DNA from: Squalus acanthias
Taxonomy: Eukaryota
DNA: 64,000 nucleotides
Direction of reading: 5' to 3'
NCBI GenBank assembly: GCA_030390025.1
Contig: CM059431.1
Location: forward strand, 135,224,001 to 135,288,000
Shown: positions 1 to 64,000 of the stretch, piece by piece
How positions within the stretch are numbered: the stretch's first letter is position 1
How the letters are laid out: the number at the start of each line of letters is the position of its first letter
Made by a program: the position numbers and the translations under genes
Notes under the pieces: generated by a model
Databases searched by the model: none
Told to the model about the DNA's origin: nothing
The model's input: the letters and a program-made list of their open reading frames with translations, nothing else

Positions 1-263
1 TTTTTAAAACTCTTATGCTGGTAAAAGCAGGCGTAAGAATTTCACAGGCATTCAGCGGGTAGAAGTTGGGCAAATAGCGCAACTCTCCACCCGCAGAGGC
101 CCATCTCCCAGGGATGCGGAGGATCTGTCAAAAAGATTCTTGACAGATTGCAAGTTCCGGGTTTTAGCACATGCGCTTTGCATACCTAAACCCGGAACTT
201 GTGTGGTCCCTACGGGCACGTACACACCTCGTACGTACCCGTAGGGGGTCGCAAAATATGGCC
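1..263. mobile_element. End of a non-autonomous Harbinger-like MITE (family B), cut by the window edge
   Basis: Similar to 19850-20132 and to the reverse complement of 9218-9490. Has the subterminal hairpin CCCTACGGG..CCCGTAGGG and ends in AAAATATGGCC. Confidence 0.75.
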
Positions 264-1091
264 AATTATTTTTGTTTAAGGAACAGTGCTCACAGCACAA
301 ATGTGTAGAACAATATTTCAAGAAACCCAATTTTCCTGGCTTCTTACCAGTGTTTTCACGAGTATAATGAGACCATGGTTCTTTTTGTCCCCATAATTCA
401 CCAATGTAACTTGTATTTCGCAACAAGTGTATAAACATCAAGATAAAGGCAATTTATTTTGTTATGGAAGTGAAGATTTAAGGGAAAACAGGGAAATACT
501 ACTGCAGTCTGCTAGTTGATTGTACCCCTGAGTGCAGTGTGCAAAAGGAACTGGAAATTGTTTCTGATGCATCATTAATCTTGGAAGTTTTGGAAACTGT
601 GTTGGGATCTGCCAGCCTATCACTTTAATCTCTCCAAAGGTCAATAATGGAATGCTACCTGTAAATTAGTCTCTGGGAAACTGCACATAGTGGGGCAATG
701 ATACTGTACATGCGTTATCCATTGTACTGCTGTGTGAACTGACGCTTCTCATTTTAAAATTGCAACTGAAACAGAAGTGCAAAAATGCAGCACAAAGAAC
801 ACTGGCTTTGTTTTCCAGAACCCAGTCTGTGAATTTTATTAATTTGACAGACTTGTAGCCCATAGGGACCCACTAACCTTTATCTCCTAGCTGGTACAGA
901 AAATGGGTTACATACAAGCATTCATAACAATTTCATTAGATTTTGCCTATTTGCATAATGTTTATGCACATTATTGACATATAAATTCAGATACTGGTGC
1001 AGTAGAGGTCCAGCTGTTGAATCTGTAAAAGTGGTATTGTGTGGGGACCAGTCATACTTACTCTAAGCATCCAGTACTCACTAAATGGAAT

Positions 1092-1184
1092 CACACTATT
1101 GTGGTAGTGCCCTCACCCCATGCACACTATTGTGGTAGTCCCCTCACCCCATGCACACTATTGTGGTAGTCCCCTCACCCCATG
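1092..1184. repeat. Minisatellite, 3 x 31 bp (CACACTATTGTGGTAGTCCCCTCACCCCATG)
   Basis: Units start at 1092, 1123 and 1154; one substitution in unit 1. Confidence 0.95.
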
Positions 1185-1699
1185 CACTACCCAAATTCAG
1201 GTGCCAATATATATTTGGCGCCCAGGGGACGAAGTTGTGAGACTTTGGATCTGTGGAGATGGACTAAGCAATTCTCACCTCCGAATAGGAAACGGAGTTA
1301 TGTGAAGGCATGAAGTGGGTAAAGAAAAGTTCAGAAGCCGCCGAGGGAAAGAACTGGTAAAATAGAAGTAAAATAAAAACAGATTGTGGTGACTGGAAGC
1401 CACTGTCAATTTATTTTCTTCTAATTGACAAAAGCTAATTTGACAGTCAGATGTTCTCAATCAGAAGAAAATCGGATGGTAGTAGAAGAGGTGGCAGGAG
1501 TTTCTAAAAGAGATCAATAAATGTTTGGTTCTGTCCCAGTCACATTAGTACAAGATTCAGCAATGGTACTTTACCAATTACTCTAGTGCTTAATTACATT
1601 TGGGGGTAAGAGTGGAGTTGGTCACTGATGCTGCTGATGCAAGGCAAAGTGGCATAGCGACCTGGAGAGAATGCAAAGTCGACAACTGACCTTTTAGTG

Positions 1700-1911
1700 C
1701 AGGGGTAGGCAATTATTTGGGCTGGAGGGCCACTTAACAAGTTTTGGTGAGCTGTTGAGGGCCGCACACCAATGTTCCCCCTAAGGTGCATGGCCGCGTG
1801 GGCACGCACCAATCGTGAGGTCCCGCGCAGACTGCTCACCAGCTCCTGTCACTGGAAGAGATATCACGCAGCAAATTTATGAGAATACGGGCCGTATTTT
1901 GCCCACCACTG
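1700..1911. mobile_element. hAT-type MITE
   Basis: Imperfect TIRs CAGGGGTAGGCAA / TTGCCCACCACTG. 8-bp TSD TTTTAGTG (1692-1699) vs GTTTAGTG (1912-1919). Confidence 0.75.
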
Positions 1912-2188
1912 GTTTAGTGCCTTGTTACAGAAGTAGTTGATGTGAGGGTAACAGGACACTGTATTTAATTTTTCTTCATACTGGCTTTATAATTTGTCCA
2001 ATCGAAAGAAGTAACACGTGAACAATATAAAATGTAGTCATTTAATTAAATTGTTTGATCATTTTGAACCAATTCCTGTTTCTAAATATCAATACAGTTG
2101 TAAGAGTTTAATATTGGTAAGAGTACATGTTCTCATACTGATGAAGGAAAAAAATAGCTTTTTGAACAACTACCTTCATAAAGAGGTA

Positions 2189-2208
2189 TGTGTGTGTGTG
2201 TGTGTGTG
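2189..2208. repeat. (TG)n microsatellite
   Basis: Direct run of TG dinucleotides. Confidence 0.9.
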
Positions 2209-2429
2209 ATTGAACCAGCCTATATGGAGTAAAGCTGTGATAGCAATCATATCTGTATGAGCCTTTGCACGTCTAAACTACAGAACCAGTTACTGAAGGG
2301 TGCCTTTGGCATTGCAGGTTACTCCCAGTTTGTGTCTGCAGGCAGAGTCCTGGTGTGCTTTCAGTACATCAAATGACAATATTCTGTCATTAGATTATCA
2401 GACTGAAGACCTTATATAACCACCTTGCT

Positions 2430-2965
2430 CCATACATGCGCAAACACACAATTTGACACACGTGCAAACACACACATACATGCGCAAACACACAATTTGA
2501 CACACGTGCAAACACACACATACATGTGCAAACACACAATTTGACACACGTGCAAACACACATTTGCACACAAACACACACATGCAAACACACTTGCAAA
2601 TACACACACACGTGCAAACTCACGCACAATGAACAAACATGCATGCGCAAACACACAATTTAACACATATGTAAACATACACGCACAAACACACACGCAC
2701 GTGCAAACACACACGCACAAGCAACAAACATGCACGAAACAAACATGCATGCGTAAACACACGCGCAAACACACACAAGCAACAAACATACACAATCAAC
2801 AAACATGCACAAACACACACACAAACATGCATGCACAAATACACATGTGAAAACACGTGCACATACAAACACACACAAGCAACAAACACATGCACAAACA
2901 CATGTACAAACACACACACGCAAAAACATATGCGCACAAATGCACAAACACATGCGTAAACACTC
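2430..2965. repeat. Degenerate CA-rich low-complexity tandem repeat
   Basis: CA/ACAC/GCAAAC units. A ~44-bp higher-order unit containing ACACACAATTTGACACACGTGCAA occurs three times at 2430-2565. Confidence 0.9.
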
Positions 2966-3284
2966 CTTTACTGCAGTAGTTGTTCAAAAAAGCATTTTTC
3001 CTCCATCAGTAGTATGACAACTTGTACTTTTACCATGAATATAAAACGTCATGCCAAAATTATAATAAGTTCAGATCAGGTCTTGCAACATTTACATTGC
3101 CTCATAATTCATGTCTGGGGTGGGGGATATTAAATCATAGACACATCCCAGAAAAAAGGAAGGCTTACAAATACTGCTCTTTAGATTTGGCATTAAATCA
3201 ACTCCCAAAGGAGGACATTTTCATATTAATGGTAAAGAATTACCTCTACAGTTTACATTCTCCCTCTATTGATGATCAGCAACA

Positions 3285-3860
3285 GTGTCTCACCTCCTGA
3301 CTCCCCAGAGCCTTTCCACCATCTACAAGGCACAAGTAAGGAGTGTGATGGAATACTCTTCACTTGCCTGGATGAGTGCAGCTCCAACAACACTCAAGAA
3401 GCTTGACACCATCCAGGACAAAGCAGCCTGCTTGATTGGCACCCCATCCACCACCTTAAACATTCACTCCCTCAACCACCGGCACACCGTGGCTGCAGTG
3501 TGTACCATCTACAAGATGCACTGCAGCAACTCGCCAAGGCTTCTTCGACAGCACCTCCCAAACCCGTGACCTCTTCCACCTAGAAGGACAAGGGCAGCAG
3601 GCACATGGGAACACCATCACCTCCAAGTTCCCCTCCAAGTCACACAATATCTTGAATTGGAAATACATTGCCGTTCCTTCATCATCATTGGGGCAAAATC
3701 CTGGAACTCCCTCCCTAACAGCACTAGTAACAGGGAGTACCTTCACCACGCAGACTGCAATGGTTCAAGAAGGCTGTTCACCACCACCTTCTCAAGGGCA
3801 ATTAGGGATAGGCAATAAATGTTGGCCTTGCCAGCGACGCCCACATCCCAGGAGCAAATT
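3285..3860 (+). mobile_element. 3' fragment of a CR1-group (Zenon-like) non-LTR retrotransposon
   Basis: LTPQSLSTIYKAQVRSVMEYS peptide (post-RT C-terminal region). Same family as 33875-35090. Confidence 0.8.
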
Positions 3861-4387
3861 TTAAAAAAGAAGTTGAGAACAAGGTCAGTAAGATGAGTTT
3901 TAAGGTTTTGTACTGTTCCTTTGCTAGTTTTCAAAAAAATAAAGGTGCTGAACAATACAACACGATAGCATTGTCACTGAGTGTTAACGTAATTTGTTTG
4001 GCTTGTTTGGGCCCATTTGTAATCTATTCAGTATCATTTCAATGAACTTGTATGATTCATTTGGATTCTTCACAGTTATGTCAGTATGAATGAGGGATAT
4101 TTGTGCATTGTTTTTAATACAGATTGTAAATGCACATTAATTGGAGATAAACTCAAAAACTGCTGAAAAACAGGAAAGATTTACTGCTTAAAAAATTCAG
4201 TGTTACTGAGAAGCTATACTCTTGCATTGTGGATCTGTACAGATTGAATTCAATTTGCTGAGATTTGTAGGTCTTGAATCATTTTTGATCCAATTAGTCA
4301 AACTTTCGAGTTAAACAGTCATCACTTACGAATATTGCTGATGCAACCGGGTTCGACTTATTCCAAATGCTTCTTAGAATATAACAT

Positions 4388-4790
4388 AAGGAAAATACAG
4401 TGGCTGCTGGAAATCTGAAATAAAAATGGAAAATGTTGGAAACACTCAACAGGTCAGGCAGCATCTGTGGAGAGAGAAACAGAGTTAACATTTCAGGTTG
4501 ATGACCTTTCATCAGAACTGGAAGATGTTAGAGAAGAGCAACTTTTATGCAAGTACAGAACCAGTGAAGGGTGGGAGGGGTGTGGGGGTTCGGTGGTGTG
4601 GGGTGGTGGTGAGGGGGTGGGGGGGGCAGGGAAAGAACAAAAGGCAAAAGGCCTCTGATAAGGTGGATGGCAGGAGTGATTAAATGACAAAAGGGATGAT
4701 GATACAAGGCAAAAGGGGGTGATAATTGGGTCAGTATAGAAACAAAAGATGGGTCAAGAGGAGGTGTAACTGGTTACAGCAGAGTTCCGA
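4388..4790 (-). mobile_element. Penelope-like element 3' end (pLTR) fragment with a degenerate minimal hammerhead
   Basis: Homologous to the 28416-28648 element. The minus strand of ~4484-4517 reads GTT-CTGATGA-AAGGTCATCAACCT-GAAATGTT-AAC. Confidence 0.7.
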
Positions 4791-7235
4791 AGGTTGTGTT
4801 GCCTGCCCAGTGCCAGGGTTAAGGATATCTCGTCACAGCTGGAGAAGAACTTGGAGTGGGAGGGGGAGGATCCAGTGGTCGTGGTCCACGTAGGAACCAA
4901 TGACATAGGTAGAACTAGGAATGAGGTTCTGCTGAGGGAGTTTCAGCAGTTAGGGTCCAAATTAAAATGCAGAATCTCTGGATTGTTACCTAAGCCATGT
5001 GCAAATTGGCATAGGGACAGACAGATCAGAGAGTTAAATGCATGGCTCAAAGTGTGGTGTGGGAGGAAGGCGTTTCGATTCATGGGACACTGACATCAGT
5101 ACTTGGGAAAGAGGGAGCTGTTCCATTGGGATGGGCCCCACTTAAACTGGGCTGGGACCAGTGTCCTGGCGAACCGAACAACTAGGGCGGTAGATAGGGA
5201 TTTAAACTAATGAAGGGGGGTGGGTGGGAGGATTCAGGAAAGGGTAATTTCAAAAGCAGTAAGAGAAATGTCAAGGCTGCAGAGCAGTGCAGTGATCTGA
5301 GTAAAGATAAGCAGAATGTGTCAGGAAGGGTCAGAGAGATTAATGAAGGTAATAAGGCACCAGTGACTAAATTGGCTTCAGGGAAAAATAGAAAAAAGTT
5401 AAAGCTAAAGGTACTATATCTGAATGCGTGAAGCATTTGCAAAAAAATAGATGAATTAATAGCACAGATAGAAATAAATGGGTTTGATTTAATAGCCATT
5501 ACAGAGACATGGTTGCAGAGTGACCAAGGTTGTGAACTAAATATTCCAGGATATTTCAGGATATTTGACTTTTAGAAGAGACAGGTAGAATGGAAAATGA
5601 GGGGGAGGGGGTAGTCCTGATAATAAAGGAAGGGATAAAGAGAGTAGAGAGAAATTATTTTGGCTCAGAAAAACAAAATGTAGAATCAGTTTGGGTGGAG
5701 CTAAGACACAACAAGGGACAGAAAACACTAGTGGGAGTGATCTATAGGCCCCCGAACAGTGGTTGTAGTGTCGGGCAGAGTATAAATCAGGAAATTAGAG
5801 ATGCATGTAACAGGGAAAATACAATAATCATGGGGGACTTTAACTTTCATACAGACTGGGCAAACCAAATTTGCAGGAAGAGTTCATGGAATGCATTCAA
5901 GATAGTTTTCTAGATCAGTATGCCGAAGAACCTACTAGGAAACTGGCTATTTTAAATCTAGTATTGTGCAATAAGACAGGGTTAATTAATAACCTTGTAG
6001 TAAAGGAGCCTCTAGGGAGCAGTGATCCAAATATGATAGAATTTTATGTTGTGTTTGAGAGTGATTTAGTTAAGTCTGAAACTAGGGTCCTAAATCTGAA
6101 CAAAGCAAACTACGAAGGTATGAGAGGCGAGTTGGCTAAGGTAGGTTGGAAAACTAGATTAAAAGATATGACAGTAGAAAAGGAATGGCAAACATTTAAA
6201 GAAACAATTTATAATTCGCAATGAATATACATTCTCTTAAGGAATAAAGAGGGCAAAATTGGTTCGCGCCCCCTTGGGGCGCGAATTTCGCTACTTTTAG
6301 CACCCCGAAAAAGTTAGCAGCCCCACGCCCAAAAGTTAGCGTCCCGGCTCCCTCTTGGGGTGCTACGAGTGAATATCGCGGTGCTACGTGTGGCGCTGCG
6401 GCAAATTGTGCCGTGGTACTGCAGGCCTTCCTCCCCTTATTAAAGTGGAGGGGCCTAGTGCAGCGCGACCCAGGGCCCAGCTGGGCCACCAGGGATCAGA
6501 GTGCCGGCAAAAGAGCCCGGCACTCAAGAGAAGTGCCGGGTTCACAGAGCGCAGCCAGCACCCGACGGGGGTGCTGAAGAGGAGGCCGGGGACAGCAACG
6601 GGGGCAGGTGCTGGCAGGCGGCCAGCAAAAAAAGGGCTGCCCGGCACCTCCCCTGTAATTTGCGCCGCCCTGGCCACAGGTAGACCCCCTGACCCTGTCG
6701 GACATAGCATCCGACGGTAAGTCAGGGGGCGCTACCGAAGATCGCGGCCGGGGCGTGTGTGAGGCGCTGCGCACGGCGATGACATCATCGCTGGAGGTGT
6801 AGCACTCGGGGCGCTAATGGTTACCGCCACCGCTAACCTCCCGCTGAATTTTGGGCGCTAACGGGAGGCGCAAATTAAACACATTTTCCCCAAAAAAACT
6901 CCACGAGAAAAATGGTCCACCCGTGGCTAACAAGAGAAATTAAAGATAGTATTAGATTAAAGGAAGAGGCCTATAATGTTGCCAATAAGAGTAGTAAGCC
7001 TGAGGATTGAGACGATTTCAGAATTTAACGAAGGAGGACCAAGAAATTGATAAAGAAACGGAAAATAGAATATGAGAGTAAACTAGCGAGAGACATAAAA
7101 ACAGACTGTAAAAGCTTCAATAGGTATGTAAAAAGGAAAAGATTAATAAAATTAAACATTGGTCCCTTACAGGCTGAGACATGAGAAATTATAATGGGGA
7201 ATAAGGAAATGGCTGAGAAATTAAACAAATACTTT
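4790..7235 (+). mobile_element. Degenerate CR1 LINE (ORF1 esterase end, ORF2 APE endonuclease), interrupted by a MITE
   Basis: Motifs VVVHVGTND, LYLNA, ITETWL, VIYRPPNS and MGDFN; frameshifted. Ends where a Harbinger-derived element starts at 7236. Confidence 0.9.
6249..6891 (+). mobile_element. GC-rich Harbinger-like MITE, family A (older copy)
   Basis: Homologous to 8408-9179. Degenerate TIRs GAGGGCAAAATT / CATTTTCCCC in AAA flanks. The host CR1 resumes on the other side. Confidence 0.85.
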
Positions 7236-8407
7236 GGGCTGAATTTTCCCTGCGGAGGCGGGATGGCGGCGGGAGAGCTGGTTGGCGGTTTTCGGTCCCA
7301 CTCCCGTTTGCAGCCGCTCTCTCAAAAAGATTTTCCATAGAGTGGCCTTGTTAAGCCCGACCTGCGGTGTTCCTGGCCAATTAACAGGAAGCGGATCTGA
7401 TGACGTAATTTGATGACGTGCCATCAGCCAGTTTTCATAAAAGGACCATGGCCACATTGATTTGGACAGTTGTGCTGTCAGTGTTCTGCAGCATTGAGGT
7501 GCTACAAACACTGACAAGCAAAAAAAAAGAAAGACTTACATTTCTGTAGCGCCTTTCACGACCACCGGACGTCTCAAAGTGCTTTACAGCCAATTAAGTA
7601 CTTTTGAAGTGTAGTCACTGTTGTAATGTAGGAAACGCGGCAGCCAATTTGCACGCAGCAAGGTCCCACAAACAGCAATGTGATCATAGAATCATAGAAT
7701 CATAGAAAGTTACAGCACGGAAGGAGGCCAATTCAGCCCATCGTGTCCGCGCCGGCCAACAAAGAGCTATCCAGCCTAATCCCACTTCCCAGCTCTTGGT
7801 CAGTAGCCCCGCAGGTTACAGCATCCCAAGTGCACATCCAAGTACTTTTTAAATGTGGTTAGGGTTTCTGCCTCTACCACCCTTTGAGGCAGTGAGTTTC
7901 AGACCCCCACAAACCTCTGGGTGAATAAATTTCCCCTCAAATCCCCTCTAAACCTTCCACCAATTACTTTTAATCGGTGCCCCCTGGCTTTTGACCCCTC
8001 TGCTAAGGGAAATAGGTCCTTTCTATCCACTTTATCTCTGCCCCTCATAATGTTATACACCTCAATAAGGTCTCCCCTCAGCCTCTTCTGTTCCAAGGAA
8101 AACAAACCCAGCCTATCCAGTCTTTCCTCATAGCTAAGATTCTCTATTCCCGGCAACATCCTTGTAAATCTCCTCTGTACCCTCTCTAGTGCAATCACAT
8201 CTTTCCTGTACTGTGGTGACCAGAACTGTACGCAGTACTCTAGCTGAGGCCTAACTAGTGTTTTATACAGTTGAAGCATAACCCCCCTGCTCTTGTATTC
8301 TATGCCACGGCTAATAAAGGCAAGCATTCCGTATGCCTTCTTAACCACCTTATCTACCTGGCCTGCTATCTTCAGGGATCTGTGGACATGCACTCCAAGG
8401 ACCCTTT

Positions 8408-9179
8408 GGGGGAAAAATTGAGTCGCGCCCCCTTTGGGGTGCTTACTTCGCCGGGGCATTACTTTTAGCGCCCCATAAAATTAGCGCCCCCGCACCGGAA
8501 ATTGAGTGGTTGCGCCCCAAGAGGGAAGCGGGGCGCGACTGGAAATGCCCCGCATCCTCTTGGGGCGCGGCAAGTCAATATCGTGGCGTTACGTGCTGCA
8601 GCGCCAACTGCTGCGGCACGTCGCACCGCGGTATTGCAGGCCTTCCTCCCCTTCTTAAAGGGGAGGGGCCTTGCGCAGCGTGAACCGGGGCCCAGCTAGG
8701 CCCCCGGGGATCAGGAGCGCCGGCGAAAGAGCCTGGCACTCAAGAGAAGTGCCGGGCTCTTGGAGTGCAGCCGGCACTTCGTGGGGGGGGGGCTTCACGG
8801 GGACCGGGGACAGCAACAGGGGCAGGTGCTGGCAGGCGGCTATCAACAAAAATGGCCGCCCGCCACCTCCCCTTTAACTAGCGCTGCCCCGGCCGCAGGT
8901 AGTCCCCCTGACCCCGTCGGACATAGCATCCGGCGGTAAGTCAAGGGGTGCTACCGAAGATCGCAGCCGGAGTGCGAGCGGGGCGCTACGCACGGCGATG
9001 AGGTCATCGCCGGCGGCGCAGCGCCACAGGGCGCTACCGGTTAGCGCCGCCGCTAACCTCCCGCTGAATTTCGTGGGAGGCATGGGCGACGCCGCACCCA
9101 GGCACTAGTTGCTTTGCGCCCCATTAGCGCCCTCTTAAGGCGCTAACGGGAGGCGCAAACCAACTGAATTTTTCCCCCC
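8408..9179 (+). mobile_element. GC-rich Harbinger-like MITE, family A
   Basis: TIRs GGGGGAAAAATT / AATTTTTCCCCC. 3-4 bp duplication (TTT/CTTT). Absent from the sister CR1 at ~20170. Confidence 0.9.
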
Positions 9180-9217
9180 TTTGTTCCTCTACACTACTCA
9201 GTGTCCTACCATTTATT

Positions 9218-9970
9218 GGGCCAGATATTCCGATCCCTACGGGTGGGTGCGCGCTGTGTACCCACCCGTAGGGACATCGGAAATGCCGGTTTCAGGCATG
9301 CACAGCGCATGCGCTGGAAACTGGCATTTCCGCTCCGTCAAGAATGGTCTTGACAGATCCTCCGGCTGCACTGGAGAAGGGCCTCTGTGGGCGGATAGTT
9401 CTGCTTTTTGGAGACCCTCGCCCGCAGAAAACTCATACAATTCTTGCGCCTGGTAAAAGCAGGCGTAAGGCCTGCTTTTACCAGGATAAGAGTTGAAAAA
9501 AGTTTAAAAAAAATTTCACTGATTTATCATTTAAAAATACTTTAAAAAAAGGTAAGTTTATTTTTAGCCCCGTAAAAACTAATTATTTTTTTCAAAAATT
9601 TACATTTTTGTTTAAAATACTTAATTTATTATAATTTCAAGTCATTTTAAAAATGTGATGTTTTTAAAAAAAAATTATTTAAAGTTTTATTATGTTTTGG
9701 GGGTGATCTCCATTCATATATTTGACAGGTCTTCATGTCAAATGTATGAAGGGAGATTCCCTTCTATGATTGGCTCCCCATGGCCCACGTGATCCCAGGG
9801 ATGCTGTGAACTACCTGCACCTCTGGGATATGTGGGCCCTGCGCACTGGCAGTTTGGAGAGGCCCAGCATCGGAATTGTGCGCGTCCCGGGAGCCCTCAG
9901 GTAAGGGCGCAGATTTTTCCAGATCGCAGGCCTCCGCCCGCAGGAGACCTGCGATCGGAATATCTGGGCC
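9218..9970. mobile_element. Harbinger-like MITE, family B
   Basis: TIRs GGGCCAGATATTCCGATC / GATCGGAATATCTGGGCC. ATT/AAT flanks and an AT-rich centre. Confidence 0.9.
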
Positions 9971-10211
9971 AATGTATATTCCCTTTCCTTGTTAGCCCTC
10001 CCCAAATGCATTACCTCACACTTCTCCGGATTGAATTCCATTTGCCACTGTTCTGCCCACCTGACCAATTTATTGCTATCTTCCTGCAGTCTACAGCTTC
10101 CTTCTTCAGTATCAACCACACAGCCGATTTTAGTATCATCTGCAAACTTCTTAATCATACCCCCTATATTCAAGTCAAGATCATTGATATATACCACAAA
10201 AAGCAAGGGAC

Positions 10212-11035
10212 ATAGAAACATAGAAACATAGAAAATAGGTACAGGAGTAGACCATTCGGTCCTTCGAGCCTGCACCGCCATTCAATGCGTTCATGGCTGA
10301 ACATGCTACCTCAGTACCCCATTCCTGCTTTCTCGCCATACCCCTTGATCCCCTTAGTTGTGAGTGTTATATCTAACTCCCTTTTGAATATATTTAGCGA
10401 ACTGGCCTCAACAACCTTCTGTGGAAGAGAATTCCATAGATTCACCACTCTCTGGGTGAAGAAGTTCCTCCTCAGCTCAGTCCTAAATGGCTTCCCCTTA
10501 ATCCTTAGACTGTGACCCCTGGTTCTAGTTTTCCCTACCATTGGGAACATTCTGCCCGCATCTAATTTGTCTAAACCAGTCAGGATTTTAAATGTCTCTA
10601 TAAGATCCCCCCTCATTCTTCTGAACTCCAGAGGATACAAGTTCAGTTGACCCAATCTTTCTTGATATGTCAGTCCGGCCATCCCAGGAATCAATCTAGT
10701 GAACCTTCGCTGCACTCCCTCAATAGCAAGAATGTCCTTCCTTAAGTTAGGAGACCAAAACTGCGCACAATACTCCAGGTGTGGCCTCACCAAGGCCCTG
10801 TACAACTGTAGCATCACCTCCCTACTCCTGTACTCAAATCCCCTTGCTATGAAGGCCATCATTCCGTTTGCTTTCTTGACTGCCTGCTGCACTTGCATTC
10901 CCACCTTCAGTGACTGATGTACCATGACGCCCAGGTCTCGTTGCACGTCCCCTTTCCCTAATCTGCCACCATTCAGGTAATAGTCCGCCTCTCTATTTTT
11001 ACCACCAAAGTGGATAACCTCACATTTATCCACAT
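10212..11035 (-). mobile_element. Young 5'-truncated CR1 copy (about 0.8 kb of 3' end)
   Basis: Near-identical to 50171-50994, with (TTCTATGT)n tail. Interrupts the older CR1 at GGGAC|TAGTAC. Confidence 0.95.
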
Positions 11036-14000
11036 AGTACTGAATCCTGCGGAACCCCACTGGAAACAGCCTTCCAGTCACAAAAACACCCATCAACCAT
11101 TACCCTCTGCTTCCTGCCTCCGAGCCAGTTTTGAATCTAACATAACACTTTGCCCTGGATCCCATGGGCTTTTACTTTGTCTGCCATGTGGAACCTTATC
11201 AAAAGTCTTGCTAAAGTCCATATACACTACATCAAATGCACTACCCTCATCTACCCTCCTTGTTACTGCCTCAAAAAATTCAATCAAGTTTGTCAGACGC
11301 GACCTTCCCTTAACAAATCCGTGCTGACTATCCTTGATTAATCTGTGTCTTTCTAAATGAAGATTTATCCTGTCCTTCAGAATTCTTTCCAGTAATTTTC
11401 CCACCACCAAGGTTAGGCTGACTGGCCTGTAATTACTCCGTCTATCCTTTTCTCCCTTTTTAAACAAGGGTACCATATTAGCAGTCCTCCAGCACCACAC
11501 CTGAAGCCAGAGAGGATTGGAAAATGATGGTCAGGGCCTCTGCTATTTCCTCTTTTGCTTCGCTTAACAGCCTGGGATACATTTCATCCGGGACTGGGGA
11601 TTTATCCACTTTTAAAGCTGCTAAACCCCTTCATACTTCCTCTCTCACTATGTTTATTTCATCTAATATTTCACACTCCTCCCCCCGATAGCAATGTCTG
11701 CTTCGCCCCTCTCCTTTGTGAAAACAGGCGCAAAGTATTCATTAAGAACCCTACTGACGTCTCCCGCCTCCACACACAGATTACCCTCATGATTTCTGAT
11801 AGGCCCTACCCTTTCTTTAGTTATCCTCTTACTCTTAATATATTTATAAAACATCTTCGTGTTTTCCTAGATTTTACTTGCCAAGAATTTTTCATGCTCT
11901 CTCTTTGCTTTCCTAATATCCTTTTTAATTGCACCCCTGCACTTTCTGTACTCCTCTAAATATTCTGGAGTATTTAACCCTTGGTATCTGTCATACGCCT
12001 CCCTTTTATTCTTTATCCGGCCCTGTATGTCCCCAGACATCCAGGGGGCTCTAGATTTGTTAGTCCCACCTTTTTTCTTTAAGGGCTCATATTTGGTCTG
12101 AACCCTCCGGATCTCCGCCTTGAATGCCTCCCACTGCTCTGACACTGATTTACCTTCAAGTAGCTGTTTCCAGTCCACTATGGCTAAATTCCCTCTGAGC
12201 TTAGCAAAATTTGCTTTTCCCCAATTTAGAATTTTTATTCCTGGTCTATCCTTGTCATTTTCCATAACTACCTTAAATGTAGCAGCACTATGGTCACTAG
12301 CACCAAAATGCTCCCCCACTGATATGCCTTCAACTGCCCAGCTTCATTCCCTAAAACTAAGTCCAGAACTGCCCCTCCCTTGTTGGGCTTGCTACATACT
12401 GGCTAAAAAATTTCTCCTGGATGCATTTTAGGAATTCCGCACCTTCACACTAATTTTATCCCAGTTAATATTGGGGTAGTTGAAATCCCCTACTATTACT
12501 GCCCTATAGTTTTTGCACTTCTCAGAAATTTGTCTACATATTTGCTCTTCTATCTCCCTCTCACTGTTTGGCGTCTATAGTACAGTCCCAGCAGTGTGAT
12601 TGCCCCTTTTTTGTTTTTCAATTCGACCCATATGACCTCATTTGATGATCCCTCCAACATATCATCCCTCCTCACAGCTGTAATAGTTTCTTTAATCAAT
12701 ACCGCGACCCCCCCTCCCTTTTTACCTCCCTCTCTATCCCGTCTGAAAATCCTGTAACCAGGAATGTTGAGCTGCCATACCTGCCCCTCTTTCAGCCACG
12801 ACTCTATAATAGCTAAAATATCATAGTCCCAAGTATCTACCTGTGCCCTCAGCTCATCTGCCTTGTTCGCTATACTCCTTGCATTGAAGTATATACCATT
12901 TAGTACAGGCAAACCTCCTTGTTGACTACTATCTAGCCCTTGATTCCTCTGTCCTTCCAATTTACTTTCTACGTTTTTGTTTTCCAATTCCAGTTTTTCT
13001 TCCCTCCTTACCAGATAATAACCAGATATTATTTTTTTTTAATGTTGGTTGAGGGATAACTATTGGCCAGGACACCGGGGATAACTCCCCTGCTCTTCTT
13101 CGAAATAGTGCCATGGGATCTTTTACGTCTACCTGAGAGAGCAGACGGGGCCTCGGTTTACCGTCTCATCCAAAAGACAGCACTCCCTCAGCACTGCACT
13201 GGAATGTATCCTAGCTTTATGTGCTCAAGTCCCTGGAGTGGGACTTGAACTCACAACCTTCTGACTCAGCGGTGAGTGTGCTACCCACTGAGCCACAGCT
13301 GGCACTGTACAAAGGTGCACGTCTGCACCCAGGCTCCGCATGACTCCCTCCATATGCTTATAGAGGGAGTCACAACACGCAGGGAGATTCTCTTCCCTTC
13401 CCATGGGTGGAAGAGACCTCCCCAGGAGATCAACACAGTCTGGTTGCACATTGCACAGGAAGACAGAAGCAGGGATGTTGTCAGGAGTGCCTGGCGCCAA
13501 CCTTTCAATGATCTCAGTAGATCATGAAACGTTACTGCAAAGCCACACTCAAACTCACCCTGCTGTGCCACTCATCACATCCCCATCACTCTGCCTTCCC
13601 TACCCTACTCCTGCACATCCTTATTCACACCAACTTACCTTGCACCTCCACCCATCCCTCTCTATCTACATTATCACTTCCCCATCTCACTAGCCACCCC
13701 TCATACTCACCCTCATCCTACTGCAAGCATACCAACTAACAACACACAAGGGTAGGCACTTGAGAGGTTTAGCCAATGTTCATGTGAAGTTTCTGGTAAT
13801 GTGTTGTCATACAGTGAAATCTATATTTTCAACACTTCACCTTATTGGACAGATGTGTACGCACCTTGAGAAGTGTCTTACTGAGTTCCAATGAATGTTG
13901 AGACATAACTTCCCCCCCGCCCCCCCCCCCCGCAATAATGATGTGTGTGCGTTGAATGGCTTGGACATTATAGTGATGCTTTATGTTGCTGGAGTGAATG

Positions 14001-14315
14001 GTGTCAACCTGCCACATCATGTGGCAGCCAGGGTTTACAGCATCAAGTGAAGTAAATCTGACCATGGTGATGCCATCGCTGGCCTCCTGGGCAGCAATGT
14101 TGTCAGGGGCTGATGCCCTGTGTCCAGTGCAGCATCAGTTGATGGCGGAGAAGGTTGGTGATGTTGTTGGTGATGTTGGTGTGCCTGGTGATGTTGGTGT
14201 TGGGGCTGATTGTGGAAGGATTCAGAGGACCAAGGTCTGATTTTTTCAAGGGCACCGATGTTGCTGGAATAGATGGCAGCTGCAGGTGCAGTAGCATCTT
14301 CTTCCTTGGTGAAGA

Positions 14316-14519
14316 CAGATGCAAAGTACTCATTTAGTACCTCAGCCATGCCCTCTGCCTCCATGTGTAGGTCTCCATTTTGGTCCCTAATCGGCCCCAC
14401 CCCTCCTCTTACTACTGGTTTAGTAAGAGGAGGGGTGGGGCCGATTAGGGACCAAAATAGAGACCTACACATGGAGGAAGAGGGCATGGCTGAGGTACTA
14501 AATGAGTACTTTGCATCTG
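14316..14519. repeat. Fold-back inverted repeat of a CR1 ORF2 fragment (99-bp arms, 6-nt spacer)
   Basis: Arms 14316-14414 and 14421-14519, 2 mismatches seen. Encodes VGPIRDQNGDLHMEAEGMAEVLNEYFAS. Confidence 0.92.
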
Positions 14520-14689
14520 GCAAAGCAGGGAGGGTTGCCTTGGCCTGGGAATGTGGTGCAAGAAAGGTGGGTAGACCCTAATGGTGTGGACCACCCCGGT
14601 TGCCATGTACCGATAGGGAATCCCCATCCCAAGTACAGGCCCACGCTTCCTCCACTCCCAGTGGCTCTGATGCTGCCATCCTCCAGAAT

Positions 14690-14950
14690 GGACCAGGGTG
14701 TCGCAGAGGGAACTGTCCCTTCGGAATGCTGAAAGTGGAGGAGAAGATGTGTTTGATGGTGGCATTGCGCTGGAGGTGGCAGAAATGGCAGAGGATGATC
14801 CATTGAAGGTGGAGGCTGGTGGGGTGGAAGGTGGGGATAGGGAGGCCCTGTCATGGTTCTGGGAGGGATGGGAAAGGGTTAGGGCAGAAGTGCGGGAAAT
14901 GGGATGGACTCGGGCGAGGGTTCTGTCAACCACAGTTGAAGGAAATCATC
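14690..14950 (-). mobile_element. Penelope-like element ORF fragment (RT to GIY-YIG linker)
   Basis: Broken peptide ..PPLSAFRRDSSLCDTLVHS preceded by FHPTSLHLQWIILCHFCHLQR, typical of vertebrate Penelope-like elements. Confidence 0.7.
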
Positions 14951-15924
14951 AGCTGAAGAATAACGAAAACATTTTGGAGGCACTGGCTTCTTAGAATATG
15001 TTGCCCTCCTGGAAAGCACAACAGTGTTTGCACAATATTCAGAAATGAAAACAGCCCCTATAGTCAAGAAAATCATGGAGATATGAGTTCTGATGCAGCA
15101 TTTATTTATACTTTTAAAGTCCTGAACATGTATTATGTTCAAGAGGTGATGTCCTAAATTGAGTGTGATCCTCTTTAGGTTTATAGTATAGGCTGTCCCA
15201 GTCATCTGCCAGTTGGTATTAAGTTACTTGCATATCCAGGTTATCGTTCTTGTTATATTAGGATTTTCACCAACTCCCCCACCCTCCGTGATTTGTACTC
15301 ATAGTGGTATAATTGGAGCTACAAATCCTAGAATAGAAATAAAAATCCAAATTAGCTCTATTATATTTTTTCTCACCAATTTTCTCTCCTTCCCTCCCCT
15401 GCTTAAGGCGTTGACACCCTGCTGAGGTATGGCATCACACACACTGGTCACCCTCTGGTTCCTCGCTCAGGTGGCTATTGCTCATGTGTGACCCTTTATA
15501 ATGAGTAGCCGTTGGATATTCTACTATGAGGGTATCAAAGCCAAGCAGTGCATGCTCATAATCCAATTTAAGTCATCGTGTCAGAACATGACGTGCATTA
15601 GAACTGACATTTATTGCTAACTACTAGTGCATGTCTGCCCCACCACAGGTTGATAGTCAACATGCTGGTAGGTAATCATTATATAGTTAGGTTACATTGC
15701 CCACGCAGACAGCTTCCCCCAGAACCCGGAGCACCACAGTGCAGGGCCCCAGGAACATATACAACACGAAACATTGCATCGCTGTCGGTGCACAAGCTCT
15801 GTCGTACTTCAGTTTGAAAGATAACCAGAACAATCTGTGTGTGCAATCTGTATAATCTGATTGGCACAACATAGTTGCCATTATTCGGTGGAGGTTACTT
15901 GTTTTAGCCAAATTAACATAGAAA

Positions 15925-16018
15925 CATAGAAAAATAGAAGCAGTAGTAGGCATTCAATTTGATCATGGCTGATCCTCTATCTCAAGCCCATATTCCCGCT
16001 CTCTCCCCACACCCCTTA
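15925..16018 (-). mobile_element. Short CR1 3'-tail fragment
   Basis: ACATAGAAACATAG tail plus GATCATGGCTGAT 3'UTR motif shared with the other CR1 ends. Confidence 0.7.
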
Positions 16019-19000
16019 AGTGTAATAATACCATGCCACAGTTACAGTTTAAACACTGCAGAGATTTTTTTGTTAGTTAGATTTACATCTGAAGTTGAAA
16101 CTGAAGAGGAGGTGATGCAATTTTTACTCTGAGATCTGAAGGTTTAATACCTCTCCTTCATTCTTTGCCACTAATCTAATATTGCTGCAAATCACGAGGT
16201 ATGGCAGGGCAGCTCACACCCGTGGAATGCACATCCTGTGCCATGTGGGAAGTCCTGGATACCTCCCGTGGTCTGGATGACCACATGTGCAGGAAGTGTC
16301 GCCAGCTACAGCAGCTCGAGCACTGGGTTACGGAGCTTGAGCGGCGGCTGCAGTCACTGCTGTGCATCCGCGAGGCTGAGAGCTACGTGGGAAGCACGTT
16401 TCGGGAGGTGGTCACCCCGCAGCTTAAGAGTGTGCAGGCAGAGAGGGAATGGGTGACCGTCAGACAGAAGAGGAGGACCAGGCAGGTAGTGCAGGAGTCC
16501 CCTGAGCCCATCTTGCTCACCAACCAGTATTCGGTGCTGAGTACTGGTAAGGGCGATGGTTCCTCTGGGGAGTGCAGCCAGAGCCAGGTCCACAGCACCA
16601 TGGAAGGCTCAGCTGCACAGACGGTGGGGGGGGTGGGAGGTGGGGGTGCGGTGGTGGAAGAGGAAAGGGAGAGCAATAGTGATAGGGGATTCAATAGTTA
16701 GGGGAGCGGACAGGCATTTCTGCAGCCGCAGACATGACTCCAGGATGGTATGTTGCCTCCCTGGTTCCAGGGTCAAGGATGTCACTGAACGGCTGCAGGG
16801 CATTCTGAGGGGGGAGGGTGAACAGCCAGAGGTCGTGGTCCATATCGGTGCCAATGACATAGGCAGGAAGAGGGATGAGGTCCTGCAAGTAGAGTTTAGG
16901 GAGCGAAGAAAGAGGTTAAAAAGCAGGACCTTAAAGGTAGTCATCTCTAGATTACTCCTGGTGCCACGTGCTAGTGAGTACAGAAATAGGAAGATAGAGC
17001 AGATGAATGCGTGGCTGGAGAGATGCTGTAGGATGGAGGGCTTTAGATTCCTGAGGAATTGGAACCGTTTCTGGGGGAGGTGGGACCTCTACAAGCCAGA
17101 CGGGTTGCACCTCAACGGGAACGGGACCAATATCCTCGCGGGAGGGTTTGCTAGTGCTGTTGGGGAGGGTTTAAACTGGCTTGGCAGGGGGATGGGAGCC
17201 TAAGTATAGAGTCAATAGGGAGGGAAGATAAACTGGAATTGGAAAACAAAAACGTAGAAAGTAAATTGGAAGGACAGAGGAATCAAGGGCTAGATAGTAG
17301 TCAACAAGGAGGTTTGCCTGTACTAAATGGTATATACTTCAATGCAAGGAGTATAGCGAACAAGGCAGATGAGCTGAGGGCACAGGTAGATACTTGGGAC
17401 TATGATATTATAGCTATTACAGAGACGTGGCTGAAAGAGGGGCAGGTATGGCAGCTCAACATTCCTGGTTACAGGATTTTCAGACGGGATAGAGAGGGAG
17501 GTAAAAAGGGAGGGGGGGTCGTGGTGTTGATTAAAGAAACTATTATAGCTGTGAGGAAGGATGATATGTTGGAGGGATCATCAAACAAGGCCATATGGGT
17601 TGAATTGAAAAACAAAAAAGGGGCGATCACACTGCTGGGAGTATACTACGGACCCCCAAACAGTGAGAGGGAGATAGAAGAACAAATATGTAGACAAATT
17701 TCTGAGAAGTGCAAAAACTGTAGGGCAGTAATAGTAGGGGATTTCAACTACCCCAATATTAACTGGGATAAAATTAGTGTGAAGGGTATAGAGGGTGCGG
17801 AATTCCTAAAATGCATCCAGGAGAATTTTTTTAGCCAGTAGCAAGCCCAACAAGGGAGGGGGCGGTTCTGGACTTAGTTTTAGGGAATGAAGCTGGGCAG
17901 TGGGGGAGCATTTTGGTGCTAGTGACCATAATGCTGTTAGATTTAAGGTAGTTATGGAAAATGACAAGGATAGACCAGGAATAAAAATTCTAAATTGGGA
18001 AAAAGCAATTTTGCTCAGCTCAGAGGGGATTTAGCTATAGTGGACTGGAAACAGCTACTTGAAGGTAAATCAGTGTCAGAGCAGTGGGAGGCATTCAAGG
18101 AGGAGATCCGGAGGGTTCAGACCAAATATGTGCCCTTAAAGAAAAAAGGTGGGACTAACAAATCTAGAGCCCCCTGCATGTCTGGGGACATACAGGGTAG
18201 GATAAAGAAACAATGGGAGGCGTATGACAGATACCGAGGTCTAAATACTCCAGAATATTTAGAGGAGTACAGAAAGTGCAGGGGTGCAATTAAAAAGGAT
18301 AATAGGAAAGCAAAAATTCTTGGCAAGTAAAATCAAGAAAAACCCAAAGATGTTTTATAAATATATTAAGAGTAAGAGGATAACTAAAGAAAGGATAGGG
18401 CCTATCAGAGATCATGAGGGTAATCTGTGTGTGGAGGCGGGAGACGTCAGTAGGGTTCTTAATGAATACTTTGCACCTGTTTTCACAAAGGAGAGGGGCA
18501 AAGCAGACATTGCTATTGGGAGGAGGAGTGTGAAATATTAGATGAAATAAACATAGTGAGAGAGGAAGTATGAAGGGGTTTAGCAGCTTTAAAAGTGGAT
18601 AAATCCCCAGACCCGGATGAAATGTATCCCAGGCTGTTAAGCGAAGCAAAAGAGGAAATATCAGAGGCCCTGACCATCATTTTCCAATCCTCTCTGGCTT
18701 CAGGTGTGGTGCCGGAGGACTGGAGGACTACTAACGTGGTGCCCTTGTTTAAAAAGGGAGAAAAGGATAGACCGAGTAATTACAGGCCAGTCAGCCTAAC
18801 CTCGGTCGTGGGAAAATTATTGGAAAGAATTCTGAAGGACAGGATAAATCTTCATTTAGAAAGACACGGATTAATCAAGGATAGTCAGCACGGATTTGTT
18901 AAGGGAAGGTCGTGTCTGACAAACTTGATTGAATTTTTTTAGGCGGTAACAAAGAGGCTAGATGAGGGTAGTGCGCTTGATGTAGTTTATATGGACTTTA

Positions 19001-19395
19001 GCAAGGCTTTTGATAAGGTTCCACATGGCAGACTGGTCATGAAGTTAAAAGCCCATGGGATCCAGTGCGAAGTGTCAAGTTGGATTCAAAACTGGCTTGG
19101 AGACAGGAAGCAGAGGGTAATGGTTGATGGGTGTTTTTGTGACTGGAAGGCTGTTTCCAGTAGGGTTACGCAGGATTCAGTACTAGGTCCCTTGCTTTTT
19201 GTGGTATATATCAATGATCTTGAGTTGAATATAGGGGGTATGTTTTAGAAGTTTGCAGATGATACTAAAATCAGCTGTGTGGTTGATACTGAAGAAGGAA
19301 GCTGTAGACTGCAGGAAGATATCAATAAATTGGTCAGGTGGGAAGTGTGAGGTAATGCATTTGGGGAGGGCTAACAAGGAAAGGGAATACGCAAT

Positions 19396-20132
19396 GGCCC
19401 AGATATTTCGATCGCAGGCAGAGGACTGTGATCTGGAAAAATCTGTGCCCTTACCTGAGGGCTCCCGGGTGGTGCACAATTCCGATGCTGGGCCTCTCCA
19501 AACTGCTGGTGCGCAGGGCCCATGTATCCCAGAGGTGCAGGTAGTTCGCAGCATCCCTGGGATCACGTGGGCTATGGGGAGCCAATCGAAGAAGGGAATC
19601 TCCCTTCATACATTTGACAGGAAGACCTGTCAAATATATGAATGGAGATCACCCCCAAAACATAGTAAAACTTTAAATAAATTTAAAAAAAAATCACAGT
19701 ATTAAAATTACTTGAAATTACAAATAAATTAACAAAACTTTAAATTTAAAAAAAAAATAATTACAGTTTTTTACGGGGCTAAAAATAAACTTAACTTTTT
19801 TTAAAGTATTTTTAAATGATAAATCAGTGGAAATTTTTTTAAAAAACTTTTTTCAACTCTTATCCTGGTAAAAGCAGGCCTTATGCCTGCTTTTACCAGG
19901 CGCAAGAATTGTAAGAGTTTTCTGCGGGCGGAGGGTCTCCAAAAAGCGGAACTGTCCGCCCGCAGAGGCCCTTCTCCCGGGCAGCCGGAGGATCTGTCAA
20001 TAGCTTTCTTGACAGATCGGAAATGCCGGTTTCCAGCGCATGCGCAGTGCATACCTGAAACCGGCATTTCCGATGTCCCTACGGGTGAGTACACAGCACG
20101 TACCCACCCGTAGGAATCGGAATATCCAGCCC
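19396..20132. mobile_element. Harbinger-like MITE, family B
   Basis: TIRs GGCCCAGATATTTCGATC / AATCGGAATATCCAGCCC. Reverse-complement homologue of 9218-9970. Confidence 0.9.
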
Positions 20133-20726
20133 ATTAAATGGTAGGACACTGAGTAGTGTAGAGGAACAAAGGGACCTTGGAGTGCATGTCCACAGATCCC
20201 TGAAGGTAGCAGGCCAAGTAGATAAGGTGGTTAAGAAGGCATACGGAATGCTTGCCTTTATTAGCCTTAGCAGAGAATACAAGAGCAGGGGGGTTATGCT
20301 TCAACTGTATAAAACACTAGTTAGGCCTCAGCTAGAGTACTGCATGCAGTTCTGGTTACCACATTACAGGAAAGATGTGATTGCACTAGAGAAGGTACAG
20401 AGGAGATTTACAAGGATGTTGCCAGGAGTAGAGAATCTTAGCTATGAGGAAAGACTGGATAGGCTGGGTCTGTTTTCCTTGGAACAGAGGAGGCTGAGGG
20501 GAGACCTTATTGAGGTGTATAAAATTATGAGGGGCCTAGATAGAGTGGATAGAAAGGACCTATTTCCCTTAGCAGAGGGGTCAAAAACCAAGGGGCACAG
20601 ATTTGAAGTAATTGGGGGAAGGTTTAGAGGGGATTTGAGGTGAAATTTCTTCACCCAGAGGGTTGTGGGTGTCTGGAACTCACTGCCTGAAAGGGTGGTA
20701 GAGGCAGGAACCCTAACCACATTAAA

Positions 20727-20948
20727 AAAAATGAGAAGTCACACAACACCAGGTTATAGTCCAACAGTTTTATTTGAAATTACGAGCTTTCGGAGCTCTG
20801 CTTCTTCGTCAGGTACAGTGAGCAGTGACGAAGGAGCAGCGCTCCGAAAGCTCGTAATTTCAAATAAAACTGTTGGACTATAACCTGGTGTTGTGCGACT
20901 TCTCATTTTTGTCCACCCCAGTCCAACACCGGCATCTCCGCATCATGA
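20727..20948 (+). mobile_element. Short Penelope-derived fold-back insertion with minimal hammerhead motifs
   Basis: 85-bp arms 20727-20811 and 20826-20910, then a ~38-nt tail GTCCACCCCAGTCCAACACCGGCATCTCCGCATCATGA. TSD ACCACATT(T)AAA. Confidence 0.85.
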
Positions 20949-22589
20949 CCACATTTAAAAAGTACTTGGATGTGCACTTGGGATGCTGTAATCTGCAGGG
21001 CTACGGACCAAGAGCTGGGAAGTGGAATTAGGCTGAATAGCTCTTTGTTTTGGCTGGCACGGACACGATGGGCTGAAATGGCCTCCTTCCGTGCTGTAAC
21101 TTTCTATGATCTATGTTTCAAACTAAATTAATTAATATGCAGATATTATCATCAGAGCTCATGAGCATCAAAGTGGAATTAGTCCCAGTCCACAGTAAAA
21201 ATGATTTCTGTGAGTTCCAGTTATTCATTCCATTTCTCACTCACGGGAGTAAATTATTATCTGCACTGCATGGGGGTAATCTGGCGGAACTGATTACCCG
21301 CTCGTTAGTTTAACCATTCCATGGACAGTTTTGAAAATGGATTGTTGATCTGCTCCGCCAGATTACTGCCCAACATTGAAGATGAAAATTTACCCCACGT
21401 TCTCTTATTCCTTCCTTTTTGCTCTCCTCTCCACGTGCACTACGTGTGCTCCATTTACCTTCTCTCTTACTTTCCGTCTCACAGTCCTTCCCTTTCTCCC
21501 GCAATGTAAGTCAGCCATGTTCTTTCTGTAGTCCCCTGTAGCTGCCGCTTTATGCTGTCATGTCATTGCCTATGACTTCAGTCACTCCCCTTCCTCAATG
21601 TCCACTTTATCTTGTCCAGTCACTTAGATCTATATCATTGTTCAGCTATCACAGCTCCCACTGCTACAATATTACAATTTTGCAGAATTTAAGGCCTTAC
21701 TGAATTTAAATATGACAGAGAATTTTCTAAGAGCAAACATTATTTGGCATTATATACACCAATTTGGAATTTTTCAACCTCATTCTTTACTTAATATTAA
21801 ATAGTTTGAAACTACAGTTAACATACAGCTTCAGATGGAGACTGTAAGATAGTTAAATGATTGGAAACTGTCCTGAGAATATAAACTATGTAAATAATAA
21901 TGAGGATCCCCATTATATAACATTTCAATAATTCATGTTGGCAAGGTTTGGGTTAACTTTTGTGTTCATGAATGCAAAGGACGTGAGTACTGAAAACAGA
22001 ACAGTTTTCTTTTTTTGCATCTACTGTCAGCCTGAAGAATTCCCAGTTGGGTATAGTACAGTCAGGTTCAGAGTAACACTCCTTCTGCTCTACCCAGCAA
22101 TGTCTTAACCCCAGCCTCAGAAGAGCACCATGTACTGCATCATTTTGACAATTCCATTTCCCACACCAGCCGTCACTGTGGTCTCTCTGAATGAGATTGC
22201 CAATTAAATTGAGCTTATTCAGTGAAATTTCAAACTTGTTCAGCCACAGTTTAATTTTATACATATGGAATCAATTCTATTAGTGAACAGCTGATTGGAG
22301 TAAAGTGTAATGGTACTGAGAGAACGGTATTCATGAAGCTTCTCCTTATTTTTGCAATTTCCACCGTTTTTAATTGGCAATCTCTGCTCAGTTTTATTTA
22401 TCGATGTGAACTTCCTTTCACAATTAGATTTTGAACTTGTTTTCAATATAGGTGATTTATAATAGTGTGATAATAACAACTTTAACAAAAATGTATTATT
22501 TAGCAGAAGAAATTGAAAGATATATTTACAAGATAAACAGTAGTGATATCCGTATCATTTAGCTATGAATAAAAATATATTTAGAATCA

Positions 22590-22965
22590 TAGTGATATGT
22601 GAGAAAGTATCACATACCAGGCTTGTTAGCAAAATTGAAGCTCATGGGATAAAAGGGCCAATAGCAGCATGGATCCCAAATTGGCTAAGGGATAGAAAAC
22701 AGACAGTTGTGGTAATTGGCTGTTTTTCGGGCAGGAGGGAGCAGGAGGGAGTTCCCCAGGGTTCAGTACTCAGACCACTGCTGTTTTTGATATATATTAA
22801 TGACTTGGACTTGGGGGTACAGGGCACAATTTTGAAATTAGCAGATGACACAAAACTTGGAAGTATAGTAAACAGTGAGGAAGATAGTGATAGACTTCAA
22901 GAGGACATAGACAGGCTGGTGTAATGGGCATGAAATGAAATGGCAGGTGAAATTCAACACAGAAA
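22590..22965 (+). mobile_element. CR1 RT fragment
   Basis: [24 protein letters not shown]. Confidence 0.85.
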
Positions 22966-22967
22966 GG

Positions 22968-25900
22968 ATGTGGGACCAGATTGCCGAGGCGGTCACTGCC
23001 AGCAGTGTCATCCCCAGGACCTAGCTCCAGTGCCCAAAGAAGTTTCATGGTCTCAGATGAGTGGTCAAGGTCAGTGAATACATCTTCAAAAGCTGTCTCC
23101 TACCAACTGCATCACTAGCCTCACACACTGCTCAATGCACGACCCCCACCTGCCAATCACTCACATACCAACAATCTCTACTAAATACGAGGCAGACCTC
23201 ATGTTCCTAGCTTCACCTCATCCTGTTGGAGGAGATGGTGCTGGCCATTCTTGGCAGGGGCATGGCTGAGCCCTTGGCCAGTGCTGTTATCCTTCTTCTC
23301 ACATCCCACTTCCCCCTAATCCCATAAAATCTTCTGATGTAAAAGCTGCACATGGTGTAAGCGTGAACCTCTTCCTTTCCCGCCCTCCCCTCACCACATG
23401 CTTGTGCCTTCCTCATTTCACATACCCAAGAAATCCAGCCTGCCCAGCCAGTGGTTCACCAAGAAAAGGGAGAGTAGAATGACGAAGAAGAAGAAACACT
23501 GTCACTCGATTTCACACTCCCAGCCACCTGCTCCTCGAGGTTATCCTGCAAGGCCACCTGCAGTGTCCCGCACTGAAAGTCAGCAGCCTTCCACCAGCCA
23601 TGCTGCAGCCACTATGTAACATCACTTGGATAGGCAAAGGCACACACAAGACAGTCACTAAGAGGATGCACAAGGGTGATTAGTTGATTTTTTGATGTAA
23701 TATTGGATGCATATATGGATCCTACAGCAACAACCTCCATCCTCGAACTCTCTACCCTTCAAATAGCTTCTGGACTTCACTCACCTGCTTTGGACAGCCA
23801 TTCGTCGATGCTCCGTACCGGCCCCATCCTGCTCACATCGGCTTGTCCTTCCCTGGGACTTCTGACTTTGACCCTGGTCTTCCTACTATTGTCCCCAACC
23901 TATTCCCTGCTACCAGGAAATTTGTATTCCATTATTAGCTGAGCTTTTCCCGTGTCCATTCGCGTGCGCACTTTGGCTGCCGCTCCGGACCCGAGCCATT
24001 CCACTTTTATCCCCCCTATTTTCCTTTTCTCTCTATCCCTCCCTGAAAGCACTCTCCTGTCGTCATGCCTCCTTTCATCTCTCCTCTCTCGGATACACTG
24101 CCCTCTCAAATCCCTACCCCAATCCTTCATTACTCTTTGACCTTCCTACTCACCTGCCGCCATCCCAGGCTTCACTCCCTCTTAGATAAGCCCACAGCTT
24201 CCCTCTGTGCCTCTCTTGGCATCCTACCAAGGGACCATCGAGGCACTCGTCGCAGCCACCTTACGAGCAGCAACCCCAACTGTCTCATCCTACTCTCTCG
24301 CCGACCTTCCCGCCCAGCGCGCCCACTGGGGGCAAATCTTTCCAATCTCCTCCCCATCGAACTCATCCCCCCTAGCGCCCGACCCTCTCCGCATCTTCCT
24401 CCAGAATGTCCATTCACTTGTGAACAAGGCCCTTGCCACCCATGAGCTTATCGTGGGTGACTGCATCGATATCATGGACCTGACGGAAACTTGGTTGAGG
24501 AGTGATGACACCTCACCCTTAAACGAAGCCTCCCCGCCTGGCTATACCTTCCACCACTTGCCCCGCTCAGACCGTCGTGGTGGTGGTGTGGCCCTCATCA
24601 CCAAATCACACCTTGGTCTGTCCCCCTACTCCTCCGGTAGTTTCTCCTCCTTTGAGCATCTCACCTTATTCCACCCCTCTCACCTCTCATTTAAAATCCT
24701 TGTTCTCTACCGCCCACCCAAGTACCATAAAATGTTATTACTGAGATATCTTCACTGTTCTCCTCCCGCAGCCTCTGCACCGAACGACTTCTCATCCTCG
24801 GTGATTTCAACCTCCATCTCAATTCATCATGCTCTCTCTCCTTTGAGTTCACTAGACTCCTATCCTCCCTTAATCTCTCCCTCCATGTAAACTCCCCAAC
24901 CCACATTCACGGCCACCCCCTCGACCTTGCCGTCTCTCGTGGCCTCGCTACTCCCATCGTGTCAATTGCAGATAAGGCCATCTCTGACCACTTCCTCATA
25001 TCGCTCTCCACCCACATCCCCCTTCCACCCACCCCGCCACAACCCTACTTCCTTCTGTGTCCGCCCCTGGAAAAAACTCTCTCCCAACTCTCTTACAACT
25101 GCACTTATGAAATTCCAACTGTCCAGCCTCTGGCCCTCCATTCACCATGACATTTCTGCAGCTACCGATCTGTTCAACCACACCCTCACCACTATCTTTG
25201 ATGCCATAGTCCCTACTAAAACAATTACTCTCTCTCTCACCCTGGCCGTTCCCCTTGTATGGCTCTCACCTTCGCTCCCAAGGGACGCAGACTCAAATGG
25301 ATATGGCAGACAACTGGTTTAGCCATTCACCGCCAGATCTGGGTGGACCACATAAAGCACTATCGGGCCCTGCTCTCATCTGCCAAAATTGCTCGCTATT
25401 CTAGAATCATTCTGGAATGCAAAGATAAACCCTGGTTCCTATTCCCTGCTGCTCTTCCTAAACCTCTCTCCCATGTCTCCTCCACCCTCACCTCCGATAA
25501 CAAATGTGAGGAGCTCATGGACTTCTTTGTTTTTAAGATTGACACCATCCGTTCAGCTGCCTCTGCCACTTCCCTTCCTTCCCTAGCCCACTGGGCCAAA
25601 CTTCCTCTAAGGTTCCCCCTGCCCTAGCCCTGAACTCACATCTTTCTCCAGTTTCTCTCCGATCTCCCTTCATGACCTCTCTGTGCTCATCTTGTCAATG
25701 ATACCCACCTCCTGCACCCTCGACCCTATTCCCACCAAACTGCTGACCACCCAACTTCCTTTTCTGACTCCCATGTTAGCTGATATTGTTAACGGTTCTC
25801 TCTCCTCAGGTACTGTCCCCCTCTCCCTCAAATCTGCTGTCATCACCCCTCTCCTCAAAAAACCAAACCTTGATCCCTCCGTCCTTGCAAACTACCACCC

Positions 25901-28056
25901 CATCTCCAACCTCCCTTTCCTCTCCAAAGTCCTTGAATGTGTTGTCGCCTCCCAAATCCGTTCCCATCTTTCCCGCAATTCCATGTTTGAATCCCTCCAA
26001 TCAGGTTTTCGCCCTGCCCCAGTACCAAAACGGCTCTCATCAAAGTCACAAATGACATCCTTTGTGACTGTGACAAAGGTAAACTATCCCTTCTCGTCCT
26101 TCTTAACTTGTCTGCAGCCTTTGACATGGTTGACCACTCCATCCTTCTCCAACGCCTCTCCACTATCGTCCAGCTGGGTGGGACTGCACTCGCCTGGTTC
26201 CATTCTTATCTATCTAATCGTAATCAGAGAATCACCTGCAATGGCTTCTCTTCCTGCTCCCGCATCGTTATCTCTGGTGTCCCCCAAGGATCTATCCTTG
26301 GCCCCCTCCTATTTCTCATCTACATGATGTGACATCATCCGAAATCACAGCATCAGCTTCCACATGTACGCTGACGATGCCCAGCTCTACCTCACTACCT
26401 CTTCTCTCGACCCCTGCACGGTGTCTAAATTGTCAGACTGCTTGTACGACATACAGTTTTGGATGAGCAAAAATTTTCTTCAATTAAATATTGGGAAAAC
26501 CGAAGCCATTGTTTTTGCTCCCCGCCACAAACTCCATTTCCTAGCCACTGACTCCATCCCTCTCCCTAACATCTGTCTGAGGCTGAACCACACTGTTCAC
26601 AACCTTGCTGTCATATTTGACCCTGAAATGAGCTTCCGACCACAAATCTACAGCATAACACTTCCACCTACTTCCACCTCCATAACATCTCCCGTCTCCG
26701 CCCTTGCCTCAGCTCATCCGCTGCTGAAACCCTCATCCATGCCTTTGTTGCCTCTAGACTTGACTATTCCAACGCACTCCTGGCTGGCCTCCCACATTCC
26801 ACCCTACGTAAACTTGAGGTCATCCAAAACTCGGCTGCCCGTGTCCTAACTCGCACCAAGTCCTGTTTGCCCATCACCCCTGTGCTCGCTGACCTACATT
26901 GGCCGGTTAAGCAGCGCCTCGATTTCAAAATTCTCATGCTTGTTTTCAAATCCCTCCATTGCCTCGCCGCTTCCTATCTCTGTAATGTCCTTCAGCCCCA
27001 CAACCCCCGGAGGTATCTGCGCTCCTCTAATTCTGCCCTCTTGAGGATCCCTGATTATAATCGCTTAACTATTGGTGGCCGGGCCTTCTGTTGCCTAGGC
27101 CCTAAGCTCTGGAATTCCCTGCCTAAACCTCTCTGCCTCGCTACCTCTCTTTCCTCCTTTAAGACGCTCCTTAAAACCTACCTCTTTGACCAAGCTTTTG
27201 GTCACCTGCCCTAATTTATCCTTATGTGGATCAGTGTCATTTTTTTTTGTTGCCTTAAAATAGCCTTGGGACGTTTTACTACGTTAAAGGTGCTATATAA
27301 ATACACGTTGTTGTTGTTGTTGATAAAGTTGAATTGGAAAGTTTGTTTTGTGGTGGCTTTTATTTCAGCATTGTGACCAAGAGGATGTTGTGATGGTCAG
27401 TAACAGAGGGAAGGTAAGGTGTGGGACTAATGTTGAAAGGGGAATTGGGTTTGTGGTCACTGGTACCGCAGGCGGATGATTCGATCCTGGATGTCCCGGC
27501 CAGAAAGGGACTGTCTGTGTTGCCTCCTTCCTCCTGCTTCTTCCTCTTCTGCTTCGTCCTCTTCCCTCTGTGGTCTTCTCAGAGGCCTTCCTTTAACATC
27601 CAAAGCCTTGCAAGCATCCAGCAGCACTCTCTGCACACTTTAACAACTTTTTAAATGTACTGCACCAGGCTGCTACTCCAATAAAATGTAAAAAAAAGTC
27701 TGAAAGCTAAAATCTAACCGTACCTGAAAGATATGTGTGTCCCTATAAGAAGTGCTGGCAGCGACTGTCGTACTGCTGCACGCACATTCTTCTGTGTGTG
27801 GTTTGGAGAGGGTGGTATCCAAGCGGCCTCATCCAAATTCACAGTCGTGCATCAATTCAGGCGTTGCATGCCGATTGACTATGATCTGCATAATTTACCT
27901 GTATGCGGCGAGTGCAGGCAACAGTAGCGCTACCGATCTCCCCAAAATGGCCCAAAATGGCAGCCGCCACGTTCTGCAACGGAAGTGAGGCGGCCACCAT
28001 TTTGTCAGAAAAACTGGCCTTAACGGCTGGCGTGAGAGCTCCGAATTTTGCAGCCT
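22968..28056. mobile_element. Degenerate PIF/Harbinger remnant (22968-23715 and 27325-28056) split by an L2
   Basis: 22968-23080 resembles the Myb/SANT exon at 32430-32530, and 23570-23660 resembles 35270-35378. Terminus-like GAATTTTGCAGCC at 28043-28056. Confidence 0.6.
23720..27322 (+). mobile_element. Degenerate L2-clade LINE (APE endonuclease and RT)
   Basis: LQNVHSL, LTETWL, LYRPP, LDPIPT, PISNLPFLSK, GVPQGSILGP, YADD and PITPVL..LHW peptides. (GTT)n tail at 27307-27322. Confidence 0.92.
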
Positions 28057-29250
28057 ATACCTTTAGACATCCAGGGAGTTATAGCTTAGGATGCCTTTCC
28101 CTTCACTCTCGTGGGAACATATCTAGTCTGTACCTGAACTATCTCCTCCTTGAAGGCCTCCCATTGCTCATTTACTGTTTTACCTCCCAATCTTTGAATC
28201 GATTTCCACCTGAGCCAGATCCATTTTCAACTCACTGAAATTAGCCCTCCTCCAGCTTAGTATTTTCACGTTTAATTGTTCCTTGTCCTTTTCCATAACT
28301 ACTCTAAACTTAATAATATTGTGATCACTATTTCCCAAATGCTTCCTCACTGAAACATGCTGCACTTGCCCCACTTCATTCCCTAGAACCAGATCCAGTG
28401 CTGCTTCCTTCCTTGATATGATAGCAAAATACTGCGGATGCTGGAAATCCGAAATAACAACAGAAAATGCTGGAAAAACTCAGCAGGCCAGACAACATCC
28501 GTGGAGAGAGAAACAGAGTTAACGTTTCAGGTCGAAACCCTTCGTCGGAACCAACGAAGGGTTTCGACCTGAAACGTTAACTCTGTTTCTCTCTCCACTG
28601 ATGTTGCCTGGCCTGCTGAGTTTTTCCAGCATTTTCTGTTGTTATTTCTGTTTCCTTCCTTGTTGGGCTGGAAACACACTGCTCAAGAAAGTTCACTTGT
28701 ACACATTTCAGGAACTCGTCCCCCTCTTTACCCATAACGCTGTCATTTTCCAGTCTATGTTAGGATAATTGAAGTTTCCTATTATCACTACTCTCTAGTT
28801 CTTGCATCATTCTGTAATTTGCCTGCAAATTTGTTCCTCTATCTCCTTCCCACTATTTGGGAGCCTATAGTAAACACTCAGCAGCGTAATAGCTGCTCTA
28901 TTGTTCGTTAATTCTTACCAAGTACATCATCCCTTTCCAGTGCTGTAACAGTATATTTGACCAATAGTGCCACCCCTTCCTTTTGTTCCTGTCCTATCTT
29001 TCCTGAATAACTTGTAGTCAGGAATATTAAGTTCCCAATCCTCCCCTTGTCTGAGCCAGGTCTCTGTTATTGCCTCTATATCACAGCCCCATGTGGCAAG
29101 TTGTGTCTGCAGCTCACCAACCTTATTTACAATACTCCATGCATTTATGCACATGCACTCCAATCCTATCCTAGCCTGCCTTGCATTTTACTCCCTGTAC
29201 GATCCCTCCTATATCTGAACTACTCTATGTTCTAATTGCTATGCAGGACA
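28057..29250 (-). mobile_element. Degenerate CR1 endonuclease-region fragment
   Basis: INAWSIVNK..ITETWL and LGNSDHN peptides. Confidence 0.85.
28416..28648 (-). mobile_element. Short Penelope-derived fold-back insertion (second family) with degenerate hammerhead motifs
   Basis: 95-bp arms 28451-28545 and 28554-28648, and a 35-nt tail at 28416-28450. 14-bp TSD TGCTTCCTTCCTTG / TGTTTCCTTCCTTG. Confidence 0.85.
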
Positions 29251-29280
29251 TTCCACCAACAGAATCACTCTCCATACAAT

Positions 29281-30172
29281 GGGGGAAAAATTCAGTATCG
29301 CCCCGTTTGGGGTGCCATTATCGGCCGGGCGCAAAGTTTAGCGCCTGGCGCTAATTATCGCCTCCGACTGCAAACTTGACTTTTATCACCCTTGGAGGTG
29401 ATTGGAGTGCTAAATCAGGCGCTACACACCTGTCTTAAGGCGCAAAGGCCGAGGAGCGAGGCGCTAACTCAGAGCGCTGGCGAAGCTCATGTGATGTCAG
29501 TCAGCAATGGAACACAGACACAATGGTGCCGGCCAGTTCTTAAAGGGGAGGGTCGATCTTGCTCTACATTCACAACCTGCTCATTGCAGCCTTGAATCTC
29601 GGTCTGGAGAGACCTGTACATCAAATCTGCTGGAAAGAACAATGGAGAGGCCCAGGGAAAGAGCTCAGAGTGCAGCCCCCATATTCTCCTCTAAATCGAT
29701 ACAAGGAAGATCAAACCAGAAAGAACCTGCAAAGTGCTGCTCAGTACCCAAAACTCCTCAACACAGCTTTGAATATCTCCTGCAGTCTCTCTCTCTCACT
29801 CAGAATGCGTGGTGCAAAAATGTCGCCAACAAAAAAAGGCAGGAAGCGGTCGCCTTTAAATAGCACTCTCCCAGTCCTTTCCTGACTGCAAAACGCTCCC
29901 CTCAACCTGTCGTTGCTAGCGGCAGGCGGTAAGAAAGGGGGCGCCACTCAATATCCGGTCTGGGGCGCTACCGGGGCATTGCACTCTCGACTGACGTCAC
30001 GATCGGCCGGCGCAGGAGATCGTGGCGGTAGTGTTTAGCGCCGCCGCAAAATGTCTAGTTAATTTTGTGAGCGGCGCAAAGATCGCCACGCACGGGCACT
30101 AGTTGCTTTGCGCCCCATTAGTGCCCTCTTAAGGCGCTAACAGGAGGCGCAATCCAACTGAATTTTTCCCCC
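29281..30172 (+). mobile_element. Harbinger-like MITE, family C
   Basis: Perfect TIR GGGGGAAAAATTCAGT / ACTGAATTTTTCCCCC. Homologous to 60571-61379 and shares its right end with family A. Confidence 0.9.
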
Positions 30173-31189
30173 ACTGTGTTTTAAATTGTTTTGAGTACTT
30201 TTCAAATAGGAGATGATTTAAAAAATTTGTGTTCATGTAGGGAAGAAACTACAGGTGATCAGAGAAAAGCTATTTTGAATGAATTTTATTGCAATGTTAT
30301 GTTACATGTTCACTTTTCCTGATCAAGCTCAGTTGATCTTTTCAGGGTCTGGATGACCAAGATAATATGACATGATTTTAACATTACTTTGTTAAAAGTT
30401 AACTGATCTACAATGCTGATTGCCTTTTCAGTTGATCTTACAAAACCTCCTTGCTGAGTTCTCATTTTAATTGGGGTAAGAAGAAGTCTTAACCAGTTCA
30501 GTACTTACTAATTGAATATTGACAATTTTGGTTATTTGTCTTCGGGTAAAATTGTGAGTTACGTTTATGTTCTTGACTGGGAATAGAATTCTGGGGAATT
30601 AATTTGGAGTAACTCAAGACACAAATAGCTTATTCAGGTTGTTTGGTCAATAATCTTATTACATTCTCTGTTTTATTTCATACTATGTTGTAATGGAAAA
30701 GCTGACAACATGCTTTCTATATGTGGTACAATAATTTACCTAATAATTGAGTTTCTTACTCCCTTCGTCTGACTCTCCAATGCAGCAGTATTTCAAATGT
30801 CAGACATGCCTGCACAACAGACTGTAACTGAATATAAACCACGTTGATCCAGATTGAATGAGTTCCTTTTGACTTTACTGATTTCATCCCTGCTTTGATT
30901 TTATATCAGTATAAAAACAATTAATTTTTTGAAACCTCTTAATTTAACTCCTGTTGATTAAAGCATATTGGTACAGTGGTATAACAGTCTGCCACTCTGG
31001 ATGCTGACCCTACTATTGCACTGTAGTTTGAATTTGTGACAGTATAAATGCCAATGTGCACTCTGACTTAATACATATCACTTCTTGATAGTTGAACAAC
31101 AAAAAAGCTCTGTGTTGCATTGGTGTAAAAATCACATTTTCACTGGATGATTAAATAGCAAAGCATTTGAGGCTTATAAACTCTGCAAT

Positions 31190-31882
31190 AGATTTGTGTT
31201 CACAAATCTTTGAAGGTGGCAGAGCAAGTTGATAAGGCGGTTCAGAAAACATATGGGATATTTGGCTTTGTAAATAACAGCATTGAATACCAAAACAAGA
31301 AAGTCATGCTGAACCTTTACTGAGCTTTATGTACAATTCTAGGCACCAGGATGTCAAGGCCCTGGAGAGGGTACAGAGGAGGTTTACCAGGATGATACCA
31401 GGAATGAGGGAGTTCAGTTATGTATAGATATTGGAGAAGATGTGATTATTCTCCTTAGAGCAGAGAAAGTTAATAGAGTTTTCCAAATTATATGGGGTTT
31501 TGATTGAGTAAGTAGGGAGAAACTATTTTTTCTGGCAAGTGGATCAGTAACCAGAGGTCACAGATTTAAAATAATTGGAAAAAGAACTAGAGGGAAAATG
31601 AGGAGACATTATTTCACACAGAGGGTGGGTATGATCTGGAACGCATTACCTGAAAGTGTGGTGGAATCAGATTCCATAGGAACTTTCAAAATGCAATTGG
31701 ACATGTATTTGAAGAGGACTAATTAGCAGGGTTATAGTGAAAAAGCAGGTGTGTGAGGCTAAATTGGACAGCTCTTTCAAAGAGCCGGCACAGTCAAGAA
31801 TCTTCTTAGGCAGTCCCTCAGAACCGAGGATGGTCAAGAATGGCCACCTTCTGTGCTGCAAGGTTGATTCTATACTGATGTG
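31190..31882 (+). mobile_element. Old CR1 3' fragment
   Basis: Degenerate C-terminal ORF2 sequence (ACCAGAGGTCACAGATTTAAA, TTCACACAGAGGGTG) and 3'UTR similar to the other CR1 ends. Confidence 0.8.
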
Positions 31883-32314
31883 ATTTAGTTTGAAAACAAG
31901 AACAACAACTTGCATTTATATATCATCTTTATTTAAATTGCTGCCCAAAAACTTAATTAATTGTTGAAGACATGAAAGATAGTGGGGGCTAAATTCGATA
32001 GCCCCCGAAAATGGGCATGGGGATCGTGATGTGTGATAAACCCGCGCCTGTTGCTTCCGATGCAGGCAGCATGCCAACTTTGTGCTGCCTGCTAATTTAC
32101 ATGATTGCTGCTTGCAGCCAGTGCTAACCGCACTGTTGAATTGCTGCACACTTCAGCAGGGGAACCAAAATTGGGAGAGGCTAGCACCCCTTAAAGCAAG
32201 TCTGCACTACTTAAAGCCAGCCTCTACCTCTTAAAGTGGAGGTGCATTGTGGCTGAAGCAGGTGGTGGAAGTCTGTGTGCAACTCATCGTGAAGTGTAAA
32301 AAGACTGGCACAAC

Positions 32315-33875
32315 ATGACTTCAACATTTTCCGACGCTGCACTGAAGGGCTTGGTGGAGGAGGTGGAGAGGAGGAGAGATGTTCTCTATCCACAGGGGGC
32401 CAGGAGGCCCTCCAGACAAATTCTCAGAAGGCAGTGGGACCAGAGTCAATGCCAGGAGTCAAGCCTCAAGGTCCTGGATGCAGTGCCACAAAAAGTTCAA
32501 TGACCTCGCACGAGTGATCAAGTTCAATGATTGTATCTTCAAATGCCATTCCCACGAACTGCACCACTAGCTTCAGCAATTGCTCAATGTACCACATCCC
32601 CATCACTCATCTACTGACAATCTCTATCAATCAAAGTAACATTCATAGCTTCACTTCACCCTCATACACTTAGCACTGTTGTAAGCCTCACACCCACATC
32701 TCCCAGCTTGCACACACTGCCAGCTATTCAACCATGACAGCCACATCACCCAAACAGATTGCACCGCACTCACCAACACACTTCCCTCTCTCTTGCAGGA
32801 CAAGGTGGTGCACAACCAGAGGCAGCAGGACCTAACCAACGGGGGACAGGCATGGCTGCATCCTTACCGCCATGGAGAAGACGGAGCTTGCCATCTTTGA
32901 AGCGGCCATTGCTGAGGCCGTGGGCAGCAGCGGAGCTGAAACCATAGAAGATGACAGTATCCCCATACCTAATCCTCCTTCTCACATTCCACCTCCCCCT
33001 CATCCCAAAATTTCTTCTGATTGACACGCTGCACATGCAGCTCTTACTTTCCCCTCCTCCCCTCACCACAGCCTTACCCTTGTGCCTTTCTCCTTTCAGA
33101 TATCCAAATTCTGCAACCTGGCCGGGCAGTGGTGGAAGAGCAACAGGTGGAAGAACAAGAAGACAGTGATGATGAAGAAACACCATCACTTGACTTCACA
33201 CTCACAGCCACCAGCTCAGATACTGACACTGTGCGTAATTTAGAGGATAGCGTAGAGGCGGGATCTGCACGTGGTGCGACACCGGGCATGAGTAGTCTAC
33301 AGCCAGGGCAGGGGGCAAGCATAGTGCAGGTGCCAGCTCGCTAGAGGGCGAGGTCGCACACGAGTTCTGCTGCATAGGACTAAGATGAGCACTTCGATGG
33401 GGCGGCCTACAGAAGAAGGCTGATGTGTATGCACAATGAAACGCTTGGTGCATTGGAAGGCCTGGCAGAAAGCCTGCATGAAGGAGCTTGGAGAAGTCCG
33501 GCATCAACTTGGCACAGGGCTTTGCGAAGAGCTTGGAGCACTTCCTTTCCAGCGTGGAAGTAGTGGGAAACTCCATTAGCACACTTGTGGACCCAACCAT
33601 GATGCAGCTTCTGATGGACGATGTCTTAGCTTCCATTGAAGCAAAAGTAGAAGCCACCCAATGTCTGGGTGCTGCAGTGGAAGCTCAGACAGGTCTCATG
33701 CAAGCTCAGCTTGCTGCCATGCAAGTACAGACTGCTGCCATCATGGAAGTGGCTACCAGTGTTCAAAGGGGTTTGCAGGGTGTCACAACAGTCCAGCAAT
33801 CCGTCCTCCAACAGATTACTAGGAATGCTGAGGTGCCGCCCTGGGGAGGGGCAGTGGCTCTGTGGAGCACAAACC
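32315..33875 (+). pseudogene. Harbinger Myb/SANT-like DNA-binding accessory gene (intron-containing, decayed)
   Basis: FSDAALKGLVEEVERRRDVLY..W..RSWMQCHKKFNDL motif. Polypyrimidine-AG acceptors end at 32798 and 33099. Confidence 0.8.
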
Positions 33876-35090
33876 TTTTTTCTTATTCGTTCCTGGGATG
33901 TGAGCGTCGCTGGCAAGGCCAGCATTTATTACCCATCCCTAATTGCCCTTGTGAAGGTGGTGGTGAGCCACCTTCTTGAACCACTGCAGTCCGTGTGGTG
34001 AATGTACTCCCACGATGTTGTTAGGGAGGGAGTTCCAGGATTTTGACCCTGCGACAATGAAGGAATGGCAAAATATTTCCAAGTCAGGATGGTGTGTGAC
34101 TTGGAGGGGAACTTGGAGGTGGTGGTGTTCCCATGCGCCTGCTTACCTTAACCTTCGAGGTGGAAGAACTCGTGGGTTTGGAAGGTGCTGCCGAAGAAGC
34201 CTTGCCGAGTTGCTGCAGTGCATCTTGTAGATGGTACACACTGCAGCCACGGTGCACTGGTGGTGGAGAGAGTGAATGGTTAAGGTGGTGGATGGGGTGC
34301 CAATCAAGCGGGCTGTTTTGTCCTGGATGGTGTCGAGCTTCTTGAGTGTTGTTGGAGCTGCACTCATCCAGGCAAGTGGAGAGTTTTCCATCACACTCCT
34401 GACTTGTACCTTGTAGATGGTGGAAAGGCTTTGGGGAGTCAGGAGGTGAGACAATCGCCACAGAATACCCAGCCTCTGACCTGCTCTTGTGGCCACAGTA
34501 TTTATGTGGCTGGTCCAGTTAAGTTTCGGGTCAATGGTGACCCTCCAGGATATTGATGGTGGGGGATTCGCCGATGGTAATCCCGTTGAATGTCAAGGAG
34601 CAGTAGCTAGATACTCGCTTTTTGGAGATAGCCATTGCCTGGCACTTGTGTGACGTGAATGTTACTTGCCACTGATCAGACCAAGCCTGAATGTCGTACA
34701 GGGCTTGCTGCATGCGGACATGGCCTGCTTCATTATGTGGGGAGTTGCGAATGGAACTGAACACTTAAATCATCAGTGAACATCACCACCTCTGACCTTA
34801 TGATGGATGGAAGATCATTGATGAAGCAGCTAAAGATGGTTGGGCCTAGGACACTGCCCTGAGGAACTCCTGCAGCGATGTCCTGGGGCTGAGATATTTG
34901 ACCTCCAACAACCACAATCATCTTCCTTTGTGCTTGGTATGACTCCAGCCAGTGGAGAGTTTTCCCTGATTCCCATTGACTTCAATTTTACTCCTTGATG
35001 CCAGACTCGGTCAAATGCTGCCTTGAAATCAAGGGCAGTCACTCTCACCTCACCTGGAATCCAGCTCATTTGTCCATGTTTGGACCAAGG
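33875..35090 (-). mobile_element. 5'-truncated CR1-group (Zenon-like) LINE
   Basis: [32 protein letters not shown] and LSTIYKVQVRSVME peptides. Confidence 0.85.
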
Positions 35091-35378
35091 CTGCCCTCTC
35101 TCAGGATGACAGCATTCGTCCTTCCAGCGCTGCCACTCCGCCAGTGCCCTTGCTGTTGCCTGTCAGCCAGCCAGCCGAGACTGCTGCCGCGCATGTCGAG
35201 ATGGTGCATTCAGAAGCTGGGCTTTCTAGGCCCAGAGCTGCTTGAGGTCATCCTCCAAGGCCATCTGCGGTCTCCCCATTGAAAATCAGCAGCCTTCCAC
35301 CAGCCATGCTGCATCCACTGGCGTAGCACTGCGTAGAGACACTCTGACAGGCAAAGGCACACAGAAGACAAACACTAA

Positions 35379-37075
35379 GGCTGCGATTTTACCGACCTCA
35401 GCAGGTCCGGGTCCGGTGGCGGTCTGCGACCCCGCTGCTGGCTCCAGCCCGCTCTGTAGAATGATTTTATGTTGATTGGGCTTGTTAAGCCCACCCAGCG
35501 CGTTTCCCGGCCAACTGAAGGAAGCGGGTCTGATGATATCATTTGATGACGCGTCATCAGCCGGTTTCCTTAAAGGGACCATGCGCAAATTTATTTTGAC
35601 AGTTGTGCTGTCAGTGTTCTACAGCATTGAGGTGCTGCAAACACTGACAAGCACTGCACAGAGGTGCACGCCTGCACCCAGGCTCTCCTGTGGCTCCCTC
35701 CATATCTTTATGGAGGGAGTCACAGCATGCAGGGAGGCCCTCTTCCCTTCCCATGGGCGGAAGAGACCTCCCCAGGTTGCACGTTGCACAGGAGGACACA
35801 AGCAGAGATATTATTAGGAGGACCAGGCTGCAGTGGCGCAAACCTTTCAATGATCTCAGTAGATCATGAAACGTTACTGCAAAGCCACACTCAACCTCAT
35901 CCTGCTGTGCCACTCATCACATCCCCGTCACTCTGCCTTCCTTACCCTACTCCTGCACATCCTTACTCACACCAACTTACCTTGCACCTCCACCCATCCC
36001 TCTCTATCTACATTATCACTTCCCTATCTCACTAGCCCCGCCTCACACTCACCCTCATCCTAGTCCAATCATACCAAGTAACAACACATAAGGAGAGGCA
36101 CTTGGGTGTTTTAGACAATGTTCATGTGAAGTTTCTGTTAATGTGCTGTCAAACATTGAAATCTTTATTTTCAACACTTTGTGTTCTTGGACAGATTTGT
36201 GTGCACCTTTGGAAGTGGCTTAGTGAGTTGCAGTGAATGGCGAGACATAACGGTACCCCCCACAATGGGGATGAGTGTGCAAGGAATGTCTTGGGTATTG
36301 TAGGGATGCTTTATGGTGTTGGTGTGGGGTGGTGCCAACCTGGCGCATCATGTGGCAGCCAGGGTGTACAGTGTCAAGTGAAGTAAATCTGGCCATGGTG
36401 AGGTCATCCCTGGCCTTTCGCACAGCAATGTGGTCAGGTGCTGATGCCCTCTGTCCTGTGCAGCATCAGTTGATTGCGGAGAAGATTGATGTTGTTGGTG
36501 GTGCTGCTGGTGTGCCTGGTGCTGCTGGTGTGCCTGGTGCTGCTGGTGTTGGGGCTGATCATGGTGGGATTATGACGACCAAGGTGAGATAGTTTCAAGG
36601 GCACTGATGCTGATGGAGTAGATGGCAGGTGAAGCTGAGATGACAAAAGCGATCTGTCAATGGTGAGAGATGTTCCAATGAGCTGACATTGGAGACAGAG
36701 TTTATTCCAAACCCTTGCATTCTGCATAAAGCTCAATCTGTCTTCCAAATGCAGTAAGCAACAGTTTCTGACCTTGGAAAATGAACAGCTATGAGATGGG
36801 AGCTTTTATAGCACATTTGCAACTGTCAAGTAATGAGATGATTCCATGGTAACACAATTCCAGACCCGCTTACCTGACGTGATCCTCGAGCAGCGTGGAA
36901 CCCGTGGGCGACCTCGTAAAATGTAAAGGTGAGCTCAAAATAGTTTTTAAGTGGCTGTTAACAAACTCTTTATTACCTAAATTGCCTCCCCCGCCGCTTG
37001 GTGTCAGGTCTGTTCAGCGCTGAGAGACACGACATCTGGGAAACTAGCGTGGCGGCGGGTTGACAGCGGGTTCCC
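35379..37075 (+). mobile_element. Non-autonomous Harbinger-derived element nested between the two Harbinger genes
   Basis: Terminus GGCTGCGATTTT. Body homologous to 7236-7520 plus 13302-14291 and to 52000-52960. Right end unclear. Confidence 0.65.
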
Positions 37076-38891
37076 TCCTCCTGCTCCTCAGCTGCTCGCT
37101 GTATAGCTGGTGGCAAGGGCTGTGTCTTGATGATGGCGAGGTTGTGGAGCATGCAACAGACCACCACGAATCTTGACACCCACCCTGCTGAATATTGCAG
37201 GGCTCCTCCAGAGCGCTCCAGGCAGCGGAATCATTGTTTCAGCATGCCAACGGTCTGCTCTATCACATTTCGTGTGGCAGCATGGCTTTTATTGTATGCA
37301 TGCTGCCCACGTGTGCTTGGGTTGTGCACCAGAGTCATGAGCCATGTTGTCAAAGGATAGTCCTTATCACCCAGTAGCCACCCTCTGTTTTGTCGTGGTG
37401 GCTCAAATATAGATGGCACAGCGGATTGGCGCAGAATGAAGACATCATGGGGGAAAAATTCAGCTGCTTGCGCCTCCCGTTAGCGCCTTAAATGGGCGCT
37501 AATGGGGCGTAAAGCAGCTAACGCCCGGGCGCAGCGCCGCCCACGCCTCCCGAAAAATTTAGTGGGAGGTTAGCGGCGGCGGCAGCCGGTAGCGCCCTGT
37601 GGCGCTGCGCCGCCGGCGATGACGTCATCGCCGTGCGCAGCGCCCCGCTCGCGCCCCGGCCGTGATCTTCAGTCGCGCCCCCTGATTTACCGCCAGACGC
37701 TATGTCCGACGGGTTCAGGGGGGCGTACGTGCGGCCGGGGCGGCGATATTTAAAGGGGAGGTGGCAGGCGGCCATTTTTGTTGCTGGCCGCCTGCCAGCA
37801 CCTGCCCCCGTTGCTGTCCCCGGCCCCCGTGAAGCCCCCCCAGCGTGAAGTGCCGGCTGCGCTCCAAGAGCCCGGCACTTCTCTTGAGTGCCGGGCTCTT
37901 TTGCCGGCACTCCCGATCCCTGGGAGCCCAGCTGGGCCCCGGTTCGCGCTGCGCAAGGCCCCTCCCCTTTAAGAAGGGGAGGAAGGCCTGCAATACCGCG
38001 GCGCGACGTGCCGCAGCGCGTGGCGCTGCGGCACGTAGCGCCAGGATATTCACTCGCAGCGCCCCAAGAGGGATGCGGGGTGCTTCCAGTTGCGCCCCGC
38101 TTCCCTCTTGGGGCGCAACCACTGAAGTTCCGGCGCGGGGCCGCTAATTTTTTCGGGGCGCTAAAAGTCGCGCCCCGGCGAGGTTAGCGCCCCAAATGGG
38201 GCGCGACTCAATTTTTCCCCCCATGACTGCTGCCAGGATTCCGCGCACTGACCTGCATGATACTCTGTGTATGGTCACACTCCAGCTGGATGTTGAGGAA
38301 TGGAATCTCCTTCGGTTGCAGTACATATCAGAGCTGAAAAGTGACGTGCGTACAATTAATGGCACCCTGCACCATGGGGAAGCCTGCAATCCTCGCGAAG
38401 CTGTGTGCTCACTCCGCCTGCTGGTCTCTGGTAGGAGAGAATGAAATGTATTCAGCTCTCTTTGAATAGAGAGCCTCAGTGACTTCCCTTACATAATAGA
38501 GGATGGCAAATTGCAAGATGTTGCAAATATCTCCAGCTCCAGCCTGGAAAGTGCCCGACGCATAAAATTTCATGGCCACAGTCACCTTCACAGCCACAGG
38601 CAATGCAGTCCTTGCCCTGCTCTGAGGTTGCAGTTGTGCCTGCAGCAGGTGTCAGTTTTCAGTGAAGACGTCCTTAATAAAATGCAGACATCTCACACAC
38701 TGTTCCTCGCTGAGGTTCAGGTAGGAGAATTGCTCCCTGAACATTCTGGGTGGATATGGCTTCCTGCTGAGAGCCCTTCTCCTCCCCCTCCTCCTCTTCC
38801 CTCTTCTAGCAGCTTGCCCTGCTCTGTGTCACCTCTGCTCATTCTCCCAGTCATGCTGTATTCCAAGGGGAATGCCTACTGCTGCACCCAT
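37070..38891 (-). pseudogene. Harbinger (HARBI1-like) DDE transposase pseudogene
   Basis: FYASGTFQAGAGDICNI, GFPMVQGAINCTH, PGSSH|D, WLLGDKDYPL, YNKSHAATRNVIEQTVGMLK and VVVCCMLHNL. Frameshifted and MITE-interrupted. Confidence 0.9.
37449..38221 (-). mobile_element. GC-rich Harbinger-like MITE, family A (well-preserved copy)
   Basis: TIRs GGGGGAAAAATT / AATTTTTCCCCC. Exact 3-bp TSD CAT (37446-37448, 38222-38224). Confidence 0.93.
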
Positions 38892-39292
38892 GTCTGGGAG
38901 CAAGTGGTTTTTGCAGAAGCCTTGAAGTCAGGACAAAGGCCTTCAGCACCTGCCACACAACTGCCTGTACAAAGAATTACATAGGATATAAAGCACAGGA
39001 ACAGGCTATTTGGCCTAACCAGTCCATGCCAGCGTTTATGCTCCACTCGAGCCTCCTCCCGTCTTTCCTCATCTAAATCTGTCAGCAGATTCCCTTCTCT
39101 CTCATATGCGTATCTACCCTCCCCTTAAATGCATCTATACTTTTTGCCTCAACTATTCCCTGTGGTAGCGAGTTCCACATTCTCACCACTCTCTGGGTAA
39201 AGAAGTTTATTCTGAATTCCCTATTTGATTTCTTGGTGACTATCTTATATTGATGGCCTCTAGTTATGGTCTTCCCCACAAGTGGAAACTCT

Positions 39293-39997
39293 GGGCTGGA
39301 TTTTCATTGACCCGTGGAGGAGGGTTTGGAGGCGTGTGGGGGGTTAAAATTGCGAAAACTGGCGGGCGGGCACAAGCCCGCCTCCATCCCGCCTCCACGC
39401 AATTTTCATTAAATCGTGTCTGCTGGTCCCGACTCCGTCCCACCTCTAAGAGGCGGGATAGGCTGTTAAGGCCCTTAACAAGCAATAAATTGCCTCTATA
39501 ATGATGTTTTGAAAGGCCTTCGTGATTTTAACCCTTTTTCTATGTGAAGCACGCCTGTTCTGAACCACGAATGTGAAACCTGGCGGGAGCACATTTGGAT
39601 AGCTGACTATCAGTAAAGCAGGCAGGCAGGCTGGCTGGCTGGATGGATGGCTGACATATCTGGGAGTGGTGGTGGAAGGGAGACATATCTGGGAGTGGTG
39701 GTGCAAAAATATCTGGGAGCAGACTTAGGGCTGCTGCTGCTCATTTTGCATCCAGGTCCTCTCACAGCAAAGGCCAGGCAGTCTTTGCAGACCTTCAATG
39801 CAGCAACAATGATGACATCATCAGAGGTGACTTTCAGACTGAAAACACTAATTGGGTCATGGGTTCCCACATGCTGGAACTCAATTGCCCAATTAGGTGA
39901 AAATCGCATCAATCTCCCACATCCAATTGCAGTCGGGTGGATAACACGAAAAGTGGATGACACGACCCCAACCTGCCCCAGTATCAAAATCCAGCCC
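39293..39997. mobile_element. Harbinger-like MITE, family D
   Basis: Perfect 12-bp TIR GGGCTGGATTTT / AAAATCCAGCCC and 3-bp TSD TCT. Confidence 0.9.
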
Positions 39998-41150
39998 TCT
40001 CTCTCTGTGTCTACTCTATCAAAACCTTTCATAATTTTAAAGAACTATATTAGGTCACCTCTCAGCCTTCTTTGTACAAGCGAAAAGAGACCCAGCCTGT
40101 TCATCCTTTCCTGATATGTGTACCTTCGCATTTCTGGTATCATCCTTGTAAATCTTCTCTGCACCCTCTCCAGTGCCTCTGTATGCTTTTTATATTATGG
40201 CCACCAGAATTGTACGCAGTACTCCAAGTGTGGTCTGTCCAAGGTTTGATACAAGTTTAGCATAACTTCATTACTTTTCAATTCTATCCCTCTAGAAATA
40301 AACCCTAGTGCCTGGTTTGCTTTTTTTAATGGCCTTGCTAACCTGTGTCGCTACTTTTAGTGATTTGTGTATTGTACTCCAAGATCCATTCCCTCCTCTA
40401 TCCCACCCAGACTCGCACCCTCCAAGTAATAAGTGACCTCCCTATTCTTCCTACTAAAATGTAATACCTCACAATTACCTGTGTTGAATTTCATTTGCCA
40501 ATTATATCTCCATTCTGCAGGTTTATTAATGTCTTCCTGTAATTTGTTGTGTTCCTCCTCAGTATTGACTATCCCCCCCCCAATTTGGTGTCATCTGCAA
40601 ATTTAGAAATTGTGCTTTTGATTCCAAAGTCTAAATCATTTATATAAATTGTGAACAACAGTGGTCCCAGCACTGATCCTTGTGGAACACCACTAACCAC
40701 CTTCAGCCACTGTGAATAGCTACCCTTTACCCCTTTCTGTCTTGAAGCCAGCTAGCTATCCATTCTGCTCCTTGTCCCCTGACTCTACATTCTCTGACCT
40801 TATTCATTAGTCTATTATGTGGTACCTTATCGAAGGCCTTTTGAAAATCTAGATAAATTACATCTACTGCATTACCCTTGTCTATTCTCTCTGTTACCTT
40901 TTCAAAAAATTCAATGACGTTGGTCAAGCAAGACATTTCCTTTTGAAATCCATGCTGACTATTCAGTATTATATTTTTGGTTTCTAGATGTTCTTCTATT
41001 TTCTCCTTTAGTAGGGATTCCATTATTTTTCCTACCATCGATGTTAAGCTGACTGGTCTATAGTTCCCTAGACATGTTCTTTCTCCCTTCTGAAATATAG
41101 GTATTCCGTTAGCTATCCGCCAGTCCTCTGGCACTATATCTTTTTCTAAT

Positions 41151-44100
41151 AAGAACATAAGAAATAGGAGTAGGCCATTTGGTCCTTTGAGCCTGCACCG
41201 TCATTCAATAAGATCATGGCTGATCTTCTACCTCAACTCCATTTTCCTGCACTATCCCCATATCCCTAGATTCCCTTATAATCCAAAAATCTATCGATCT
41301 CTATCTTGAATGTACTCAACGACTAAGCCTTCACAGCTCTCTGGGGTAGAGAATTCCAAAGATTCACCACCCTCTGAGTGAAGAAATTTCTCCTCACCTC
41401 AGTCCTAAATGGCCGACCCCTTATTCTGAGACTGTGACCCCTGGTTCTAGACTCCACAGCCAGGGGAAACAGCCTCCTTGCATCTACCCTGTCAAGCCCG
41501 ATAAGAATTTTGTATGTTTCAATGAGATCACCTCTCATTCTTCTAAACTCTAGAGAATATAGGCCCAGTCTATTCAATCTTTCCTCATAGGACAATCCCC
41601 CCATCCCAGGAACCAGTCTGGTGAACCTTCGTTGCACTCCCTCTATGGCAAGTATATCCTTCTTAGGTAAGGAGACCAAAACTGTACACAATACTCCAGG
41701 TGTGGTCTCACTAGGGCCCTATATAATTGCAGTAAGACGTCTTTACTCTTATACTAAAATCCTCTTGTAATAAAGGCCAACATTGCTTTCCTAATTGCTT
41801 GCTGTATCTGCATATTAACTTTCACTGATTCGTGTACAAGGACACCCAGGTCCCTCTGAACACCAACATTTCCCAATCTCTCACCATTTAAAAAATACTC
41901 TGCTTTATTATTTTTCTACCAAAGTGGATAACTTCACATTTCTCCACATTATATTCCATTTGCCATGTTCTTGCCCACTCACTTAACCTGTGTATACCCC
42001 TTGAAGCCTCCTTGCATCCTCCTCACAACTTACATTCCCACCTAGCTTTGTATCATCACAAAACTTGGATATATTACATTTGGTCCCCTCACCCAGATCA
42101 TTGATGTAGATTGTGAATAGCTGAGGCCCAAGCACTGATCCTTGCAGTACCCCACTAGTTACAGCCTGCCAACCCGAAAATGACCTATTTATTCCTACTC
42201 TCTGTTTTCTGTCCATTAACCAATCCTCAATCCATGCTAGTATATTAATCCCAATCCCATGAGCACAACTTTTGTTTAATAACCACTTGTGTGGCACCTT
42301 ATAAAATCCCTTCTGAAATACATCACATCCACTGGTTTCCCCTTATCTATTCTGCTAGTTACCTCCTCAAAAATCTCAAACAGATTTGTCAAACATGATT
42401 TCTCTTTCATAAATCCATGTTGACTCTGCCCAATCCTGTTATTATTTTCAAAGTGCCCTGTTACCACGTCCTTAATAATAGATTCTAGCATTTTCCCTAC
42501 TACTGATGTCAGGCTAACTGATCTGTAGTTCCCCATTTTCTCTCTCCCTCCTTTCTTAAATACTGGGGTTAACATTTGCTACCTTCCAATCCACAGGAAC
42601 TGTTTTAGAATCTATGGAATTTTGGAAAATGACAACCAATGCATCCTCTATCTCTATAGCCACCTCTTTCAAAACCCTAGGATGTAGGTCATCAGATCCA
42701 GTGGATTTATCGGCTTTCAGTCCCATTAATTTCTCCAGTACTCCTTTTTTACTAATACTAATTTCTTTCAGTTCCTCATTCTCGCTAGTGCCTTGGTTTG
42801 CCACTATTTCCGGGAAGTTTTTTGCATCTTCTTCTGTGAAGACAGACACAAAGGATTTGTTTAATTTCTCAGCCATTTCCTTATTCCCCATTATAATTTC
42901 TCCTGTCTCAGCCCGTAAGGGACCCACATTTACTTTCGCTATTCTTTTCCTTTTAACATACCTATAGAAGCTTTTACAGTCTGTTTTTATGTCTCTTGCT
43001 AATTTACTCTCATATTCTATTTTCCCTTCCTTTATCAATTTCTTGGTCCTCCTTTGCTGAATTCTAAAATCATCTCAATCCTCAGGCTTTCTACTCTTTT
43101 TGGCAGCATTATAAGCCTCTTACTTTGATCTAATACTATCTTTAACTTCTCTTGTTAGCCACTGTTGGACCACTTTTCCTGTGGGGTTTTTGTGCCTTAA
43201 AGGAATGTATATTTGTTGTAAATTATGTATTAATTCTTTAAATGCTAGCCATTGCTCATCCACTGCCATACCTTTTAATGTAGTTTCCCAATCTACCTGA
43301 GCCAACTCGCTCCTCATAATTATGTAAATTGTTTTGTTTAGATTTAAGACACTAGTTTCGGATTCAGCTAAGTCACTTTCAAACTCAATATAAAATTCTA
43401 TCATATTATGGTCACTCTTCCCTAAACGCCCCTTTACTACAAGGTTATTAATTAACCCTTTCTCATTGCACAATACTAGATCTAAAATAACATGTTCCCT
43501 AGTTGGTTCCTCAACATACTGATCTAGAAAACTATCTTGCATACATTCCATGAATTCGTCCTCCATACTATTACTGCAAATTTGGTTTACCCAGTCTATA
43601 TGCAGATTAAAGTCCCCCATGATTACTGTATTACCCTTGTTACATGCACCTCTAATTTCCTAATTTATAATCTGCCCTACATTACAACTACTTTTTGGGG
43701 GGCCTATAAACAACTTCCAGCAATGTTTGCTGCCCCTTGCTGTTTCTTAGCTCCATCCAAACTGATTCTACTTCTTGATTTTTGGAGCTAAGATCCTTTC
43801 TCTCCACTGTCTTTATCCCATCCTTTATTATCAGGGCTACCCCTCCTCCTTTTCCATTTTGCCTGTCCCTTCTAAAAGTTATGTATCCTGGCATATTTAT
43901 TTCCCAACCATGGCAACTTTGCAACCATGTCTCCGTTATGGCTATTAGATCAAACCTGTTAATTTCTACCTGCACTATTAATTCATCTATTTTGTTGCGA
44001 ATGCTTCGTGCATTCAGATAAAGTGCCTTTAGCTTTGACTTATTTCTATTTTTCCCTGATGTCACCTTAGTCACTGGTGCCGTATTACCTTTATTACTCT

Positions 44101-44386
44101 CTCTGTCCCTTCCTGACCCACTCTGCTGAGTTTTACCCAAAACTCTAGTCTGCTCTAGAGCCTTGGCATTTCTCTTGCTGCTTTTAAATTTACTCTTTCC
44201 TGAATCCTCCCATCCCCCCTTCATTAGTTTAAAGCACTATCTACTGCCCTAGTTATTCGGTTCGCCAGGACACTGGTCCCAGCCTGGTTTCAGTGGAGTC
44301 CGTCCCAACGGAACAGCTCCCTCTTTCCCCAGTACTGGTGCCAGTGCCCCATGAACTGAAACCCCTTCCTCCCACACCACTCATTA
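41151..44386 (-). mobile_element. 5'-truncated degenerate CR1 LINE (end of ORF1, whole ORF2)
   Basis: EN and RT motifs across ORFs 41323-44224. Flanked by a TCTAAT duplication (41145-41150, 44387-44392). Confidence 0.92.
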
Positions 44387-45695
44387 TCTAATGAATTATT
44401 AAATATGTGTAGCAATGCCTCTGCTATCTCTTCCCTAGATTCTTTTCAAATGCGCGGAGGTAATCCTCTTTTATCCTCTTTGAGTTTGATTAGTTTATTT
44501 AATATATCTCCTCTTTTTATTTTAATACAGTTATTTCATTACTAATCTCACGATCCAATGTCATGTCTACCTGTTCTATCTGCCTGGTAAATACCTTTAA
44601 TGAACTTTAAAGAATTCTAGAAAGCACCAAACACTTGTACAATTGCAGCAACAGCCAGTAGAAATTAATCAGCAACTAAACTGAAAGTAGTTGATCCCTT
44701 TAAATAGCGCTGTTGGGTGGTGGGGGGTGGTTGCGGGGGGGGTCGTTCCTGCTGCTGAACGCTAGCTTAAGAGAGGACTGCCATTTTTGAATATTGAGCT
44801 CCAAAATGGCAGCGCTGGCATCAAATCACTGTGACATGCTGATTGACATAATGAACTGCCTACTCTGTATACTTCCAGTGGACACTCACTTCTCGTATGC
44901 TAACGCTGTCACCAATATGGAGTCTGGCGTGACTCACACCAGAAGTGTGCACTTGTGCCGGTGACGCCTTTTTGGACCTCGAAGGGCACCTGTAGCAGCC
45001 AAAAAATCGGTGCCACAGCTCTGAATTTTGTGCCCAGTATGTACATGCAAATTCTTTCTATCTTAATAATGAAATATAACATTCCCAATTTCTTCAGAGG
45101 TGAAAGTGGACACTTATCAGCAAATGGAGCTTTTGGAGGAAATTGGGGAAGAGCCAGACTGAGGGGTTTAGCCAGTGTGTTCCAGAGTGTGGGGCCAGGA
45201 TGGCTGAAACCTCTGTGACTCACTCACAGTGGTGAGGAGCTTGTGGTGAGTGGGGTGCAATGCAAAAGAGGAAAGAGTCAGAAGAATGTAAGCCACATGC
45301 TGGCATGTAGGGTTTTAAGAGGTTCTAGAGAAAAGGTGGAATGAGTTCATGGAGGTACTTACATCGATAAAGACAAGGGTTTCAAATTCAATATATTGGG
45401 GAATGGGAGCCAACAGAAATTCGGTTGGTGATGGGGAGACTGTCTTAATATGGGGCAACAGGAACTTGCATTGATATAGCGCCTTTAACTCAGTGATGCA
45501 TCCTGAAGTGTTTCACAGCAGTGTAATTAGACAAAAATTGAACTAAAAGCTTTGTCAAAAAGGTAGGTTTCATGGAGTGTCTTGAAGTAGGCAAAAGAGG
45601 TGGAGAGGTTTAAGGAGAGAATTCCAGAGCTTAGGACCTAGACTTTGAAGGCATGGCCACTAATGGTGGGGCAAAGGAAGTGGGGATGCACAAGA

Positions 45696-47174
45696 TGGCA
45701 TATTAAAAGAAGTTAGGGAAGTGATAGCATAGGCACTATTGCATATATAACAAAATGATTAAAAAAGGGAATAGTGCCAGAGGACTGACAGACAGCTAAT
45801 ATGATTCCAATATTTAAAAAGGAGATAAAACAAGTCCAGGGATTTTAACGTCGATGGTAGGAAAGATAATGGAATCTTTACTCAAAGATGTAATAGAAAA
45901 ACATGTAGAAACTGAAAATATAATAAAGAATAGTCAGCATGGATTTCAAAAGGGAAGGTCGTGCTTGACCTACTTTATTGAATTATTTGAAGAAGTAACA
46001 GAGAGAGTAGACAACGGTAATGTAGTAGCTGTAATATATTTGGATTTTCAAAAGGTCTTCGATAAGATACCACATAGTACTCATGACTAAGGTCAGAGCA
46101 TGTGGAATCGGGTAAAGTGGCAGAATGGACACTCTACAAAACAGAAAACAAAGAGTCGTGGTTAAAGGTAGTTACTCAGACTAGCGAAAGGTGGGAAGTG
46201 GTGTTCGACACGGATCGGTGCTGGGACCACTGCTGTTCACCACTTACAGAAACAATTTGGACTCGAGAATCAGAAGTACAATTTCAATATTTGCAGATGA
46301 CACCAAATTGCGGGTATAGTTAATACTGAAGAAGACTGCAACAAAATACAAGAATACATTAATAAACTTGTAGAATGGATGTGTAATTGGCCATTTTCAA
46401 TATAGATAAGTGTGAGGTAGTGCATTTTGGTAGGAATAATAATGAGGCCACATACTCCTTGGAAAATAAAAGTATAAATGGGGTAGAGGAGCAAAGGGAT
46501 CCAGTGATCTAGAGGTATAGATACATAAATCACTAAAAGTACTGACTCAAGTTAATAAGGCCATTAAAAAATCAACAAAGCACTGGGGTTCATTTCTAAA
46601 TTGAAAAGCAGAGAAGTTATGTTACAATTGTATAGAATCTTGCATAGTTCTGGTATCCATATTATAAAAAAGAATATAGAGATACTGGAGAGGTGCAATA
46701 AAGATTTACAAGGATGACACCACAAACGAGAGGTTATACATGTCAGGAAAGGCTGAACAGGTTGAGCTCTTTTCTCTAGAAAACAGAAGGCTGAGGGGGT
46801 GACCTGATAGAAGTCTTTAAGATTATGAAAGATTTGATAGGGTAGACATAGAGAAGATGTTTCCACTTGTGGGGGAGACTAAAACTAGAGCCCATAAACA
46901 CAACATAGTCACTAATAAATCCAATAGGGAATTCAGGAGAAACAAACTCACCCAGAGAGTGGTGAGAATGTGGAACTCGCTACCACAAGGTGCAGTTGAG
47001 GCGAATAGCGTAGATGCATTTAAGGGAAGCTAGATAACTAATGAGGGAGAAGGGAATAGAAGGTTATGCTGATAGGGTTAGATGAGGAGGGGTGGGAGGA
47101 GGCGTGTGTGGAGCATAAATCAGTTGGGCTGAATGGTCTGTTTCTGTGCTCTACATTCTATGTAATTCTATGTA
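45696..47174 (+). mobile_element. 5'-truncated degenerate CR1 LINE
   Basis: SQHGFQKGRSCLT..YLDFQKVFDK peptide; TTCTATGTAA tail. Confidence 0.88.
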
Positions 47175-47408
47175 AGAGGCCAGAGTTGGAGGAAAACAGA
47201 GTTTTCAGCAGGATTTAGGACTGAAGGAGGTTAGAGATGAGGAGGGGGTGAGGCCATGGAGGGATTTCAACACAAAGATGAGAATTTTAAATTAATGCGT
47301 TGGTGGACTGGGAGCCAAGGTTGGTTAGCAAGCAGAAGGCTAATGGTTGAAAGAGACTTGGTGTGAGTTAGGATACAGGCAGCTGAGTTTTGGATGAGTT
47401 CAAATTTA

Positions 47409-47911
47409 TAGTGATAGGGGACTCAATTGTAAGGGGAATAGACAGGAGTTTCTGTGGCCGCAACCGAGATTCCAGGATGGTATGTTGCCTCCCTGGTGCA
47501 AGGGTCAAGGATGTCTCGGAGCGGCTGCAGAACATTCTGAAGAGGGAGGGTGAACAGCCAGCTGTCGTGGTGCATGTAGGTACCAACGATATAGGTAAAA
47601 AGCGGGAAGAGGTCCTACAAGCAGAATTTAGGGAGCTAGGAGCTAAATTAAAAAGTAGGACCTCTAAGGTAGTAATCTCTGGATTGCTACCAGGGCCACG
47701 TGCTAATCAGAATAGAGAGAACAGGATAGTGAGATTGAATACGTGGCTTGAGCAGTGGTGCAGGAGGGAGGGATTCAAATTCCTGAGGCATTGGAACCAG
47801 TTCTGGGGGAAGTGGGACCTGTACAAAAGGGACGGTCTGCACTTGGGCAGGACTGGAACCGATGTCCTCGGGGTAATATTTGCTAAAGCAGTTCGGGAGG
47901 ATTTAAACTAA
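47409..47911 (+). CDS. CR1 ORF1 C-terminal SGNH/GDSL esterase domain (5'-truncated, no native start)
   Basis: VIGDSIVRG, PGARV, HVGTND and DGLHL blocks; stop TAA at 47909-47911. Confidence 0.85.
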
Positions 47912-47958
47912 TATGGCAGGGGAATGGGAACCTATGTAGCGAAACAGGGGGAAGTAAT

Positions 47959-50895
47959 ATGCAGTCAGAAACAAATGTTAGAAGGGTGAGAAACAATAGG
48001 GGAAGGCCGAGTAAACAAAGGCAAGAAACACAAAGGGCCATACTAAATCATAAGTCTAAAAGGACAAAGGATGTTAATAAAACAAGCCTAAAGGCTCTGT
48101 GTCTTAATGCAAGGAGTATCCGTAATAAGGTGGATGAATTGACTGTGCAAATAGATGTTAACGGATACGATGTGATTGGGATTACAGAGACGTGGCTCCA
48201 GAACAATCAAGGCTGGGAACTGAACATCCAGGGGTATTCAACATTCAGAAAGGATAGAATAAAAGGAAAAGGGGGTGGGGTAGCATTGCTGGTTAAAGAG
48301 GAGATTAATGCAATAGCTAGGAAGGACATCAGCTTGGAGGATGTGGAATCAATATGGGTTGAGCTGCAGAACACCAAAGGGCAGAAAACGTTAGTGGGAG
48401 TTGTGTACAGACCTCCAAACAGCAGTAGTGAGGTGGGGGAGGGTATGAAACAGGAAATCAGAGGTGCGTGCAAAAAAGGCACGGCAGTTATCATGGGTGA
48501 CTTTAATATGCATATAGATTGGGCTACTCAAACTGAAAGCAATACGGTGGAGGAGGATTTCCTGGAGTGTTTAAGGGATGGTTTCCTAAACCAATATGTT
48601 GAGGAACCAACTCGAGGGGAGGCCATCCTGGACTGGGTGTTGTGTAATGAGGAAGGACTAATCAGCAATCTTGTGGTACGAGGCCCCCTGGGGAAGAGTG
48701 ACCATAGTATGGTGGAGTTCTACATTAGGATGGAGAAGGAAACAGTTAAGTCAGAGACCATGGTCCAGAACTTAAATAAGGGCAACTTTGAGGGTATGAG
48801 GCGTGAATTGGCGAGGTTAAATTGGCAAGCGATATTTAAGGGGCTATCAGTGGAAGGGCAATGGCAGACATTTAGAGATCGCATGGATGAACTACAACAA
48901 TTGTACATCCCGGTCTGGCGTAAAAATAAAAAAGGGAAGGTGGCTCAACCATGGCTAACAAGGGAAATCAGGGATAGTATTAAAACCAAGGAAGTTGCAT
49001 ACAAATTGGCCAGAAGTAGCAGCAAACCCGGGGACTGGGAGAACTTCAAAACTCAGCAGAGGAGGACGAAGGGTTTGATTAGGGCAGGGAAAATAAAATA
49101 TGAAAGGAAGCTTGCAGAGAACATTAAAATGGACAGCAAAAGCTTCTATAAATATGTAAAAAGAAAGAGGTTAGTAAAAACAAACGTAGGTCCCCTGCAG
49201 TCGGAAACAGGGGAAGTCGTAATGGGGAACAAGGAAATGGCAGATCAATTGAACAAGTACTTTGGTTCGGTGTTTACTGTGGAGGACACACACAACCTGC
49301 CGGAAATAAAAGGGGTCAGAGGATCTGGTAAGAGGGAGGAGCTGAGGGAAATCCTTATTAGTCGGGAAAAGTTATTGGGGAAATTGATGGGACTGAAGGC
49401 TGAAAAATCCCCAGGGCCTGATGGTCTGCATCCCAGAGTACTTAAGGAGGTGGCCTTGGAAATAGTGGATGCATTGACAATCATTTTCCAACATTCCTTA
49501 GACTCTGGATCAGTTCCGATGGAGTGGAGGGTGGCCAATGTAACCCCTCTTTTTAAAAAAGGAGGGAGGGAGAAAGCAGGGAATTATAGACCGGTCAGCC
49601 TGACATCGGTTGTGGGTAAAATGATGGAAGCAATTATTAAAGATGTCATAACAGACCATTTGGAAAGTGGCGACATGATAGGTCCAAGTCAGCATGGATT
49701 TGTGAAAGGGAAATCATGCTTGACAAATCTTCTGGAATTTTTTGAGGATGTTTCCAATAGGGTGGACAGGGGGGAACCAGTAGATGTGGTGTATTTGGAC
49801 TTTCAGAAGGCCTTCGACAAGGTTCCACACAAGAGATTGGTGAGCAAAGTTAAAGCACATGGGATTGGGGGTAATGTGTTGACGTGGATTGAGAACTGGT
49901 TGGCACACAGGAAACAAAGAGTAGGAGTAAATGGGTACTTTTCAGAATGGCAGGCAGTGACCAGCGGGGTACCGCAGGGTTCGGTGCTGGGACCCCAGCT
50001 GTTTACATTATATATTAATGATTTGGACGAAGGGATTAAATGTAATATCTCCAAATTTGCGGATGACACTAAATTGGGAGGCAGTGTGAACAATGAGGAG
50101 GATGCTAGGAGGCTACAGAGTGACTTGGACAGGTTGGGTGAATGGGCAAATGTATGGCAGATGAAGTACAATGTGGATAAATGTGAGGTTATCCACTTTG
50201 GTGGTAAAAATAGAGAGGCGGACTATTACCTGAATGGTGGCAGATTAGGGAAAGGGGAGGTGCAACGAGACCTGGGCATCATGGTACATCAGTCATTGAA
50301 GGTGGGAATGCAAGTGCAGCAGGCAGTCAAGAAAGCAAACGGAATGATGGCCTTCATAGTAAGGGGATTTGAGTACAGGAGTAGGGAGGTGATGCTGCAG
50401 TTGTACAGGGCCTTGGTGAGGCCACACCTGGAGTATTGTGCGCAGTTTTGGTCTCCTAACTTAAGGAAGGACATTCTTGCTATTGAGGGAGTGCAGCGAA
50501 GGTTCACTAGATTGATTCCTGGGATGGCCGGACTGACATATCAAGAAAGATTGGGTCAACTGAACTTGTATCCTCTGGAGTTCAGAAGAATGAGGGGGGA
50601 TCTTATAGAGACATTTAAAATCCTGACTGGTTTAGACAAATTAGATGCGGGCAGAATGTTCCCAATGGTAGGGAAAACTAGAACCAGGGGTCACAGTCTA
50701 AGGATTAAGGGGAAGCCATTTAGGACTGAGCTGAGGAGGAACTTCTTCACCCAGAGAGTGGTGAATCTATGGAATTCTCTTCCACAGAAGATTGTTGAGG
50801 CCAGTTCGCTAAATATATTCAAAAGGGAGTTAGATATAACACTCACAACTAGGGGGATCAAGGGGTATGGCGAGAAAGCAGGAATGGAGTACTGA
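47959..50895 (+). CDS. CR1 ORF2: APE-type endonuclease plus reverse transcriptase (978 aa; the frame is open upstream to 47902)
   Basis: LNARS, ITETWL, YRPP, GDFN and SDH (EN); [28 protein letters not shown] and FADD (RT). No stops. Confidence 0.96.
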   Translation: MQSETNVRRVRNNRGRPSKQRQETQRAILNHKSKRTKDVNKTSLKALCLNARSIRNKVDELTVQIDVNGYDVIGITETWLQNNQGWELNIQGYSTFRKDRIKGKGGGVALLVKEEINAIARKDISLEDVESIWVELQNTKGQKTLVGVVYRPPNSSSEVGEGMKQEIRGACKKGTAVIMGDFNMHIDWATQTESNTVEEDFLECLRDGFLNQYVEEPTRGEAILDWVLCNEEGLISNLVVRGPLGKSDHSMVEFYIRMEKETVKSETMVQNLNKGNFEGMRRELARLNWQAIFKGLSVEGQWQTFRDRMDELQQLYIPVWRKNKKGKVAQPWLTREIRDSIKTKEVAYKLARSSSKPGDWENFKTQQRRTKGLIRAGKIKYERKLAENIKMDSKSFYKYVKRKRLVKTNVGPLQSETGEVVMGNKEMADQLNKYFGSVFTVEDTHNLPEIKGVRGSGKREELREILISREKLLGKLMGLKAEKSPGPDGLHPRVLKEVALEIVDALTIIFQHSLDSGSVPMEWRVANVTPLFKKGGREKAGNYRPVSLTSVVGKMMEAIIKDVITDHLESGDMIGPSQHGFVKGKSCLTNLLEFFEDVSNRVDRGEPVDVVYLDFQKAFDKVPHKRLVSKVKAHGIGGNVLTWIENWLAHRKQRVGVNGYFSEWQAVTSGVPQGSVLGPQLFTLYINDLDEGIKCNISKFADDTKLGGSVNNEEDARRLQSDLDRLGEWANVWQMKYNVDKCEVIHFGGKNREADYYLNGGRLGKGEVQRDLGIMVHQSLKVGMQVQQAVKKANGMMAFIVRGFEYRSREVMLQLYRALVRPHLEYCAQFWSPNLRKDILAIEGVQRRFTRLIPGMAGLTYQERLGQLNLYPLEFRRMRGDLIETFKILTGLDKLDAGRMFPMVGKTRTRGHSLRIKGKPFRTELRRNFFTQRVVNLWNSLPQKIVEASSLNIFKRELDITLTTRGIKGYGEKAGMEY

Positions 50896-51764
50896 GGTAG
50901 CATGTTCAGCCATGAACGCATTGAATGGCGGTGCAGGCTCGAAGGACCGAATGGTCTACTCCTGTACCTATTTTCTATGTTTCTATGTTTCTATGGAGGG
51001 TGGACGATGGGAGAGCATTGAAATAGTTAAGCCTGGAGTTGACAAAGGCATGGATGAGGGATTCAACGGCAGATGGAGTGAGGTAGGGGTAGTGAGGGGT
51101 GATGTTATGGAGGTAGAAGTAGACAGTCTTTGTAATGGCAAGACATGGAGTCAGAAGCTCAGTTCGGGGTTAAATAGGATGCTGAGGTTGCGAACATTCT
51201 GGTTCAGCCTGAGACAGTGGTCAAGGAGAGAGATTGACTCAGTGGCTAGGGAACAGCGTTCGTACCGGGGGCCAAAGACTCTGCTTTCATCTTCCCAATG
51301 TGTAATTGTAGGAACTTTTGCCCACCCAGAACTGGAAGTTGGATAAACAGTCTGAAAGCAGGTCGAGAGAGGTAGTGGTGAGATAAAGTGTTAAGATCGG
51401 CTGGGCCTCTGTGTTCCCGGCCTTGGCGGGTTCTTCCCACACTCCCATGCTTCCCAGCACCCTCCCCTCCTCCCTGTTAATATCAGGGCCCATGTCTTTG
51501 CATCATGTCGCCGAGGGGCAGCAAATAGATGAGAAATAGGAGGGGGCCAGGGATAGATCCTTGGGGACTACAGAGGTAATGACACAGGGACAGGAAGAGA
51601 AGCCATTGCAGGAGATTCTCTGGCTATGACTGGATAGGCAAGAATGGAACCAGGTGAGGGCAGTCCCACTCAACTAGACAATGGAAGAGAGACATTCGAG
51701 GAGGATGGTGTGCTCAACCATGTCCAAGGCTGCAGAGAGATCGAGAAGGATGAGGAGGGATAGT

Positions 51765-52960
51765 GGCCCATATTTTCCGATGCCTACGGGTGTGTACGAG
51801 CTGTGTACACACCCGTAGGGACATAGGAAATGCCGGTTTCAGGCATGCAAAGCGCATGTGCTGAAAACCGGCATTTCCAATCTGTCAAGAATGCTCTTGA
51901 CAAATCGGACGTCTGCCCTAGAGAAGGGCCGCTGCGGGGGGAATGTTCCGCTTTCTGCAGAACCTCCGCCCGCTGAAAACCCTTAGAAATCTTATGCCTG
52001 ACACATCACCAGGCACACCAACATCACCAACAACATCACCAACCTTCTCCGCCATCATCTGATGCTGCACTTGACACAGGGCATCAGCCCCTGACAACAT
52101 TGCTGCCCGGGAGGCCAGCGATGGCATCACCATGGCCAGATTTTCTTCACATGATGCGTCAGGTTGACACCATCCCACACCAGCACCATGAAGCATCCCT
52201 TTAATGTCCAAACCATTCCATGCACACTCATCACTATAGTGGGGGAGAGGGGGGGGCGGTGCAGTGGGATGTTATGACTGAACAATCACTGGAACTCAGT
52301 AAGACGCTTCTCAAGGTGCGCTCAGATCTGTCCAATAAGGGGCAGTTTTGGAAAAATAGATTTCACTGTATGACAACACATTACCAGAAACTTCACATGG
52401 ACATTGGCTAAACCTCTCAAGTGCCGACCCTTGTGTGTTGTTAGTTGGTATGCTTGCAGTAGGATGAGGGTGAGTGTGAGGGGTGGCTAGTGAGATGGGG
52501 AAGTGATAAAGTAGATAGAGAGGGTTGGGTATAGCTGCAAGGTAAGTTGGTGTCCTGGGACGGTCTCTTCCACAATTGGAAGGGAAGAGAACCTCCCTGC
52601 GTGCTGTGACTCCCTCCATAAGCATATGGAGGGAGTCATTGGAGAGCCTGGGTTCAAGCGTTCACCTTTGTGCATTGATTCTCAGTGTTTGCAGCACCTC
52701 AATGCTGTCAAACACTGACAGAACAACTGTCAAACTCCATGTGGACATGGTCCCTTTCAGGAAACCGGCTGATGACGCGTCATCAAATGATGTCATCAGA
52801 CCTGCTTCCTGTTAATTGGCCGGGAAGCCCACAGGACTGGGCTTAAAAAGGCCAATCAAGGAAAAATCACGTCTACAGAGCAGATGCAGCTGGGAGCGGG
52901 ACTGGAACCTGGAAACCAACTCTCCCGCCACCATCCCGCCTCCTCCATTAAATTCGTGGT
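51765..52960. mobile_element. Chimeric Harbinger-derived segment: family B MITE end fused to an inverted 7236-type element
   Basis: 51765-52000 matches 9218-9450. 52000-52960 matches the reverse complement of 7236-7520 plus 13302-14200. Confidence 0.7.
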
Positions 52961-55900
52961 CTTTGTGTCCTTCTCACAACTTGCTTTCCCACCTATCTTT
53001 GTATCATCAGCAAATTTGGCTACAGTACACTCAGTCCCTTCATCCAAGTCATTAATACAGATTGTAAATAGTTGAGGCCCCAGCACTGATCCCTGTGGCA
53101 CCCCACTAGTTACAGTTTGCCAACCTGAAAATGACCCATTTATCCCGACTCTCTGTTTTCTATTAGTTAGCCCATCCTAATCCATGCTAATATATTACCC
53201 CCAAAACCATGAGCTCTTATCTTGTGCATTAACCTTTAATGTGGCACCTTATTGAATGCCTTTTAGAAATCTAAATTCACTACATCTACTGGTTCCCCTT
53301 TATCCACCCTGCTCGTTATGTCCTCAAAGAACTCTAATAAATTTGTCAAACACAATTTCCCTTTCATGAAACCATGTTGACTCTGCTTGATTGTATTATA
53401 ATTTTCTAAATGCCCTGCTATTACTTCTTTAATAATGGATTCCAGCATTTTCCCAATGACAGATGTTAGGCTAACTGGCCTATAGTTTCCTGCTTTCTGT
53501 CTCCCTCCTTTCTTGAATATGGGCGTTACATTTGCGGTTTTCCAATCCAATGGGACCTTTCCAGAGTCTAGGGAATTTTGGAAGATTACAACCAATGCAT
53601 CCATTATCTCTGCAGCCACTTCTTTTAAAGCACTAGGATGCAGGCCACCAAGTCCAGGGGACATGTCAGCCTTTAGTCCCATTAGTTTATCTAGTACTTT
53701 TTCTCTAGTGATAGTGATTGTTTTAGTTCTTCCCTCCTCTTTGCCCCTTGATTTTCCACTATTATTGGGATGCTTTTACTGTCTTCTACTGTGAAGACAG
53801 ATACAAAATATTTGTTAAAAGTCTCTGCCATTTTCTTGTTTCCCATTATTAATTCCCCAGTCTCATCCTCTAAGGGACCAACGTTTACTTTAGCTACTCT
53901 CTTCCTTTTTTCTAGCTTTTTATATAGCTTTAACTGTCTGTTTTTATATTTCTTGCTAGTTTACTCTCATAATCTATCTTCTCCCTCTTTATTTCTTTTT
54001 AGTCATCCTTTGCAAGTTTCTAAAAATTTTCCATTCTTCTAGCCTACCACTAAACTTTGCAACATTGTATGCCTTTTCTTTCAATTTGCTACCCTCCTTA
54101 ACTTTCTTAGTTAGCCACAGATGGTTCATCCTTCTCGTAGAGTCTTTCTTTCTCATTGGAATATATCTTTGTTGAGAGTTATGAAATATCTCCTTAAAAG
54201 TCTGCCACTGCTTATCTACTGTTTTACCTTTTAATCTATTTTCCCAGTCCACTTTAGCCAACTCTGTCTTCATACCCTTGTAATTGCCTTTATTTAAGTT
54301 TAGGACACTAGTTTCACACCCAAGTTTCTCACCCTCAAACTGAATGTGAAATTCTATCATGTTATGATCGCTCTTCCCTTGAGGATCCTTTACTATGAGA
54401 TCATTAATTAATTCTGTCTCATTACACATTACTAGATCAAAAATAACCTGTTCCCTGGTCGGTTCCACAATGTATTGTTCTAAGAAACTGTCCTGAATAC
54501 ACTCTATGAACTCGTCCTCAAGGCTACCTTTGCCAATTTGATTTGTCCAATCTATATGAAGATTAAAATCGCCCACGATTATTGCAGTACCTTTCTTACA
54601 AGCTCTCATTATTTCTTTATTTATACTCTGTCCCACAGTGTAGCTACTGTTAGGGTGCCTATAGATGACTCCCACCAATGACTTCTTTCCCTTATTATTT
54701 CTTATCTCCACCCAAACTGATTCTACATTTTGATCATCCGAGCCAAGATCATTTCTCACTACTGTACTGATCTCATCCTTTATTAACAGAGCTAGCCCAC
54801 CTCCTTTTCCTTTCTGCCTATCCTTCCGAAATGTCAAATACCCCTGAATATTCAGTTTCCAGCCTTGGTCACCTTGCAGCCACGTCTCTGTAATGGCTAT
54901 CAGATCATACCCATTTATTTCTATTTGTACCGTCAATTCATCTATCTTGTTACAAATGCTGTGTGCATTCAGATAAAGAGCCTTTAATGTTGTCTTTTTA
55001 CCATTTTTCGCTACTCTGACCCGATTTGCTGGTGCACTCTCATGCTTGTACGCTCTGTCCCTTCCTGTCACACTCTGGTTATGAGAACCCCTATCGCTAC
55101 CCTGCACTATTGCCTTGTCCTTTCTCTTTAACTTTCTAAATTTCCCCTCACCTGAACCCTTCCCCCCACTATTTAGTTTAAAGCCCTATCTACAGCCCTA
55201 GTTATTCGATTCGCCAGGACACTGGTCCCAGCACGGTTCAAGTGAAGCTCATCCCAACGGAACAGCTCCCTCTTACCCCAGTACTGATGCCAGTGCCCCA
55301 TGAATCAAAACCCATTTCTCCCACACCAATCCTTGAGCCACACATTCATCTCTCTGATCTTATTGACTCTATGCCAATTTGCTCGTGGCTCAGGTAGTAA
55401 TCCAGAGATTATTACCTTTGTGGTTCTGCTTTTTAATTTAGCCCCTAGCTGCTCATACTCCCTCAGCAGAACCTCTTTCTTAGTCCTACCTATGTAGTTG
55501 GTACCTACGTGGACCATAACAACTGGATCCTTCCCCTCCCACTCCAAGTTCCTCTCTGTCCCCAAGGAGATGTCCTTAACCCTGGCAGGCAACATAGCCT
55601 TCAGGACTCACGCTCTCGGCTGCAGAGAACAGTATCTATCCCCCTAACTATACTGTCCCCTACCACTACTACATTCCTTTTTACTCCCACAACTTGAATG
55701 GCCCCCTATACCATGGTGCTGTGGTCAGTTTGCTCATCTCCCTGCAGTTCCTGCTCTCGTCCACACAGGCTGCAAGTACCTCGTACCTGTTGCAATGGCT
55801 GAGGCTCCTCCAATGCTACCTTCTGGATCCCCATACCTGCCTCAGTTGTAGTCACACCCTCCTGTCCCTGACCACGGACCAAATCTGAAGTATTTAACCT

Positions 55901-56275
55901 AAAGGGTGTGACTGCCTCCTGGAACAAAGTGGCCAGGTAACTTTCTCCCTCCCTGATGTATCGCAGTGTCCAAAGCTCGGACTCCAGCTCATCAATTCTG
56001 AGCTGCAGTTCCTCGAGCTGCAGACACTTACTGCAGATGTGATCGCTGTGGATCACACTGGGGTCCAACAGCTCCCACATGCTACAGCTGCAACACATCA
56101 CTTGCCCTGCCATCTCTATTGTATTTTATTTAACTAATTAGGTTTTCAAGTTTTGAAATACTCAATTGTCTATTAATAGTTTTTAATCTAGGTAATAACC
56201 TTGTTTAATTTATTAAATTTAGTTATATGCTTTAGGTCTTTACTGTAACTTAGCCCACTGTCCTAATTTAACCCT
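52961..56275 (-). mobile_element. Degenerate CR1 LINE with 5' region, ORF1 and ORF2 to mid-RT (3'-deleted)
   Basis: MAGQVMCCSC..HICSKC, HVGTN, a 372-aa EN ORF and [13 protein letters not shown]. Confidence 0.92.
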
Positions 56276-56276
56276 A

Positions 56277-59200
56277 ATAAGATCATGGCTGATTTTCTAC
56301 CTCAACTCCACCTTCCCGCACTATCCCCATATCAGTTTAATATCCAAAAATCTATCGATCTCTGTCTTGAATATACTCAACAACTGAGCATCCACAGCCC
56401 TCTGGGGTAGAGAATTCCAAAGATTCACCACCCTCTGAGTGAAGAAATTTCTCCTCATCTCAGTCCTAAATGGCCGACCCCTTATTCTGAGACTGTGACC
56501 CCTAGTTCTAGACTCCCCAGCCAGGGGAAACATCCTCCCTGCATCTACCCTGTCAAGCCCTGTAAGAATTTTATATGTTTCAATGAGATCACCTCTCCTT
56601 CTTCTAAATTATAGGGAATATAGGCCTAGTCTCTTCAATCTTTCCTCATAGGACAATTGCCCCATCCCAGGAATCAGTCTGGTGAACCTTTGTTGCAAAT
56701 AAGGTAAATAAGACAAGTATATCCTTCCTTAGGTAAGGAGACCAAAACTGTACACAGTACTCCAGGTGTGGTCTCACCACGCCCTATATAATTGCAGTAA
56801 GACTTCTTTATTCTTGTATGCCAATCCTTTTGCAATAAAGGCTAACATACCATTTGCTTTCCTAATTGCTTGCTGTCCCCACATGTTAAATTTCAGTGAT
56901 TCGTGTATGAGGACACCCAGGTCCCTCTGAACAGCAACATTTCCCAATCTCTCAACATTTAAAAAATATTCTGCTTTTCTATTTTTCCGACCAAAGTGGA
57001 TAACTTCACATTTCTCCACATTATATTCCATCTGCCAAGCTCTTGCCCACTCACTTAATTTGTCCACATCTCTTTGCAGCCTCTTTGCATCCTCTTCACT
57101 ACTTACTTTCCCACCCAGCTATGTATCGTCTGCAAACTTGGATACATCACACTTGGTCCCCTTATCTAAGTCATTGATATAGATTGTAAATAGCGGAGGC
57201 CCAAGCACTGATCCTTGCAGTATCCCACTAGTTACAGCCTGCCAACCCGAAAATGACCCGTTTATTCACTCATTAGTAACAATACTGTGGAGGAGGAATT
57301 CCTAGAGCGTATACGGGATGGTTTCCTGGACCAATATGTCGAGGAACCAACTAGAGATCAGGCCATCTTAGACTGGGTATTATGTAATGAGAAAGGATTA
57401 ATTAGCAATCTTGTTGTGCGAGGCCCCCTGGGGAGGAGCGATCATAATATGATAGAATTCTTCATTAAGATGGAGAGTGAAGTAGTTGACTCAGAGACTA
57501 GGGTGCTGAATTTAAATAAAGGAAACTAAGATGCTATGAGGCGCGAGTTGGCTAGGATGGATTGGGGAATGTTACTTAAAGGGTTGACGGTGGATAGGCA
57601 ATGGCAAACATTTAAAAATCGCATGGATGAACTACAGAATTTGTTCATCACTGTTTGGCATAAAAATAAAACAGAAAAGGTGACTCAACCGTTGCTAACA
57701 TGGGAAATTAGGGATAGCATAAGATCCAAGGAGAGGACATATAAATTGGCCAGAAAAAGCAGCAAACCTGAGGATTGGGAGCAGTTTAGGATTCAGCAAA
57801 TGAGGACAAAGGGATTAATTAAGAGGGGGAAAATAGAGTATGAGAGTAAGCTTGCAGGGAACATAAAAACTGACTGTAAAAGCTTCTATAGATATGTGAA
57901 GAGAAAAAGATTGGTGAAGTCAAGCGTAGGTCCCTTGCAGTCAGAATCAGGGGAATTTATAATGGGGAACAAAGAAATGGCAGACCAATTAAATACATAC
58001 TTTGGTTCTGTCTTCACAAAGGAGGAGACAAATAAACTCCCAGAGATGTCAGGGAACATAGGGTCTAATGAGAGGGAGGAACTGAATGAAATCAGTATTT
58101 GTAGGGAAATGGTGTTAGGGAAATTGATGGGATTGAAGGCCAAGAAATACCCAGGGCATGATAATCTACATCCTAGGGTACTTAAGTAAGTGGCTCTAGA
58201 AATAGTAAATGCATTGCTGATCATCTTCCAAAATTCTATAGACTCTGGAACAGTTCCCATGGATTGGAGGGTAGCTAATGTAACCCCACTATTTTAAAAA
58301 GGTGGTAGAGAGAAAATGGGGAATTATAGACCGGTAAGCCTGACATCGGTAGTGGGGAAAATGCTAGAGTCCATTATAAAAGATGTAATAGCAGAGCACT
58401 TGGAAAACAGTGACAGGATCGGACAAAGTCAACATGGATTTACAAAAGGTAAATCATACTTGACTAATCTACTGGAATTTTTTGAGGATGTAACTGGTAG
58501 AATAGATAAGGGAGAACCAGTGGATGTGGTGTATTTGGACTTTCAGAAGGCTTTCGATAAGGACCCGCATAAGAGATTAGCGTGCAAAGTTAAAGCACAT
58601 GGGATTGGGGGTAAGGTACTGACTCGGATAGAAAACTGGTTGGCAGACAGGAAGCAAAGAGTTGGAATAAACGGGTCTTTTTCCGAGTGGCAGGCAGTGA
58701 CTAGTGGGGTACCGCAGGGATCGGTGTTAGGACCCCAGTTATTCACAATATATATTTATGATCTAGACGAGGGAACTCGATGTAATATCTCCAAGTTTGC
58801 AGACAACACAAAGCTGGGTGGGCGTGTGTGCTGTGAGGTGGATGCAGAGAAACTCCAGTATGATTTGGACAGGTTGGGTGATTGGGAAGATGCAGTATAA
58901 TGTGGATAAATGCGAGGTTATCCACTTTGGTGATAAAAACAGGAAGGCAGATTATTATCTGAATGGCAATAGATTGGGAAAAGGGGAAGTGCAACGAGAC
59001 CTGGGTGTCCTTGTGCACCAGTCGCTGAAGGTAAGCATGCAGGTGCAGCAGGCGGTTAAGAAGGCAAATGGTATGTTGGCCTTCATAGCGTGAGGATTCG
59101 AGTACAGGAGCAAGGATGTCTTGCTGCAGTTGTACAGGGCCTTGGTGAGACCACACCTTGAGTATTGTGTGCAGTTTTGGTCGCCTTATCTGAGGAAGGA

Positions 59201-60558
59201 TGTTCTTGCCATGGAGGGAGTGCAGCGAAGATTCACCAGACTGATACCTGGGATGGCAGGAATGATGTATGAAGAGAGATTGGGTCGATTGGGCTTGTAT
59301 TCGCTAGAGTTTAGAAGAATGAGAGGGGATCTCATTGAAACTTATAAAATTCTAACAGGACTAGACAGACTAGATGCAGGAAGGATGTTCCCGATGGCGG
59401 GGGAGTCCAGAACCAGAGGTCACAGTCTAAGGATAAGGGGTAAGCCATTTAGGACTGAGATGAGGAGGAATTTCTTCACCCAGAGAGTGGTGAACCTGTG
59501 GAATTCTCTACCACAGAAGACAGTTGAGTCCATTTCATTAAATATATTCAAGAAGGAGTTAGATATATTTCTTAAGGCTAAGGGGATCAAGGGATATGGG
59601 GAGAAAGCAGGGACAGGGTACTGAATTTGGATGATCAGCCATGATCGCATTGAATGGCGGAGCAGGCTCGAGGGGTCGAATGGCCTACTCCTGCTCCTAT
59701 CTTCTATGTTCTATGTTCTATGTCTGTGTTTTTTGTCCAGTAACAAATCCTCAATCATATTACCCCCAATCCCATGAGCCCTAATTTTTATGTAATAACC
59801 TCTTGTGTGGCACTTTATTGAATGCTTTTTGAAAATCCAAATGCACTCCATCGACTGCTTCCCCTTATTTACCCTACTAGTTACAGCCTAAAACAACTCT
59901 TAACAGATTTGTCAAACATGATTTCCCTTTCATAAATCCATGTTGACTCATATTGTGATTATCAAAGTGTCCTGTTACCACGTCCATAATAATAGATTCT
60001 ATCATTTTCCCTACTACTGATGTCTGGCTAACTGTTCTATATTTCTCTGTTTCTCTCTCACTCCTTTCTTGAATAGCGGCGTTACATTTGCTACCTTTCA
60101 ATCCAAGGGGACCTTTCTAGAATCTAGGGAATTTTGGAAGATCAAAACCAATGCACCAATATCTCTGCAGATACCTCTTTTAAAACCATAGGATGTAAAC
60201 CATCAGGTCCAGGGAATTTATCGGATTTTAGTCCCATTAATTTCTCCAGTACTCTTTACTAATATTAATTTCTTTAAGTTCCTCATTCTCACTAGAGCCT
60301 TGATTCCCCACTATTTCTGGAATGTTTTTCGTGTCTTCTTCCATGAAGCCAGATACAAAGTATTTGTTTAATGTCTCTGCCATTTCCTTCATCATCACTA
60401 TAATTTCTCCTGTCTCTGCCTGTAAGGGACCCATGTTTACCTTCACTAATCTCTTCCTTTTTACATACCTATAGAAGCTTTTAGAATCTGTTTTTATGTC
60501 TCTTGCTCGTTTACTGTCTTATTTTATTTTCTCTCCATCAATTTCTTGGTCCTCTTTT
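56277..60558 (-). mobile_element. Degenerate CR1 LINE in two pieces (56277-57271 and 59724-60558)
   Basis: RT and C-terminal peptides; colinear across the inserted plus-strand CR1. Confidence 0.85.
57272..59723 (+). mobile_element. 5'-truncated CR1 LINE with a few stops and frameshifts
   Basis: Highly similar to ORF2 at 48540-50990; (TTCTATG)n tail. Confidence 0.93.
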
Positions 60559-60570
60559 CATAGAGTCATA

Positions 60571-61379
60571 GGGGGAGAAATTCAGTATCGCCCCATTTGG
60601 GGCGCAATTATCGGCCGGGCGCAAAGATTAGCGCCAGGCGCTAAGTATCGCCTCCGACTGCAAACTTGACTTTTATCGCCCCTGGAGGTGATTGGAGCGC
60701 GAAATCAGGCGCTTCACACCTGTCTTAAGGCGCAAAGGCCGAGGAGCGAGGCGCTACCGCAGAGCGCTGGCGAAGCTGATGTGATGTCAGTCAGCAATGG
60801 AACACAGACACAATGACGCCGGCCAGTTCTTAAAGGGGAGGGTTGATCTTGCTTTCCATCCACATCCTGCTCATTGCAGCCTTGAATCTCGGCCTGGAGA
60901 CACCTGTACATCAAATCTGCTGGAAAGAACAATGGAGAGGACCAGGGAAAGAGCTCAGAGTGCAGCCCCCATATTCTATTCCAAATCGATACAAGGAAGG
61001 GCAAATCAAAATGAACCTGCAAAGTGCTGCTCAGTACCCAAAACTCCTTCACACAACGTTAAATCTCTCCAGAAGTCTCTCTCTCTTTCAGAATGCGTGG
61101 TTCAAAAATGGCACCAACAAAAAAAGGCAGGAAGCGGTCACCTTTAAATAGCGCTCCCCCAGTCCCTTCCTGAGTGCAAAACGCTCCCCTCAACCTGTCG
61201 TTGCTAGCGGCAGGCGGTAAGGCAGGGGGCGCCACTCAATATCTGCTCCGGGGCGCTACCGGGGCGTTACGCACTCGCAGGGTGCAAATATCGTCACGCC
61301 CGGGCGCTAATCGCTTTGCGACCCATTAGCGCCCTCTTAAGGCGCTAACGGGAGGCGCAACCAACTGAATTTTTTCCCC
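60571..61379 (+). mobile_element. Harbinger-like MITE, family C
   Basis: TIRs GGGGGAGAAATTCAGT / ACTGAATTTTTTCCCC and TSD ATA. Homologous to 29281-30172. Confidence 0.9.
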
Positions 61380-62942
61380 ATAGAGTCATAGATTTATACA
61401 GAACAGAAAGAGGCCCTTCGGCTCATCATGTCCGTGCCGGCCATCAATCCCTGTCTATTTTAATCCCATTTTCCAGCACTTGGTCCATAGTCTTGTATGC
61501 TATGGCGTTTCAAGTGCTCATCTAAATGCTTCTTGAATGTTGTGAGGGTTCCTGCCATCATCAACCTTTCAGGCAGTGGGTTCCAGATTCCAACCACCCT
61601 CTGGGTGAAAAAGTTTTTCCTCAAACCCCTCTAAACCTCCGGCCCTTACCTTGAAACTATGCCCCCTGGTTATTGAGCCCTCTACTAAGGGGAAAAGTTC
61701 CTTTCTATCTACCCTATCTATGCCCCTCATAATTTTGTACACCTCAATCAGGTCCCCCCTCAGCCTTCTCTGCTCTAAGGAAAACAACCCCAGCCTGTCC
61801 AGTCTCTCTTCATAGCTGAAGCGCTGCAGCCCAGGTAACATCCTAGTGAATCTCCTCTGCACCCTCTCCAATGCAATCACATCCTTCCTATAGTGTGGCG
61901 ACCAGAACTGCACACAGTATTCGAGCTGTGGCCTAACTAGTGTTTTGTACAGCTCCATCATAACCTCCCTGCTCTTATATTCTATGCTTCGGCTAATGAA
62001 GGCAGGTATCCCATATGCCTTTTTAACCACCTTATCTACCTGTCCTGCTGCCTTCAGGGATCTATGTACATGCACGCCAAGGTCCCTCTGATCCTCTGTC
62101 CTTCCTAGGGTCCTACCATTCATTGTATATTCCCTTGCCTTGTTAGTCCTCCCAAAATGCATCACCTCTCATTTTTCAGGGTTAAATTCCATTTGCCACG
62201 TTTCTGCCCATCTAACCAACCTGTCTATATCGTCCTGTAGCCTGAGGCTTCCCTCCTCGCTATTTACCAACCCACCAATTTTCGTGTCATCTGCGAACTT
62301 ACTGATCATACCTCCTACATTCATATCTAAATCATTAATGTACACTACAAACAGCAAAGGACCCAGCAGCGATCCCTGCGGTACACCACTGGACACAGGC
62401 TTCCAGTCACAAAAACAACCTTTGACCATCACCCTCTGCCTCCTGCCACTAAGCCAATTTTGGATCCAATGTGCCAAGTTGCCCTGGATCCCATGGGCTT
62501 TTACCTTCGTGACCAGTCTCCCATGCGGGACTTTGTCAAAAGCCTTACTGATGTCCATGTAGACCACATCAACTGCACTACCCTCATCCACACACCTAGT
62601 CACCCCCTCGAAAAATTCAATCAAATTGGTCAGACATGATCTCCCCCTGACAAAGCCATGCTGACTATCCTTGATTAATCCTTGCCTCTCCAAGTGGAGA
62701 CTAATTCTGTCCCTCAGCATTTTTTCCAATAATTTCCCTGCCACTGATGTTAGGCTCACTGGCCTGTAATTCCCTGGTTTATTCCTGCTACCCTTCTTGA
62801 ATAATGGTACTACGTTAGCTGTTCTCCAGTCCTCTGGCACCTCCCCTGTGGTCATGATGCGGAGATGCCGGTGTTGGACTGGGGTGGACAAAATTGAGAG
62901 GTCGCACAACACCAGGTTATAGTCCAACAGTTTTATTTGAAA

Positions 62943-62984
62943 TCACAAGCTTTCGGAGCTATCGATTGCTCCTTCCTCAGGTGA
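62943..62984 (-). ncRNA. Minimal type I hammerhead ribozyme motif (left arm)
   Basis: Reverse complement of 63725-63766. Confidence 0.75.
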
Positions 62985-63724
62985 AGTAAATTAGATACAG
63001 AATCGCCAAAGCATATATAGATAGAGAACAAAGCATGTGTACCTTACAATTGCAGACCACTAAATTAAATCATCCTGACTATCTGCCGAGGTGTGATAAA
63101 GTTAATCAAGTCAGCCAGGAAGGTACCACATCAAAGACATAGCAAGATACAACTGAGACAATGAGGTGTAGTCGCAGGGGTTCTAACGTGTCAAAAGCTG
63201 CCGTCTGTATGTAAAACGAAAAGCTTTAAAATTTTTACTTTTTTACTGGGAAAATTTTTACTTTTTTACTGGGAATCACATCTGTGAACAAGCCAGCGAC
63301 GACTCGAGTCCGGATCACGTCATGTATCGTGACATAAACCCAAGATCCCGGTTGAGACCGGGATCTTGGGTTTATGTCACGATACATGACGTGATCCGGA
63401 CTCGAGTCGTCGCTGGCTTGTTCACAGATGTGATTCCCAGTAAAAAAGTAAAAATTTTCCCAGTAAAAAAGTAAAAATTTTAAAGCTTTTCGTTTTACAT
63501 ACAGACGGCAGCTTTTGACACGTTAGAACCCCTGCGACTACACCTCATTGTCTCAGTTGTATCTTGCTATGTCTTTGATGTGGTACCTTCCTGGCTGACT
63601 TGATTAACTTTATCACACCTCGGCAGATAGTCAGGATGATTTAATTTAGTGGTCTGCAATTGTAAGGTACACATGCTTTGTTCTCTATCTATATATGCTT
63701 TGGCGATTCTGTATCTAATTTACT

Positions 63725-63766
63725 TCACCTGAGGAAGGAGCAATCGATAGCTCCGAAAGCTTGTGA
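63725..63766 (+). ncRNA. Minimal type I hammerhead ribozyme motif (right arm)
   Basis: TCAC-CTGAGGA-A-GGAGC(aatcgata)GCTCC-GAAA-GCTT-GTGA: stem I TCAC/GTGA, both core boxes, and a palindromic AAGCTT in place of stem III. Confidence 0.75.
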
Positions 63767-64000
63767 TTTCAAATAAAACTGTTGGACTATAACCTGGTGT
63801 TGTGCGACCTCTCAATTTTGACCTCCCCTGTGGCCAGAGAGGTTCTGAAAATTTGTGTCAGAGCCCCTGCAATCTCCTCCCTTGCCTCACACAGCAGCCT
63901 GGGATACATCTCATCTGGGCCTGGGGATTTATCCACTTTTAAGCCTGCTAAAACCGCTAGTACCTCCTCCCTCTCAATACTAATTTGTTCAAGTATATCA

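Follow-up and report, generated by a model that had tools for sequence, protein, structure and literature searches.

A conserved UUUAAAC heptamer at the ORF1 stop of CR1 retrotransposons: a candidate site for programmed -1 frameshifting into ORF2

In the window, the 64-kb stretch of DNA analyzed here, CR1-type LINE retrotransposons carry the slippery heptamer TTTAAAC on the last two codons of their first open reading frame (ORF1). Relative to ORF1, the -1 frame has its last stop 1-5 codons before the heptamer and then runs uninterrupted into ORF2, which encodes the endonuclease and reverse transcriptase, while the other two frames contain 2-14 stops over the same interval. This anatomy, the reading phase of the heptamer, its nucleotide-level conservation between deeply separated lineages, and the lack of any conserved ORF2 AUG point to programmed -1 ribosomal frameshifting at the end of ORF1, which would probably give rise to an ORF1-ORF2 fusion. 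A sequence-only reading of this DNA had proposed that ORF2 is expressed by a -1 slip in the style of gag-pol, and the comparative evidence lends support to that proposal as a probable one.

A young copy on the plus strand carries the heptamer at 47902..47908, where it comprises the wobble T of a GAT codon and the terminal Leu-Asn codons of ORF1. The ORF1 stop, TAA at 47909..47911 (+), abuts it, and ORF1 reads GAT TTA AAC TAA in the X_XXY_YYZ phase claimed earlier for T-TTA-AAC. The stop is TAG in a sister family, and contigs of public runs for which no library type is on record contain a 47911 A>G variant, which is the CAT...TAG sister junction. The heptamer at this site is identical in all 30 loci of the young family (30/30), and within the 314 codons of the family's ORF1 it is the sole in-phase XXXYYYZ (Y = A/T). 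This copy retains the 3' part of ORF1 at 47387..47908 (+), with an SGNH/GDSL esterase domain (Pfam Lipase_GDSL_2, E = 6e-14); the frame is open over just 174 codons because the copy is 5'-truncated, and the full-length ORF1 of sister copies has 314 aa. The ORF2 frame, -1 relative to ORF1, spans 47887..50895 (+). As had also been claimed, it is open across the junction, starting 5 codons upstream of the heptamer (47887) and continuing to 50892 for 1002 codons followed by a stop, and it encodes an AP-endonuclease (Pfam Exo_endo_phos, E = 1.4e-13) and a reverse transcriptase (RVT_1, E = 3.8e-34). The first ATG in this frame, at 47959..47961 (+), lies 19 codons from the heptamer start and is not kept in sister families. 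A conserved G-rich tract, GGGG AAT GGG, starts 10 nt past the heptamer (47919..47928, +), and a terminal octamer repeat, CTATGTTT x 3.6, forms the 3' end of the element at 50968..50995 (+).

On sequence grounds, these elements appear to be CR1-group LINE retrotransposons, as suggested by their esterase-type ORF1, endonuclease/reverse transcriptase ORF2, and 8-nt 3' repeat. ORF1 matches the esterase of ZfL2-1 (PDB 4c1b, E = 1.7e-32), and a recent survey describes the esterase type as the only one that can be identified among the ORF1s of CR1 and L2 (2026 survey, PMC13343379). The short 3' UTR ending in (CTATGTTT) x 3.6 points to CR1 and away from L2, since a repeat of octamers has been named for CR1 (PMC2612034). 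Named relatives of the ORF1 come from sharks, rays, reptiles, and birds.

A tblastn scan located exactly five esterase-ORF1 3' ends in the window, all of them at heptamers. Besides the junction at 47902, these are a decayed family-A copy with GAT_TTA_AAC_TAA and a TAATG stop/start overlap at 5201..5210 (+; -1 frame open for 77 codons), an older family-B-like copy with GGT_TTA_AAC at 17170..17179 (+; 228 codons), and two family-A copies on the minus strand, GCT_TTA_AAC_TAA with TAATG at 44224..44233 (182 codons) and GCT_TTA_AAC_TAA at 55173..55182 (398 codons). The sequence-only reading had placed the heptamer, in the same phase and with an open -1 frame, at 5201 (+), 17170 (+), 44233 (-), and 55182 (-). 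It had further described a preceding codon that varies while keeping its wobble T (GAT, GGT, GCT, and GCT at these four sites), G-runs downstream of all five junctions, TAATG overlaps at 5208 and 44226 with an ATG at 47959, and copies at 17170 and 55182 lacking any in-frame ATG ahead of the endonuclease motifs. All of these observations were borne out, and one is added to them: the 17170 copy has lost its stop and carries TGG where the other window junctions have a stop. The remaining ORF2 fragments in the window (near 12.4-12.9 kb, 24.4 kb, 28.7-29.2 kb, and 57.3 kb) have no ORF1 junction, being 5'-truncated or of another type. TTTAAAC is not enriched across the window (12 matches vs 11.5 expected). 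Its position and phase carry the signal: 5 of these 12 matches coincide exactly with the final two codons of an ORF1.

The same arrangement recurs well beyond the window. Junctions were read as DNA at 65 loci, comprising the 5 in the window, 2 from a 50-kb random sample of the same genome, 29 further copies of the young family, two sets of 12 and 7 loci targeted in the other families of that genome, and 10 metagenome contigs; together they represent about 7 families from this genome and, on the metagenome side, about 7 lineages that are amniote-like or shark-like. TTTAAAC is present in 64 of the 65, and the remaining locus (L036) has GTTAAAC. The heptamer occupies the X_XXY_YYZ phase of ORF1 in 59/65 loci, one of them as G_TTA_AAC, and a stop follows directly in 56 of these 59, being TAA, TAG, or TGA depending on the lineage. 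The six out-of-phase junctions each have one extra G upstream of the heptamer. ORF1s on the metagenome contigs are 25-41% identical to the query ORF1, and their closest relatives are from birds (48-68%), turtles (37-62%), or a shark (37%). The adjacent stop and the preceding amino acid vary between lineages, while the heptamer and its phase are retained. A comparison of synonymous sites at the junctions, a check of the kind suggested along with the original proposal, finds TTA_AAC and the wobble T kept across about 14 lineages at ORF1 identities down to 25-41%. In the codon usage of the element, TTA accounts for 12.8% of Leu codons, AAC for 45.5% of Asn codons, and T for 22% of third positions; from these values, a conserved Leu-Asn would be expected to yield the heptamer in about 1.5% of independent lineages.

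The ten metagenome contigs with an LN-type junction were among 34 fetched metagenome loci. The others end just before the junction (e.g., L038, L043), are decayed, or contain lone esterase ORFs. In eight metagenome loci, the intact esterase ORF does not end in the heptamer and no ORF2 is detectable beside it; these loci (L050, L057-L059, L063-L065, and L069) are possible exceptions.

The C-terminal tails of ORF1 proteins extend the comparison to a wider sample. From 220 collected ORF1 relatives, 150 with SGNH block V and a tail of 20-45 aa were readable, and 110 of these end in Asn, with LN in 93, GN in 10, and KN in 3. These are the dipeptides that U_UUA_AAC, G_GGA_AAC, and A_AAA_AAC would encode, and these three X_XXA_AAC heptamers are described as ranking among the shiftiest for mammalian ribosomes (Atkins et al., 2016, PMC5009743). 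The residue before LN varies among 13 amino acids, yet in all but one of the 93 tails (92/93) it is one that an NNT codon can encode. Before GN it is Q in nine cases and S in one, both of which fit NNG, and before KN it is S or A. Amino acids with NNR codons only occur once before LN against a background of 16.7% (P = 8e-7), and the wobble fit of the upstream residue separates LN from GN/KN tails (Fisher p = 3.7e-8); both P values overstate independence because the sequences are phylogenetically related and form 12 clusters at 50% identity. Named LN-type ORF1s are from sharks, rays, a chimaera, a frog, turtles, lizards, a snake, and birds, and a protein search of the window's own genome found ORF1 families of the LN type only. 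We infer the G_GGA_AAC and A_AAA_AAC types from the protein tails, as neither viral_contigs nor genome_contigs yielded a relative (0 in each) that would supply DNA for GN- or KN-type ORF1s. Among the 40 tails with a final residue other than N are some from L2-like proteins of teleosts, relatives of ZfL2-1. A bird gene model of 860 aa that clusters with an ORF1 (P0247) was considered as a junction fusion and rejected as a spliced prediction.

Downstream of the heptamer, a run of at least four G begins within 7-11 nt in 18/19 sequences, where shuffling gives an expectation of 0.03-0.18 per sequence. Two-tier G-quadruplex motifs are present in 13 of the 19 and three-tier motifs in none; the two-tier motif is absent from the 315-aa and 316-aa young families, including the youngest and most prolific family. 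Folding of the downstream region had been suggested together with the frameshift proposal, and here no convincing stimulatory structure was seen. Single-sequence folds and two alifold runs yielded no consistent stable hairpin or pseudoknot: z-scores from the single-sequence folds, with and without G-quadruplex energy, scatter around 0, and the alifold consensus energies are just -2.1 and -4.6 kcal/mol. In bird-like contigs, a hairpin lies about 28 nt downstream with 2 compensatory pairs among 5 sequences, too few to judge. Slippage without a stimulator may be of very low efficiency.

Given this arrangement, ORF2 would have no dependable start codon of its own and would rely on ribosomes that are translating ORF1. 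The majority of these would terminate at the abutting stop and release ORF1p, and a small fraction would slip back by 1 nt on U_UUA_AAC, with tRNA-Leu re-pairing from UUA to UUU and tRNA-Asn from AAC to AAA. Slipped ribosomes would then continue in the -1 frame to produce an ORF1p-ORF2p fusion, gag-pol style. Such a fusion would keep the ORF2:ORF1 ratio low and attach the enzyme physically to the ORF1p/RNA particle. The abutting stop may raise slippage by placing a slow-to-decode codon in the A site and offering tRNA-Asn a second chance to move from AAC to AAA, and the conserved G-run 7-11 nt downstream may raise it as well. We infer the shift itself, its rate, and the parts played by the stop and the G-run from the organization of the junctions.

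Another route to ORF2 would be termination-reinitiation or coupling, whereby the 40S subunit stays on the RNA after the ORF1 stop and restarts nearby, the heptamer being kept for some other reason. SART1, with its UAAUG, and human L1 resemble the arrangement proposed for CR1 as bicistronic LINE RNAs in which ORF2 depends on ribosomes that have translated ORF1; their mechanisms release ORF1p and ORF2p as two proteins and work without a slippery heptamer, whereas CR1 keeps the heptamer and not the AUG. Human L1 is reported to make ORF2 by AUG-independent reinitiation, and an absent AUG therefore does not by itself exclude reinitiation. In its favor, coupling has been described for SART1 (PMC3894237), the stop is kept right at the junction in nearly all in-phase loci, two of the five window copies have the SART1-like TAATG stop overlap, and an ORF2-frame AUG precedes the endonuclease in 11/18 sequences, among them L037 with an ATG 4 codons from the heptamer start. 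No conserved restart AUG of the SART1 type was found at or beside the stop, however. The first ORF2-frame AUG occurs at codon 3, 4, 19, 22, 28, 38, 44, or 89 downstream, and 6 of the 18 sequences, including two young families, have none ahead of the endonuclease motifs. In the 316-aa family, all seven copies (at least 98.7% identical) lack an ORF2-frame AUG through the catalytic LNARS and ITETW motifs, and one young family has out-of-frame ATGs and a short ORF between the ORF1 stop and the first in-frame ATG. Moreover, reinitiation predicts neither the choice of TTA, nor the wobble T, nor LN, GN, and KN termini with matching upstream residues, and we regard it as unlikely.

It is a good deal less probable still that no recoding takes place, with Leu-Asn or the RNA motif being retained for the ORF1p C-terminus, packaging, or ORF1p binding, and ORF2 being translated by internal (IRES-like or non-AUG) initiation. 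L313 and N314 are indeed invariant in a 32-sequence ORF1 alignment, the rows of which were chosen from sequences ending in LN or LNY, and a review calls ORF2 initiation an open matter and discusses IRES-like options (PMC3894237). A protein constraint, however, leaves unexplained the exclusive use of TTA and AAC, the wobble T before 13 different residues, and the occurrence of GN after Q and of KN after S or A. Nor does it account for the ORF2 frame invariably being -1 and opening at most 1-5 codons away from the heptamer.

Slippage of a nucleic acid polymerase, by which RNA polymerase or reverse transcriptase would add a G upstream of the heptamer and fuse the two frames, is suggested by the 317-aa family, which has G8 before the heptamer: in five copies examined this stretch has nine letters and the frame stays open over 593-1280 aa, similarly long frames occur in about 5 of the family's roughly 24 rows, and a second-family copy (L084) likewise has a frame of 1211 aa. 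This explanation is highly improbable, as the upstream G-run is limited to these two families and missing from the 315-aa, 316-aa, family-A, bird-like, and turtle-like lineages, the heptamer's own T3 and A3 are not long enough to make a polymerase slip, contigs of four public runs (library type not on record) are free of indels there, and the G8/G9 differences could partly be assembly errors, though one copy has G7AG.

Programmed -1 frameshifting at the CR1 junction would have counterparts among known recoding systems. At coronavirus/arterivirus ORF1a/1b sites, such as IBV U_UUA_AAC, the heptamer and phase are identical to those of CR1, the polymerase is likewise encoded in the downstream ORF, and a G-rich stretch also starts a few nt past the heptamer. 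The arterivirus slip heptamer is G_UUA_AAC. These sites belong to RNA viruses rather than a cellular LINE, and they rely on a strong pseudoknot and have no adjacent 0-frame stop, whereas in CR1 the stop abuts and folding revealed neither a stable pseudoknot nor a stable hairpin. In the 'shifty stop' type of -1 slippage, found in potato virus M, a slip-prone codon is followed by a stop, the slow decoding of which favors P-site slippage. CR1 resembles this type in that A_AAC plus a stop is its most constant feature, as reflected in the 110 of 150 tails ending in N; unlike it, CR1 also has the full tandem heptamer, and classical two-tRNA slippage is thus equally possible. Gag-pol-type systems, as described by Atkins et al. 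(PMC5009743), resemble the arrangement proposed for CR1 in that an upstream structural or accessory protein outnumbers the enzyme, which arises as a minor trans-frame fusion, and they share the X_XXA_AAC heptamer family implied in CR1 by the LN, GN, and KN termini. They differ in that CR1 is a non-LTR element without a protease to release the enzyme, and its ORF1p is an esterase/coiled-coil protein, not Gag. The Dictyostelium LINEs TRE5-A and TRE3-A belong to another clade and host than CR1, and a published description of them names no heptamer. Searches of full-text literature and the reviews consulted, older subscription papers aside, turned up no report of -1 frameshifting for CR1.

A broader and more tentative possibility is that CR1 elements of jawed vertebrates, from sharks to frogs, turtles, lizards, snakes, and birds, have for >400 million years obtained reverse transcriptase solely in the form of an ORF1p-ORF2p trans-frame fusion, by an X_XXA_AAC slip at the stop that is stimulated by the stop and the G-tract and not by a pseudoknot. 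The tract might then be the first natural stimulator of the G-quadruplex type, or else the place where a protein, for instance ORF1p, acts in trans. Natural G-quadruplex stimulators of frameshifting are described as 'not currently known but anticipated' (PMC5009743), and the abutting stop and conserved G-tract would be of interest to the recoding field.

How ORF2 is translated in LINEs beyond L1 and SART1 is an acknowledged open question, and CR1 dominates the LINEs of birds, reptiles, and cartilaginous fishes. A canonical slip site that has persisted beside the ORF1 stop in lineages ranging from sharks to birds offers a concrete mechanism that reporters can test. It also suggests an annotation rule for CR1 ORF2, for which a start codon would not be required, and the predicted ORF1p-ORF2p fusion would bear on cis-preference, RNP assembly, and ORF1:ORF2 stoichiometry.

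The window is crowded with LINE copies, and a tblastn scan finds exactly five ends of the esterase-type first gene (ORF1) within it. All five carry the slippery heptamer TTTAAAC in the phase X_XXY_YYZ (5201+, 17170+, 44233-, 47902+, and 55182-), as the sequence-only reading had claimed for every junction with the second gene (ORF2). In the main case, on the forward strand at 47902-47908, the ORF1 frame reads ...GAG GAT TTA AAC TAA, and the 3′ part of ORF1 upstream encodes an SGNH/GDSL esterase domain (Pfam Lipase_GDSL_2, E = 6e-14). The -1 frame of this copy is closed five codons 5′ of the heptamer and thereafter open for 1002 codons that encode an AP-endonuclease and a reverse transcriptase, bearing out the earlier statement that it enters ORF2 without a stop. 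The element terminates in 3.6 units of an 8-nt repeat (CTATGTTT) at 50968-50995, a CR1-style 3′ end. The codons preceding the heptamer had been described as variable with a constant wobble T, and they indeed read GAT (5201), GGT (17170), GCT (44233), GAT (47902), and GCT (55182). At 17170, TGG stands in place of the stop found in the other four. Across the window the word TTTAAAC occurs 12 times against 11.5 expected and is thus not enriched; the heptamer is distinctive by position and phase, not by word frequency. The window also holds ORF2 fragments without an ORF1 junction, at 12375-12927 (-), 28652-29172 (-), 24384-24823 (+), and 57272-57418 (+). The one at 12.9 kb is a 5′-truncated copy of the 17170-type family that starts just 3′ of the junction, and the one at 24.4 kb looks like another LINE type.

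The same junction recurs elsewhere in the 3.7-Gb assembly that contains the window. The family of the 47902 copy, whose full-length ORF1 has 314 aa, is very young (at least 150 ORF1 matches at 99% identity), and its junction is identical in 30/30 fetched loci. A 50-kb random sample of the genome yields two additional junctions from another subfamily, both GGT_TTA_AAC_TAA, while targeted loci of other families with intact ORF1 show T_TTA_AAC in 12 of 12 cases. Among the families named by ORF1 length, the 316-aa family (seven copies, identity at least 98.7%) reads CAT_TTA_AAC_TAG and the 317-aa family GGG_GGT_TTA_AAC_TAA.

Metagenome contigs scanned with an ORF1 profile provide 34 more distant loci (25-41% identity). 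Ten of these have an ORF1 ending in Leu-Asn (LN) with sequence beyond it: nine read T_TTA_AAC and one G_TTA_AAC, the following codon is TAG or TGA in nine and TGC in one (L054), and ORF2 is recognizable in the -1 frame in seven. The nearest ORF1s of these ten contigs are from birds (six, 48-68%), turtles (three, 37-62%), and sharks (one, 37%). The other 24 loci include some that end just short of the junction, some that are decayed, and eight intact esterase ORFs that lack a heptamer and show no detectable ORF2 alongside; these eight are possible exceptions to the heptamer rule. Three of them, near-identical to one another (L057, L058, and L059), end in ...TATGLLFTPK followed by TGA, with no slippery heptamer and no recognizable ORF2 in the 25-28 codons downstream; they may belong to another type of element or be a host gene.

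Altogether, 65 junction loci were read from DNA, 64 with TTTAAAC and one with GTTAAAC. The heptamer is in phase at 59 of the 65 and directly abuts a stop in 56 of those 59. Lineages differ in whether this stop is TAA, TAG, or TGA, and its freedom to vary beside an invariant heptamer places the constraint on the nucleotide sequence of the final two sense codons. TTA accounts for 12.8% of Leu codons in the young element, AAC for 45.5% of its Asn codons, and T for 22% of its third positions. Given a conserved Leu-Asn, the full heptamer is expected by chance in ∼1.5% per independent lineage. The terminal heptamer is also the sole in-phase XXXYYYZ (Y = A/T) of the young-element ORF1.

The C-termini of ORF1 proteins offer a second view of the junction. 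A word-indexed search (82 matches) and a profile search (best 150 of 9674, E ≤ 0.001) gave 220 distinct ORF1 relatives, of which 150 show SGNH block V followed by a tail of 20-45 aa. Among these listed matches, 110/150 tails end in Asn, preceded by Leu in 93, Gly in 10 (GN), Lys in three (KN), Ser in two, Glu in one, and Phe in one. With U, G, or A as X, the codon XXA specifies Leu, Gly, or Lys, so the implied heptamers are U_UUA_AAC, G_GGA_AAC, and A_AAA_AAC; a recoding review places these, together with G_GGU_UUU, among the shiftiest on mammalian ribosomes (Atkins et al., 2016; PMC5009743). The residue ahead of the dipeptide follows the wobble rule of such slip sites. Among the matches listed, the residue before LN is G, A, Y, T, S, C, F, D, H, N, L, or V in 92/93, all with possible T-ending codons, and 30 of these residues are amino acids with NNY codons only; before GN it is Gln nine times and Ser once, and before KN it is Ser, Ser, and Ala. 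Amino acids with NNR codons only precede LN once, against a background of 16.7% at positions -12 to -4 (P = 8e-7), and NNY-only versus NNR-only residues differ between LN and GN/KN (Fisher's test, p = 3.7e-8), although both values overstate independence because the sequences are related (12 clusters at 50% identity). Even in the largest cluster taken by itself, the preceding residue has 13 identities and 55/56 proteins fit the rule.

Among the matches listed, LN endings occur in named ORF1s of cartilaginous fishes (sharks, rays, and a chimaera), a frog, reptiles (turtles, lizards, and a snake), and two birds. A different C-terminus is seen in teleost L2-like ORF1s, among them relatives of the crystallized ZfL2-1 esterase. 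A further group of esterase ORF1s (P0144, P0168, P0184, P0185, P0193, P0201, P0208, and P0212) has an internal (R/T/S/A/Q)KN ∼25 residues past SGNH block V and 10-13 further residues before the end; these may retain an A_AAA_AAC heptamer with the stop shifted downstream. P0008, a 294-aa LN-ending LINE ORF1 esterase that is 59% identical to the shark ORF1, is filed under a bacterial species and most likely reflects vertebrate DNA inside a bacterial assembly.

The best-surviving alternative is that ORF2 is reached by termination-reinitiation of the SART1 UAAUG type or in an L1-like manner. The conserved position of the stop and the TAATG found in two window copies agree with it, but it predicts neither the codon choice nor the wobble rule nor the LN/GN/KN pattern, and the AUG it would use is not conserved. 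Where enough DNA follows the junction (18 sequences), the first AUG of the ORF2 frame is at codon 3, 3, 4, 19, 19, 22, 22, 28, 38, 44, 44, or 89, and six of the 18 have none ahead of the first endonuclease motif. The 316-aa family (7/7 copies) and the 317-aa family lack an in-frame AUG through the LNARS and ITETW endonuclease motifs, so that an AUG-started ORF2 protein of these families would be without catalytic residues. The youngest family has out-of-frame ATGs and a 9-codon ORF in the stretch from the ORF1 stop to its first in-frame ATG. This short ORF (MAGEWEPM then stop, 47912-47938) begins 1 nt past the ORF1 stop, in the +1 frame relative to ORF1. Families related to the 47902 copy have similar letters there (GGCAGGGG..TGGGA.CC) with the ATG present or absent, and conservation therefore looks to act at the level of nucleotides or of the ORF2 frame (W-Q-G). 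Between heptamer and endonuclease, the ORF2 frame has no stop in non-decayed copies, while the other two frames have 2-14. Reinitiation is given a small share of the probability. Transcriptional slippage at the heptamer, which would shift the frame in the RNA, is unlikely: runs of T3 and A3 make it improbable, and contigs of four runs contain no insertion or deletion at the heptamer, though with library type unrecorded these are uninformative on expression. Conservation of the ORF1 C-terminus purely at the protein level fails on codon choice, the wobble rule, the LN/GN/KN pattern, and the unconserved AUG.

Some copies, all outside the window, join the two genes in a single frame at the DNA level. 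In the 317-aa family a G8 run precedes the heptamer, and five fetched copies (L082, L083, L085, L086, and L087) have nine letters there, G9 or once G7AG; the extra letter brings ORF2 into the frame of ORF1, and the resulting open frames span 593-1280 aa. Such long frames occur in ∼5 of ∼24 rows of this family among the matches listed. A locus of another family (L084) has G8 instead of G7 and is likewise fused (1211-aa frame). P0032, a stingray gene model, reads in frame through the same junction (...ASREG then FKLNLQGAG...) into the endonuclease and is an ORF1-ORF2 fusion copy at the DNA level in a second species. Fused copies with long intact frames speak for a tolerated fusion protein. Judged from 205 nt, the fused copies may be a subfamily, products of recurrent homopolymer slippage, or partly assembly errors. 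As the upstream G-run is limited to two families, its lengthening is not the general mechanism.

Downstream of the heptamer, a run of at least four G begins 7-11 nt away in 18/19 sequences, compared with 0.03-0.18 per sequence in shuffles. Most of these distances are 7 or 10 nt, and the run thereby stays in a single phase of the ORF2 frame. Single-sequence folds of this region are no more stable than shuffles, alifold returns weak consensus helices only, and downstream C, with which the G-run could pair, is nearly absent from the shark sequences. A two-tier G-quadruplex motif occurs in 13/19 sequences and is absent from the two youngest families. The G-run may be an arm of an undetected structure, a protein-bound G-tract, or codons for a Gly-rich linker.

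Full-text searching turned up no slippery site or frameshift described for the CR1 ORF1/ORF2 junction; an earlier remark may stand in the original CR1 descriptions (Haas, 1997; Kajikawa, 1997; Poulter, 1999; Kapitonov and Jurka, 2003) or in Repbase entries. In the passages covered, HeT-A and TART are the only non-LTR elements named by Atkins et al. (2016; PMC5009743), a review from 2013 on the biogenesis of non-LTR proteins treats ORF2 initiation as an open question and does not contain the word 'frameshift' (PMC3894237), and frameshifting is unmentioned in a 2010 non-LTR review, in a 2026 survey of CR1-group elements (PMC13343379), and in papers on the ZfL2-1 esterase and Jockey-superfamily ORF1. 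According to a figure legend, the Dictyostelium LINEs TRE5-A and TRE3-A depend on a -1 frameshift (PMC5911963), the sole LINE precedent in the parts of the literature searched.

The comparative evidence supports programmed -1 frameshifting at the CR1 junction, yielding an ORF1-ORF2 fusion, as the probable reading. It would fall into the class of heptamer-type -1 frameshifting in a retroelement, with two unusual points: the stop that abuts the heptamer and a G-tract instead of an evident pseudoknot. Judged from the sequences, ...A_AAC followed by a stop is the most constant feature among all heptamer types. The abutting stop could offer a second chance to shift: while a slowly decoded stop occupies the A site, tRNA-Asn on AAC in the P site could re-pair with AAA. 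The majority of ribosomes reaching U_UUA_AAC would stop at the end of ORF1 and release ORF1p, and a minority would read on to produce an ORF1p-ORF2p fusion. Such a low shift efficiency would suit a LINE, since little ORF2p is needed.

Follow-up and report, generated by a model that had tools for sequence, protein, structure and literature searches.

How does a retroelement come to lie in a chromosome as a perfect head-to-head palindrome that carries a tail at one end only? The question is raised by a locus in the window, the 64,000-nucleotide stretch of the dogfish (Squalus acanthias) genome that we analyzed (GCA_030390025.1, CM059431.1:135224001-135288000). Computed self-comparison gives two perfect arms of 464 bp each (62889-63352 and 63357-63820; 0 mismatches) separated by the spacer TGAG (63353-63356). 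Arm comparison leaves a 37-nt unpaired tail on one side (62852-62888, minus strand), and an exact 13-bp direct repeat, the target site duplication (TSD), flanks the insertion as plus-strand copies on the left (62839-62851) and right (63821-63833). An earlier sequence-only reading had described this anatomy by eye, and all of it was reproduced. That reading had gone on to propose that a single cDNA stopped at a native micro-hairpin, folded back, and copied itself as far as the tail. The results below lead us to favor a different origin, in which both ends of a nicked target would prime reverse transcription.

The element reads on the minus strand. With a real long copy (L031) as coordinate reference, in which position 1 corresponds to window 62852, the tailed arm is continuous native element from 62852 to 63360 (reference 1-509, 100% identity to the long copy over 509 nt), and the tail-less inverted arm runs on the plus strand from 63357 to 63820 (reference 501 to 38, by self-comparison). 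Read across the axis, the minus strand translates as GLNRDLGFMSRYMT followed by a stop; this matches the C-terminus of the family's open reading frame (ORF), and the axis had thus rightly been placed at the end of a Penelope-type ORF. The last 14 codons and stop of this RT/GIY-YIG ORF occupy 63315-63359 (minus strand, by translation). The long copy has an open frame of 873 residues, with a Pfam RVT_1 match above cut-off, and its translation carries DKG, YIDD, and VVY-x-YIG motifs. A Pfam search of this ORF gave no GIY-YIG match, so the endonuclease assignment rests on motifs: two cysteines lie between VVY and YIG with two histidines downstream, as in a CCHH motif, and a C-x4-C-x2-C linker lies ahead of the endonuclease. 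EN+ Penelope-like elements are described with a CCHH motif and two cysteines between GIY and YIG, and the Neptune and Nematis clades with a CX2-5CxxC linker between RT and endonuclease (PMC8557442). Judged by these motifs, the element is a Neptune- or Nematis-type Penelope-like element and a new member of a known clade; the linker excludes Penelope/Poseidon. A PDB sequence search found no solved relative and returned one match at E 0.84.

The family has the pseudo-LTR, the tail, the inverted copy, and a partial tandem (L025), in which the tail lies directly 5' of the probable start codon and the preceding native bases end in GTGG. From this partial tandem, a probable ORF start codon can be placed inside the tail of the palindrome locus (62855-62853, minus strand). 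The pseudo-LTR also contains a putative minimal hammerhead-like motif (reference 88-137; window 62939-62988 on the minus strand, mirrored at 63721-63770 on the plus strand), with stem I, a CUGAGGA core, stem II, GAAA, and a palindromic AAGCUU. Stems I and II are present in the fold, at a z of -1.2 that is not significant by itself, and the core letters were read from the sequence. One arm (L064) ends at the predicted cut; an Rfam search of the long copy returned no hammerhead match and four chance-level matches only.

The palindrome interrupts ORF2 of a LINE, which we take to be CR1-like, on the minus strand (extent mapped within 62600-64000). The host frame reopens across the empty site once the insertion and one TSD copy are deleted in silico, which marks it as a true insertion. 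It had been called very recent; it is young, with its recency bounded only by the 0 differences in 464 bp between the arms. Three other loci are 100% identical to it over the entire 501-nt tailed arm, including a 23-bp tandem duplication (63228-63273, plus strand; mirror at 63434-63479). The duplication is in both arms, as had been noted, but it is family-wide and therefore uninformative on mechanism. Among the contigs from four short-read runs over 62500-63385, no listed piece crosses the axis with 31 letters per side. In the last bin beyond the axis, X1 and X3, both from one sample that may be the assembly source, show depth, and X5, of which about 55% was read, and X7 show none; this pattern is neither independent support nor a sign of an empty allele. 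The same check listed no RNA dataset as containing the sequence of the locus.

In its layout the locus is ordinary, one among thousands of insertions with the same anatomy. Across the 3.7-Gb assembly, a pseudo-LTR 35-mer has 19,777 exact matches, the first 100 of which include 27 convergent pairs within 3.5 kb and 0 divergent pairs, and there are at least 3,402 short convergent pairs (span up to 434 bp). For closer study we took short insertions in genome order from the start of contig C1 (60, plus a held-out 20); these 80 are a biased sample, with spans below about 470 bp and exact motifs required, and 7 longer pairs among the 27 convergent ones were left out. Also biased are the 30 long loci, chosen for a tailed arm of at least 501 nt. 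Joints close to the axis of the palindrome locus were drawn from 36 near-symmetric joints within 60 nt of it, or 35 once a segmental duplicate (C24:3266086) was set aside; a second count omitted 6 joints on unplaced contigs as possible duplicates, leaving 29 on chromosome-scale contigs. L065 and L170 were over-extended by the aligner because of native stem II, and L065 was corrected by hand in the joint statistics only.

We propose, with a probability of about 0.7, that the family inserts by double priming: a dimer nicks the target, two cDNAs are made from two start sites, and microhomology joins them. The endonuclease/RT complex would have two-fold symmetry, in the simplest case as a dimer; it would bind TG-N16-CA and nick the two strands 12 nt apart, and both 3' ends would prime reverse transcription with 0 to 4 nt of pairing. 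The outer start site would yield the tailed arm, and a start about 40 nt further in would yield the tail-less arm, both cDNAs usually being copied from the same RNA. Penelope-like RTs are without RNase H, so one stretch of RNA can be copied twice. The trailing polymerase would displace the leading cDNA, and the two cDNAs would end at a similar place, whether set by the 5' end of the RNA, by a roadblock, or by the displacement fork. Their 3' ends, identical in sequence, would anneal head to head by short complementarity (a CCGG-like palindrome or a short inverted repeat) and would then be trimmed and filled in; the joining may be due to host end-joining, such as polymerase theta, or to RT template switch. 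Priming from one nick alone would leave a solo copy, either tailed or tail-less. At the palindrome locus, on our reading, the top-strand nick primed at the outer site and gave the tailed arm, and the bottom-strand nick primed a second cDNA at the inner site, the tail-less arm. The evidence consists of finished insertions only, with no intermediate seen; their sequences display the symmetric target, the stagger, two start sites used in vivo, the one-tail rule, both polarities, the shared template, and the microhomology joints, and from these we infer the dimer, the single RNA, strand displacement, and the joining enzyme.

The tail-less end has the properties of an independent priming junction. 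In 56 of 56 scored insertions the tail-less arm starts at reference 33-45, and this end overlaps the target by a mean of 1.7 nt, versus 0.4 by chance. Among 20 unpaired motif matches, 14 start tail-less and 6 tailed (4 of the 6 proved inverted). Half of the tail-less starts (7) are complete solo copies with 8-14-bp TSDs and the other 7 run off the fetched stretch; tailed solos with 11-12-bp TSDs also exist (L008, L018, L020, and L024). On the strength of the fixed start, the target overlap, and the tail-less solos with TSDs, the inner site is a priming site in vivo, which speaks against the proposal that the tail-less arm is a copy of the tailed cDNA that merely stops at the tail. A single tail per insertion is the rule: genome-wide, 3,476 matches join a tail to an opposite arm, versus 66 two-tailed matches, many of which have arms of different subfamilies, and 49 of the first 50 pairs have one tail, the remaining one (L174) having none.

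Some insertions have other forms. Very small palindromes (44-68 bp) that have two tails and consist solely of tail sequence were found at G000:C1:152553733, C1:153180445, C3:45773918, and C8:19647107. The second arms of L010, L014, L022, and L032 begin inside the element and not at the inner site, and a clear TSD is missing in three of these four. L022 has an inverted piece 5' of the first arm's end, the signature of L1 twin priming, and L010 and L014 partially resemble that form.

TSDs are 12-14 bp long in 50 of the 60 short insertions and in 19 of the 20 held out, and the rebuilt empty sites are two-fold symmetric, TG-N2-[12 nt]-N2-CA. Among sites with an exact 12-bp TSD, 19/30 match all four letters and 27/30 at least three (0.6% and 5.5%, respectively, in random window DNA); G and C are both present in 21 of the 24 distinct ones. 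Distinct sites in register have T in 50/56, G in 53/56, C in 54/56, and A in 43/56. The held-out sites behave likewise (four letters in 12/20, null about 1-2%; at least three in 20/20, null about 5-16%), and the tail-less solos have the full TG-N16-CA motif in 5/7. All four letters are also found at the palindrome locus, where target alignment places the left half-site TG at 62835-62836 (positions -4/-3 before the 12-nt core) and the right half-site CA at 63835-63836, both on the plus strand. The true stagger there is most likely 12 nt, the 13th base of the TSD being primer microhomology common to target and element, because the native element sequence before the tail and the TSD both end in GTGG. 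A nick at the edge of the 12-nt core fits 68/71 tail-less ends and 52/71 tailed ends; a further 17/71 tailed ends reach 1-2 nt beyond the core, where the reference is without native bases before the tail and the ends are unscorable. Symmetry of the site together with a constant stagger would be expected from a dimeric nickase.

The host LINE site at 62839-62851 is a recurrent target, which tailed, tail-less, and inverted copies have entered in either orientation (L022, L055, L094, L116, L126, L139, L147, and L153), and at least two other LINE sites recur likewise; the target motif explains this recurrence. One insertion (L100, G000:C1:23157712-23158007) lies, with a 12-bp TSD, in the pseudo-LTR of another family copy. 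Elsewhere in the window, 20727-20948 holds a second, older insertion of a related subfamily with one tail, a short inverted arm, and an imperfect TSD. Two palindromes of about 200 bp and 94-95% identity lie at 14316-14519 and 28443-28655. Long inverted repeat pairs of 93-99% identity (11032-13010 and 17216-19188; 10211-11041 and 50165-50995; 7689-8408 and 20167-21119) are probably LINE copies, and the last of these pairs flanks the Penelope-like insertion at 20.7 kb and is its host repeat.

The stem-II haplotype is identical between the two arms in 48/56 pairs, where 13% would be expected of independent arms. Of the eight pairs that differ, five owe this to joint artefacts or point changes, and the other three pairs (L093, L105, and L174, the last being the tail-less pair) have two different subfamily haplotypes on their two arms. 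The arms thus seem, from these haplotypes, to come usually from one template and now and then from two. Two haplotypes are incompatible with fold-back unless gene conversion followed, and the three discordant pairs could indeed reflect ectopic gene conversion; shared haplotypes fit snap-back as well as they fit a single RNA.

Arm lengths bear on polarity. The tail-less arm is the longer one in 43 of the 80 short insertions, by up to 538 nt (in the 60, 29 with the tail-less arm longer, 27 with the tailed arm longer, and 4 equal; in the held-out 20, 14, 4, and 2); among 17 long insertions it leads in 6, the largest difference being 498 nt. A lead of at least 40 nt is held by the tail-less arm in 8/60 and by the tailed arm in 2/60. 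A fold-back copy cannot exceed the first cDNA, and a longer tail-less arm is therefore not a snap-back of the tailed one, contrary to what the sequence-only reading had proposed. Central deletions after insertion may shorten either arm of a palindrome, which blurs this argument where the difference is small. The lengths are nevertheless coupled: away from a common stop, 11/15 arm pairs agree within 22 nt (permutation mean 3.9, p 4e-5), as do 6/17 long pairs within 31 nt (permutation mean 0.8). In the 60 insertions, 17 arms of each type, tailed and tail-less, extend to the common stop at reference 133-138, which is likely to be the 5' end of the RNA, whether a transcription start or an exonuclease stop at a protected structure. 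It corresponds to window 62984-62989, at the 5' edge of the hammerhead-like motif, and the longer arm ends there in 25/60. Arm ends also recur inside the ORF, at reference 1497 in four loci and at 1954-1955 in two (L020, L021, L022, L035, and L034), L035 using both. In long copies, the arm-private differences do not distinguish RT errors from later mutation.

The joint of the palindrome locus is the native micro-inverted repeat CGGT-TGAG-ACCG (63349-63360, plus strand), -2.6 kcal/mol as a DNA hairpin. It had been said to be native, and all 27 other loci with an end anchor run through it into element sequence (2 of 30 loci are without the anchor). The tailed arm thus extends to 63360, and the arms overlap by 4 nt of microhomology. 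A 4-bp stem with a 4-nt loop would end at a random element position with a chance of 2%. From this single joint, pairing in cis within a hairpin and pairing between two cDNAs give identical sequence.

Within 60 nt of the axis the commonest kind of joint (17/35) is a palindrome with no loop, centered on native GATC (4), CCGG (7), TCATGA (3, two with one mismatch), or AT (3). On chromosome-scale contigs alone the zero-loop count is 13/29 (null at most 5.4%, p 1e-9). A zero-loop center cannot be paired by a single strand and can be paired by two identical strands, which argues against a hairpin and hence against the proposed fold-back. We considered the repeated zero-loop joints as copies of one palindromic source and rejected this because they belong to different subfamilies. 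Three zero-loop sites of 4-6 nt near the axis were used 14 times; three looped 4-bp sites were used cleanly twice, once at the palindrome locus, whose exact joint occurs once in the near-axis list, and once at L040. In L040 the same micro-hairpin has its loop on the tail-less arm, as it has imperfectly in L037 and L039, which likewise counts against fold-back of the tailed cDNA. In the short set, microhomology of at least 2 nt is present at 28/48 clean joints (null mean 7.5) and hairpin-compatible stems of at least 3 bp at 7/41 (null 1.2), 4 of the 7 with the tail-less arm longer; the expectation that axes would be non-random with respect to micro-complementarity was thus borne out. Extra bases, 3-18 in number and some plainly templated from nearby sequence, are found at 12/59 joints; templated bases of this kind are a signature of polymerase theta end-joining.

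Not all of this favors double priming. Hairpin-compatible stems are enriched, and zero-loop joints are rarer in the AT-rich stretch (3/31 perfect palindromes, read off the list without a computed null) and in the short set (4/48; null 1.0, p 0.014). The in vitro start site described for a Penelope-like protein is alike for top and bottom strands, which also counts against double priming, and that protein is a Poseidon and not a Neptune (PMC11167929).

The explanation that best survives beside double priming is a hybrid, in which both nicks prime but one of the two cDNAs folds back at a micro-hairpin, and the strand copied in this way pairs with the remaining cDNA. It would account for the native stem and loop exactly at the axis, for the enriched stems (at near-symmetric joints and in both polarities), and for the coupled arm lengths, it keeps a hairpin at the palindrome locus while leaving the tail-less end a priming site, and snap-back joints have been described as a class among R2 insertions (PMC11371274). 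However, it cannot yield zero-loop joints, used so much more often than clean looped ones, and 32/48 near-symmetric joints permit a stem of at most 1 bp. We regard the hybrid as unlikely for the family, yet fully possible for the single joint of the palindrome locus.

Less likely again is the route first proposed, in which one cDNA from the tailed end stops at the hairpin, folds back, copies to the tail, and is joined to the target, with later central deletions making the arms unequal. It fits the palindrome locus exactly, and mostly haplotype-identical arms of coupled length are in its favor, but it cannot explain the many longer tail-less arms, above all those leading by 40 nt or more, and gives no reason for a stop at reference 33-45, where solo copies also start. 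Nor does it predict primer microhomology, zero-loop joints, or arms of two subfamilies, and as a general route it is largely refuted by the family data. Self-priming on antisense RNA, giving a palindromic intermediate that is later integrated, was proposed from inverted-junction palindromes and intron retention (Arkhipova et al. 2013, PMC3846280); here we consider it very improbable, as both outer ends resemble target-primed junctions with a fixed stagger and an overlap of 0-4 nt, both tailed and tail-less solos occur, and joints are spread over the entire element in both polarities. Least credible of all is an assembly artefact or a pair of independent neighboring insertions: perfect long palindromes are a known artefact of long reads and no read was seen across the whole locus, but the one-sided tail, the single TSD, the restored host frame, the thousands of copies of the same anatomy, and the absence of divergent close pairs from the first 100 35-mer matches speak against it.

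The layout itself was already known, and double priming as we propose it differs from L1 twin priming, of which it is a variant, in that the second start site is fixed. In twin priming, attributed to Ostertag and Kazazian (2001), both target ends reportedly prime on one RNA and the two cDNAs are said to join by microhomology, giving an inversion inside one TSD. The dogfish family resembles this, judging by junction signatures only, in the priming of both target ends on RNA and in the microhomology of the internal joint. For L1, the site of the second primer is random, internal, and ahead of the first cDNA, and the pieces do not overlap. In the dogfish family that site is fixed, about 40 nt from the first; the same sequence is therefore copied twice, and palindromes make up a large share of the insertions. 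The L1 work is cited in PMC11371274 and also treated in bioRxiv 10.1101/2024.12.14.628481. The known analogue of single-cDNA fold-back is the snap-back 5' junction of R2, in which the 3' end of the cDNA primes on the cDNA itself and leaves an antisense piece beside the target; that piece is described as ending variably (PMC11371274), whereas in the dogfish family the end of the inverted arm is a fixed start site showing priming microhomology, and this arm often exceeds the other in length.

For EN+ Penelope-like elements, the inverted pseudo-LTR, one-sided tail, and junction palindromes are in print (PMC3846280; Craig et al. 2021, PMC8557442), and the dogfish family shares with them the head-to-head inverted copy, the 30-40-nt tail at one end, the TSD, and the junction palindromes; the putative hammerhead-like motif would correspond to the hammerhead in their pseudo-LTR. 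In those two papers the palindromes are explained by self-priming on an antisense template and the tail by resolution through the endonuclease, and the cycle is described as undefined. The targets described for the published elements are AT-rich or microsatellite DNA, unlike the symmetric TG-N16-CA with a 12-nt stagger used here, and, unlike the published reading, the dogfish data point to two target-primed cDNAs. The closest biochemical parallel is PAc, a Poseidon of Anolis, which in vitro nicks and extends both strands, has two starts that bracket the tail, and is predicted to be a dimer (Frangieh et al. 2024, PMC11167929). The dogfish insertions show a matching pair of starts in vivo, one on either side of the tail. 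PAc differs in its clade and in its ATT cleavage preference, and it starts more than 100 nt into the ORF (PMC11167929), whereas the dogfish family starts at and just before its probable start codon. As far as its accessible text goes, that study leaves the second-strand steps open and does not tie the start sites to the inverted arm. In the literature that we searched, with closed-access reviews and supplements outside it, no account of double priming or of a symmetric target was found for Penelope-like elements.

Penelope-like elements are the closest relatives of telomerase among retrotransposons. The origin of their inverted repeats and one-sided tail was called undefined in the text of a 2021 review (PMC8557442), and a young, high-copy family offers thousands of base-resolved events that bear on this mechanism. 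The predictions that follow from double priming, for the target motif, the stagger, the strand that carries the tail, and the spectrum of joints, are suited to the existing in vitro system, and a protein that by itself primed both target ends at a defined 20-bp symmetric site would be of interest for RNA-templated insertion tools. We would give even odds to a broader proposal, that Penelope-like elements in general integrate as a symmetric dimer on TG-N16-CA with a 12-nt stagger, two RTs working on one RNA from two fixed starts, with the inverted pseudo-LTR as the second cDNA and the tail as the stretch of RNA that tethers one active site to the other. If this is true, a single scheme would account, across all Penelope-like elements, for the tail and the one-tail rule, for the inverted repeat, for the TSD, and for the solo copies.

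Follow-up and report, generated by a model that had tools for sequence, protein, structure and literature searches.

Two opposite-strand minimal hammerhead motifs in Squalus acanthias as the probable product of one mirrored Penelope-like retroelement insertion

Minimal hammerhead ribozymes (min-HHRs) are known from the pLTRs of metazoan Penelope-like elements (PLEs), where, in the portions of the original description available to us, monomers do not cleave in vitro and dimers are weakly active, and where dual motifs on opposite strands, 100-700 bp apart, occur in Schistosoma (Cervera & De la Pena 2014, PMC4209133). That PLE hammerheads can cleave as dimers is also the subject of work by Lunse et al. 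(RNA Biol), here cited through a review (PMC6765202). For Poseidon of Anolis carolinensis (PAc), the available text of Frangieh et al. (2024, PMC11167929) gives a ribozyme that is assisted by protein and dispensable for insertion and two start sites of reverse transcription that explain the element's tail, and states that the steps of PLE transposition after first-strand synthesis are unvalidated. Inverted pLTRs, tails of 30-40 nt, target-site duplications and self-priming palindromes were described for endonuclease-bearing (EN+) PLEs by Arkhipova et al. (2013, PMC3846280) and Craig et al. (2021, PMC8557442), who, in the sections available, attribute the palindrome at an inverted junction to self-priming on an antisense template. 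In Drosophila, siRNAs from Penelope inverted repeats have been established by small-RNA data (PMC3681739, as far as its available text goes). Inverted pLTRs with tails, opposite-strand min-HHRs and Penelope inverted-repeat siRNAs are thus all already published, and the pattern that we describe here from a shark is real but ordinary.

The locus lies in a 64,000-nucleotide stretch of S. acanthias DNA (hereafter the window) and is an insertion of 969 bp (62852-63820) in a LINE that we take to be of CR1 type. A tailed arm (62889-63352, minus strand) carries the end of a PLE open reading frame (ORF), the 3' untranslated region and the pLTR in element sense, and is followed, after a fold-back loop of 4 nt (63353-63356), by an inverted, tail-less arm (63357-63820, plus strand) that is identical to it, with 0 mismatches over 464 nt. 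The loop is flanked by GGT and ACC and is also in-frame coding sequence for Gly-Leu-Asn. The PLE 'tail' of 37 nt (62852-62888, minus strand) is present in one arm only, is the same in a second copy of the family in the window, and ends in the sole ATG downstream of the ribozyme. Exact 13-bp direct repeats of the LINE sequence (62839-62851 and 63821-63833) enclose the insertion as a target-site duplication. We consider it very likely, from this anatomy, that one endonuclease-bearing PLE, truncated at its 5' end, inserted here very recently and was mirrored by fold-back on landing. The single mirrored insertion is favoured because of the target-site duplication with a restored LINE, the identical arms, the 4-nt loop, the one-sided tail, and the recurrence of this layout in all three palindromes of the window. 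The same features, a head-to-head 5'-truncated copy with a tail at one end, a target-site duplication and a non-LTR element as target, are found in EN+ PLE insertions in the available parts of PMC3846280 and PMC8557442, although the rotifer examples given there have target-site duplications of 8-10 bp rather than 13 bp, and the published insertions differ from this one, which has lost the ORF body and forms a perfect hairpin over its entire length.

The absence of divergence between the arms (0 of 464 positions) gives a 95% upper bound of 0.64%, and each arm holds 16 CpG dinucleotides against 18.8 expected, in a window with a CpG observed/expected ratio of 0.41; since the arms are identical and the CpGs intact, the insertion is very young. 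A 23-nt tandem duplication in the 3' untranslated region (63225-63280 and mirror) is found in both arms and is therefore older than the fold-back.

The reverse-transcriptase coding sequence of the host LINE, on the minus strand, is interrupted after 62169-62851 and resumes at 63834-64000, with a match to RVT_1 (E=3e-32) on 62169-62942. Its flanks are collinear over the insertion site with two other LINE copies in the window, and its frame is open across the site without a stop. In public sequencing runs, LINE-family contigs that pass from 62851 directly into the right flank represent the empty site (21 in run X1, 91 in run X6), and none of the matches listed spans a junction of the 62852-63820 insertion itself. 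Contigs of the PLE family stop at two ends, the tail end (62854; at least 66 in X1) and the tail-less end (62895-62897; at least 258 in X6 and at least 10 in X15), and 2 of the 10 joints listed change strand; 14 reads matched in run X21, which consists of raw DNA reads from another organism. One X1 contig joins the LINE flank at 62847 to the pLTR at 62884 without a tail, with four letters fitting both sides, and possibly records a separate insertion or another allele at this LINE site, unless the joint arose by chance.

The original prediction, made from the letters of the window, was of paired minimal hammerheads on opposite strands of a palindrome, and both motifs match its description in boxes, stems, extra A and palindrome. 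The plus-strand motif (63725-63766) reads from the 5' side of stem I (TCAC, 63725-63728) through CUGAGGA (63729-63735) and the extra A (63736) into a stem II of 5 bp (GGAGC, 63737-63741, with GCUCC, 63750-63754) with an 8-nt loop II, followed by GAAA (63755-63758), the palindrome AAGCUU (63757-63762), the triplet CUU ending at 63762, and the 3' side of stem I (GUGA, 63763-63766). The minus-strand motif (62943-62984) is its base-for-base mirror, with C3 at 62980 and its last base at 62943, and the predicted cuts fall after 63762 on the plus strand and after 62947 on the minus strand. The assignment to the minimal type I hammerheads stands as well, the core boxes, the UH triplet, helices I and II, the palindromic 15.2-16.2 and the extra nucleotide before G10.1-C11.1 all being present, and the likeness to the min-HHRs of PMC4209133, in its available parts, extends to the type I core without helix III, the position of the extra nucleotide between A9 and G10.1, and the 4-bp helix I. 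The motifs differ from the Schistosoma min-HHRs, with stems of 7-8 bp, in their 5-bp stem II and its 8-nt loop, and from the motifs of that paper more generally in having G at N7 and a spacing of ~750-780 bp; the text of it available to us does not mention sharks.

What did not hold was a reading of the 'paired' ribozymes as a unit. The two motifs are one pLTR hammerhead that has been duplicated, and are neither independent of one another nor two cooperating ribozymes. The ribozyme is there twice only for the reason that fold-back took place ~370 nt upstream of it, and the pair is a by-product of how far reverse transcription went before fold-back rather than a designed arrangement. Nor did comparison with covariance models recover a hammerhead family, there being no hammerhead match in Rfam at E<=10 in 60000-64000 or 63700-63800 and no match of any kind at the gathering score in the whole window. 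Two miRNA precursors, MIR6450 and mir-60, were rejected as candidates, with scores below gathering (51.6 vs 70 and 47.3 vs 67 bits) that reflect the perfect hairpin only.

A min-hammerhead descriptor asking for at least 4 bp in each of stems I and II matches three sites in the window (63729 on the plus strand, 62980 and 4515 on the minus strand) and none in any of 200 dinucleotide-type shuffles, so that a chance occurrence of the motifs can be dismissed. Folded as an isolated 56-nt motif, the sequence has stems I and II as its minimum free energy (MFE) structure, with pairing probabilities of 0.7-0.8 and 0.99 respectively. Three distinct motifs can be compared, namely that of this locus, that of the second copy in the window, and that shared by two metagenome loci (L001 and L002, described below). 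Among these N7 (G/C/U), H17 (U/C/A) and loop II vary, and the remaining aligned core positions are constant. Stem I has a single compensatory pair, a C-G to U-A swap; across the stems 25 of 27 cells pair and 2 are broken, a result equalled by 164 of 500 shuffles. Within run X1, G-U replaces an A-U pair of stem II at 53%, and the changes listed include none in the core, with 17 of 505 element positions varying at 4% or more and ~0.5 core changes expected in any case; in run X6, a core CpG has decayed in ~10%. What chiefly identifies the motif as a putative ribozyme is thus its agreement with the published consensus, together with the location in the pLTR, covariation contributing little. Depth steps over the ribozyme in X15 were considered as a sign of cleavage and rejected, as RNA ends do not show in contigs and depth also falls there in X1, a DNA run. 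Loop II (63742-63749 and 62960-62967) contains a self-complementary hexamer, AUCGAU, that could aid contact between dimers; it is not required, because it is missing in the sister copy in the window and in L001/L002.

The PLE ORF is represented by its final 14 codons (GLNRDLGFMSRYMT, then the stop; 63315-63359, minus strand), which run through the hairpin loop and were placed by C-terminal alignment, the 14 residues aligning with the C-termini of two proteins, P0001 and P0002, and of the L002 ORF, with 7 invariant columns. P0001 and P0002 (2 of 92 candidates) both match PF26215, and P0002 also matches PF00078 (reverse transcriptase); a further search among proteins of similar length brought in just one more, 97% identical. 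Searched in metagenome contigs, the hammerhead pattern was found at two loci, L001 and L002, which are 99.6% alike over 677 nt and thus effectively one family, and it had no hits in viral contigs; a 23-nt pLTR pattern had none in metagenome or genome contigs. In L002 the same hammerhead (35 of 44 nt) lies downstream of a PLE-type ORF ending GLNRDRGCKSHY. A CxxxxCxxC motif is present in all three aligned relatives (P0001, P0002 and L002), and a GIY-YIG-like stretch was read by eye in P0001 and P0002; Pfam gave no match on the L002 ORF, GIY-YIG included. We take all three relatives to be endonuclease-bearing from these motifs. EN+ PLEs have a single ORF for a telomerase-like reverse transcriptase with a GIY-YIG endonuclease at its C-terminus. 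An endonuclease-bearing PLE origin is favoured by the ORF end, which matches proteins with reverse transcriptase or PF26215 and of CxxxxCxxC-GIY-YIG type; these were reached through L002, where the hammerhead follows such an ORF. In the available text of Craig et al. (PMC8557442), the Neptune clade is defined by a zinc-finger-like CX2-5CxxC motif before the endonuclease, together with reverse-transcriptase phylogeny. The insertion is probably the 3' end of an endonuclease-bearing, Neptune-like PLE, clade and autonomy being suggested by the relatives, as 14 codons are present here. The PLE origin supposed from the first was in this way borne out by the pLTR hammerhead, the inverted 5'-truncated arm, the one-sided tail, the target-site duplication and the ORF-end match. 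In L002 the 5' region is repeated in inverted form (1-109 and 983-1091), and in L001 reverse-transcriptase sequence is inverted and adjoins the pLTR, so that the inversion habit of the insertions in the window recurs in a distant family.

Two further palindromic PLE insertions lie in the window. The second copy of the same family, from a sister subfamily, is a short fold-back at about 20724-20947 (plus strand) in a LINE fragment, with the tail, a 14-nt loop and an 8-bp target-site duplication. It combines an inverted tail-less arm with a tailed arm and has a CUGACGA core, a CUC triplet and a 3-nt loop II, but one arm begins only within the first box, and stem II of the other contains a mismatch. 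The third (28416-28651) is a fold-back of a different hammerhead-bearing PLE-like family, with an AACGUU palindrome, a one-sided extension, an 8-nt loop and a target-site duplication of 11 bp (15 with one mismatch); one of its arms is truncated, and the core in the longer arm is altered. An inverted arm, a tail and a target-site duplication are thus common to three of three palindromic PLE insertions, with loops of 4, 14 and 8 nt, and two intact ribozymes are found in one of the three, that at 62852-63820. A single pLTR of the 28416-28651 family lies at 4389-4518 (minus strand), with the min-hammerhead at 4515, where the palindrome is broken at a CpG and the sequence extends upstream past the motif.

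While the boundaries of the insertion can be read to the base, we infer the enzymatic steps that would have produced them, beginning with published PLE biochemistry. The element's protein would have nicked the two strands of the LINE target 13 bp apart, and reverse transcription would have started at the tail position of the RNA. The cDNA would then have covered the tail, the pLTR with its hammerhead and the 3' untranslated region before stopping 14 codons into the end of the ORF, an extent that is legible in the insertion itself. Its 3' ACC would have paired with GGT on the far side of the 4-nt loop and so primed self-copying of the cDNA up to the tail-less start site. Host repair would then have completed the second strand, and the result would be the perfect palindrome, with its arms head to head, that now lies between the two copies of the target. 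The 3-bp homology for this snap-back presupposes that a GGT in the parent element encoded the invariant Gly of GLN(R/K)D.

The two element ends one tail apart and the hammerhead in the pLTR are as in PAc in the available portion of PMC11167929; there, however, the ORF starts at stem II of the ribozyme, whereas here there is no ATG at the ribozyme and the first ATG is at the tail end. Targets also differ, PAc preferring AT-rich sequence without homology and the present insertion lying in a GC-rich target, with CCACA shared at the junction by two copies. At the tail-target junction both family copies in fact read CATCATGACCACA (62847-62858 and 20941-20953), with CCACA within the target duplication, a coincidence of two copies noticed post hoc; the commonest family end listed (62854) is 2 nt shorter than the tail end. 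The shared junction could reflect priming by microhomology or a target preference. We regard as rather doubtful the broader proposal that this PLE family would in vivo use short homology at both primings (~5 nt of target annealing and 2-3 bp of cDNA snap-back), each insertion being a self-masking hairpin that feeds silencing. If it were true, such double short-homology priming would depart from the homology-independent initiation of the Anolis element in vitro, and young palindromes would form a large natural record of the second-strand step in PLE transposition. A narrow literature search on Penelope with microhomology or second-strand priming returned only PMC3846280 as relevant, and the idea may already be in print.

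A reading compatible with the mirrored insertion, which we hold to be unlikely though plausible, is that the locus acts as a source of hairpin RNA, its 464-bp duplex being diced or edited and so dampening the PLE family. The predicted fold of the whole insertion has an MFE of ~-898 kcal/mol with 942 of 969 nt paired, and in transgenic D. melanogaster siRNAs map to inverted regions of Penelope, rearranged copies of which form long inverted repeats from which dsRNA and siRNA can arise, as they might from the RNA modelled here. Yet the same source (PMC3681739, available text) describes silencing by these siRNAs as inefficient. Weakly against the hairpin-RNA reading, A>G plus T>C sites number 9 in a run guessed to be RNA and 9 in a DNA run under the same organism label, a comparison of contigs from different individuals; site 62987 is higher in the former run than in the latter, with the same qualification.

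The folding models bear out the earlier expectation that a ~460-bp duplex masks the ribozyme. Stem II pairs with a probability of ~1e-20 in the full insertion, and the bases of the second arm are all mirror-paired at 7 of 7 transcript lengths, so that read-through RNA would form a 464-bp hairpin and leave the ribozyme inactive. A role for the hammerhead, if it has one, would most likely lie in full-length tandem element RNA, in dimer- and probably protein-assisted cleavage, with both motifs here as passengers.

That the palindrome is itself mobile, as a MITE-like or retrozyme-like non-autonomous element whose ribozymes in both orientations process plus and minus RNAs, is very improbable in our judgement. 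Ribozymes on both polarities recall viroid-like RNAs, and the very long inverted repeats inside a target-site duplication would fit such an element, but the arms reach the centre, the tail is asymmetric, the centres differ between copies, and no second copy with the 63353-63356 centre is found in the window. Tandem direct repeats, moreover, are part of the definition of animal retrozymes (bioRxiv 10.64898/2026.07.22.740005, in its available text). An animal non-LTR retrozyme, which would have two or more hammerheads on the same strand, was ruled out by the motifs' location on opposite strands without a tandem unit, and a MITE or foldback DNA transposon, for which symmetric terminal inverted repeats and a common centre would be expected, by the one-sided tail, the retroelement ORF end and the copy-specific centres.

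Still less credible is cutting of a host or read-through transcript by these hammerheads, alone or as an intermolecular dimer. The core is intact, a single arm alone folds stem II with a probability of 0.99, and an RNA starting within the second arm would avoid the hairpin. Against this, the RNA of either strand has a single sense motif and hence no dimer partner in cis; the motif belongs to the second arm, follows its complement by 749 nt, and is wholly paired into the duplex in all the prefixes that were folded. A dimer could form helix III only as AGCU/AGCU, four base pairs worth -2.5 kcal/mol, and stem I has a probability of 0.04 in the single arm; monomers are inactive (PMC4209133) and protein is needed (PMC11167929) according to the available parts of these papers, and the other two palindromes of the window lack two intact motifs. 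Host gene domains are absent from the 28 long and 111 shorter ORFs of the window, all matches being to transposon domains, a search that short exons would escape. The suggestion that the insertion may truncate a host pre-mRNA accordingly lost its footing, with the ribozyme duplexed, no dimer in cis and no host domain in the 139 ORFs, and on the modelled folds cutting of a host pre-mRNA at 62852-63820 is unlikely.

An assembly artefact from a fold-back chimeric read would suit the 100% identity of the arms and the want of a listed record across the junctions, but is highly unlikely, since a chimera would mirror the flank, whereas at this locus unique LINE sequence continues in register beyond the 13-bp duplication and the tail is missing from one arm exactly as in the second copy.

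As a single locus the mirrored insertion carries little weight, being a dead retroelement stump within another retroelement. What it offers is a clean specimen: with zero divergence between the arms, the point of fold-back, the two ends of the element and the duplicated target are all preserved to the base. Genome-wide sets of such copies could probe priming by snap-back and microhomology with the target, and whether vertebrate PLE hairpins give siRNAs could be read from small-RNA data.

Other transposable elements are present in the window. A near-complete LINE (47387-51346, plus strand) has an ORF1 with a GDSL esterase and a 1002-aa endonuclease/reverse-transcriptase frame, and an inverted copy of it, 836 bp long and 99% identical, at 10211-11046 marks its family as young. 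A DDE_Tnp_4 transposase fragment, presumably of Harbinger type, lies at 37234-37479 on the minus strand.
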